Origin: Deltaproteobacteria bacterium
Lineage (GTDB): Bacteria; SAR324; NAC60-12
DNA: 44,179 bases
Direction of reading: 5' to 3'
NCBI GenBank assembly: GCA_038150265.1
Contig: JAYOTF010000028.1
Span: forward strand, 1-44,179
The number at the start of each line of letters is the position of its first letter. The first letter of the stretch is position 1. A program made the position numbers and the translations under genes. Below the pieces are notes generated by a model. That model ran no database searches. It saw only the letters and a list, made by a program, of their open reading frames with translations, and had not been told where the DNA came from. Positions 1 through 44,179 of the stretch are shown here, piece by piece.

Positions 1-123
1 CTCAAAAACCGTTCTTGGTTACAGGTTGCCGATGGAGTGGAGATTCGTGTCTGCAACGAAGTTGAAGACGTGTTGGAACGTTACCTGGTCGAAAAAGGGG
101 GGCTCACCCGTTTGAATGGGTGA
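1..123 (+). CDS. 3' end of a CDS truncated by the window edge (unknown product)
   Basis: Frame 1 is open from base 1: LKNRSWLQVADGVEIRVCNEVEDVLERYLVEKGGLTRLNG, ending TGA at 121-123. Composition is protein-like. No family recognised. Confidence 0.45.
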   Translation, partial: LKNRSWLQVADGVEIRVCNEVEDVLERYLVEKGGLTRLNG

Positions 124-357
124 GCATCATGGTGTGCGGCCACATTTCTGAGTTTGGTACACGGCAGTAAATCGAGCAGAGCCAAAAAGCTGAAGCACTT
201 GAGCCCTTTGCCCGGGACCCTTCTCGCTTTCAGGACCCTCCCGAGTGAGGGAGCCGGTGCCGGAGCTTGTGGAAGTGGGGGAGGAGCGGTAGAGTTGTGG
301 AGGTCACCCGTCCTGTGGGGCCCTTGCTTCTCCTCTGTGCCTGAACCCTGACTGCTC

Positions 358-672
358 ATGAAGCCCTCTGTTGTGCTGGGAATCGCCTTCCTGTTGCTGG
401 GGTGCGCGTCTGCTTCTGACGATGCGACTCCCCACGCCTCTTCCTGCGACCGCCTTGATTTTGGAGACGACCGCTACCTCTGCCAGGCCCTGACGAGCCC
501 GGACCCGACCGTGTCCACGTTGTTCTGTGAGGAAATTCTGGAGAAGGACCGGCGGAACTACTGCCGGGGGATGGTGAAGGACGACAGCACCTTCTGTCAC
601 CGGGTGGTGAACGCGCAGATCAAGAGCAACTGCCTGGAGCGCTGGAACGTCTTTGCTCCTCCGCCTTCCTGA
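358..672 (+). CDS. Small Cys-rich lipoprotein with three C-x11-C repeats
   Basis: Signal peptide with lipobox LLGC (Cys16). Cys pairs at 30/42, 57/69 and 80/92. Confidence 0.75.
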   Translation: MKPSVVLGIAFLLLGCASASDDATPHASSCDRLDFGDDRYLCQALTSPDPTVSTLFCEEILEKDRRNYCRGMVKDDSTFCHRVVNAQIKSNCLERWNVFAPPPS

Positions 673-702
673 ACGAGAAGGCGGGCAGCCGAGTTCTGGA
701 GG

Positions 703-1590
703 TCAGCGGGTGGCCACCGAGGCAGAAGCGTCTGCGTCTTCGGGAAGCGTGTGCTGGGCAAGGCGCTGGAAGCCGGCGTCCAGCAGAGCCGCCGTGAGCT
801 GGTTACGGACCCGGGAGGTGGGGGAGCCGATGACGATGGACACGAGCCGCTCACCGTTGCGGTGGGCAGTGGCAATCAGGTTGAAGCCGGCCTTGCGGTA
901 GTAGCCGGTCTTCATGCCATCCATGCCGTCGTAGCTCCGGAGCAGCTTGTGGTTGGTGTTGAGCAGCTGGAAGGTGCCGTGCCGGAAGGAGTCGAGCCGG
1001 GTGGACGACCACTTGAAGTAGGTCGGGTGCTTGAGCACCTCGGAGGCCAGCAGCGACAGGTCCCGGGCGGTGGTGATGTCCGGCTTCTGGTTACGGCTCG
1101 GGGGCAGCCCATGCGGGCTGGTGTAACGCGTGTGGGCCATGCCCAGCTGCCGCGCCCGCTCATTCATCCTCACCACAAAGTCCTCAGGCGTTCCCCCCAG
1201 GTACTCGGCAATGGCAAAGGCGGCATCATTGGCAGAGCTGATGATCATGGCCTTGGTGAGTTCCTGCAGCGCAAAGCGCTCCCCCTGCTTGAGGTACACC
1301 TGGCTTCCGCCGATGCGACTGGCCCGCCGCGACACCGTCACCACGTCCTTCCAGTGAGCCGCTCCCGATTCCACCGCCTCCAGGGTCAGCAGGGCCGTCA
1401 TCAGCTTGACAACAGACGCCGGATACACGGTCCGGTCGATGTTCTCTGCCAGCAACGGCTGCCCCGTGTCCGCGTTGATCAGCAACGCGGCCTTGTACTT
1501 CCCCTTGAAGGAAGCAGTGGGGGACTTGGCTCCGGCCAGGGTGGAGAGGAGGGTGAAGGAGAGGATGAGGAGGAGTACTCGGAATTTCAT
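703..1590 (-). CDS. dacA: D-alanyl-D-alanine carboxypeptidase (peptidase S11, PBP5/6-like)
   Basis: Signal peptide; SxxK (ASVVK), SxN (SAN) and KTG motifs; PHGL motif. Confidence 0.9.
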   Translation of the reverse strand: MKFRVLLLILSFTLLSTLAGAKSPTASFKGKYKAALLINADTGQPLLAENIDRTVYPASVVKLMTALLTLEAVESGAAHWKDVVTVSRRASRIGGSQVYLKQGERFALQELTKAMIISSANDAAFAIAEYLGGTPEDFVVRMNERARQLGMAHTRYTSPHGLPPSRNQKPDITTARDLSLLASEVLKHPTYFKWSSTRLDSFRHGTFQLLNTNHKLLRSYDGMDGMKTGYYRKAGFNLIATAHRNGERLVSIVIGSPTSRVRNQLTAALLDAGFQRLAQHTLPEDADASASVATR

Positions 1591-1810
1591 GGTGGTTCAG
1601 GTACCTGTGACAAAGTTGGAGAATCACCTGAAGGGGCATTCAGGCCTTGGTGGAGCAGGGCTCCAAGAAATATGCCGTAACGGCGGATTCCGTGCATTTC
1701 TCCTCAGAAGGAGAAGGGGGGCTCACGAAAGTCTAACCGATTCAGCAACGAATCATGACAGAGGGAGCGTAACGTAGGGACTTTTCGTCACGTCTGCACA
1801 CGAGGTCCCC

Positions 1811-1954
1811 ATGACCCTGAAAGTTCGCCTCTTCGCACTGGGCACCGGCATCGTCCTCAGCCTGCTGCTCAATGTCCTCAACCTGCAAGCGGCCCCGGGA
1901 CAAAAGTTTTTTCCGCACCCCCCTACCACGGCATGCTCTCTGCACCACCCTTGA
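1811..1954 (+). CDS. Putative 47-aa small secreted/membrane peptide (not in the ORF track)
   Basis: GAGG RBS at 1802-1805 before ATG 1811. Translation MTLKVRLFALGTGIVLSLLLNVLNLQAAPGQKFFPHPPTTACSLHHP*: basic N-region, hydrophobic core and LQA/A cleavage-like site. It fills an otherwise empty gap. Confidence 0.5.
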   Translation: MTLKVRLFALGTGIVLSLLLNVLNLQAAPGQKFFPHPPTTACSLHHP

Positions 1955-2027
1955 TGTCCCCACAGGTGGGCCCTTTGAGGTCTGCCTGTACACCGGAAGG
2001 GTTGGTTCGCTGACCCTTCCACCTGCC

Positions 2028-2675
2028 TCAGGACAGATCCTCCAGCACCTCCCAACCCCGTTCGGCTCCAATCGCCTGAAGCTGCGAGTCCGGTGTGACC
2101 AGTACCGGATGCGTCACGGCTTCCAGCAGCGGGAGATCGTTGAGGGAGTCACTGTAGCCCCAGCTGCCTTCCAGGTCCCAGCCCTGGGCCGTCATCAGCG
2201 TTTGCAGGCGCACCAGCTTCTGCTCCCGGAAGCAGGGCGGCCCCACAATGCTCCCGGTAAATCTTTCCGGCGTCTCCTCAATGTCGGTGGCCAGGCCGTG
2301 CTCGAAGCCGAGCAGGCGGGCAATGGGGAGGCCGGTGAAGCTGGAGGACGCGGTGATGAGGACGAGGTCGTGTCCCTGCTCGCGGTGCCAGGCGACCCGG
2401 CGGAAGAGCCGGAGCCGGGGCTGAATGACTGCGGTCAGGAAGCGGTCGCGCTCCCGTTCCAGGGTGGCGCGGGGGATGCGCTGGTGGGGCTCGAAGTAGT
2501 AGCGCATGTAGGCCTGCAGGTCGAGCTTGCCCGCCACGTAGTCCTGATCAAACTCGGCAAAGCGCCGCAGCACCGATTCATCCATGAACCCCAGCTCAAT
2601 CTGCCGGTTGGCCCAGAGGCGTTCGGTGTCGCCATCCAGAAGCGTGTGATCCAGGTCAAATAATGCCAGTGTCAT
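2028..2675 (-). CDS. HAD superfamily subfamily IB phosphatase (SerB/histidinol-phosphatase-like)
   Basis: True start MTLALFDLDHTLL (DxDxT motif I), ITAS motif II, GYSDSLND motif IV. The ORF-track extension to 2870 overlaps cbiG-cobJ and was trimmed. Confidence 0.88.
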   Translation of the reverse strand: MTLALFDLDHTLLDGDTERLWANRQIELGFMDESVLRRFAEFDQDYVAGKLDLQAYMRYYFEPHQRIPRATLERERDRFLTAVIQPRLRLFRRVAWHREQGHDLVLITASSSFTGLPIARLLGFEHGLATDIEETPERFTGSIVGPPCFREQKLVRLQTLMTAQGWDLEGSWGYSDSLNDLPLLEAVTHPVLVTPDSQLQAIGAERGWEVLEDLS

Positions 2676-2739
2676 AGCAGCCTGTGCAAAGAGGAAGCAG
2701 GAGAAAGGGACATCGGGGCGAGGATGACAGGAACCGGGC

Positions 2740-4539
2740 TCAGTTTCCAGTCCCGGAACGTTTTTTTGCATACCCGCGGGGGGTGAAGACCCAGCGCCGC
2801 GGGGCCTGCTCAACGATTCGGGTGTGCGACGACCCCACCAGCACAACGGTGAGCATGTCCACATCGGCACTCTGCAGCGCTGCCAGGGTCCGGACCTGCA
2901 CGGCCTCTTCCGGACGTCCCAGGTTCCGGGCGAGCATCACGGGCGTCTCGGCAGGGCGGTGCGCCAGCAGGCGGTCCCGGGCCCACTCCAGCAGCTCCGT
3001 CCGCCGCCGCGACACTGGGTTGTAGAAGGCGATGACAAAGTCTGCGGCCGCCGCGGCTTCCACCCGTTGCTCAATCACCTCCCGGGGCGTCAGCAGGTCC
3101 GAAAGCGACAGGGCACAGAAGTCATGCCCCAGCGGTGCTCCCAGCCGCGCTGATGCGGCTTGCAGGGCCGAAATTCCGGGCGCCACCCGGACCTGCACCC
3201 GTTGCCACTCCGGGCGTCCTTCCTGCTCCAGCAGCTCAAACACCAGCGTGGCCATGGCATAAATGCCGGGGTCTCCCGAGGAAATCAGCGCCACATTCTT
3301 GCCAGAGGCGGCCAGCTCCCAGGCGTGCCGGACCCGGTCGGTCTCTTCTCCGAGGGGAAAGCGGTGCTCGTGTTGCCCCTGGTGGAGGTCCTGAACAAGG
3401 TCCAGGTACAGCCCATATCCCACCCAGTCCGATGCTTCCTGCAGCCAGGCGGCGCTTTCCGGAAGGCGCCACGAGGGCTGTCCGGGACCGGTGCCGACAA
3501 CAGACAGCACGCCCTGGGGCGTTCCGCGCTGGGCGCCTTCCCAGGGCTGAGGGGCTTCAGCAAGGGCGCAGGTGGCCCGGGCCGACTTCTGCTTGGGGAC
3601 GCAGAGGACGCTGGCGGGTCCGGCGGCGGCAAGCGCGGCGCCTTCCGAGACCCCATGGCACCCGACCTCCCGGAACACCACCTCTGACGGGTGCGCCAGG
3701 CGGGCGGCCTCCTGCTCCAGCACCTCTGCTGGAAAGAACCGAACCGGGCGCTGCAGCCAGGCTCCCAGGGCATGAACCGCGGGCTCATCCGCCTTGAGGT
3801 CGAGGGAGTAGACTCCGGCCACCGACTCCGGCGCCAGCTGCTGCGTGGCCAGCGTCTCGGCAACCAGGGCCTGCAGCTCTTCTGGCGCACACCCGCGCTC
3901 ACACCCCACCCCCAGGGCCAGGGTCTGAGGGTGGTACACCAGGCGCTCCGGACCCCCGGACTCGGCAGCCGAGGTGACCAACAGCTGCAGCGGCGCCTCG
4001 TCGGCCCACGGCAGGTCGGCGTCTTCCAGCCACGGGTGCGAGCCGTCTCGCCGGACGGCACTGCCCGACAGCAGGGCCGCCATGAACGCCTTGGCGTCCT
4101 GAGGGTTCGCCAGGGTGAGGCCCTCTGGAGGATCATCCAGGGCAATTCCAAACCGGAGGTCCCCGGCCGTGGTCACGGCGGCATGGGCCGAGAGGCCGGT
4201 GGCCAGGTGCTGAGCCAGGCGGTTGGCCTGCTGGTGCCCACCAAGGAGCGGCACCACCGAGTCCCCGGTTTCCGACACCACCAGCACCGGCGGCTCCTGC
4301 CGCTTGTTGCCCAGCACCGGCGCCAGCGCCCGGATGACAATGCCGGCGGCACAGAGCGCAATCAGCGGGTGTCCCTGCTGAAAACACGCCTGCAGGTGTG
4401 CGACGGTTTCCGGGAAGTGCCTGGCGGCCGTTGAGACCCGCCCCGCCCGTCCGTGGACTGCTCCTCCCACCTGAGCCGCAATCTGCTCCGCCAGCGGACG
4501 GGAGGCTTCATTGAGGCAGAGGACAACGGGCTCAGGCAT
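2740..4539 (-). CDS. cobJ: CbiG-CobJ(CbiH) fusion: cobalt-precorrin-5A hydrolase / precorrin-3B C17-methyltransferase
   Basis: CbiG motifs (PLLGGH..AN, VTTAGD, LGVGCERG, GVSEGAAL), then a tetrapyrrole methylase domain (VVGTGPG, ISSGDPGIYAMA, GAPLGHDF, SLSDLLTP, DMLTVVLVG, TPRGY). Confidence 0.93.
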   Translation of the reverse strand: MPEPVVLCLNEASRPLAEQIAAQVGGAVHGRAGRVSTAARHFPETVAHLQACFQQGHPLIALCAAGIVIRALAPVLGNKRQEPPVLVVSETGDSVVPLLGGHQQANRLAQHLATGLSAHAAVTTAGDLRFGIALDDPPEGLTLANPQDAKAFMAALLSGSAVRRDGSHPWLEDADLPWADEAPLQLLVTSAAESGGPERLVYHPQTLALGVGCERGCAPEELQALVAETLATQQLAPESVAGVYSLDLKADEPAVHALGAWLQRPVRFFPAEVLEQEAARLAHPSEVVFREVGCHGVSEGAALAAAGPASVLCVPKQKSARATCALAEAPQPWEGAQRGTPQGVLSVVGTGPGQPSWRLPESAAWLQEASDWVGYGLYLDLVQDLHQGQHEHRFPLGEETDRVRHAWELAASGKNVALISSGDPGIYAMATLVFELLEQEGRPEWQRVQVRVAPGISALQAASARLGAPLGHDFCALSLSDLLTPREVIEQRVEAAAAADFVIAFYNPVSRRRTELLEWARDRLLAHRPAETPVMLARNLGRPEEAVQVRTLAALQSADVDMLTVVLVGSSHTRIVEQAPRRWVFTPRGYAKKRSGTGN

Positions 4540-5251
4540 GGTGCTTCACCAGAATCATGGAAAAGTAGGGCACCTCGCTGGGCGACACGTCTGCAAGAGG
4601 CAGCACCCGCTGATCGGGACGGGAGGCGTGTTCAATGTAGCAGGAGGCCGAAAGCAGGTTGAGCTCGTCCAGCAGCTCCCGGAGGCGCGAGAAGTGCCGG
4701 CCGACCTTCATCAGGGCATACGTCCCCGGACGCTGCAGGGCGGCCAGCAGCACCTCGTCCGGCAGCGGACCCGGCAGGACCTGAAAGGGCTCGTTGCGCG
4801 ACACCAGGGGCCAGTTGGCCGCCGCCGCACAGGCCATCAGCGACGACACTCCCGGAATCACCGTCACGGGGAAGCGAGCGGAGAGGCGCTCCAGGAGGTA
4901 CATGAAGGAGCCGTAAAACAGCGGGTCTCCCTCGCAAAGGACCCCCACCGAGGAGCCTCCTGTCAGCCAGGTGGCCAGACGGGTGGCCAGGTCGTCGTAC
5001 GCCTGCTGGGCGGGGAAGGGGTCCAGCAAAATGGGCAGGTGCAGGGGGATGCGGGCCTGAGCCGGGTTGTGCAGGTGCGGTGCGGCAATGTCGTACGCCA
5101 GGCCCCGCCCCGAGTCCGGAGCCGGCCAGGCCAGCACGTCACACTCATTCATCACGCGGATGGCCTTCAGGGTCAGCAACTCCGGGTCACCGGGGCCCAC
5201 CCCGATGCCATAAAGCCTCCCTGTGGAGGAAGGGGCCGTGTCGGTATTCAT
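4532..5251 (-). CDS. cobI: Precorrin-2 C20-methyltransferase
   Basis: GRLYGIGVGPGDPELLTLKA, LCEGDPLFYGSF, IPGVSS, LMKVGRH, PYFSMILV. Overlaps the start of cbiG-cobJ. ATG at 5251; a TTG one codon upstream (5254) is the alternative start. Confidence 0.93.
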   Translation of the reverse strand: MNTDTAPSSTGRLYGIGVGPGDPELLTLKAIRVMNECDVLAWPAPDSGRGLAYDIAAPHLHNPAQARIPLHLPILLDPFPAQQAYDDLATRLATWLTGGSSVGVLCEGDPLFYGSFMYLLERLSARFPVTVIPGVSSLMACAAAANWPLVSRNEPFQVLPGPLPDEVLLAALQRPGTYALMKVGRHFSRLRELLDELNLLSASCYIEHASRPDQRVLPLADVSPSEVPYFSMILVKHHA

Positions 5252-5274
5252 CAAGCAATCAGTCAGGACAGTCG

Positions 5275-5367
5275 GTCAGAACACGAGGGAAAGCGTCCGT
5301 GCTCTCCTCTCAGGGGGTCCGGAGGACCCGGAACCCGGTCACGTTGAGAGGAACCCGTTATTCTGAC
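5275..5367 (-). other. Structured (nested stem-loop) 5' leader upstream of cobI; candidate cis-regulatory RNA
   Basis: Nested complementary segments: 5275-5281/5361-5367 (GTCAGAA/TTCTGAC), 5305-5312/5345-5352 (TCCTCTCA/TGAGAGGA) and inner hairpin 5315-5329 (GGGTCC-gga-GGACCC). Confidence 0.4.
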
Positions 5368-5388
5368 GGCCCCCTGGCAAAGGAGCAA
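5360..5388 (-). promoter_or_regulatory. Possible sigma70 promoter for the cobI-cbiG/cobJ operon
   Basis: The minus strand reads TTGCTC-N17-CAGAAT about 110 nt upstream of cobI. Confidence 0.3.
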
Positions 5389-5395
5389 GCGCCAG

Positions 5396-5564
5396 GGCCA
5401 TCGGTTCAAGGATCGGTTCAAGGACTGGATCCCAGCCTGCGCTGGGATGACCACAAAACCGTTGTGACTCGCTGGAGAGGTTCCCTCGCTGGAGCCCTGA
5501 ATGCCTTGAAGGCCATCGGTTCAAGGATCGGTTCAAGGACTGGATCCCAGCCTGCGCTGGGATG
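5396..5564. repeat. Two identical 54-bp REP-like direct repeats (5396-5449, 5511-5564)
   Basis: Unit GGCCATCGGTTCAAGGATCGGTTCAAGGACTGGATCCCAGCCTGCGCTGGGATG. It contains a tandem 12-mer (ATCGGTTCAAGG x2) and the palindrome ATCCCAGC-ctgc-GCTGGGAT. The copies are separated by a 61-bp spacer. Confidence 0.9.
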
Positions 5565-5589
5565 CCCCCCAAGCGGCCGTCCGGAGGCA

Positions 5590-6597
5590 TCAGGGGGTGA
5601 GGCGGGTGGCCTGGGCCTGGGCCTGCAGAGCCAGGCGGCAGACGGTGAAGCAGTGCTCGTGCGTCATCGTGGTCTCGGTCCGGTTCCGGACGTCTTCGAG
5701 GAACTGCGCAAAGTACGTGATCGGGACGTCGTTGCAGTCCAGGCGCTCGTAGCGGTCGTTGGTGACGAGCAGGAGGTGGTTCCCTCCTTCGGGGCCGGGC
5801 ACATCGACGTACTTGCGCAGCTCCATGTAGCCCTCGGTGCCCTGAATGAAGAGGCGCCCGTCTCCCCACGTGGGCAGCGCGTCGGGCGTGTACCAGTCCA
5901 CGCGGATGAAGCCACTGGCCGTGCGGGTGCGCAGCGACACCTCGCCATAATCTTCCAGACCCGGGTGTTCCGGATTGGCGTAGTTGCCCACGGCGCTGGA
6001 GACGATTTCAGCGTCACTTGCCCCGGTCAGCCAGAGGAACTGGTCGATCTGGTGCGAGGCAATGTCGGTGAGGATGCCCCCGTACTGAGCCGGGTCGTAA
6101 AACCACGGGCGCCGCAGGTGCGCGTTGTGCCGATGGGGCCCCAGCCCGGTCGTCTGGATGACGGTGCCAATGACGCCCTGGTCGATCAGCTCCTTGGCCT
6201 TGAGGGTGGCCGGAACTTCAAAGTGCTCCGAAAAGTCGATGCTGTAGCGGGCACCGGTTTCGGCCTGGGCGGCCTGAACGGCCTCCAGCTGTTCAAAGGA
6301 AATCACTCCGGGCTTGTCCACCATCACGTCCTTGCCATGCCGCATCGCCTGGATGCAGATCTCGGCACGCTCTCCCGGAATGCCCGCACAGACGATGACC
6401 TGAAGGTCGGGGTGCTGATACAACTCCTCGGCAGACGCAAACCTGGGGACATCGGGGAAGCGGCGGAGGAAGCCCTCGAGGGGTTCGGCGTCGTCTCGGG
6501 TGTAGTAGCCGATGCACTGCGCTCCGGCAGCCAGGAGGCCTTCGGTCATGCCGTAAATGTGGCGGTGGTCCAGGCCGATGCAGGCAAATCGAATCAT
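5590..6597 (-). CDS. Gfo/Idh/MocA family NAD(P)-dependent oxidoreductase
   Basis: N-terminal Rossmann (IRFACIGLDHRH), MVDKP motif, GGILTDIASHQID. Confidence 0.88.
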   Translation of the reverse strand: MIRFACIGLDHRHIYGMTEGLLAAGAQCIGYYTRDDAEPLEGFLRRFPDVPRFASAEELYQHPDLQVIVCAGIPGERAEICIQAMRHGKDVMVDKPGVISFEQLEAVQAAQAETGARYSIDFSEHFEVPATLKAKELIDQGVIGTVIQTTGLGPHRHNAHLRRPWFYDPAQYGGILTDIASHQIDQFLWLTGASDAEIVSSAVGNYANPEHPGLEDYGEVSLRTRTASGFIRVDWYTPDALPTWGDGRLFIQGTEGYMELRKYVDVPGPEGGNHLLLVTNDRYERLDCNDVPITYFAQFLEDVRNRTETTMTHEHCFTVCRLALQAQAQATRLTP

Positions 6598-6605
6598 CCG
6601 GTGTC

Positions 6606-7769
6606 TCAGAAGGAGGTGTTCATGGCAGCGGCATCCACGGTGACCGACACGGTGTCGGTCCGGAACGAACTGGTGGCAATGCGCGCTTCAAGGTGCTTCC
6701 AGTACTGCTCTGCGTTGAGTGGGAAAGAAATCGAGGTGCCCTCGAAGGTGGACAGCAGCATCGCGTTCGCCAGCTCCACGCTGTGGATGCCTTCCACCGC
6801 CGGAGCGAGCAGCGGGGTCTGGTCGAGGACGGCGTCCACAAAGTTTTGCAGCACCTCCCGGTGCTGTCCCCCGCGGTCGGCAAACGGCAGGACGGCTTCG
6901 GTCGCCTCCGGTTTTCCAAACGGCTGGTCGGAGGTGCGGCAGTACTCCGAGATCGGGGTCTGGTTCTGCATCCAGCGCAGGCCTGCATCATCGGCGACGA
7001 CGGTGCCCTTCTCCCCGACGATTTCGAGCCGATTGGTGCCCGGGGCTTCCCCGGTGGTGGTGATGAAGGTGCAGGTGGCGCCGTTTTCATAAGTCAGCAG
7101 GGCCGTGACGTCGTCTTCCACTTCAATGTCGTGCCACTGCCCGAACCGGCACTGCGCCCAGACCGATTGCGGAGTGCCAAACAGCCACCAGAGCAGGTCG
7201 AGCTGATGCGGGCACTGATTGAGGAGCACCCCGCCGCCTTCGCCTTTCCAGGTGGCCCGCCACCCGCCACTGCGGTAGTAGAGGTCGGTCCGGAACCAGT
7301 CGGTGATGATCCAGTTCATGCGCCGCAGGTCTCCGAGTTCGCCGCCTTGAATGAGCGCCCGGAGCTTCTGGTAACGCGGGTCGGTCCGCTGGTTGAACAT
7401 GGCTCCGAAGACCTGCTCGGCACGTGGACGGTGTGTGTAGGCGTCGAGCAGGCGCTCACAGTCGCGTTTGTGGACCGAGATGGGCTTCTCCACCAGCACG
7501 TGCAGGCCCTGCTCCAGCGCATCAACGCCGATGGTGGTGTGATCGTAGTGCGGCGTGGCGATGAGCACGGCATCGACCTCTCCGGACCGGATCAGCTCGG
7601 CGCTGGAGGCAAAGCGGGGAATGCTGGAATCCAGCCCGGCAAGCCGAGCGGGGTCGGTGTCACAGACCGCCGAAACGGTGACGCGCTGCAGGTGCCCCTG
7701 CTGAATGGAGTGGTAGTGCTGGGTGCCCATGTTGCCCAGGCCAATGAGGCCCAGCTTCAGTTCACGCAT
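6606..7769 (-). CDS. Gfo/Idh/MocA family NAD(P)-dependent oxidoreductase
   Basis: GLIGLGNMG, IATPHYDH, VLVEKP, WRATWKGEGGGVLLNQCPHQLD. Confidence 0.92.
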   Translation of the reverse strand: MRELKLGLIGLGNMGTQHYHSIQQGHLQRVTVSAVCDTDPARLAGLDSSIPRFASSAELIRSGEVDAVLIATPHYDHTTIGVDALEQGLHVLVEKPISVHKRDCERLLDAYTHRPRAEQVFGAMFNQRTDPRYQKLRALIQGGELGDLRRMNWIITDWFRTDLYYRSGGWRATWKGEGGGVLLNQCPHQLDLLWWLFGTPQSVWAQCRFGQWHDIEVEDDVTALLTYENGATCTFITTTGEAPGTNRLEIVGEKGTVVADDAGLRWMQNQTPISEYCRTSDQPFGKPEATEAVLPFADRGGQHREVLQNFVDAVLDQTPLLAPAVEGIHSVELANAMLLSTFEGTSISFPLNAEQYWKHLEARIATSSFRTDTVSVTVDAAAMNTSF

Positions 7770-8832
7770 GCGGACCTGCTGAGGAGAGAGGAAGGGAGAC
7801 GGCCGCCTGCTGGCGGGAGGACTGATAAAACGCGAGGACGGCCTCGTTGGCCTTCAGGGCTTCGCTGAGCGGAATTTGAGGCGGCTGCTGCTGCTGCACA
7901 CGGGCCAGGACGTCGTCGATCTGGACCTGATGGAGGTCGCTGTATTCGGGTTTGGCGTAAGGTGGCTGAGGGGGCCGGGTGGCCTGCTGCAGCATCTGAA
8001 GCACTTCCGGATCCGGGTGCTGCAGGGACAGGAAGCGCCCGTTGTCGTTGGGGGTGTAGCAGAAGGAGCCCTCGGTGCCTTCGACTTCCAGTTGGGGCTC
8101 CCACGGGAAGCCCGGACGGTTGTGCATCTGCACGCGGCCTTCGAGTCCGGACGCAAACTGGACCGAGGCCCATTCGGATCCGTGCCCTTCCAGCGTGTCC
8201 TCCACTTCCAGCCCCGGGAAGGGATTCCGGGTGGAAATGGCGCCGGACACAGCGGTGAGGTCACCGAGCCACCACTGCCAGAGGTCAAGGGTGTGGATGC
8301 CCTGATTGAGCACCACCCCGCCGCCTTCGCCCCGCTGGGTCCCACGCCACGGCGCACGGGCATAGTAGTCGGGACCTCGGTCGCAGCGGAAGCGCGCCTG
8401 GGTCCGGAGGAGGGTTCCAAACCGTCCGGCCGCGAGCAGCTCCTTGAGGCGCTGTGCCGCAGGCGCATAGCGGTGCTGGAAGATGCCGGTGACCTGGTGG
8501 TTGGCGTCGGTCGCGGCGAGGCGCTTCAGGCGCTCCAGGTCCGCAACGGTGGTGCAGAGGGGCTTTTCACACAGCACCGGGACCTGGTGCGCCAGGGCGG
8601 CAACGATCAGGTCCGGATGAGACGGGTGGGGGGTGCAGAGGCTGACAAGGTCCAGCGGCACCTCTTCAAGCAGGCGGTGCGGGTGGTCCCACACAGGGGC
8701 GCCGGGTTGCAGGCGTTGCGCCTGAAGGGGGTCGGTGTCGCAGAGGAACACCTGCACCTCCGGGTGCTGCTGGAGAATCTGGAAGTGCAGCGTCCCAATG
8801 ACGCCACACCCCACAACGGCCACACGCAGCAT
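7762..8832 (-). CDS. Gfo/Idh/MocA family NAD(P)-dependent oxidoreductase
   Basis: Start trimmed to MLRVAVVGCGVIG (ATG 8832, 2 nt after the upstream stop). CTPHPSH, VLCEKP, WRGT..GEGGGVVLNQGIHTLD. Confidence 0.9.
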   Translation of the reverse strand: MLRVAVVGCGVIGTLHFQILQQHPEVQVFLCDTDPLQAQRLQPGAPVWDHPHRLLEEVPLDLVSLCTPHPSHPDLIVAALAHQVPVLCEKPLCTTVADLERLKRLAATDANHQVTGIFQHRYAPAAQRLKELLAAGRFGTLLRTQARFRCDRGPDYYARAPWRGTQRGEGGGVVLNQGIHTLDLWQWWLGDLTAVSGAISTRNPFPGLEVEDTLEGHGSEWASVQFASGLEGRVQMHNRPGFPWEPQLEVEGTEGSFCYTPNDNGRFLSLQHPDPEVLQMLQQATRPPQPPYAKPEYSDLHQVQIDDVLARVQQQQPPQIPLSEALKANEAVLAFYQSSRQQAAVSLPLSSAGPHA

Positions 8833-8834
8833 GC

Positions 8835-9605
8835 TCAGGTGGTGAAGAGGGGGACGTAGGGGGTCTGAGGCGCATCCAGGTTCCGGGTGTGGCCGTTCAT
8901 GTAGCACACGCTCAGGGCCCGGCGCGAGTGAGCCGTTCGGTTGACGTCGGAGGCGTGCAGCAGCAAATTGTGCAGCACAATCAGGTCTCCGGGCTCAGCG
9001 GTGAGGAACACGATTTCCTCGGGGCGGACGTGCTCCTCGGTCTGGGCCTCGGTGAGGTAGCCCGAAGGGTGTTCCGGATTCAGCAGGCCCTTGCGGTGAG
9101 AACCTCGGATGATCTGGACGCATCCGTTTTCTACCGTGGCAGGGTCAAGGGGGATCCAGACGGTCAGCAGGGGGTCCTGATCGAGGTGCGTCCAGCGGTC
9201 CTGATGCCAGGGCAGCCAGGTGCCCTTGCCTGCAGCCTTGTTCATGAACATGGTCCGGTACGCGGCAATGGGCACCTCCGCCCCATACACGTGCCGGCAC
9301 AGCTCCACAAAGAACGGGGAGGTGATGAAGGCGTGGAAGCGTGCGTCGGTTTCCAGCCCCTGAATCTTCCGGTAAGCGAGCGAGGCGCCCCGGAAGCCAT
9401 TTCCGCCCCACTGCAGGTCCTCGTACTTTCCGGAGTCGGTGTCGAGCTGCATCCAGATCTGGTCGTAGTCCACGGGCGCCTCTCCGAGCATGATGGCGTC
9501 AATGCGTTCCTGGAGGCCGTGGATGTCAGCCGGGTCCAGGAACTGCGGGAGGACAAAGTAACCGTCGGTCTCAAACTGCGTGAGGGCGGAATCGAGGTCA
9601 GCCAT
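8835..9605 (-). CDS. Phytanoyl-CoA dioxygenase (PhyH) family Fe(II)/2-oxoglutarate dioxygenase
   Basis: FETDGYFVL, WHQD (HxD), VWIPLD.AT.ENGC...IRGSH, PGD...HNLLLHAS..N....RRAL. Confidence 0.9.
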   Translation of the reverse strand: MADLDSALTQFETDGYFVLPQFLDPADIHGLQERIDAIMLGEAPVDYDQIWMQLDTDSGKYEDLQWGGNGFRGASLAYRKIQGLETDARFHAFITSPFFVELCRHVYGAEVPIAAYRTMFMNKAAGKGTWLPWHQDRWTHLDQDPLLTVWIPLDPATVENGCVQIIRGSHRKGLLNPEHPSGYLTEAQTEEHVRPEEIVFLTAEPGDLIVLHNLLLHASDVNRTAHSRRALSVCYMNGHTRNLDAPQTPYVPLFTT

Positions 9606-9727
9606 GCGGAGGATCAGGCAAAGGGTGGGGCATCAGGCCGGGTCATCCTGACGCGGCCAGCAGGAACCTCCGGAGTGTAGTCCCTGCAGGCGTCGAAAGC
9701 GAGACGGAAACGCAAGGGCCGGGGCGC

Positions 9728-10849
9728 TCAGGTGTGTTCGCCATGTCCGGCCTGGGTGGCCGTGACCAGGGTGTGGCCATCTGATTCCCGGAAGAGGTGG
9801 CACTCGGAGGGTTCAAAGTGAATGCCGACTTCCTGCCCCCGGTGGATGCGGATCTGGCTGGACAGGTGCACCGTCAGGGTTTCCTGATTCGGAAGCTCCA
9901 GGTAGAGGTAGGTGATGGAGCCCAGCTGCTCGAAGTTCTGGATGGTGCCGAGGAGTTCGCCACTGCCGTCGAGCCGGACGTGGACGGCTTCTGGACGGAC
10001 GCCCAGGCTGATGGCTTCCTGAAACGAGCCGATGGAGGGCTTCGGCAGCGTGAGGGTGGGGCCTGCGTCGAGCTGCACCGTCACCGTCTTCCCATCGCTC
10101 TGGGCCTGCCCCCGGAGGAAGTTGATGCGGGGGGAGCCGATGAAGCCGGCGACAAACTTGTTGACGGGGTGGTTGTACAGCTCCAGCGGGGCACCGACCT
10201 GCTCAATGCGTCCCTTGTTGAGGACCACGATGCGGTCGGCCATCGTCATGGCCTCCACCTGATCGTGCGTCACATAGATCATCGTGTTGCCGAGTCGGTC
10301 ATGCAGGCTCGAGATCTCCACCCGCATCTGCACCCGCAGCTCGGCATCCAGGTTGGAGAGGGGCTCATCGAAGAGGAAGATCCGGGGCTGCCGGACAATG
10401 GCCCGCCCAATGGCGACCCGCTGCCGCTGCCCTCCGGAGAGCTGCCCCGGGCGGCGGTCGAGCAGCGGGTCGATCTGCAGGAGCTTCGAGGCATGCTGCA
10501 CCCGCTTCTCAATCTCCGCCTTGTCCACCCGCATGTTCTCGAGCCCAAACGAGAGGTTCTTGAAGACGCTCATGTGGGGATAGAGGGCATAGGACTGGAA
10601 GACCATGGCCAGGCCACGCTCAGAGGCCGGGACGTCGTTGACGCGCTGGCCGTCCAGCATCAGGTCACCCGAGGTCGGGGTGTCCAGCCCGGCAATGAGG
10701 CGGAGCAGGGTCGATTTCCCACATCCGGAGGGGCCGACAAAGACGATGAACTCGCCCTCCTCAATGGAAAGGTTGATGCCGTGGATGACCTCCACTGGAC
10801 CAAAGGCTTTGCGAATGTCTCGAAGTTCCAGGGCTTGGGGGGCTGTCAT
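9728..10849 (-). CDS. Carbohydrate ABC transporter ATP-binding subunit (MalK/UgpC-like; SmoE-equivalent)
   Basis: Start MTAPQALEL (ATGA overlap with the permease stop). Walker A GPSGCGKS, VFQSYALYPH, LSGGQRQR, DEPLSNLD, VTHDQ, C-terminal TOBE. Confidence 0.95.
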   Translation of the reverse strand: MTAPQALELRDIRKAFGPVEVIHGINLSIEEGEFIVFVGPSGCGKSTLLRLIAGLDTPTSGDLMLDGQRVNDVPASERGLAMVFQSYALYPHMSVFKNLSFGLENMRVDKAEIEKRVQHASKLLQIDPLLDRRPGQLSGGQRQRVAIGRAIVRQPRIFLFDEPLSNLDAELRVQMRVEISSLHDRLGNTMIYVTHDQVEAMTMADRIVVLNKGRIEQVGAPLELYNHPVNKFVAGFIGSPRINFLRGQAQSDGKTVTVQLDAGPTLTLPKPSIGSFQEAISLGVRPEAVHVRLDGSGELLGTIQNFEQLGSITYLYLELPNQETLTVHLSSQIRIHRGQEVGIHFEPSECHLFRESDGHTLVTATQAGHGEHT

Positions 10850-11925
10850 TTCAAACCTGTTGAGGCGATTCCGGTTGTGATGAACCGTTGCATGTAGGCA
10901 AAGACGGCGGTCACCGGAAGGAGGGAGACCACGGTCATGGCAAGGATGTAGTGGTAGTCGGTGCTGAACTGCCCGGAGAAGGCGGTCAGGCCGATCTGCA
11001 GGGTGTGCTGCTCCGGATCGGAGATGAGGACAATCAGGGGCCAGAGGAAGTCGTTCCAGCGCCAGATGACAGAGAGGATGGCCAGCACTGCGAGGGCCGG
11101 AAGCGAGAGGGGCAGGATGATGCGCCAGAAGATCTTCCACTCGGAGGCGGCATCCATGCGCGCAGCCTCAATGAGCTCATCCGGAATCGTCAGCATGTAC
11201 TGCCGGAGCAGGAAGACGCCGGTGGGCGTGGCGGCTGCCGGAATGATCACCCCCCAGATGGACCCGAAGATGCCCAGCGTCCAGACCACAAAGAAGAGGG
11301 AGACGAGGATGATGGTGGCCGGAATCAGCAGGGTCGAGATGATCAGGGCCGTGAAGACCATCCGCCCCTTGAACCGGTACTTCGAGAGCGCGTAGGCGGC
11401 CATGGAGTTGATCAGCAGCGTGATCAGGGTCGCGGTGACGGTGACAAAGACCGTGTTCGACAGGTAACGGAAGAAGAAGAAGTTCTGCTGCCCCCCCTGC
11501 TGAAGGAGCGGGTTGAGGTAGTTCTCGGTCGCAATCTTCAGCTCTTCCTTCGGGACCAGCTCGTTCCGGGGCGCCTCCAGCTCGGTGGTGGGCGCCTCCA
11601 GCGGGGCCACTTGCGTCAGGCGACGGGTGGGGCCGGTCTTGAAGACTTCCTGCTGCGTCCCGTCGGGCTGATTCCAGAAGTACACGGGCTTCTCGCCGAG
11701 GCCTTCAATCGTTTCCTGCACCTGCGCGTAGGGCAGGATGCGGGTGTCAAAGCGGTCGAGGGCCTCCTTGGACTTCAGGGAGCTGAGGAAGGCCCAGAGG
11801 ACGGGGATGACCACGAGGGCGACGCCGAAGAGGAGGTAGCTGTACACGAGCACATCCGAAAGACCGATGCGCCGACCGTTGGCGCCTCCTCGGGTCCGGG
11901 TGAGAAAGGTGAGGACCTGGGACAT
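10846..11925 (-). CDS. Carbohydrate ABC transporter permease (MalG-type)
   Basis: TM helices, EAA loop (IPDELIEAARMDAASEW), WNDFLWPL, QRFITTG. Confidence 0.93.
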   Translation of the reverse strand: MSQVLTFLTRTRGGANGRRIGLSDVLVYSYLLFGVALVVIPVLWAFLSSLKSKEALDRFDTRILPYAQVQETIEGLGEKPVYFWNQPDGTQQEVFKTGPTRRLTQVAPLEAPTTELEAPRNELVPKEELKIATENYLNPLLQQGGQQNFFFFRYLSNTVFVTVTATLITLLINSMAAYALSKYRFKGRMVFTALIISTLLIPATIILVSLFFVVWTLGIFGSIWGVIIPAAATPTGVFLLRQYMLTIPDELIEAARMDAASEWKIFWRIILPLSLPALAVLAILSVIWRWNDFLWPLIVLISDPEQHTLQIGLTAFSGQFSTDYHYILAMTVVSLLPVTAVFAYMQRFITTGIASTGLK

Positions 11926-11927
11926 GG

Positions 11928-13361
11928 TTACACTCCGGATTGCTTGCGGGTGAAGTAGAGCTGGAAGAGGGTAAACACCGCAATCACCAGAGCCATCAGC
12001 ACCGAAGCCGCAGCGGCTTCTCCAAAGTTGGCCTGGTCATTGGAGAAGGCCAACTCGACAATGTGCTGAACGATCATGAAGGTCTCGCGTCCGGGCCCTC
12101 CTCCGGTGAGGAGGTAGACCTCATCAAAGATCTGGAAGCTCTTGATGAGCGACAGCACAAACACCACGGTGAAGGTGGGCATCAGCAGCGGCATCGTGAT
12201 GCGCCAGAACACCCGGATGGGCTTGGCGGCATCCATCTCGGCAGCCTCATAGAGGTCGGCAGGAATCGCCTGCAGGCCAGCCAGGAGGATCAGCATGTAG
12301 TAGCCCATGTGCGACCAGCAGTAGACAAAGACGACCCAGAAGAAGGGCCACCCCTGCCGAGGCAGCACCAACCAGTTGATGGGCCGGAAGCGTCCGAGGT
12401 CAAAGACCGCATCAAACTGAATGGTGAGCAGGAGGCCTGCCGCCAGGGCGCCCAGCACGGCAAACGCCCAGGGCAGCCGCGGGTGGTCGAGCAGGGCCAG
12501 GGCGATCAGGCCGCCTCCCAGAACGATCCCGATCAGGGCATTGAGGGGCAGGGACGTTTCGCCAATCATGCCCACCGGGTTCGACCAGGAAACCACGGCG
12601 AGGAAGAGCAGGGCAAAGAGGGAGGTCCAGGGCAGCGACGGCAAGGCGCTGCTCCGGAGCGCACGCTCCATGGAAAGCAGCATGAAGAGGCCAACGAGGA
12701 CGGTGACCGTGATGTCAAACCCGGCCAGGCCTGCGAGGTCGTTGAGGGTCTGGTTGCCGCTCGCCAGGGTGGCATTCAGGGCGCCCTTGCGGTGGAGGAT
12801 CCACTGCCAGATGTTGGCAATCACCACCGGTGAGAGCATGACGGGGTAGAAGAACATCGCCCGCCAGAAGCCCCGTCCGGACATGGCCTTGTTGACGACC
12901 AGGGCCGTCAGCAGCGCCATGCCACAGAGCACCGGAACCTGAAAGACGATGAAGAGCAGGGTGTTGAACAGGCTTTGCCAGAAGTTGTAACCCGCGTTGG
13001 GGCAGGTCTTGGGCTCCAGGATGCTGTCGCAGTCAAAAATCTGGTGGTAGTTCTCCCACCCGACAAAAGGCCGTTCAAAAATCGAGATCGAGTCTCCGCT
13101 GGTGAAGGAGACGTAAAAGTTCAGCAAAACCGGGAGGAAGGTAAACATCCCGAAGATGAGCATGTTGGGCAGCAAGAAGGCATAGGGCACCCCCTTGCGT
13201 CCCCAGATGCTCTGGGCCCAGTCCACAGGAACCCCAATGAGGTCAATGAAGAAGTGCGGGATCTGGTCGATCCGGTAGCGCTGTCTGGTCAGCAGCCAGA
13301 GGGACCCGCCTCCAATCCACAGCACCCCCACGACCGAAACGATCCAGGCAGTAGGTGACAT
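11928..13361 (-). CDS. Carbohydrate ABC transporter permease (MalF-type) with an internal hydrophobic insertion
   Basis: FLLPNML, FVGWENY, FFYPVMLSPVV, LAGLQAIPADLYEAAEMD, FDEVYLLTGGGP. At 477 aa it is longer than typical. Confidence 0.92.
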   Translation of the reverse strand: MSPTAWIVSVVGVLWIGGGSLWLLTRQRYRIDQIPHFFIDLIGVPVDWAQSIWGRKGVPYAFLLPNMLIFGMFTFLPVLLNFYVSFTSGDSISIFERPFVGWENYHQIFDCDSILEPKTCPNAGYNFWQSLFNTLLFIVFQVPVLCGMALLTALVVNKAMSGRGFWRAMFFYPVMLSPVVIANIWQWILHRKGALNATLASGNQTLNDLAGLAGFDITVTVLVGLFMLLSMERALRSSALPSLPWTSLFALLFLAVVSWSNPVGMIGETSLPLNALIGIVLGGGLIALALLDHPRLPWAFAVLGALAAGLLLTIQFDAVFDLGRFRPINWLVLPRQGWPFFWVVFVYCWSHMGYYMLILLAGLQAIPADLYEAAEMDAAKPIRVFWRITMPLLMPTFTVVFVLSLIKSFQIFDEVYLLTGGGPGRETFMIVQHIVELAFSNDQANFGEAAAASVLMALVIAVFTLFQLYFTRKQSGV

Positions 13362-13376
13362 GTTTTTTCAGGGAGA

Positions 13377-13396
13377 GAGGCCAGCGAGCTGGCCTC
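13377..13396 (-). other. Intercistronic hairpin downstream of the binding-protein gene (likely mRNA stabiliser/attenuator)
   Basis: GAGGCCAGC-ga-GCTGGCCTC perfect inverted repeat between the SBP stop and the permease start. Confidence 0.55.
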
Positions 13397-13410
13397 GGGT
13401 GAAAGCTGGT

Positions 13411-14688
13411 TTACTTGGTCTTGCCAGCGATTTCCTGACGGATCTTGTCCATCGCCTCATCCATTGACAGCTCGCCGTTCATGACGGGGGCCAGGTACTG
13501 GGTGGTGGCGTTGTAGAAGACAAAGTTGGAGGGAGAGCCCTGCAGCGCATAGGCCTGCGGGGTCTGCTTGGCCGCCTTGCCGGCTCCAGCGGCAAAGACG
13601 TTCAGGCTGGTGGCAATCTTCTCGTTGGCACCATACTTGGCATAATCCGCCCCTTCTTCCTGCACCCGGGCATTGGCCGGAATGGCAAAGATGCGGCTGT
13701 AGTACTCCTTCGACTGCTCGTACTCACCGAGCCACGCCACAAACTTGGCGGCATCAGACGGGTTCTTGCTGGTGTTGAAGGCCACATAGCCGGCGCCTCC
13801 GGGCATGATGCCACATCCTGCTGGGCCACACGGCACCGGCACCACGCGCCAGTCAAACTTGTCCCCAGCGTTCTTGTCCACGTTGGCCACGTTCCAGGAG
13901 CCCGACATGTAAAACGGGACGTCCTGGTTGAAGAACATCTCGTTGCCGTTGGCGTACTTGGAGCCCGAAACCGCCGGCCAGATGTCCGGAGGCATCAGCC
14001 CCTCTTCGTGCCACTTGACCATGCGCGCGGCGAAGCTGCGGAAGCCATCGTCAATGATCATGTTGCCTTGGGCGTCAAAGTACTGGGCGCCATAGGACAT
14101 GGCCGGGCCTGCCATGCGGTGTCCGGAGCGGTCCATCACCATGCCCGCGTAGGAGCCGGTCTTTTCCATCACCTGGCGGGTGGCATCGGCCCAGTCGTCC
14201 CAGGTTGCCCCTTCACCGGGCAGGTCCACGCCCGCTTCTTCAAACATGGTCACGTTCACATACGGACCGGTGACGGTCATCTCGGAGTGGAACCCGTAGA
14301 TGCCTCCGGGCTTCCCGGCGCGGTACCACGGCAGCACGGCGCCGTACATGGATTCCCACTCGGAAGCGTTCACGTAAGGGGTGAGGTCCACGTAATACGG
14401 ATTGAGGCCGCCGAGCTTGGTCACCTTGGCGATGTCGGGACCGCCTCCGGCCTGAAGCTGGGACTCCAGCTGGTCACGGATGATGTCGTAGCCGACGACG
14501 TTCATTTCAACCGTCACGCCGGGGTTCGCCTGCTCATAACGGTTGATGAAGTCCTGCATCACTTCGGCTTCGTTGCCATCGGAATAGAGCATCAGGCTCA
14601 GTTCCACGGCTTGAGCACTCAGGCTCATGCCCGCGATGAGGCCTGCGGACAGCAGGGCCTGGACCATCTTTTTTGCGAAGGTTTTCAT
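13411..14688 (-). CDS. Carbohydrate ABC transporter substrate-binding protein (SBP family 1, AguE-like)
   Basis: Start trimmed to MKTFAKK after a GGAG RBS; signal peptide ending AQA. Motifs GGGPDIAKVT, MDRSGHR..GPA.SYGA, PCGPAGCG.MPGG. Confidence 0.92.
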   Translation of the reverse strand: MKTFAKKMVQALLSAGLIAGMSLSAQAVELSLMLYSDGNEAEVMQDFINRYEQANPGVTVEMNVVGYDIIRDQLESQLQAGGGPDIAKVTKLGGLNPYYVDLTPYVNASEWESMYGAVLPWYRAGKPGGIYGFHSEMTVTGPYVNVTMFEEAGVDLPGEGATWDDWADATRQVMEKTGSYAGMVMDRSGHRMAGPAMSYGAQYFDAQGNMIIDDGFRSFAARMVKWHEEGLMPPDIWPAVSGSKYANGNEMFFNQDVPFYMSGSWNVANVDKNAGDKFDWRVVPVPCGPAGCGIMPGGAGYVAFNTSKNPSDAAKFVAWLGEYEQSKEYYSRIFAIPANARVQEEGADYAKYGANEKIATSLNVFAAGAGKAAKQTPQAYALQGSPSNFVFYNATTQYLAPVMNGELSMDEAMDKIRQEIAGKTK

Positions 14689-14858
14689 GGTTTCTCCAAG
14701 TCTGGTGATTCGAATGCTGAGCCCGGCAGGGCCCGGGTGTAAGGAACTCTCAATGAAAGGGACGTTGGGAACAAGGCCGGTCCCTGCCATAGGGTTACGT
14801 CATAGGCATGTTCGGTTCAGGGGGTGAGCAAGGTCGATGAAGGTGGAGCAGGAGGCAT

Positions 14859-15371
14859 TCATGCGGCGGAGCCGGAAAAGGTGCCGTAGCCTCCGGAGTA
14901 AAAGAAGAGCGGCGCGTCCTCGGACTGCTGCTGAACCTGGTGGACCCGTCCGAGCACCATCCGGTGGTCCCCCGCCTCATGCGTGGTCTCCAGGGAGCAG
15001 TCGAGCCGTGCGAGGCAGTCGCTCAGGCAGGGGCTGCCCCCGAGCCCGGCGGTCCAGGAAACGCCATGGAAGTCCCACCCGTCCCGGGCAAAGCGAGCCG
15101 CCAGGTCCAGCTGGTTGTGCGCCAGGAAGTGGATGGCGAAGTGCGGGGCGTCAGCAAACGCGTCAAAGCGGCTGGACGAGTGCGCCAGGGACCAGAGGAT
15201 CAGCGGAGGATCAAGCGACACCGAGGTGAAGCTGTTGGCGGTCATGGCCACGGGGCCATCCGGAGTCGCTGTGGTGATGATGGTGACGCCGGTGCCAAAC
15301 AATCCGAGCAGGTTCCGGTACGCCTTCTGATGGGCTTCTGAAGGCACAAAGGCCTCATGGGGGGCAGTCAT
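14859..15371 (-). CDS. smoA: Flavin reductase (HpaC/RutF type), partner of the LLM monooxygenase
   Basis: RNLLGLFGTGVTIIT, MTANSFTSVSLDPPLILWS, AGDH. Overlaps the AKR stop. The symbol rests on gene context. Confidence 0.85.
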   Translation of the reverse strand: MTAPHEAFVPSEAHQKAYRNLLGLFGTGVTIITTATPDGPVAMTANSFTSVSLDPPLILWSLAHSSSRFDAFADAPHFAIHFLAHNQLDLAARFARDGWDFHGVSWTAGLGGSPCLSDCLARLDCSLETTHEAGDHRMVLGRVHQVQQQSEDAPLFFYSGGYGTFSGSAA

Positions 15372-16258
15372 GGAACTTCGTTTCCTAGAGCAGCAGTGTA
15401 GAGTTCAAACCAGTCCTCGCGGGAAAGCACCACCTGGGTGGCCTGCGCCATGTCAGCAATCCGATCCAGTTGGTTGGTCCCCAGGATCGGCAGCAACCGA
15501 GCCGGGTGCGTGAGCAGCCAGGCAATCGCCGTGGCAGCAGGCGACACCCCGTGTTTGGCGGCCATGGCCTGCAGCGCCGAGCCCACGGACGTTTCGGCGT
15601 GAAAGAGCGCCCCGCCTCCCAGCGGGGACCAGATCATGGGCGGAATGCCCGCCTGCTGCAAAAAGGCGAGGTCGCCGTTGGTGAACGGGGCCAGTTCCAG
15701 AAGCGAGGCCTCAATCTGGTTGGTCACCAGCGGCTGCGTCATCGCGGACTGCAGGAGGTCCCAGTCGTGCTTCTTGAAGTTGGACACGCCCACGGCCCGG
15801 ACCTTCCCGGACTGCACCAGCGCATCCAGGGCCGCGCCGGTTTCCTCGTGGTCCATGAGCGGATCCGGACGGTGCAGGAGCAGCAGGTCGAGGGTGTCGA
15901 GGTGCATCACCCGGAGCGAGTTCTCCACGGACGCCTCCAGGTGGGCACGGCGGGTGTCGTAGTACTTGACGCGACGCTCCGGGTACTTTTCGGAAAGCAG
16001 CATGATGTCGCACTTGCTGACCACCTCCACCTGCTCCCGAAGCTGTGGCGCCTGCTTGAAGGCGTGGCCGAGCAGGGTCTCGGAGGTGTAATCGCCATAA
16101 ATGTCAGCCTGATCCAGCGTCGTGATGCCCTGCTCCAGGCAGGTCTCAATCTTGGCCTGGGTCCGGGCGGGGGTGGTGTCGGGGTCGTCTCCCAGGCGCC
16201 ACATGCCGTAAATCAGGCGGCTGAAGCTCAGTTGTTCGGTCAGGGAAATGCGTTCCAT
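15368..16258 (-). CDS. smoB: Aldo/keto reductase; probable 6-oxo-glucose (6-dehydroglucose) reductase
   Basis: AKR motifs DQADIYG, SKC, LLHRPD, GVSNF, NQIE, WSPLGGG. N-terminus MERISLTEQLSFSRLIYGMWRLGDD closely resembles Agrobacterium SmoB as I recall it. Coupled to smoC. Confidence 0.85.
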   Translation of the reverse strand: MERISLTEQLSFSRLIYGMWRLGDDPDTTPARTQAKIETCLEQGITTLDQADIYGDYTSETLLGHAFKQAPQLREQVEVVSKCDIMLLSEKYPERRVKYYDTRRAHLEASVENSLRVMHLDTLDLLLLHRPDPLMDHEETGAALDALVQSGKVRAVGVSNFKKHDWDLLQSAMTQPLVTNQIEASLLELAPFTNGDLAFLQQAGIPPMIWSPLGGGALFHAETSVGSALQAMAAKHGVSPAATAIAWLLTHPARLLPILGTNQLDRIADMAQATQVVLSREDWFELYTAALGNEVP

Positions 16259-17415
16259 TAGCGTCGCTCTCCAACTCCAAGGGGGGTGTCTGGCACCTGC
16301 GCCGGCCGCCGTCCGTAGACTTCAGGCAGGGAGCAGGTCTTGAGGTGCGGTAAAACACGTTTACCAAAGGATTGGCATTCGTCAAGGTGCGGATAGCCAG
16401 AAAAGATGAAGGCCCGGATGCCCATCTTCTGGTACGCCTCCAGTTCGCTCATGACCTGATCGACAGAACCCACCAGGGCTGCGCCGCATCCGGAACGGGC
16501 GCGTCCCACTCCGGTCCAGAGGTGGGGCTCCAGGTAGCCCTCTTCGTTGGCGGCTTCCCGGTTCTTGGACTGGTGGGCCACGCCCAGCGATCCGGCATCC
16601 AGGGAGCGCTCCCGGATGGTCTGACCGTAGTCGTCATCGAGCCTGGAGACCAACTCGCGGGCATACTCGCGGGCCTCGGCTTCTGTGTCTCGGACAATCA
16701 TGTGCACCCGCAGGCCGTAGTCGATGACGCGGCCATAGGCCTTCGCTTGCTCATGGACCGCCTTCATGCGATCAGCCAGCAACTCACGGGTCTCGGGCCA
16801 CATCAGGTACACGTCGCAGTGCTGGCCACAGAGGTGAACCGCGTCGGGGGAGTACCCGCCGAAGTAAAGCAGCGGCCCCCCGTTTTGCTGGTACGGCCGG
16901 ACGGGGTCGGTGGTCAGGCCTTCAAACTGGTACACCTCCCCCTGATAGTTGATCTCGTCCTGCGTCCACGCCTGTCGCAGGATCTCCACCACCTCCCGGG
17001 ATCGCTGATAGCGGAAGGCGCTGGGCTCCTTCTGTCCCGGAAAGTCGGAGGAAATGATGTTGACCGTCAACCGACCCTCCAGCAGGTGATCCAGCGTGGC
17101 AAGGGTCCGGGCCAGCATGATGGGGTGCAGCTCTCCGCAGCGAACCGCTGCCAGCATGTTGATGCGACTGGTCAGCGGGCCATTGGCGGCCACAAACGAG
17201 AGCGTGTCCTGCCCCACGTGGTAGGACGAGGGACAGAGGATGTTGCGAAAGCCCAGTTCCTCAGCGGTCCGGACGATGCGGGAGGTGTTTTGCCAGCTGG
17301 AACGCAGGGTCCCGTCCGGAACCCCCAGGTAGCGGTAATCATCAGAGCACAGCGGGGCAAACCACGAGACTTCAGCGGCGTCTAAATCGGCGGAACGGAT
17401 GGGAACAACGGTCAT
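16258..17415 (-). CDS. smoC: LLM-class flavin-dependent monooxygenase; probable sulfoquinovose monooxygenase
   Basis: MTVVP..SADLDAAEVSWF..LCSDD, PSSY.VGQD, ATLDH.LEGRL, LYFGGYSP, YLMWPE, LWTG.GRARSGCGAALVGS, SGYPHL. This matches the SmoC/SquD subfamily as recalled. Confidence 0.88.
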   Translation of the reverse strand: MTVVPIRSADLDAAEVSWFAPLCSDDYRYLGVPDGTLRSSWQNTSRIVRTAEELGFRNILCPSSYHVGQDTLSFVAANGPLTSRINMLAAVRCGELHPIMLARTLATLDHLLEGRLTVNIISSDFPGQKEPSAFRYQRSREVVEILRQAWTQDEINYQGEVYQFEGLTTDPVRPYQQNGGPLLYFGGYSPDAVHLCGQHCDVYLMWPETRELLADRMKAVHEQAKAYGRVIDYGLRVHMIVRDTEAEAREYARELVSRLDDDYGQTIRERSLDAGSLGVAHQSKNREAANEEGYLEPHLWTGVGRARSGCGAALVGSVDQVMSELEAYQKMGIRAFIFSGYPHLDECQSFGKRVLPHLKTCSLPEVYGRRPAQVPDTPLGVGERR

Positions 17416-17494
17416 GCTTACCTCAAGATTAGCTTGATTTAATCTTAGAAAGATGCATCAATTTAACAATCGTGTATCAATTTGCTAGCAAAAA
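17416..17494. promoter_or_regulatory. AT-rich divergent promoter region with candidate GntR operator sites
   Basis: Direct repeats TGCATCAATTT (17454-17464) and TGTATCAATTT (17473-17483). Inverted repeat AAGATTA-N8-TAATCTT (17425-17446). Lies between smoC and the divergent GntR gene. Confidence 0.6.
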
Positions 17495-18220
17495 ATGAAA
17501 GCCCCTGCAAAAAAGCTCCTCGGCGCTCCGGGCGCCCTGCCCCTGCACCTTCAGGTGTCCGAGATGCTGACCCGTGAGATTCAGGCCGGCATCCTGCTGG
17601 ACGGCGAGCGCTTGCCTCCGGAACGGGAGATGGCCAAGCACCTGGGGGTCTCGATTGGAACCCTGCGCAAGGCGCTGGCGGATCTGGTGGAGAAGGAGAT
17701 GCTGGAGCGCGTGCAGGGGTCCGGGAACTACATCCGGCACCGTCCGGATCCCAAGTCGATTTATGCCTTCTTTCACCTGGAGTTGACGACCGGCGGCGGG
17801 CTGCCGACGGCCCGGATCCACAGTGTGGAGCGTGTGCCCAAGCCGGCGGATCTTCCCGACATCGGATCCGCTGCAGAGGCCTTCCGGATCCTGCGGTTCC
17901 GGGACCTCAATCAGCAGGAAGTGGCACTGGAGGAGATCTGGCTCGACGGGCGCTTTGCCGACCATCTGAGCCCGGTGGACCTTTCGGACTCGCTTTATCA
18001 GTTCTACAAGGAAGCCCTGGGCGTGTGGATCACCCGGGCGGAAGACCAGGTGGGGGTTCAGGCTCTACCCGCCTGGACGCCTCCGGAGTTTGCCAGCGCC
18101 GATGAGGGCGTTTGGGGCTTCATTGAACGTTTATCGTGGGACCAGCATGGGGAGACGGCCGAGTTTTCCCGGACCTGGTTCAATGCCGACAGGGCACGGT
18201 TTGTTGCCCGCTGGAGATAA
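17495..18220 (+). CDS. smoD: GntR family (HutC/UTRA) transcriptional regulator
   Basis: wHTH GERLPPEREMA..LGVS.GTLRKAL..L......RVQGSGNY plus a UTRA-like C-terminus. Divergent from smoC. The symbol rests on context. Confidence 0.88.
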   Translation: MKAPAKKLLGAPGALPLHLQVSEMLTREIQAGILLDGERLPPEREMAKHLGVSIGTLRKALADLVEKEMLERVQGSGNYIRHRPDPKSIYAFFHLELTTGGGLPTARIHSVERVPKPADLPDIGSAAEAFRILRFRDLNQQEVALEEIWLDGRFADHLSPVDLSDSLYQFYKEALGVWITRAEDQVGVQALPAWTPPEFASADEGVWGFIERLSWDQHGETAEFSRTWFNADRARFVARWR

Positions 18221-18223
18221 TCC

Positions 18224-19351
18224 ATGACCTCGAAAACACGTTACGGCTTGATCGGCTGCGGCATGATGGGCCAAGAGCACCTCAGAAACATCAACCTCCT
18301 TCCGGACACCCAGGTCACCGCGATCTTTGAGCCGGACCCCGGCATGCGGGCCGAGGCGGCCCAGTTGGCTCCGGAGGCCCGGTTCTTTCCCTCTGCCGAG
18401 GAGCTGCTGGCCTTTCCGGATCTGGACTGCCTCGTCATCGTCAGTCCGAACTTCCGGCACGTGGAGCAGCTGGTGCAGATTGCCGAGCAGCGCCCGCTGC
18501 CGATTCTGGTGGAGAAGCCGCTGCTGACGGATCCCGAGGACTTCCCGCGCGTCCGGAAGCTGCAGGCCACCTTCCCGCATCCGATCTGGGTCGCAATGGA
18601 GTACCGCTACATGCCTCCTGTCGCGTACCTCCTCCAGGAAGCTGCAGGCGTCACCGGTGGCATCCGGATGCTGACGATCCAGGAGCACCGCTTCCCGTTT
18701 CTGGAGAAGGTTGGGGACTGGAACCGCTTCAACCGCTACTCCGGAGGCACGCTGGTGGAAAAGTGCTGCCACTTCTTTGACCTGATGCGGTTTGCCCTGC
18801 AGGATGAGCCGGTCCGGGTGATGGCGTCGGGCGGGCAGGCGAACAACCACCTTGAGGAGCAGTATGCGGGTGAGACTCCGGACATCTGGGACCACGCCTA
18901 CGTGATTGTCGAGTTTGCAAAAGGAGGCCGGGCGTTGCTGGAGCTGTGCATGTTTGCCGAGGGGGCAAGGTATCAGGAGGAGATTTCGGCAGTGGGACCA
19001 CAGGGCAAGCTGGAGTGTCTGGTGCCCGGGCCCCAGCGGTTTTGGCCCGAATCGTTGGGCGAGCCGCCGGTGCCGCAGGTCGTGGTGAGCCCCCGCTCGC
19101 CGAAGGGCCCCCGGCAGTTTGAGGTGCCCGTCGATCCGAAAATTCTGGAGGCCGGAGACCACAACGGGTCGACGTTCTACCAGCATGAGAAGTTCCTCGC
19201 GGTGGTCCGGGGGCAGGGGACGGTTGAGGTCTCGGTTGAAGATGGCCTGCTTGCGGTGGCGATGGGGATGGCCGCTCAGGAATCTGCTGCCACTGGCAAG
19301 ACGGTGGAGCTGCAGGAGTTCCTGAACCGCTACGGCGCCTTGACTTCCTGA
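18224..19351 (+). CDS. sqgA: Gfo/Idh/MocA-fold protein; probable NAD+-dependent sulfoquinovosidase (GH188)
   Basis: GLIGCGMMGQEH, LVEKP, WVAMEYRYMP, EHRFPFL.KV.DWNRF...SGGTLVEKCCHFFDLM, GDHNGSTFYQH. These are the motifs I associate with SqgA-type enzymes. It sits in an smo cluster with no GH31 gene. Confidence 0.78.
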   Translation: MTSKTRYGLIGCGMMGQEHLRNINLLPDTQVTAIFEPDPGMRAEAAQLAPEARFFPSAEELLAFPDLDCLVIVSPNFRHVEQLVQIAEQRPLPILVEKPLLTDPEDFPRVRKLQATFPHPIWVAMEYRYMPPVAYLLQEAAGVTGGIRMLTIQEHRFPFLEKVGDWNRFNRYSGGTLVEKCCHFFDLMRFALQDEPVRVMASGGQANNHLEEQYAGETPDIWDHAYVIVEFAKGGRALLELCMFAEGARYQEEISAVGPQGKLECLVPGPQRFWPESLGEPPVPQVVVSPRSPKGPRQFEVPVDPKILEAGDHNGSTFYQHEKFLAVVRGQGTVEVSVEDGLLAVAMGMAAQESAATGKTVELQEFLNRYGALTS

Positions 19352-19369
19352 AGGCTGCGGAGGGTCTGG

Positions 19370-20602
19370 ATGATGACTGGAGGAAAGCAAGGAGGGGTTC
19401 AGCGCTGGCAGGTCCTCCTGGTGGCGTTGGGGCTGTGGGGAGGAAGCGTGCAGGCCTTTGATGGGGCGATGCAGGTGGAGCCGTCTTACCTGAACCCGGA
19501 AAATTTCCTCGACATCCAGTCCTACCAGTTCCGTCCGGAGCAGGAGCGGGCGTGGCGTCGGGCGGCAAAGGGGTGGCGGAGTACAGGGGGAAGCCTGGGG
19601 CTGGACCTGCTCTTCTCGCAGCTGCAGGTGAAGCTTAGGCATCCGCTGGCCCGAGGCTTTGAGGCGGCCCTGGTGATCGACCATGAGGAGTTCTACGAGG
19701 TCAAGCCCCTGCGGTACCTGGTGGAGGTGCAGTGGAAGGCGACAGAAGCCATCGGGATCGGGTTCATCGGGATGCCGCAGTACGACAAACGCAATGCCGA
19801 CGAGGGGGGCGCCCTGACGCTGGGCTCACCAACGGGGTCGTTTCTCCGGCTCAGCCACCTCCGGCAGAACCTCTTCTACAACGAAAAGAACTTTTACGAC
19901 GACACCCGTCAGAACCCGCATCCCATTGAGAACACCCTTCAGGGAGCGTGGCTGCAGGGGCCGTGGGAGGTGGCCCTGAAAGCCCGCTGGGACCTGCCGA
20001 TGCGTCTGGAGGACCCAACCCGGGAGTTCGTCTTTCAGCATGAGGGGCAGGAGCAGCAGGCGCTGGTGGAGTTCCAGGACGCCGCGTCTCGGTTTTGGGG
20101 CTGGGAAGGGCGGCAGGTGGCGTTTGACAAGTCCCGCGCGGCCCCGGCTTCTGAGCCGGAGGAGGACCGCCGCTCGGAAAAAATCCGCTGGCAGTCTCAC
20201 ACCCTGCAGGTCGATGGTCGGGGCTCCGGACCGTGGGCCTATGGGCTGGGGCTCCGCTGGGATGCCTTCCGGAATACCTTCACGCAGGTGGGAGATCCGG
20301 CCAGCAGCGAAGACTTCCAACTGACGTCGTGGCAGGCCTTCGGGATCCTCCGGGAGGTGGCGCCCGAGACGGCCTGGGAGTATGGGCTGTACTGGGGCTC
20401 CGTCAACAAGGAGGTGACCTTTGCCGACCCGGCTGTGCCTCCGGAGGAGGAGCCCTCTCTGCAGGGAAAACTGCGGGTCAGCTGGGAGCTGCTTGCCTCT
20501 GATGAGCAGGGCAGCTGGATGATCACCACCACCTGGAACCTCGATGGCCTGCCCCGGGATTTTTGGGATGGCGGAAACATGACGTACCAGCAGACCTTCT
20601 GA
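19370..20602 (+). CDS. Hypothetical exported protein, probable outer-membrane beta-barrel
   Basis: Signal peptide ending VQA. Many alternating aromatic/hydrophobic strands (WEVALKARW, WAYGLGLRW, WEYGLYWG, KLRVSWEL). C-terminal beta-signal-like MTYQQTF. Confidence 0.7.
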   Translation: MMTGGKQGGVQRWQVLLVALGLWGGSVQAFDGAMQVEPSYLNPENFLDIQSYQFRPEQERAWRRAAKGWRSTGGSLGLDLLFSQLQVKLRHPLARGFEAALVIDHEEFYEVKPLRYLVEVQWKATEAIGIGFIGMPQYDKRNADEGGALTLGSPTGSFLRLSHLRQNLFYNEKNFYDDTRQNPHPIENTLQGAWLQGPWEVALKARWDLPMRLEDPTREFVFQHEGQEQQALVEFQDAASRFWGWEGRQVAFDKSRAAPASEPEEDRRSEKIRWQSHTLQVDGRGSGPWAYGLGLRWDAFRNTFTQVGDPASSEDFQLTSWQAFGILREVAPETAWEYGLYWGSVNKEVTFADPAVPPEEEPSLQGKLRVSWELLASDEQGSWMITTTWNLDGLPRDFWDGGNMTYQQTF

Positions 20603-20712
20603 AGGTATGCCCACCTGGAGCGTGTCCCTTCCTCGGATAATTAAATTGACATGTCCCAGATTTCGCATTGGGATAGAACGTTCCTTTTCACTAACCCTAG
20701 GAGAGAGACTGT

Positions 20713-22302
20713 ATGAAAAGTCTATTCAAAACCCTGCTTGCTGCAACGGTAGCTGCCACGACCCTGGCGGCTCCAGCTTATGCGGCCAAGACTCTGGTGT
20801 TCTGCTCGGAGGGAAGTCCGGAAGGCTTCACTCCTTCGCTGTACACCTCCGGAACCACCTTTGACGCCTCCTCTCGTCAGATCTTCAACCGGCTGGTGGA
20901 GTTTGACCGGGGCACCACCAAAATTGTCCCGGCGTTGGCAGAATCCTGGAACGTCTCCGACGACGGCCTGGAGTACACCTTCAACCTGCGCAAGGGCGTC
21001 AAGTTCCAAACGACCAAGGAGTTCACCCCGAGCCGGGACTTCAATGCCGACGATGTGCTCTTCAGCTTCAACCGGCAGCGTCTGGCAGACCACCCCTACC
21101 ACAGCGTCTCCGGTGGGTCGTATGAGTACTTCAACGGCATGTCGATGCCGGACCTGATCAAGGACATCGTCAAGGTCGACGACTACACCGTCAAGTTCGT
21201 CCTGAACCGTCCGGAAGCTCCGATGATTGCCAACCTGGCCATGGACTTTGCCTCCATTCACTCCGCCGAGTACGCGGATCAGATGTCTGGGAACAAGGAC
21301 ATGTTTGACCAGAAGCCTGTGGGCACCGGACCCTTCCAGCTGGTGGCTTACCAGAAGGACGCGGTGATCCGCTACAAGGCCCACCCCGATTACTGGGCTG
21401 GCAAGGCACCGATTGACAACCTCGTCTTTGCGATTACCCCGGATGCATCCGTGCGTTACCAGAAGCTGAAGGCGGGCGAGTGCCACGTGATGACCTACCC
21501 GAACCCAGCCGACCTGGATGCCATGAGCAAGGATTCCGCTGTGAACCTGATGCAACAGGAAGGTCTGAACGTGGGGTACCTGGCGTACAACACGAAGATG
21601 GCCCCGTTCAACAATCCGGTCGTCCGGAAGGCGCTGAACATGGCGATCAACAAGGACGCGATCATTGATGCCGTCTTCCAGGGCGCCGGAAAAGTGGCCA
21701 AGAATCCGATTCCGCCGACCATCTGGTCCTACAATGAGCGGACGGTTGATGACGCGTACAACCCCGAAGCCGCTCGCCAGATGCTGGCGGATGCCGGAAT
21801 CTCTGGGCTGAAGACCAAGGTGTGGGCGATGCCGGTGCAGCGTCCGTACAACCCGAATGCCCGCCGCATGGCAGAGCTGATTCAAGCGGACTGGAAAGCC
21901 GTGGGCGTTGAGGCCGAGGTGGTCAGCTACGAGTGGGGCGAGTACCTCAACCGCTCCAAGGCGGAAGACCGTGACGGTGCCGTGCTGCTGGGCTGGACGG
22001 GAGACAACGGTGACCCCGACAACTTCCTCGCCGTGCTGCTCGGCTGCGATGGCGTGGGAGGCTCCAACCGGGCGCAGTGGTGCTACCAGCCCTTCGAGGA
22101 CCTGATCCAGAAGGCCAAGGTGGTGAGCGACCGCGACCTGCGCACGCAGTACTATGAGGCGGCTCAGGTGATCATGAAGGACCAGGCCCCGTGGGCGACC
22201 ATTGCCCACAGCGTCGTCTTCAAGCCGATCCGCAAGGAAGTGGTGGATTTCCGCATCGACCCCTTCGGTGGACACGTCTTCTACGGCGTTGATCTGAAAT
22301 AA
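20713..22302 (+). CDS. dppA: Dipeptide ABC transporter substrate-binding protein
   Basis: KTLVFCSEGSPEGF, FNADDV.FSF, PVGTGPF, WAMPVQRPYNPNA, GWTGDNGDPDNF. Confidence 0.95.
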   Translation: MKSLFKTLLAATVAATTLAAPAYAAKTLVFCSEGSPEGFTPSLYTSGTTFDASSRQIFNRLVEFDRGTTKIVPALAESWNVSDDGLEYTFNLRKGVKFQTTKEFTPSRDFNADDVLFSFNRQRLADHPYHSVSGGSYEYFNGMSMPDLIKDIVKVDDYTVKFVLNRPEAPMIANLAMDFASIHSAEYADQMSGNKDMFDQKPVGTGPFQLVAYQKDAVIRYKAHPDYWAGKAPIDNLVFAITPDASVRYQKLKAGECHVMTYPNPADLDAMSKDSAVNLMQQEGLNVGYLAYNTKMAPFNNPVVRKALNMAINKDAIIDAVFQGAGKVAKNPIPPTIWSYNERTVDDAYNPEAARQMLADAGISGLKTKVWAMPVQRPYNPNARRMAELIQADWKAVGVEAEVVSYEWGEYLNRSKAEDRDGAVLLGWTGDNGDPDNFLAVLLGCDGVGGSNRAQWCYQPFEDLIQKAKVVSDRDLRTQYYEAAQVIMKDQAPWATIAHSVVFKPIRKEVVDFRIDPFGGHVFYGVDLK

Positions 22303-22309
22303 TTGCAAT

Positions 22310-22347
22310 GGGCTCCGGGCTTCCGGAGCCCTGGGCCTTCGGGCCCA
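22310..22347 (+). other. Two tandem hairpins after dppA (likely mRNA stabiliser/partial terminator)
   Basis: GGGCTCCGG-gctt-CCGGAGCCC (22310-22331), then TGGGCC-ttcg-GGCCCA (22332-22347). Confidence 0.6.
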
Positions 22348-22365
22348 AACCCTCCTGCGCGCCTC

Positions 22366-23376
22366 ATGTTTCGTTTTATCCTTTCCAAGCTGTCCCTACT
22401 GGTCCCGACCTTCTTCGGGGTCTCCCTGGTGGCCTTTACCTTCATCCGCCTCCTGCCGGGCGATCCGGTGGAACTGCTCGCTGGAGAACGGGGCATGAGC
22501 GCCGAACGCCATGCCGCGCTCATGCAGCAGTATGGCTTCGACCTCCCCATCTGGCAGCAGTACCTGCAGTTCATGGGCAAGGTCCTTCAGGGAGACCTCG
22601 GGACCTCGATTGTGACCAAGCAGCCGGTGCTGGACGAGTTCCTGACGCTGTTTCCGGCAACCGTTGAGCTGTCGCTGGTGGCCATCCTCCTGGCGACCCT
22701 GATTGGCCTTCCGGCCGGTGTCATTGCCGCTGTGCGGCGAGGGTCGGTGTTTGACCACAGCATCATGGGCGTCTCCCTGACGGGCTACTCGATGCCGATC
22801 TTCTGGTGGGGCCTGCTGCTGATCATCTTCTTTTCAGGGATCCTGGGCTGGACTCCGGTTTCGGGGCGTCTTTCGCTGATGTACTTCTTTGAGCCGGTGA
22901 CGGGCTTCATGATCATTGACGCGATCCTCTCGGGAGAAGACGGGGCCCTGGCTTCCGCCCTCCATCACCTCATTTTGCCCGCTTTTGTCCTGGGAACGAT
23001 TCCCCTGGCCGTGATTGCCCGCCAAACCCGCTCGGCCATGCTGGAGGTGCTGCAGGAAGATTACGTCCGGACGGCCCGGGCGAAGGGCCTCCCGACCTGG
23101 CGAGTGGTGGGGCTCCATGCCCTCCGCAATGCCCTGATCACGGTGGTGACCGTGATTGGGCTGCAGGTTGGGGTCTTGCTGGCCGGAGCGATTTTGACCG
23201 AAACCATCTTTGCGTGGCCCGGAGTGGGCAAGTGGATTGTGGACTCGATCTCCCGCCGGGACTACTCCTCGGTGCAGGGCGGCCTGCTGCTGATTGCGCT
23301 GGTGGTGATGGTGGTGAACCTGGTGGTGGACCTGCTGTATGGGTTGGTGAACCCTCGCATCCGACACCAGTCATGA
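22366..23376 (+). CDS. dppB: Dipeptide ABC transporter permease
   Basis: Start MFRFILSK. LPGDPV, FPATVEL, SMPIFWWG, DYVRTARAKGL, LTETIFAWPG, NPRIR. Confidence 0.95.
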   Translation: MFRFILSKLSLLVPTFFGVSLVAFTFIRLLPGDPVELLAGERGMSAERHAALMQQYGFDLPIWQQYLQFMGKVLQGDLGTSIVTKQPVLDEFLTLFPATVELSLVAILLATLIGLPAGVIAAVRRGSVFDHSIMGVSLTGYSMPIFWWGLLLIIFFSGILGWTPVSGRLSLMYFFEPVTGFMIIDAILSGEDGALASALHHLILPAFVLGTIPLAVIARQTRSAMLEVLQEDYVRTARAKGLPTWRVVGLHALRNALITVVTVIGLQVGVLLAGAILTETIFAWPGVGKWIVDSISRRDYSSVQGGLLLIALVVMVVNLVVDLLYGLVNPRIRHQS

Positions 23377-24251
23377 CGCACGACTCGACCCCCCACCCCT
23401 TTCGCGAATTCTGGCACTACTTCCGGGAAAACCGTGGGGCCGTGGCCGGACTGTTCTTCATCATCTTCCTGGTGTTGGTGGCCGTGCTGGCGGATGTCAT
23501 TGCGCCACATGCGCCTGACATTCAGGACCGCTCCAGCTTCCTGCAACCGCCCGTGTGGCAGGAAGGCGGCACCTGGACCTACCCGCTGGGCACCGATGCC
23601 GTGGGGCGGGACATGCTCTCGCGGATCATCCACGGCACCCGCTACTCGTTGCTGATTGGCGCGGTGGTGGTTCCGGTGGCCCTGACGCTGGGAGTGGTGC
23701 TGGGGGTGCTGGCCGGGTACTTCCGGGGCTGGGTGGATGTGGCGATTTCTCGCGCGATGGATGTGATCCTCGCCTTCCCGAGCCTGCTGCTGGCCCTGAC
23801 GCTGGTGGCGCTGCTGGGTCCGGGGCTGATGAATGCGATGCTGGCGATTGCGCTGGTGCTGCTGCCCCACTTTGTCCGCCTGACCCGTGCCTCGGTGATG
23901 TCGGAAGCAAGCCGAGACTACGTAACGGCGAGCCGGGTTGCCGGCGCCAATCAGAGTCGCCTGATGTTTGTGACGATTCTGCCCAACTGCCTGGCGCCCC
24001 TGATCGTGCAGGCGACCCTCAGCTTTTCAAACGCGATTCTGGATGCGGCGGCGTTGGGATTTCTGGGGTTGGGCGCGCAGCCTCCGACCCCGGAGTGGGG
24101 GACGCTGCTGGCAGAGGCCCGGGAGTTCATCCTCAGTGCCTGGTGGGTGGTCACGTTTCCAGGGCTGGCCATTTTGCTGACGGTGTTGGCCATCAACCTG
24201 TTTGGCGATGGCCTGCGAGATGCCCTGGATCCGAAGCTGAAGCGGTCCTGA
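23373..24251 (+). CDS. dppC: Dipeptide ABC transporter permease
   Basis: Start MTHDSTP (ATGA overlap with dppB). LGTDAVGRD, AALGFLGLGAQPPTPEWG, GDGLRDALDPK. Confidence 0.95.
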   Translation: MTHDSTPHPFREFWHYFRENRGAVAGLFFIIFLVLVAVLADVIAPHAPDIQDRSSFLQPPVWQEGGTWTYPLGTDAVGRDMLSRIIHGTRYSLLIGAVVVPVALTLGVVLGVLAGYFRGWVDVAISRAMDVILAFPSLLLALTLVALLGPGLMNAMLAIALVLLPHFVRLTRASVMSEASRDYVTASRVAGANQSRLMFVTILPNCLAPLIVQATLSFSNAILDAAALGFLGLGAQPPTPEWGTLLAEAREFILSAWWVVTFPGLAILLTVLAINLFGDGLRDALDPKLKRS

Positions 24252-24258
24252 GCCCGCC

Positions 24259-24552
24259 TTACTGCTTGATCTCCTCAATGATGGTCCGGTTCACCGGAAT
24301 CTGAACGTAGCCGTTTTCCACACTCCAGAAGAAGTAATACCCGGTCGCTGAGCCGTCCGGGTTCTTCTGGGTCGTGACCTTGCCGTCCCGGACGGTCCAG
24401 CTCTTGACGATGGTGCCACTGTCGGCAACATACGACACCTTCATGTCCTTGCCGAGGTAGTTGTCCACCTCCTTGAAGACCTCGTTACGGCGCTCCTCCG
24501 TACAACCAGCCAGCAAGAGTCCCATCAAGAGGAAGGGGATCAGGTATTTCAT
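24259..24552 (-). CDS. Hypothetical lipoprotein
   Basis: MKYLIPFLLMGLLLAGC lipobox; AGGAG RBS upstream; co-oriented with lysA. Confidence 0.8.
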   Translation of the reverse strand: MKYLIPFLLMGLLLAGCTEERRNEVFKEVDNYLGKDMKVSYVADSGTIVKSWTVRDGKVTTQKNPDGSATGYYFFWSVENGYVQIPVNRTIIEEIKQ

Positions 24553-24585
24553 GGGGGTTCTCCTTTCGTGTTCAAACAGATGGGG

Positions 24586-25821
24586 TTAGCAAAACGAGTG
24601 GGTTAAGTCGTCAAAGGTCTCCCGCCTCCGGATCAGGCGTGGAGAGCCGTCGGTGATCAGCACCTCGGCAGGGCGAGGGCGGGTGTTGTAGTGCGAACTC
24701 ATGGACAGGCCATAGGCGCCTGCCTCGAGGAAGACGAGGTAGTCTCCAATTTGCGGATCCGGAACCAGTCGGTCGATGGCGTCACCGTCTCGGCTGAAGA
24801 TGTCTCCAGACTCACAGATGTTGCCCACGATCACCACCGACTGCGCCTCCGCATGGGCCCGGGACGCGTTGTCGATCTGGTGATAGGAGTTGTACATGGT
24901 GGGGCGGACCAGGTGGTTGAATCCGGAGTTGACGCCAATGAAGCGGTGCTCGGGCGTGGCATTGACGTCCGTCACCTGAACAACGAAGGAGCCTGCAGAG
25001 GCCACCAGGAAGCGTCCGGGCTCCAGCTTCATCCGCAATGGGCGTCCGTAATCTTCGACAAACTCGGCAAAGCGCCGGCTCATTTCCTGCCCCAGCCCTT
25101 CGTGATCCAGCGGCTCCTGATCCGGACGGTACGGCACACCGAACCCCCCGCCAAAGTCAATGAACTCCAGGTCTGGAAAGGCGCTCGCGGTCCGCAGAAC
25201 CAGCTCCATGGCCTCGAGCATGGGCGCCGCCGTGTAGATGCCCGTGCCAATGTGGGAGTGGATGCCGTTGATGCGGACCTGATGCCGAGCGGCAATTTCC
25301 CGGGCCTGATCCAGGTCCTCATGCCAGATGCCAAACTTGGACGCCGGCCCTCCGGTGATGCAGTGGGCGTGGTGTCCAGCGCCGACCCCGGGGTTGATGC
25401 GCAGCGAAAACGCGGCTCCAGGGTGGCGAGCGGCGAGGCGCTCCAGCGAGGAGAGGGAGCCCAGGTTCAGCGAAACCCCCAGCGCCAGGCACGTTTCCAG
25501 CTCGTCCAGAGTGGAGTTGTTTCCGGTGAAGAGGATGCGCTCTGCCGGAAATCCGGCTCCGAGGGCCAGGCGGACCTCCCCCTCTGAAACCGTGTCCACC
25601 CATGCCCCTTCTTCTTGAAGAATGCGAAGGATCGCTGGATTGGAATTGGCTTTCATGGCATAATGCACTTCCGGCTTGGGATGCGGAAAGGCCCCCTGCA
25701 GCGTGCGGAACTGATTCCGGATGCGGGCCTCATCATAAACATAAAGTGGGGCGCCAAACTCAACCGCGAGTTCCTCAAGCACACACCCCCCAACACACAG
25801 CTTGCTGCCGCGAATTTCCAT
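24586..25821 (-). CDS. lysA: Diaminopimelate decarboxylase
   Basis: YAMKAN (PLP lysine), HSHIG, GGGFG, EPGR, GNICESGD, GAY, YNTRP. Confidence 0.93.
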   Translation of the reverse strand: MEIRGSKLCVGGCVLEELAVEFGAPLYVYDEARIRNQFRTLQGAFPHPKPEVHYAMKANSNPAILRILQEEGAWVDTVSEGEVRLALGAGFPAERILFTGNNSTLDELETCLALGVSLNLGSLSSLERLAARHPGAAFSLRINPGVGAGHHAHCITGGPASKFGIWHEDLDQAREIAARHQVRINGIHSHIGTGIYTAAPMLEAMELVLRTASAFPDLEFIDFGGGFGVPYRPDQEPLDHEGLGQEMSRRFAEFVEDYGRPLRMKLEPGRFLVASAGSFVVQVTDVNATPEHRFIGVNSGFNHLVRPTMYNSYHQIDNASRAHAEAQSVVIVGNICESGDIFSRDGDAIDRLVPDPQIGDYLVFLEAGAYGLSMSSHYNTRPRPAEVLITDGSPRLIRRRETFDDLTHSFC

Positions 25822-25905
25822 TAGACGATCCTCTGATCTGAAACAAGTCTATCGTATCCCAAAAGCCTATCTGCGAAGCTGCAACATTCAAGCGCATAGC
25901 AATTC

Positions 25906-26925
25906 ATGACACAGGAAGTTTCCTCGTCCTCCCTCCGTCCCTGGATCCTCTGGGGCCTGGCTCTGGGCCTCATCGGTTTTTTGGCCGGTTTGGCGTGGGT
26001 CCAGCAGTCCCCCGCTGATAACATCATTGTGGAGGTCGCGCCTCCAGAGTTGCTGGAGGAGGCCGCCGGGGCAGTCGATGCCGAAGCCGTTGCCGCTGCA
26101 GAAGAGGCGCTTCCGCAAACCAGCGGGCTTCCGGTTCGGTCGCAGATGATTGAAAAAGGGGAAAACTACTGGGAGGTGACTCCGCCAGAGGAAGCCCAGA
26201 CGGCAGTGAATCAGTGGATCACCCTCATGGTTCAGAACAAGTCCCGCCTCGACCTGGTCGAGGTTCCGGATGCGACCAAGGACTGGGAGGTGGGGCAAGA
26301 CGGGCAGAAGCTCAAGATTCAGTTTCGCTCCGAAGTCGATGCGATGAAGGACATCCTTTCACGCCGCAACCGGGGCAAGTATGCCATTCAGCTGATGTCG
26401 GTTCCGGAAGACGAGTTTTCGGTGGCACTGGACCGGGTCCGGACCCTGATGGAGGATGGGCGGTACGCCTACCTCTACCGGACGGAGAAGCCGTATGACG
26501 GCAAGCACTGGTTCCGGGTGCGGGTGGGATTCTTCAAGAATGTGGATGAAGCGCAGGCGATGGGGAAGGAAATTCAGGAAGCCCACCAGGGCCGCAAGCT
26601 GTTTCCTCCCGGGTACTGGCCTGTGCTGCCCACTCCTTCGGAGCTGTCGAGGGAGCTCATCGACCTGCGGCAGGCGATCAACAAGCCGTGGGTGGTGCAG
26701 CCTCCGGATTATGACACCTTCGAAGAGGCGGTGAAGGACCTGGCGCGCTTCTCCCGTGAGACGGAGCTGAGCTACCTGTCGATGTGGGTGGATCCGGATT
26801 CCGGGAAGGCGACGTACCGCATTCGGGTCGGGTTTTATGAGCAGTCAGGAGAGGCGAGCTACGTCCGAACCCTGCTGCGACGCTCCTTCAAGGAGTTTCA
26901 GAAGGCTCGGATCATCAGCCTCTAG
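25906..26925 (+). CDS. Membrane-anchored protein with two SPOR-like peptidoglycan-binding domains
   Basis: N-terminal TM helix. YAIQLMS...WFRVRVGFF....EA and a second WVVQ...YRIRVGFY...EA repeat. Confidence 0.78.
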   Translation: MTQEVSSSSLRPWILWGLALGLIGFLAGLAWVQQSPADNIIVEVAPPELLEEAAGAVDAEAVAAAEEALPQTSGLPVRSQMIEKGENYWEVTPPEEAQTAVNQWITLMVQNKSRLDLVEVPDATKDWEVGQDGQKLKIQFRSEVDAMKDILSRRNRGKYAIQLMSVPEDEFSVALDRVRTLMEDGRYAYLYRTEKPYDGKHWFRVRVGFFKNVDEAQAMGKEIQEAHQGRKLFPPGYWPVLPTPSELSRELIDLRQAINKPWVVQPPDYDTFEEAVKDLARFSRETELSYLSMWVDPDSGKATYRIRVGFYEQSGEASYVRTLLRRSFKEFQKARIISL

Positions 26926-29180
26926 CGCTCCTCAATGATCTTGATGGCGTCGGAGTGGTGAACCCGGTAGGCGCCATTTTCCATCTTGTGCGGATCCAGG
27001 GTGGTCTGGAAGCGGTAGATCAGCCGTCGCCGCAGGGGGTGGAAGGTGATGGTGACATGCGCCAGCTTCTGGAGCTTCGCCTCATCTGCGGCTTCCAGCG
27101 GAGCCACGTAGAACATGTTGAGGGAGTTGAAGCGGACCAGGGCTTCAATGCCGGGCTCCTTGTGCCGATCGCTTCCCCTGGCCTGAATGGTGATGTGCTG
27201 GCCTTCCGCGATCTGCCGCGTGTGGCTGACGGTCAGCTCCGGGTTGTCGGAGGTGAAGTGGAGCTTCTTGCGGACGCTGATCAGGTCGTTCAGGCGCTCT
27301 GGAGTGATGTCCGGCAGCTGGGGCAGGGTCTCTTCAAAGCGGACCGGATTCTTGAGCAGCTGCTCCATCTCCACCCCCGTCTGAATCCGGGAGAGCTCCC
27401 AAACGAGCTGGGCCTCTGATTCTGTCAGCTTGAACATCTTCTGGGCACTGAGGATCAGGCGGCTCTCGACTCCGGCGTAAATCTGGGCCTTGAGGGGCTC
27501 GAGGTATTCCTGATCGGGCGTGTAGTAGATGTTCAGGTTCCCCCGGTCCGTATCTTCCCAGAACGTGGGTCCTGAAAACTTGAGCCGGGCCGACGTCATC
27601 TCCACGACCTTCCGGAAGGTCTCCTCTCCCAGCGTATCCAAATCATCAAGGACGTCCTTGATGATGCGGTCCACAAAGTTCTGCTGCTCCACCCGCAGGT
27701 AGAAGAGCGCCAGCCCCATCTGCAGCACCCGGACCCCATTGTTGATGAGAATGCCTCGGGAGAGGTCTTCCTTGTTGAAGTCCGGTGGGTTGTCGACCTG
27801 AAGGATTTCGGCCAGCAGGGCTTCCTGGAATTCGAGGTCCCAGTTTTCCTGATGAACCCGCTCCAGGACCTTCTTCATTTCGGTCGCAATGACATCGACA
27901 ATGAAGTACATGGCGCCGGCGTTGCTGCCGTGCTTGAAGATCTCGACGCCGTAGATCCGCAGGTAGAAGAAGGCCTGCTTGAGCTGGTCCTTCCACTGGA
28001 AGTCGACCAGGGAGTTGATGAAGTTGCCGTAGAAGAAGAAGAGGTTGTAGAGGTTCCGGGGCTCGTTGTTGCGGATCGCATGCTTGATGGCAAAGCGGAC
28101 CAGCGTGTTGAAGCGGATGATGATGGAGCCGACCAGCGCCTTCTCTTCCAACTCAATGGCCACCCGTCCCACCTTGGCCATCTCTCCCGCAACGAGGGAG
28201 GCCAGGTCGAACTCTCCCTGCTCAAGCAGGCGGATGTAGATGTTGCCGAGCAACCGGAAGCACTTCTGCTCATAGAAGCTCTGGTTCTGCTCCATGTCTG
28301 CAAACTGCCCCACCATCGTCTTGAAGGAAATGTCCGACCGGACCTTCTGGCTGACCTTGAAGAAGCGTGGGTCAAACTGGCTCTTGACGTGGAGGTACTC
28401 CCGGACGGTCTTGGAGATGTAGTAGATGATCTCGGCCTTCAGCTCCTTGAAGTTGACGTACTCGAGGATGTCGTCCAGTTGGTTGAGGGACTCGAAGATT
28501 TCGTGCTGGTAGCGCTCCACGATCTTGTCCTGCCCCATCAGGGCCTGCTGATGCGGCTGCGTCAGGGACTGAATGCGGTCGAGGTTGTTCGAGTAGATGC
28601 GCTCAATGATGTTGGTCGGTTTGGTGTACCGGAGGATGTAGAAGACGTAGGGAAAGGCAATGAAGCAACACAGCGTGAGCAGGATGTGGGTGTTGAAGAT
28701 CCGGCTCGACTCGCGCATCAGCTCAATCTCTCCGTAGATCTTGATCATCAGCGCATGCGAGCCTCCCAGGATGAGCGTCCAGATGTAGAGGAGGCTCGGG
28801 AGGTCCTTCATGTACAGGTCGATCAGCTTCGGGATGCTCTGCGAGGCAATCGAGATGACGAGGATGAGGGTTCCCAGCACCACCCCCAGCAGGGCCTGCC
28901 AGACTTCCGGTGTGAAGCCGATGTCGACCTCCGGGAATCCCTTGGGCGTGATGCCGGAGAGGGAGTGGACGAGGGACTTGTAAGGCTCAAACAGCCAGGT
29001 GTGGAAGACCATGTCGGCCAGCACCAGACTGACCAACACCACGGTAAAGGAAAAGAAGGTTCGGTGCGCGTCCGCAAACTCGGTGAGTCGGTAGAAGTAG
29101 TAATACATCCCCTGATCAGGAGGAACGGAGCGATCGGAGTTGGAAACTGCGGGTGAAGCAACCGTGGTGTCGGAACTCAT
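26922..29180 (-). CDS. Large hypothetical membrane protein (DUF2254-like N-terminal TM bundle, helical middle, PilZN-like C-terminus)
   Basis: 752-aa ORF with strong codon bias. About 4 N-terminal TM helices (LGTLILVISIASQ.IPKLIDLY; FPYVFYILRY.KP.NII). Co-oriented with and 6 nt downstream of pgk. Confidence 0.8.
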   Translation of the reverse strand: MSSDTTVASPAVSNSDRSVPPDQGMYYYFYRLTEFADAHRTFFSFTVVLVSLVLADMVFHTWLFEPYKSLVHSLSGITPKGFPEVDIGFTPEVWQALLGVVLGTLILVISIASQSIPKLIDLYMKDLPSLLYIWTLILGGSHALMIKIYGEIELMRESSRIFNTHILLTLCCFIAFPYVFYILRYTKPTNIIERIYSNNLDRIQSLTQPHQQALMGQDKIVERYQHEIFESLNQLDDILEYVNFKELKAEIIYYISKTVREYLHVKSQFDPRFFKVSQKVRSDISFKTMVGQFADMEQNQSFYEQKCFRLLGNIYIRLLEQGEFDLASLVAGEMAKVGRVAIELEEKALVGSIIIRFNTLVRFAIKHAIRNNEPRNLYNLFFFYGNFINSLVDFQWKDQLKQAFFYLRIYGVEIFKHGSNAGAMYFIVDVIATEMKKVLERVHQENWDLEFQEALLAEILQVDNPPDFNKEDLSRGILINNGVRVLQMGLALFYLRVEQQNFVDRIIKDVLDDLDTLGEETFRKVVEMTSARLKFSGPTFWEDTDRGNLNIYYTPDQEYLEPLKAQIYAGVESRLILSAQKMFKLTESEAQLVWELSRIQTGVEMEQLLKNPVRFEETLPQLPDITPERLNDLISVRKKLHFTSDNPELTVSHTRQIAEGQHITIQARGSDRHKEPGIEALVRFNSLNMFYVAPLEAADEAKLQKLAHVTITFHPLRRRLIYRFQTTLDPHKMENGAYRVHHSDAIKIIEER

Positions 29181-29186
29181 GGAACG

Positions 29187-30401
<1,215 letters not shown>

Positions 30402-30597
30402 GCTTCAGTTTGTTGAGAAGATCACATGGAAGCGAGAAGTGGAGATCGTCTGATATCCTTATGAATTCCCTCTGAATGATCAAGCGATGTTTTGCTGGCA
30501 ACACCGCGATTTCGCGGTTTTCCGCAGGCCCATATTGATTTCCTTTGATTTTTGATATAGTCTTGTCTCGGATACAACCTAAAGAGCGGTTAGACTC

Positions 30598-31236
30598 ATG
30601 AATAAACAAGCAGAACTCTTTGGCGCCGATCAGTACCTCCGCCCCTGTGGGGAGTGCCGCAATCCCTTTCCCCGGACCCTGGATTTCTTTCCGGAGGGAC
30701 GCTGTTCCGATGGGCTCTCCACGCTGTGTCGCAAGTGTGCGCAGGGCAAGGCTGAAGTCGTTCCGGTTCCGAAGCCGATCGTTTTGGAAGCCCGGACCTG
30801 TGAGGACTGCGGGGAGTCCCGCTCCATCAATCAGTTTTACATGGATGCCAAGGGCCCTGGAGGGAAGTCATGGGTGTGCAAGTGGTGCAAGGACCGTCAG
30901 AAGCAGCCCCCGGTTGCTCCAGAGACGCCGTTTCTGCTGTGCTTCATTCAGGATGTCCGGAACCTGCGGGTGCGGTTGGATGTCTCCACGGAGCCGCTTC
31001 GGTTGCTGACCCACCTCCAGGAGGGCGCATCGGTGCCGCTTCGGTTGCTGGCGACCCAGGGCTTTGCAACGGAGGCTCAGGCAGAGGCGCAGCAGGAAAG
31101 CCTGATGCAGTGCTTTGAGAAGCAGAAGGTGTATGGCCGCTGGCTGGAAAACAGTGACCTGCTCACGCGATGGATTGAAGGAATTCAGCCTGCTGTGCCG
31201 CAGAAAGCTGCTCCCAGGAACGCCATCGCTGGCTGA
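30598..31236 (+). CDS. Protein with two C4 zinc ribbons and a degenerate GIY-YIG (T5orf172/Mug113-like) domain
   Basis: CGEC...F....CSDG....CRKC and CEDC...F.......G....CKWC. C-terminal FIQ...RVRLDVS..P.....LQEG...PLRLL...F....VYGRW. Confidence 0.7.
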   Translation: MNKQAELFGADQYLRPCGECRNPFPRTLDFFPEGRCSDGLSTLCRKCAQGKAEVVPVPKPIVLEARTCEDCGESRSINQFYMDAKGPGGKSWVCKWCKDRQKQPPVAPETPFLLCFIQDVRNLRVRLDVSTEPLRLLTHLQEGASVPLRLLATQGFATEAQAEAQQESLMQCFEKQKVYGRWLENSDLLTRWIEGIQPAVPQKAAPRNAIAG

Positions 31237-31609
31237 AGCGCCCCACCCGTTCCGGAGGCGGGAAGCCTGGCTGGCACCCCACCAGCCACAGCGCTCCGTC
31301 TTCCACCCAGAAAAGGGCATTCTGCCCCCACTCCCGTGCCTCAGCCTCACACGCTTCCCGTGAGGCCGCAATCGCAAAACTCGGTTCAAAGTGAGACCAG
31401 TCTGGAGCCCCGGCCCAGACAGGCGCATGACGCACCTCCTGACCCCGGAGGTCAGCGCCGAGCTGCGCCTGCAGGCGCTGGTTTTCGGAACGCTCCAGAA
31501 AGACCCCCGGGTTCCAGGCGGTGAGGATGGCAAAGTGGGAGAACGGTGGAGCCTCCGGAGCCGTGAAGCAGGTGGGACGGTAGAGGTCCCACAGGGCCTG
31601 AGGCGTCAT
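31163..31609 (-). CDS. DUF3293-like protein
   Basis: [13 protein letters not shown]...W.H.E.S, WGQNALF signature. ATGA overlap with the upstream yyaL-like gene. Confidence 0.8.
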
Positions 31610-33681
31610 GAAAGCTGCTGCTTCAACTCGGCAGCAGTCCGGACCGGAAGCTGGCAGGTGAAGTTTTCACAGACGTAGGCGATGGCCTGTCCATCCGGAG
31701 TGCCCCGCCCCTCGGCAAGCGGCAGGATCGCCTCGACCGCCGCTTCGTCTCCGGCCGGCAGGAAGGCGGTGACCAGATGCGGGTAGTAGCCCTTCTGAAG
31801 GACCTCCAGCATGGCCTCGGTTTCGGGCTCGCCGCGGGTTCCGGCCACCACCACTTCCCGAGGCGGTGCCTGGTGGAAGTGGAGGGCCTGCAGCATTGCT
31901 CCAAAGCTGACGCCTGCACGCTCCAGGTGCTGTGAGAAGTAGCGGAAGATGCGGAGCGCATCCTCCTGATACGTGGGGTCTCCCGTGTAGGCCCACAGCC
32001 TCAGGAACGCCTGAGCCGTGGCGCTGTTTCCGGAAGGCTCCACACCGTCGTAGCCGTCGATGCTCCGGGTCAGCAAGGCTTCGGCATCCGCTCCGGTGTC
32101 AAAGTAGGCCCCAGCGTCGTTGTGAAACAGGCGACGGATTTCTGCCGCAAGGTGCTGAGCCTGAGCAAACCAGTGCAGGTCGTAGGTGGTTTCATAGAGG
32201 TCGAGGCAGGCGACAGCAAGTTGGGCGTAGTCCACCAGGTACGCCTGGTAACGGGCCTCGCCTTCTCGCCAGCGCCGGAGCAGGCGTCCGGATGCGTCCA
32301 TCAGTTCCCGGAAGAGGAACCGGGCGGCCTGAACCGCCTCATCCGCATATTCGGGCTTCCCCAGCGCCCGAGCGGCATGAGCGAGTGCGGAAATCATCAG
32401 AGCATTCCAGGAGGTGAGGACCTTGTCATCACAAAGCGGCCGGATGCGGCGACTGCGGTGCTCGAGCAGACGCATCCGGGCTTCTGCGAGCTTGGCGATG
32501 AAGGCTTCATCGGAAAGCCCGAGCCCTTGCGCCACATCTTCCATGCGGTTCGGGCGATTCGGAATGCTCGCCCCCTCGAAGTTGCCTTCGGGAGTGAGGT
32601 CCCAGTACACGCAGGCGATCTCAGCCAACTCCGACCCCAGCACCTCCTGAACCTCTTGGGGCGTCCACACGTAAAACTTCCCCTCCACGCCTTCACTGTC
32701 GGCATCTTCTGCAGAATAAAAGGCGCCTTCCGGGTGCCGCATGTCCCGGAGGAGGTAGGCGAGCACGTCTTGGGCGCCACTGGCGTAAAGGGCCTTGCCG
32801 GTCACCTGGTGGGCTTCCAGCAGAGCCCGGACGAAGAGGGCGTTGTCGTAGAGCATCTTCTCAAAGTGCGGGACCAGCCACTGGTAGTCGGTGCTGTAGC
32901 GGCTCAGGCCACCGCCAATTTGGTCGTAGATGCCCCCCTGCAGCATCGCCTGCAGCGTGTGTTCCGTCATCGTCAGCGCTTCTTCCTGCTGCGTCCGGCG
33001 GTAGTAACGCAGGAGCATCTGCAGGCCCATGCTGGGGGGGAACTTGTTTTGGGGCTGCAGCTTGAAGCCGCCATGCTGTTCGTCATAGGCCTGAAGGTAC
33101 TGCTGGAACATGGCGCTTTCAGCAGAGGCATCCGGAACCGTTTGGTCCGCTGAGACGGTGTGGACCATCCGGCTCAGGTGCTCCTTCATTTCACCTCCGA
33201 CCTGCTCCAGCTTTTCCCGCTGCTCCTGCCACAGCTGGGCCAGGCGTTCAAGAATGGTCCGGAACGAAGGGCGACCGTAGAGGTCCTGGGGAGGAAAGTA
33301 GGTGCCGCCCGTGACGGGGCGTCCATCTGGCAGAACGAACATGTTCAGCGGCCAGCCTCCCTGCTGTCCCAGCGCGTGCAGCGCATCCATGTGCAGCTTG
33401 TCCACATCCGGACGCTCCTCGCGGTCGACCTTGACCGGAATGAAGTGCGCATTGAGGAAGGCCGCCAACTCCGGATCCTCGAAGCTCTCCCGCTCCATGA
33501 CGTGGCACCAGTGACAGGTCGCATAGCCGATGCTGATCAGGAGCAGCTTGTCCTCAGCCTGAGCGCGGGCAAACGCCTCTTTGCCCCACGGGTACCAGTC
33601 CACCGGGTTGTGGGCGTGCTGAAGCAGGTAGGGGCTCTTTTCGTGGATGAGCCGGTTGGGCGGATGGGGGGCGTCTGTCAT
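31606..33681 (-). CDS. yyaL: Thioredoxin domain-containing protein, YyaL/SPATA20 (DUF255) family
   Basis: [71 protein letters not shown]. Start trimmed to MTDAPH. Confidence 0.93.
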
Positions 33682-33721
33682 GGTTTTAAATAGGATCAAA
33701 ATGGTGCTATTTGAGCGCAAG

Positions 33722-33756
33722 AAAAAAGCCTCTCACGGAGGATCCGGAGAGGCTTT
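33722..33756 (-). terminator. Rho-independent terminator of sdhCAB
   Basis: Stem AAAGCCTCTC/GAGAGGCTTT just after the sdhB stop, followed on the minus strand by a T-run. Confidence 0.75.
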
Positions 33757-33762
33757 GGGGGG

Positions 33763-34512
33763 TCAGGCGCGGAAGAGGCTTCTCCAGAAGCGCCCGGAGG
33801 TCTGGCGTCCGACGTCGGCGATGGACTCGGTCAGCGGGATCTCCTTCGGGCAAACTTCGACGCAGTTTTGGGCGTTGCCGCAACTGGCGATGCCGCCTTC
33901 GCGCATGAGGGCATCGAGGCGATCGTCGGCAATGTTCTTGCCGGTGGGGTGCATGTTGAACAGGCGGGCCTGGCTGATGGCGGCCGGGCCGAGGAAGTCG
34001 CCGCCCTTGGTGTACTGCGGGCAGGATTCCACACAGCATCCGCAGGTCATGCACTCCGAAAGCTTGTAGGCAACCTGCTGCTGCTGAGGCGAGATGCGCT
34101 CGCCCGGGCCGAGGTCGTAGTAGCCGTCGGCAGGCACCCAGGCCTTGACCTTCTTGAGGGCTTCAAACATGCGGGAGCGGTCGACGATGAGGTCCCGGAC
34201 GACCGGGAACTTCGACATCGGCTGGATGGTGATGGGCTGCTCCAGCTTGTCAATCAGGGCGCTGCAGGCCTGGCGTGCCTTGCCGTTGATGACCATGGTG
34301 CAGGTGCCGCAGACCTCTTCGAGGCAGTTGGCTTCCCAAACCACGGGGGCGACCTTCTTGCCTTCCGCATTGATGGGGTTCTTCTGAATGTCCATCAGGC
34401 AGGAGATGACATTCGAGTTGGGCTGGTACGGAATGACAAAGGTATCCCAGTAAGGTTGCCCGCTTTGGGAGCTTTGCCGTTGGATCTTGAAGGTAATCGT
34501 TTTTTCAGCCAT
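33763..34512 (-). CDS. sdhB: Succinate dehydrogenase/fumarate reductase iron-sulfur subunit
   Basis: CLEEVCGTC...C (2Fe-2S), CMTCGCCVESCP, CGNAQNCVEVCP. Confidence 0.96.
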   Translation of the reverse strand: MAEKTITFKIQRQSSQSGQPYWDTFVIPYQPNSNVISCLMDIQKNPINAEGKKVAPVVWEANCLEEVCGTCTMVINGKARQACSALIDKLEQPITIQPMSKFPVVRDLIVDRSRMFEALKKVKAWVPADGYYDLGPGERISPQQQQVAYKLSECMTCGCCVESCPQYTKGGDFLGPAAISQARLFNMHPTGKNIADDRLDALMREGGIASCGNAQNCVEVCPKEIPLTESIADVGRQTSGRFWRSLFRA

Positions 34513-34520
34513 GGGTTGTC

Positions 34521-36485
34521 TCAGTCATATTTGCGGGGACGAGGAGCGATCAAAGACGTATCCACCGCTTCGTAAGAAATGTCCGGGACACCGTGGGAGT
34601 AGTAGGCTCCGGAGGTGTCTTGCTTGGAGTACGAGGCAATGGTGGTCTTGAGCCACTTCTCATTGGTTGCTTCAAACTGCTGCATGTACGAGAGGTGCTC
34701 CGGAGTAAAGGCTCCGTCCGGAACGCCGCCGTTCTGCTTCAGCTTGATGTACTCAAGGTAGCTCTCAGGACGGAAGTCGCTGGGCTGATGCAAATCGTAG
34801 TCGGGCTTGTAGTGAGCGCCGCGGAACTCGTCCCGTAGCGCAGCCCCCTTGGCAATGACCTTGGAGAGCTGGATCATGTTCCAGAACTGGTTGATGTAGC
34901 TTGGCACCGGGTTGGTCCAGTCGGCGGTGTCCAGGCACTCCACATCGTGCCAGCGCTGCTCAATCTCCTCGATCTTCTCCAAAGTGGTTCCCAGCCGCTG
35001 ATTGTCACGGACGATCAGGACGTTGGACATCATGATGTCCGCCAGCTCCGACTGCAGGGCGTAGGGATTTTCCTTGCCCTTCATCTGCTTGATGCCGTCG
35101 TAGCGCTCCTTCCACTGCTGAGTCGCTCCATCAAAGAGGCTGGACGGGAGGTCTTCCGCAGCCTGCTTTTGGTTCTTGACGAAGTTGACCACTCCCGGAC
35201 CCATCATGAGGCCGGTGTAGATGCAGCTGAGCAGGGAGTTGGCGCCCAGACGGTTGGCTCCGTGATACTGATAATCGGCCTCTCCTGCCGCATAGAGTCC
35301 GTTGATGGACGTCATCTGGTTGCGCGGAGACGTGTGGTCGATGAGGCCTTCATCGGTGGGAGCAAAGTCTGTCCAGATGCCGCCCATGGAGTAGTGCACC
35401 GCCGGGAAGATTTCCATCGGCTCTTCCCGAGGATCAACGCCGGTGAACTTTTCGTAGATCTCCAGGATGCCACCGAGGCGCTGGTTGAGGAACTCGCGGC
35501 TCTTGTGGGTGAGGTCGAGGTAGACCTTCATGTCGCCATGAACCCCAAGTCCTCCGTTGACGCAGATGTCGTAAATCTCTCGAGAAGCGACGTCCCGCGG
35601 AACCAGGTTTCCGAACAGCGGGTACTTCTCTTCAAGGAAGTACAGGCGCTCGGCTTCCGGAATCTGCTTGGCGGTTCGGGTGTCACCGGCCTTGCGTGGC
35701 ACCCAGACGCGTCCGCCTTCTCCCCGGGCCGATTCAGACATGAGCCGCAGCTTGTCACGTCCCGGAATGGCGGAGGGGTGGATCTGAATGAACTCGCCGT
35801 TGGCGTACTTCGCCCCCTGGAGGTAGGCGGAGGTGGTGGCGGTTCCGGTACAGACCACGGAGTTGGTGGAGCGTCCGTAGACGAGTCCGGGACCTCCGGT
35901 GGCGAGGATGACGGCGTCTCCGCGTTCGGAGCGGATTTCGCCGGTACGCAGGTTGTGCACCACGGCGCCGACGCAGCGCTCATCGTCATCAAGCACGGCA
36001 CCGAGGTACTCGTGCCACTCCTGCTTTTCGACCAGGCCTTCGACTTCGAAGCGCCGGACCTGCTCATCGAGGGCGTAGAGGAGCTGCTGACCGGTGGTGG
36101 CGCCTGAGAAGGCGGTCCGGTGGTGCAGGGTGCCGCCAAAGCGCCGGAAGTCGAGGTTGCCCTCGGGCGTGCGGTTGAAGGGCACGCCCAGGCGGTCCAG
36201 CAGGTAGATGATGAACGGGGCGTGGTAACACATGTCCTTGCAGAGCGGCTGGTTTGCCAAAAAGTCACCGCCCTTGACCGTGTCGTAGAAGTGGATGTCC
36301 GGAGAGTCGCCCTCTCCCTTGATGTTCACGGCTCCGTTGATGCCCCCTTGGGCACAGACGGAGTGAGATCGTTTGACCGGCAGGAAGGACAACAGCAGGA
36401 CCTTCATGCCTTGCTCTGCGATCTTCATGGTTGCCGCCAATCCGGCCAGCCCGCCCCCGACAACGATCACTCTCTGATTGCTCAT
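34521..36485 (-). CDS. sdhA: Succinate dehydrogenase/fumarate reductase flavoprotein subunit
   Basis: GGGLAG, RSHSVCAQGG (covalent FAD His), EFIQIHP, HYSMGG, HGANRLGANSLL, EFRGAH. Confidence 0.97.
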   Translation of the reverse strand: MSNQRVIVVGGGLAGLAATMKIAEQGMKVLLLSFLPVKRSHSVCAQGGINGAVNIKGEGDSPDIHFYDTVKGGDFLANQPLCKDMCYHAPFIIYLLDRLGVPFNRTPEGNLDFRRFGGTLHHRTAFSGATTGQQLLYALDEQVRRFEVEGLVEKQEWHEYLGAVLDDDERCVGAVVHNLRTGEIRSERGDAVILATGGPGLVYGRSTNSVVCTGTATTSAYLQGAKYANGEFIQIHPSAIPGRDKLRLMSESARGEGGRVWVPRKAGDTRTAKQIPEAERLYFLEEKYPLFGNLVPRDVASREIYDICVNGGLGVHGDMKVYLDLTHKSREFLNQRLGGILEIYEKFTGVDPREEPMEIFPAVHYSMGGIWTDFAPTDEGLIDHTSPRNQMTSINGLYAAGEADYQYHGANRLGANSLLSCIYTGLMMGPGVVNFVKNQKQAAEDLPSSLFDGATQQWKERYDGIKQMKGKENPYALQSELADIMMSNVLIVRDNQRLGTTLEKIEEIEQRWHDVECLDTADWTNPVPSYINQFWNMIQLSKVIAKGAALRDEFRGAHYKPDYDLHQPSDFRPESYLEYIKLKQNGGVPDGAFTPEHLSYMQQFEATNEKWLKTTIASYSKQDTSGAYYSHGVPDISYEAVDTSLIAPRPRKYD

Positions 36486-36609
36486 AGCTTCTCCTGAGTC
36501 AGTTTGGAACCTGAACCTACCCTCACCTGAAGGTGCCTAACAATAGTAGTTGCAGGCTCGTTCGAGATCTCCAAGTATTTTTTTGTATCGATTCCCACAT
36601 GAGGGACGC

Positions 36610-37236
36610 TTACCAGATGGCGGAAAGCGCGTAATAGGTGCTGCCGGTCAACAGGACAAACAGCGCAATGCTGAGGGTCCGGACCTTGGCCTGAGCCTTG
36701 GGCGTGAGCGCAATCCCCCACGTCATGCAGAAGGTGTTCAGTCCATTGGAGAGGTGGAAGGTCGCCCCCAGGATGCCCAGCGCGTACACCGTCTTGGTGA
36801 TGATGCCGGAATCCGGATCGCCGAAGCCCTCTGCGAGGTGTCCGTAGTGATCCGCGGCACAGTCGGCAAAGCAGCCGGCGCCCGGAGCAAACTTGGCGTT
36901 GGCGAGGTGAGCAATGATGAACAGGAACACCCCAACGCCACTGACGCGCTGCAGCCAGTACAGGAGGTGTCCAAAAAACTGATAGGTCGGCTGAACGTTG
37001 GCCTCAAAGGAAAGCTTGACCCCTAGCAACGAGTGGTAAAAGAGGGGCAGGTACACCAACAGAATCAGGATCCAGGTCGACAGAGGGCTGTCATAAAAAC
37101 CATTGACTCGGGAGTTGTACCCGTCGGCCCCTGCGTGCAGGTAGAGCTGACCGTAAAGGTGGTAGACAAGGAACAGCCCCACAGGCACCACTCCGGTGAT
37201 ACTGTGTAGACGACGTGAGAGAAAGGTTGAGTCCAT
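36610..37236 (-). CDS. sdhC: Succinate dehydrogenase cytochrome b558 subunit (single-subunit anchor, Bacillus/delta type)
   Basis: Start MDSTFLSRRLHSITGVVP. His ligands in HL, FYHS, IAHL, FHLSNGL..FC.TWGI. Five TM helices. Confidence 0.92.
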   Translation of the reverse strand: MDSTFLSRRLHSITGVVPVGLFLVYHLYGQLYLHAGADGYNSRVNGFYDSPLSTWILILLVYLPLFYHSLLGVKLSFEANVQPTYQFFGHLLYWLQRVSGVGVFLFIIAHLANAKFAPGAGCFADCAADHYGHLAEGFGDPDSGIITKTVYALGILGATFHLSNGLNTFCMTWGIALTPKAQAKVRTLSIALFVLLTGSTYYALSAIW

Positions 37237-37390
37237 AGCGTTTCCTGAAGAGTGAATGTTAGTCCCCTGGGCGGATAATCTGTGAAAACCCGCGTCAAAG
37301 GTCAATCTGAAAGTCTTGAGGACACGCTGGGAGCCTGAGGCCGGAGGGGGCCGCCGGGTCGCAGGACCCGACGGAGCCGAGGAAGGAAGG

Positions 37391-40042
37391 TCAGGTGGAC
37401 TTGAGAAGCGCCAGTGGTTTTTGCTGCAAGACGCTGCGGGCTGCAAACAGGGCGACGCCCATGCCGAGCAGGGTGACGACGGCGATGCTGCCCAGGCTCG
37501 CCTGCCAGGCAAGCTCCCAGAGGCTTTCAAAGAATTGCCACGCGAGGGCATACGACATCGCCAGACTCAGCAGCACCCCAAAGGCGGCAGCGAGGAAGCT
37601 GAGGAGCCCAAACTCGAGCAGAATCATCCCCCGGATGTCCTTGAAGCGGGCGCCGAGGACCTTGAGGAGGTTGATCTCCCAGACGCGCCGGAGGACCTCG
37701 TAGCGCGCAATGGAGAACACCACCACCAGCCCCGCCAGGATCGACAGGTAGGCCATCAGCTTGATCGCCAGGCTCATCTGGTCCGAAATTTCCAGCACCC
37801 GGGAAACGATGCGGGTGACATCAATCACCGAGACGTTCGGGTACTCCCGGGCAACAATGTTCTGAATGTCCAGCCGCTGCTCATCATTGAGTCCGGAGAT
37901 GGAACCAATGAAGCTGGCCGGCGCATCTTCCAGCACCCCCATCTGAAAGAGGACAAAGAAGTTGGGCTGAAAGCTGTTCCACTTGACCTGACGGAGGTTG
38001 ACGACCACGGCATCAATGGGGATGCCCTGGACGTCAAAGCGCAGCTCGTCCCCGATCGCCAGCCCCATCCGGGAGGCAAAACGCTCTTCCAGCGACACCT
38101 CTGCTGGCGCACCCGAGGCAAAGTCGTAGGTGGACGCCAGAGGACGCCCTTCCACAATGGACTCGGAGTTGGAAAGCTCCGGACGGTAGGAGACGTTCAG
38201 GCCCCGGGAACGGAAGCGCTGCTCCTGCTCCTGCTCACGGGTCAGCATCTGAGACGATTCCTGCTCCTGATTGTAGGCGGCGCCATTGACGGACTCCAGC
38301 CGAGCCCGGATGAGCGGCGAGATGCGGTCGACCTGGGTGCCCCAGGACTCCAGTCGCGCCTGCAACGGCTCGACCTGCTCCGGCTGGATGTCGAACATGA
38401 ACAGGCTCGGCACCTTGAAGCCGGCCGGCCGGGAGACTTCAGACTGAATGCCTTGCTGAATCTGCGGAATGAGGCTGACCAGGAGGGTTCCGACGGCAAT
38501 GGCCAGGAAGCAGGAAAGGGCCCCCAGTCGGTTCCGGGACAGGTTTCGGAAGGCCAGCCGCGTTGTGGGGTGTGACCCCTTTCCGAACCGCCCCAGCAGC
38601 GACAGCAGGCCCCAGGCCAGGGCCCCGAGGATGAGGATGCAGACCACCAGCAGAGCAATGAAGAGCGACCCCACCAGAAGGGACTGCGACTGCCACATGG
38701 CCAGCAGCCAGTAGGTCACGAGCAGCGGGACGTAGCTGAGCACCTGCTGCACTCGGAAGCGCGTGGGCGCTCGTCCCACATCGAGGTGCTCATTGAAGAG
38801 CGTCAGAGGCTGCAGGGTCTGCAGGCGCTGCAGCACCGGAAGGCAGAAGACGATGCTGCCCAGCGACCCCATGGCGAGCGCAAGCCACAGGCTCCGGAGG
38901 TTGATGGTGCTTTCAAATCCGCGGGGCAGGAACTCCTCAAGCAGCAAGGGCAGGGCTGGAAGCAGCAGCAGCGAGACGACCACAGCCGTGGCTGCCGCAG
39001 CGGTGCCCAGCAGAAACAGCTGCCAGAGCACAACCTGAATCGTCTCCCGGCGCTGAGCGCCCAGGCTCATCAGAACCGCCATCTCCCGGAAGCGCTCGCG
39101 GAGGAAGCTCCGGAACAGGTACGCGGCGCCGATGCTGGCCAGGAAGAGGGCAATGAGGGCAATGAGGCCGAGGTAGTCGTTCAGGTAGCCCAGCACGCGG
39201 CCCAGGTTTTCGCTGGCATCCTCATGGGTCCGGACGCGGATGCGGTTTTCCTTGGCAAACTGCTCCCGGGCAAAAGCCTCCATGTCGAGCTCCAGCTGCG
39301 CAATGTCCGGAACCGGCCCGAGCTTGTAGAGCCGTTCGTAGTTGACGCGGCTCTTGTTGGTCAGGAGCCCGGTCTCTTCAACCTGAGGCAGCCCAATGTA
39401 CACCCGGGGGGCCACACCGAAGGTGTTGAAGGCGCTGCTGGGGTCTTCGAGCACCGTGTCTGCAATGGTGAATTCCTGGTCGCCGAGCTTGAGCGTGTCC
39501 CCGATCTTCAGGCCCAGCATGGGAAGCAGCTCCGGGTACACCCAGAGTTGGCCTTCCTGCACCAACTGCTGCTGCACAGCGGCTGGGTCGACCGTTCCCT
39601 GTTGGCCCAAGACCAGCTTGCCATAGAAGGGGTAGCCGGATTCAACCGCCACGAGCTGGATGAGGCGGGACTGCTCGGGTCCGGAGCCCATTGTCACAAA
39701 CGAGACCTTCCGGGTCAGCTCCCACGAGCCCGGAAGCTGACGCTCCATGCCCGCCTGCTGCTCTTCGGTCATGGGCGCGCGGGAGACAACCGCGAGGTCG
39801 GCACCCAGGATGGCCTTGGAGTTTCGGGTCAGGTGCCGGTCCAGGGACGTCTGAAAGGAGTCCAGCGCAATGAAGCCCGCGAGGCCAAGGGCGAGGTTCA
39901 GGATGAAGAAGAGGCTGAAGCGCCGGTGGTTGAACAGCTCCTTGAGGGCCAGCCGAAACCACAGTCGACTCCGGGAAGGAGGAGGGTAGGGGCGGTTGCG
40001 AGGGCCAGACGCGGAGGCATTTGCAGGAAGCGGATGGTTCAT
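37391..40042 (-). CDS. FtsX-like ABC transporter permease (YbbP-like, duplicated MacB/FtsX architecture)
   Basis: ILGADL, YPFYG, two 4-TM FtsX blocks (REMAVLMSLGA; EINLLKVLGA), PSLFMFDIQ, R.V.W.SFQPNFF. Confidence 0.88.
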   Translation of the reverse strand: MNHPLPANASASGPRNRPYPPPSRSRLWFRLALKELFNHRRFSLFFILNLALGLAGFIALDSFQTSLDRHLTRNSKAILGADLAVVSRAPMTEEQQAGMERQLPGSWELTRKVSFVTMGSGPEQSRLIQLVAVESGYPFYGKLVLGQQGTVDPAAVQQQLVQEGQLWVYPELLPMLGLKIGDTLKLGDQEFTIADTVLEDPSSAFNTFGVAPRVYIGLPQVEETGLLTNKSRVNYERLYKLGPVPDIAQLELDMEAFAREQFAKENRIRVRTHEDASENLGRVLGYLNDYLGLIALIALFLASIGAAYLFRSFLRERFREMAVLMSLGAQRRETIQVVLWQLFLLGTAAAATAVVVSLLLLPALPLLLEEFLPRGFESTINLRSLWLALAMGSLGSIVFCLPVLQRLQTLQPLTLFNEHLDVGRAPTRFRVQQVLSYVPLLVTYWLLAMWQSQSLLVGSLFIALLVVCILILGALAWGLLSLLGRFGKGSHPTTRLAFRNLSRNRLGALSCFLAIAVGTLLVSLIPQIQQGIQSEVSRPAGFKVPSLFMFDIQPEQVEPLQARLESWGTQVDRISPLIRARLESVNGAAYNQEQESSQMLTREQEQEQRFRSRGLNVSYRPELSNSESIVEGRPLASTYDFASGAPAEVSLEERFASRMGLAIGDELRFDVQGIPIDAVVVNLRQVKWNSFQPNFFVLFQMGVLEDAPASFIGSISGLNDEQRLDIQNIVAREYPNVSVIDVTRIVSRVLEISDQMSLAIKLMAYLSILAGLVVVFSIARYEVLRRVWEINLLKVLGARFKDIRGMILLEFGLLSFLAAAFGVLLSLAMSYALAWQFFESLWELAWQASLGSIAVVTLLGMGVALFAARSVLQQKPLALLKST

Positions 40043-40704
40043 TGCAGGGCTCCCTGCTGCAGGGTCAGTTGCCGCCCACAGCGGTCGGCGAGCTGATTGT
40101 TGTGAGTGACGAGGACCATGGTCATGCCCGTGCGTTCCACCAGCTCAAAGAGGAGGTCGGCCACCTGGTCCCCTGTGGCCTGGTCGAGGTTGCCGGTGGG
40201 CTCATCGGCAAGCAGCAGGGCGGGTTGAATGACAATCGCCCGGGCAATGGCCACCCGTTGGCACTCGCCGCCGCTCATCTGGTGGGGAAAGTGATCTTCC
40301 CGGTGCGAGAGTCCGACTTCCTTCAGGGCCTGGGCAGCCTGGGCCTCGGCGTCGGCAACGCCGGCCATTTCCAACGGAAGCGCCACATTTTCCAGAGCGC
40401 TCAGGTGCTGCATGAGGTGAAACTGCTGGAAGATGATGCCGATGTTTTCCGCCCGGAACTGCGTCAGGGTTTCTTCATCCATCTGCCCCAGCTCGGAACC
40501 GCGTAGCTTCAGTGATCCGGAGGTCGGGTGATCGAGTCCGGCCATCAGGGAAAGGAGGGTCGATTTTCCACTCCCGGATTGTCCAATGATGGCCACGGTG
40601 TCTCGCTCTTCGACGTTCAACTGAAGGTCCTTGAGCACATGAACCGAGGCGGCGTTGCTGGTGTGAGCAAAGGACTTGCTGAGGTTCTCGATTTGAAGAA
40701 TCAC
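40039..40704 (-). CDS. ABC transporter ATP-binding protein (YbbA/LolD-like)
   Basis: GQSGSGKST, FQQFHL, MSGGECQRVAIAR, ADEPTGNLD, VTH. GTG start at 40704 after a CAGGAG RBS. Confidence 0.92.
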   Translation of the reverse strand: MILQIENLSKSFAHTSNAASVHVLKDLQLNVEERDTVAIIGQSGSGKSTLLSLMAGLDHPTSGSLKLRGSELGQMDEETLTQFRAENIGIIFQQFHLMQHLSALENVALPLEMAGVADAEAQAAQALKEVGLSHREDHFPHQMSGGECQRVAIARAIVIQPALLLADEPTGNLDQATGDQVADLLFELVERTGMTMVLVTHNNQLADRCGRQLTLQQGALQ

Positions 40705-40912
40705 GAAAAGCTCCTGAGAGAGAGTCAAGGTTGGAGGATGCTTCCAGTGTACGCTTCAGGGGGGTAAACGCAACGGTGGGGATGCTCTAAGTTGTTGATT
40801 TGTGTTTCAGTTTGTTGCGCCTTTCCCGCAACTGTGGTGGGATGCGAGCCTGTCTTTTTCAGCAGCCTGGCTGCAGGCTGCTGAAGCAAACCAAACGGGA
40901 CTTCTGGAACTG

Positions 40913-42118
40913 ATGAAACACACAGATGTTTTGATCGTGGGCGGTGGCATTGTGGGGCTGGCCACGGCGTATCAATTGACGCAGGCGCATCCTCGCGTGC
41001 GGGTGACCATTCTGGAAAAGGAAGAGGCGGTGGCCCAGCACCAGACCGGGCATAACTCGGGCGTGCTGCACACCGGAATTTATTACAAGCCGGGCTCCCT
41101 GAAGGCCAAGAACTGCCGAGAGGGCAAGGTCCGGATGGAGGCGTTTTGCGCAGAGCATCACCTTCCTCATGAGCGGTGTGGCAAGGTGATTGTCGCCACG
41201 CGTGAAGAGGAGCTCCCGGCGCTGGAGAACATCTATCAGCGTGGGCAGTCCAACGGGGTGGTCTGTGAAAAGATCACTCCGGAGCGCCTCCGAGAGCTGG
41301 AGCCTCATGTGGCTGGAGTGGCAGCCCTGCATGTCCCGGAAGCCGGGATTACGGACTACACGGCGGTGTGCCGGTGCCTGGAGGAACAGGTCCGAGCCGC
41401 TGGGGGAGATGTGGTCTTTGGCGCAGAGGTGATTGCGCTGTACCCGGGCGTCCACGTGGTTGCGGAAACCACAGCGGGAGACTTCGAAGGACGGATCCTC
41501 ATCAACTGTGCCGGGCTTTACTCGGATCGGGTGACCGCGCTCACCGAGGCTCCGGAGCATCAGATCATTCCCTTCCGGGGGGAGTACTTTGAGGTCCGTC
41601 CGGAGGCCCAGCACCTGTGCAAGAACCTGATCTATCCGGTTCCGGACCCGAGTTTCCCGTTTCTGGGAGTGCACTTCACCCGGATGATTCAAGGCGGGGT
41701 GGAGTGTGGCCCCAATGCGGTGCTGGCGTTTGCCCGAGAGGGGTACACGCGCACCACGGTGGAGTGGCGGGACCTGTTTGAGACGCTGAGCTATCCGGGG
41801 TTCCTCAAGCTGGCCCAGAAGTACTGGAAGACGGGGCTGGGTGAGCTGTGGCGTTCCTTCAACAAGCAGGCGTTTGTGAAGGCGCTGCAGGTGCTGGTTC
41901 CGGAAATTGAGGCCCGGCACCTGGAAGCGGCACCCGCAGGAATCCGGGCGCAGGCGGTGCTGGCGGATGGGCGGCTGGTGGATGACTTCCTGATTCAGCA
42001 ACACGCGAACGTGGTGCATGTTGGCAATGCCCCTTCACCGGCCGCCACCTCGTCCCTGAACATTGGGCGGTTGGTTGTGGAAACCCTTGAGGATCAGTTG
42101 GTCGAGGTCGCGGGCTGA
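40913..42118 (+). CDS. lhgO: L-2-hydroxyglutarate oxidase
   Basis: Start [68 protein letters not shown]. Confidence 0.92.
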
Positions 42119-43632
42119 AGGGTCACGGTGCGTCGGAAGTGCTTCTCGAAGAGCTTCTTCTTGCGCTGCAGGGCCCACTCGGCCAGCATGAGGTCACTGT
42201 GTCCGGAAAGGAACAGGTTTGCCTCCGTGTTGCTGACCGAGGCACTCAGGGCCTGGACGTGGGAGTCGTGACCTCGGTCAAGGGCATCGGCCACCCGGAG
42301 GAGGGCGGTGAGGGACTTGATGCTCTGCCGCTGCTGAAGGTCGAGGCGTGCGTACTCACGCAGCTTGGTGGACGGCGTGCCAGAGGCGTGGAAGCGGGAA
42401 ATGAGGGCCACCATCTGCCGCTCGGTGTTGGTCAATCCGACCAGTTCCGAGTTCTGGATCAGGTACATGGAGTGGTGCGGGTGGTCCGAGGGGCGGATGA
42501 AGCGCCCCACGTCATGCAGGATCGCGGCAACCTCAAACAGGGTGCGGTACCGAGGAGTCAGCTGATGCAGGCTCTGGGTGCCATCGTAGAGCTGCAGGCC
42601 CAGGCGCCGGACCGTTTCGGCGTGGTTCATGTCGGCATTGTACTTGCGAGCATAGTACAGGGCCGAGTGGAGGATCTGCTCATGGGCGTTGGTGGGCTCG
42701 GCCCCCACCACGCGCTCCAGCATTTCATCGAGAATGCCATCACGGAGGCCTGCGGTGGGAATGTGGAGCGCCGGGCACCCGGAGACGCGGAGCAGGTTTT
42801 CAAAGACCAGGATGGCGGGCAGAATGACATCGGCGCGGTCCGGGTTCATGCCCAGGACCTCCTGCCGTCCCTTGAGGTCGTGCTTGAAGATGTGCTTCTT
42901 GACCTTCTGGAACGCGGCCCGGTCGAGGACGCAGACGCCTTCGTGAAACGCTGGCCCCTGGAGCTGCTCGGCAGAGAGCTTGCCAAGCGCTGTGGCGTTT
43001 CCACCTGTGATGATGAGGCGGTTGAGGCTCCGGAAGCGGGTCCGGGACTTGATGTAGGTCATGAACTCGGCGAGGTAGGACTTGGCCCAACGGAGGAAGG
43101 CCTTTTCCTGCTCGGCGGAGTAGGGGAACATCTTCAGCATCCGGACGGTGCCCACGCGGAAGGACTCGGCAAACTGGATCTCTCCGTTGGTCAGCAGAGA
43201 AATTTCGAGGCTTCCTCCCCCCAGGTCGGCCATCAGCACGTTGCCTTCAGACACCTCGACCATGCGCCCAACTGCTCGCTGCAGCAGCGAGGCCTCCTTT
43301 CCGCCAGAGATGGTCTCGAGGCGGATGCCGGTTTCATGCTCAAGGAGCTCAATGACTTCTTCCTGGTTGGCGGTTTCCCGGACCGCGCTGGTGCAGTAGG
43401 CACAGATTTCGGAAGCTCCGTTCTGCTCCAGGGTGCGCTGGTAGACCGTGAGCGCGTCCACGAGTCGCTGAATGGTTTCTTCTGAAAGGTAGCCCTGCCC
43501 GAAGACATCTTCTCCGAGGCGAACGGGGGTTCGGTTTTTTTCAATCAGTTCAATGCGTCGGTCGGCGGTCAACCGGGCGCACACCATCCGGATGGCATTG
43601 GAACCGACATCAATTGCCCCAACGATTTTCAT
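42094..43632 (-). CDS. ppx: Exopolyphosphatase / pppGpp phosphohydrolase (Ppx/GppA family with HD domain)
   Basis: [54 protein letters not shown]. Confidence 0.93.
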
Positions 43633-43700
43633 GACGTGATTTGCTTTGAATGAGTAATGGCGATGGGGTCGCCGGGTCTGAGACTCAGGAAATAAGGCGG

Positions 43701-44179
43701 TTATGGTTTAGGGTGCTGCCAGACACTAGAGGCGGTTTCAATTTGTGCCCGCTTCCGAATCAGCTCTAACACATCCAAGTCGCCTTTTTGATCTTCAGCA
43801 GGAGCAAACAGGGCCTTTCCACGTTCATCAACGTTTTCGGGAGGGATGGTGAGGTAGTACACGGCCAAACTTTTCCGAAGCTGGTCATCAGGGCACTGAA
43901 TGGGGTCTGGAAGCCCATGCCAGCTGTTGCAGGTCGTGTCAAAAATAACGGCACGATTGAACCGAGGCTCAATCACTTTTTTTAGGGCTCCAGGCTCCTG
44001 AGAGCTTTCATTTCCCCAAAGACCCAGTCCGCCTCCCCATTGAGGGTCCCAACTTGAGTTGAGATAAATGATGATGTTGATTTTGCGCTGAAAGCGAATT
44101 TTGGGGTGGATGGAGTAGTCCAGGTGTGTATTGAGCTTTCCTCCTTGTTTGTGGATGTGCCAACCGCCTCCGTTTAGAC
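43701..44179 (-). CDS. 2OG-Fe(II) oxygenase (prolyl-hydroxylase-like), 5' truncated by the window edge
   Basis: Open from the window end: LNGGGWHIHKQGGKLNTHLDYSIHP...RKINIIIYLN..W...WGG.L.LW...PRFNRAVIF....SWHG...RKSLAVYY (HxD...H...RxS). Confidence 0.88.
   Translation of the reverse strand, partial: LNGGGWHIHKQGGKLNTHLDYSIHPKIRFQRKINIIIYLNSSWDPQWGGGLGLWGNESSQEPGALKKVIEPRFNRAVIFDTTCNSWHGLPDPIQCPDDQLRKSLAVYYLTIPPENVDERGKALFAPAEDQKGDLDVLELIRKRAQIETASSVWQHPKP

Follow-up and report, generated by a model that had tools for sequence, protein, structure and literature searches.

We found that an apparently uncultured member of the SAR324 phylum very probably carries a Roseobacter-type sulfoquinovose monooxygenase (sulfo-SMO) cluster, which is predicted to convert glycosides of sulfoquinovose (SQ), a sulfur-containing sugar of algae, into glucose and sulfite and was likely obtained from marine Pseudomonadota. 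In the window (the whole stretch of 44,179 nucleotides that was analysed), the cluster consists of smoC-smoB-smoA on the minus strand and a divergent gntR-sqgA pair on the plus strand, with the open reading frames at the positions given in the first-pass annotation. The predicted steps rest on homology to assayed enzymes, and it is in this sense that we infer activities, regulation, uptake, sulfite fate and direction of transfer.

Organization of the cluster

The smoC and smoB genes overlap by 1 base and smoB and smoA by 4, while gntR and sqgA are separated by 3 bases. These open reading frames and the Pfam domains of the five products (Bac_luciferase, Aldo_ket_red, Flavin_Reduct, GntR plus UTRA, and GFO_IDH_MocA) agree with the earlier description of an overlapping LLM monooxygenase-aldo-keto reductase-flavin reductase operon, divergent from a GntR gene and a Gfo/Idh/MocA gene 3 nt further on. 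The limits then proposed (14859..19351) were, however, too narrow, as the genes of an ABC importer (9728-14688, minus strand) continue after smoA on the same strand. At the opposite end, the open reading frame at 19370-20602 was rejected as a member of the cassette and treated as backbone, because it had no Pfam or NCBIfam match, was missing from 79 other smo loci and lay on a separate contig in the congener G046. The gene layout of the window is widespread in marine clusters: smoB, smoA, gntR and sqgA were all positioned as here in 53 of 79 related smo loci. Within the SAR324 phylum, smoCBA-gntR-sqgA was present in 2 of 88 genomes.

Around the cluster are the backbone genes lysA, pgk, b558-type sdhCAB and ppx. 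An assembly artefact, mis-binning or a chimera was ruled out, since a 94-kb contig of a second congener, G047, carries the same cluster and backbone (protein identity 82-93%), and since contigs from four public runs belonging to three studies (one possibly the source sample) covered all 30 bins of 9000-27000 without joints. No RNA run was listed among those containing this sequence.

Enzymes of the predicted pathway

The product of smoC (16258..17415, minus strand, 385 aa) is a predicted FMNH2-dependent SQ monooxygenase. Its matches to 7OLF (E 6.6e-200) and 7OH2 (9.8e-199), the SmoC entries named in PMC8795539, were far stronger than those to MsuD and SsuD (4e-57 to 2e-53). The seven site residues listed in the same work (Y136, S189, W206, R236, H238, Y341 and H343) were all kept, although they do not show SQ specificity, since three SsuD rows carry them too. 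Only one other luciferase-like gene was present in the genome. The smoB gene (15368..16258, minus strand) directly adjoins smoC, and thus lies within the 10 ORFs of SmoC that PMC13372026 takes as a criterion. It encodes a predicted aldo-keto reductase of 296 aa for the conversion of 6-oxo-glucose to glucose, which matched 7BBY with an E value of 3.2e-113 (next family, 2e-63) and, after a 22-residue tag offset, presented the five glucose/NADP residues Y54, K98, H129, R130 and W210. The overlapping smoA (14859..15371, minus strand, 170 aa; PF01613, E 3.8e-41) is the predicted partner flavin reductase of the sulfo-SMO, and a smoA-type gene occupied the equivalent position in 62 of 79 related smo loci.

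On the plus strand, sqgA (18224..19351, 375 aa) encodes a predicted NAD+-dependent sulfoquinovosidase of family GH188. The protein matched 8ZN9 (E 2.7e-162), 8QC3 (9.8e-115) and 8QC2 (6.1e-113), the next match (other Gfo/Idh/MocA proteins) being at 4e-15. It contained all seven key residues (K98, Y127, R156, L160, K162, E179 and H183, in the RdSqgA numbering of PMC12780224), as well as the C-terminal histidine H313. A GH31 sulfoquinovosidase was not found in the genome, which is 97.8% complete. Hence, the first-pass assignments of the three proteins as SmoC (AtSmoC E 7e-200, as against 4e-57 for MsuD), SmoB and SqgA were upheld, and so was the proposal that GH188 stands in place of a GH31 enzyme.

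The same divergent arrangement of sqgA-gntR and smoC-smoB-smoA is found in the Roseobacter-clade sulfo-SMO clusters with GH188 SqgA (R. denitrificans OCh 114, described in PMC10755693 and PMC12780224, and Ruegeria sp. THAF33), which likewise lack GH31 and have identical catalytic residues and upstream repeat. In contrast, the window belongs to a SAR324 host, has an ABC importer instead of a TRAP transporter, and carries phyH and three Gfo genes downstream. The assayed SmoC and SmoB of the Agrobacterium tumefaciens C58 smoA-I cluster (PMC8795539) are close to those described here (E 7e-200 and 3e-113), and flavin reductase and ABC genes are adjacent in both systems; however, the window has GH188 in place of the GH31 SmoI, and its binding protein lacks detectable likeness to SmoF.

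Regulator and putative operator

The gntR gene (17495..18220, plus strand, 241 aa) encodes a GntR/UTRA regulator of the HutC type (PF00392 and PF07702), which is likely the repressor of the cluster; 76 of 79 related loci had it in divergent orientation to smoC. A predicted operator made of ATTGAT-type direct repeats (17456..17481, minus strand) is located between both genes, with the pattern at 17465-17481 and a third half-site at 17456-17462. Of 78 related loci, 70 had the repeat upstream of smoC and none had it inside the gene, and the pattern had only 2 matches across the whole genome. Both this repeat and the gene order of the window agree with those of marine proteobacterial clusters. A sigma-70 scan yielded one promoter-like site (0.6 expected), and none at smoC.

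Adjacent importer and flanking genes

After smoA, the minus strand carries genes for an ABC solute-binding protein of the SBP_bac_1 family (13411..14688), two sugar ABC permeases (11928-13361 and 10846-11925) and a MalK/UgpC-type ATPase (9728 to about 10849), followed by a PhyH-family dioxygenase and three Gfo/Idh/MocA oxidoreductases (5590..9605), all on the same strand as smoCBA. The permeases and ATPase have orthologues of 80-92% identity in G046 and G047. The binding protein is a candidate binder of SQ or sulfoquinovosyl-glycerol (SQGro), but its identity as SmoF was rejected because the AtSmoF entries 7NBZ and 7OFY were absent among its 37 PDB matches with E up to 10. Uptake could possibly proceed through this importer, for and against being about evenly balanced; according to PMC12780224, the imported substrate is likely SQ or SQGro rather than the intact sulfolipid.

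A serious alternative, to which we give not quite an even chance, is that the importer and the phyH/Gfo genes form a module of their own, dedicated to another sugar or to a uronide, and that the SQ cassette is just its neighbour. The lack of likeness to SmoF favours such a module, and so do the 22 of 80 binding-protein loci that are closest to that of the window (at least 59% identity): none had smoC, sqgA or an SQ isomerase gene in its flanks (0 of 12 when at least 4 kb upstream was available), including two at 79-80% identity. Moreover, plasmid homologues of 38-43% identity were in non-SQ contexts in four of the five regions examined. However, SQ genes did occur in 28 of the 58 more distant loci, many of these being near copies, and binding proteins of the same family stand beside SQ genes in 5 of 79 smo loci, in Marinovum algicola, in the SAR324 genome G057 and in G046. 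In addition, the plasmid cluster of M. algicola DG 898, in which gntR-sqgA is co-directional with smoC, unlike in the window, has smoCBA, a hydrolase gene and an ABC importer of this binding-protein family (44%) in the same order as G047. In G057, phyH, gfo2 and gfo3 flank smoC-sqgA as well.

Host and origin of the cluster

The host is estuarine and belongs to the SAR324 phylum, which has 88 species in one class and lies outside the Pseudomonadota. This placement is based on LysA and genome kinship codes. The named organisms among the 120 best LysA matches were SAR324, Deltaproteobacteria or Lambdaproteobacteria, with no Pseudomonadota, and the LysA of same-family genomes was 98-100% identical to SAR324-labelled proteins. 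The universal 16S rRNA primer site was not found anywhere in the assembly. The SAR324-like host suggested at first was upheld.

Horizontal acquisition from marine Pseudomonadota is the likely origin of the cluster, with good support that falls short of proof. The SmoC of the window shares 75-82% identity with proteobacterial copies, compared to 70-73% with genus g10 of its own family. SmoC trees (a quick one of 68 rows and a careful one of 32) had a biased sampling because the rows were mostly best matches of the window SmoC. In the careful tree, a 99/98 branch joined the window protein to the SmoC of alpha- and gammaproteobacteria and to G040, leaving g10 outside. Similarly, SqgA is 71% identical to that of Roseibium versus 64% to that of G046, which groups with other SAR324 copies (support 96/92). 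The identities to G046 are 72% for LysA and 80-88% for the ABC genes.

The claim of horizontal transfer made in the first-pass annotation is thus favoured by the nesting among Pseudomonadota and the presence in 2 of 88 genomes, but AU tests keep a common SAR324 origin, since neither the SmoC of g10 and the window genus (g1) as one clade (p 0.061) nor the SAR324 SqgA set as one clade (p 0.17) was rejected. These tests would fit a single early acquisition in the SAR324 family followed by loss in most lineages, instead of a separate gain by the genus, and so would the SqgA-like genes in 20 of the 88 phylum genomes and the composition of the cluster, which gives no sign of recent transfer because its GC and GC3 equal those of the host (GC3 0.77-0.83 versus 0.73-0.84). 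We nevertheless regard this scenario as distinctly unlikely: two starred branches part g1 from g10 in the best SmoC trees, identities run counter to kinship, and g1 has the proteobacterial gene order and operator, neither of which turned up in a scan of the 9 other SAR324 SQ loci.

Related loci in SAR324 and the SsuD label

Other SAR324 genomes presented different gene sets. One congener of the window genome has a sulfoglycolytic set instead of the smo set. In g10, a rhodopsin-bearing genus, smoC-sqgA was present in 7 of 9 genomes and smoB in none of the 9; manD was beside smoC in 7 of 7 loci, and G057 carries uxaC-uxuB inside its smoC-sqgA cluster. Near smoC, G057 has an aldo-keto reductase with 28% identity to SmoB; this enzyme was rejected as a non-orthologous substitute for g10, being found in 1 of the 7 loci. 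It may be speculated, although we consider it rather unlikely, that SAR324 are overlooked SQ consumers with several routes. The importer of the window would then define a new non-SmoF sulfosugar-binding family, and the abundant surface genus g10 would run an undescribed variant with SmoC but without SmoB, in which 6-oxo-glucose is oxidised to a uronate-level product and channelled through UxaC, UxuB and ManD, rather than reduced to glucose.

That 16258-17415 belongs to an SsuD/MsuD-like sulfur-scavenging operon for alkanesulfonates can be dismissed as extremely improbable: fold, chemistry and site residues are common to both, and public labels read alkanesulfonate monooxygenase, but the protein is only 32-34% identical to SsuD, scores 239.7 bits on the SsuD model TIGR03565 (curated cut-off, 518.2), matches AtSmoC far better, and is encoded in a different operon, coupled to SmoB and GH188. 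Structure matches, model score and trees all support its membership in the SmoC clade. This bears on published data, as Boeuf et al. (PMC8364033) reported SsuD in SAR324 above 200 m. Since none of the 88 phylum genomes passed the SsuD cut-off and the best scores on that model were those of SmoC loci, we infer from these genomes, rather than from the sequences of Boeuf et al., that the surface SAR324 'SsuD' is likely SmoC.

Proposed pathway and implications

SQ or SQGro would enter the cell possibly via the adjacent ABC importer, and SqgA, with catalytic NAD+, would release SQ from sulfoquinovosyl-glycerol. With O2 and the FMNH2 supplied by SmoA, SmoC would break the C-S bond to yield 6-oxo-glucose and sulfite, and SmoB would reduce the former to glucose. 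The GntR protein, acting on the ATTGAT repeats, would likely repress both transcripts. Sulfite could be exported (TauE family) or oxidised (SoxXYZABC), and the genome carries genes for both; a SoeC-type (DmsC family) anchor was not found in it. Neither was a clear glucokinase, the two ROK kinases being below the cut-off.

Marine SQ turnover has been credited mainly to Roseobacteraceae and Alteromonadaceae (PMC12780224), and sulfo-SMO outside Alphaproteobacteria has already been reported (PMC8795539, PMC13372026). SAR324 was not named as a carrier in the literature searched, outside which lies Liu et al. 2023 (ISME J 17:393). Both the pathway and its occurrence in non-alphaproteobacterial hosts were thus known beforehand; what is new in the window is the carrier, and the enzymes are ordinary. 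With a complete cluster in SAR324, the SQ carriers come to include a phylum mostly considered in the context of sulfur oxidation, and the Sox genes of this genome could gain energy from the sulfite freed.

Results

The five ORFs of the sulfoquinovose (SQ) cluster lie where the first-pass annotation had placed them: smoC (16258-17415, minus strand), encoding the sulfo-SMO monooxygenase; smoB (15368-16258, minus), a reductase ORF overlapping smoC by 1 base; smoA (14859-15371, minus), overlapping smoB by 4 bases; gntR (17495-18220, plus), divergent from smoC; and sqgA (18224-19351, plus), three bases behind gntR. The same cluster with the same backbone is present on one 94-kb contig of the congener G047, at 82-93% identity to the window, and contigs from four runs of three studies, one of which runs may be the source, covered all 30 bins of 9000-27000 without joints. 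The five runs holding at least half of the window's words were estuary, aquatic or unlabelled metagenomes. An ORF of 410 aa (19370-20602, plus) begins 18 bases after sqgA; it is about 80% identical in G047, has its homologue elsewhere in the congener G046, and matched no Pfam or NCBIfam model. Farther on, ORFs of 339 and 752 aa (25906-29180), each about 88-91% identical in G047, had no NCBIfam match at 1e-20.

The identities proposed for the enzymes were borne out. Window SmoC aligned without gaps to 7OLF (E 6.6e-200) and 7OH2 (9.8e-199), which are, according to the available text of PMC8795539, SmoC of Agrobacterium tumefaciens and R. oryzae, whereas the alkanesulfonate monooxygenases MsuD and SsuD gave E values of 4e-57 to 2e-53 and the SsuD model scored 239.7 bits, under its cut-off of 518.2. 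All seven published SmoC site residues are kept, although the same residues also occur in three SsuD rows. The reductase matched the SmoB structure 7BBY (E 3.2e-113) and keeps Y54, K98, H129, R130 and W210. The Gfo/Idh/MocA protein is a GH188 SqgA, matching 8ZN9 at E 2.7e-162 and 8QC3/8QC2 at 1e-114 to 1e-112, with the next match at 4e-15; it has 7/7 of the residues named for RdSqgA, plus the C-terminal His. 8ZN9 was deposited by PMC12780224, in whose available text the sole crystal described is R. denitrificans SqgA, and the GH188 paper's supplement lists 8QC3. No GH31 gene was found in the genome (97.8% complete).

The arrangement was compared with 79 related loci (the best 80 of 581 genome loci by window SmoC, minus the congener). 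Divergent gntR was found in 76, smoB in 75, and smoA and sqgA in 62 each, all four being in place in 53. An ATTGAT-type direct repeat lies 5' of smoC in 70 of the 78 loci whose flank was long enough, against 0/78 control stretches within smoC, the pattern having been derived from the same loci in which it was counted. The window copy (17465-17481) is one of two matches in the whole genome. For the GntR/UTRA protein, this repeat is the predicted and most likely operator.

An ABC importer that the first-pass annotation overlooked (9728-14688) follows smoA, and behind it stand a PhyH dioxygenase gene and three Gfo/Idh/MocA genes (5590-9605, minus); smoC-sqgA of G057, a genome of the surface genus g10, is likewise flanked by phyH, gfo2 and gfo3. 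The importer's binding protein is unlike SmoF, the SQGro-binding protein of A. tumefaciens. Its family occurs beside SQ genes in 5 of the 79 smo loci, in Marinovum algicola, in G057 and in G046. SQ genes accompanied 28 of 58 metagenome loci with a binding protein less than 59% identical, many of them near copies, and 0/22 closer loci (at least 59% identity). A hydrolase gene lies between smoA and the binding protein in G047 but not at that place in the window's genome; this alpha/beta hydrolase (L112:14488-15546) is 41% identical to that of the Marinovum cluster.

Neither smoC nor smoB was found in G046 (96% complete). Its contig C23 (L119:4360-14713) carries, in the stretch upstream of the orthologues of this hydrolase and of the importer, genes for a PfkB kinase, a LacD-type aldolase, an SftI-like isomerase (317 bits, cut-off 700), sqgA, an SDR, a TRAP system and a UxaA/GarD-family gene. 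This set is likely sulfoglycolytic, so that members of the genus would pair one importer with either of two SQ routes. Isomerase and kinase genes adjoin sqgA in two other SAR324 genomes (G044 and G030) too.

Elsewhere in the window's genome, SoxX, Y, Z, A, B and C all exceeded their curated cut-offs (cluster at L283:5240-10954, contig C8), and five TauE-family genes and two ROK kinases, neither a clear glucokinase, were found. Its recA (C1:96062-97029; L245, L246) matched in two pieces, 5 bases apart and out of frame, either through misassembly or because the gene is broken.

The host is SAR324, and non-alphaproteobacterial as had been supposed: named organisms among the 120 best LysA relatives were SAR324 cluster, Deltaproteobacteria, Lambdaproteobacteria and an unclassified bacterium, with no Pseudomonadota, and LysA of same-family genomes was 98-100% identical to proteins labelled SAR324. 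No 16S primer site was found in the assembly. Within the phylum set (88 species, one class), SmoC at 70% identity or more occurred in 10 genomes (the window's, G047, G040 and seven of the nine of g10), SmoB (at least 59%) in three and SqgA (at least 55%) in 15; the complete five-gene cassette was found in the window's genome and G047 alone. In G040, a single contig (C746; L120, L121) carries both smoC-smoB and sqgA-TRAP at a distance of about 630 kb, with neither gntR nor smoA beside either locus.

Discussion

The cassette was likely transferred from marine Pseudomonadota, long enough ago to have ameliorated. Alpha-, beta- and gammaproteobacterial copies share 75-82% identity with window SmoC, those of g10 share 70-73%, and in a tree of 32 rows picked from 108 sequences a 99/98 branch united it with G040 and alpha/gamma copies, leaving g10 outside. 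SqgA of the congener G046 joined G030 and g10 (96/92; 34 rows picked from 84), apart from the window's genome and G047. Both topologies speak against a single early acquisition within SAR324 followed by losses, which we consider improbable, although one SAR324 clade was not rejected by AU tests (SmoC p 0.061; SqgA p 0.17) and the GC3 of the cluster is host-like.

In g10, where eight of nine genomes have rhodopsin, smoC is divergent from sqgA (L115, L116, L117, L118, L126, L127, L128). Its SmoC sequence cluster has 455 database members, named by JGI, where named, as alkanesulfonate monooxygenase. SsuD was reported in SAR324 above 200 m (PMC8364033, available text). Since 0/88 phylum genomes passed the SsuD cut-off and the top scores were SmoC loci, that SsuD is likely SmoC, a reading drawn from the 88 genomes. 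No smoB was found in the nine g10 genomes, manD adjoins smoC in 7/7 loci, and uxaC and uxuB lie within the smoC cluster of G057. An oxidative branch is possible, but the genomes behind these counts are 67-99% complete, and family genomes without smoC also have uxaC (17/45) and manD (15/45). No report joining 6-oxo-glucose, glucuronate and sulfoquinovose was found by title or abstract.

As to the host being new, sulfo-SMO is known, in the available texts, from Alpha- and Betaproteobacteria (PMC8795539) and from Vibrio thalassae, Actinomycetota and Spirochaetota (PMC13372026), and Roseobacter clusters almost always include GH188 (PMC10755693); occurrence outside Alphaproteobacteria is accordingly no novelty, but SAR324 was not found named as a carrier. 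The term was not found in the main texts of PMC12780224, PMC13436972 and PMC13372026 or in those of their supplements that were searched, among them a table listing 2,050 genomes positive for the pathway. One SAR324 protein appears in the GH188 paper's supplement with no pathway given, and 'sulfo' was not found in PMC9031357. No report of SAR324 with sulfoquinovose or sulfolipid was found by title or abstract; Liu et al. 2023, outside this search, may list SAR324 smoC. Judged by sequence, the sulfo-SMO/GH188 cluster of the window is real and complete, and typical of its kind. The pathway itself is already known, and SAR324, which the literature searched was not found to name in connection with it, would be a new carrier.
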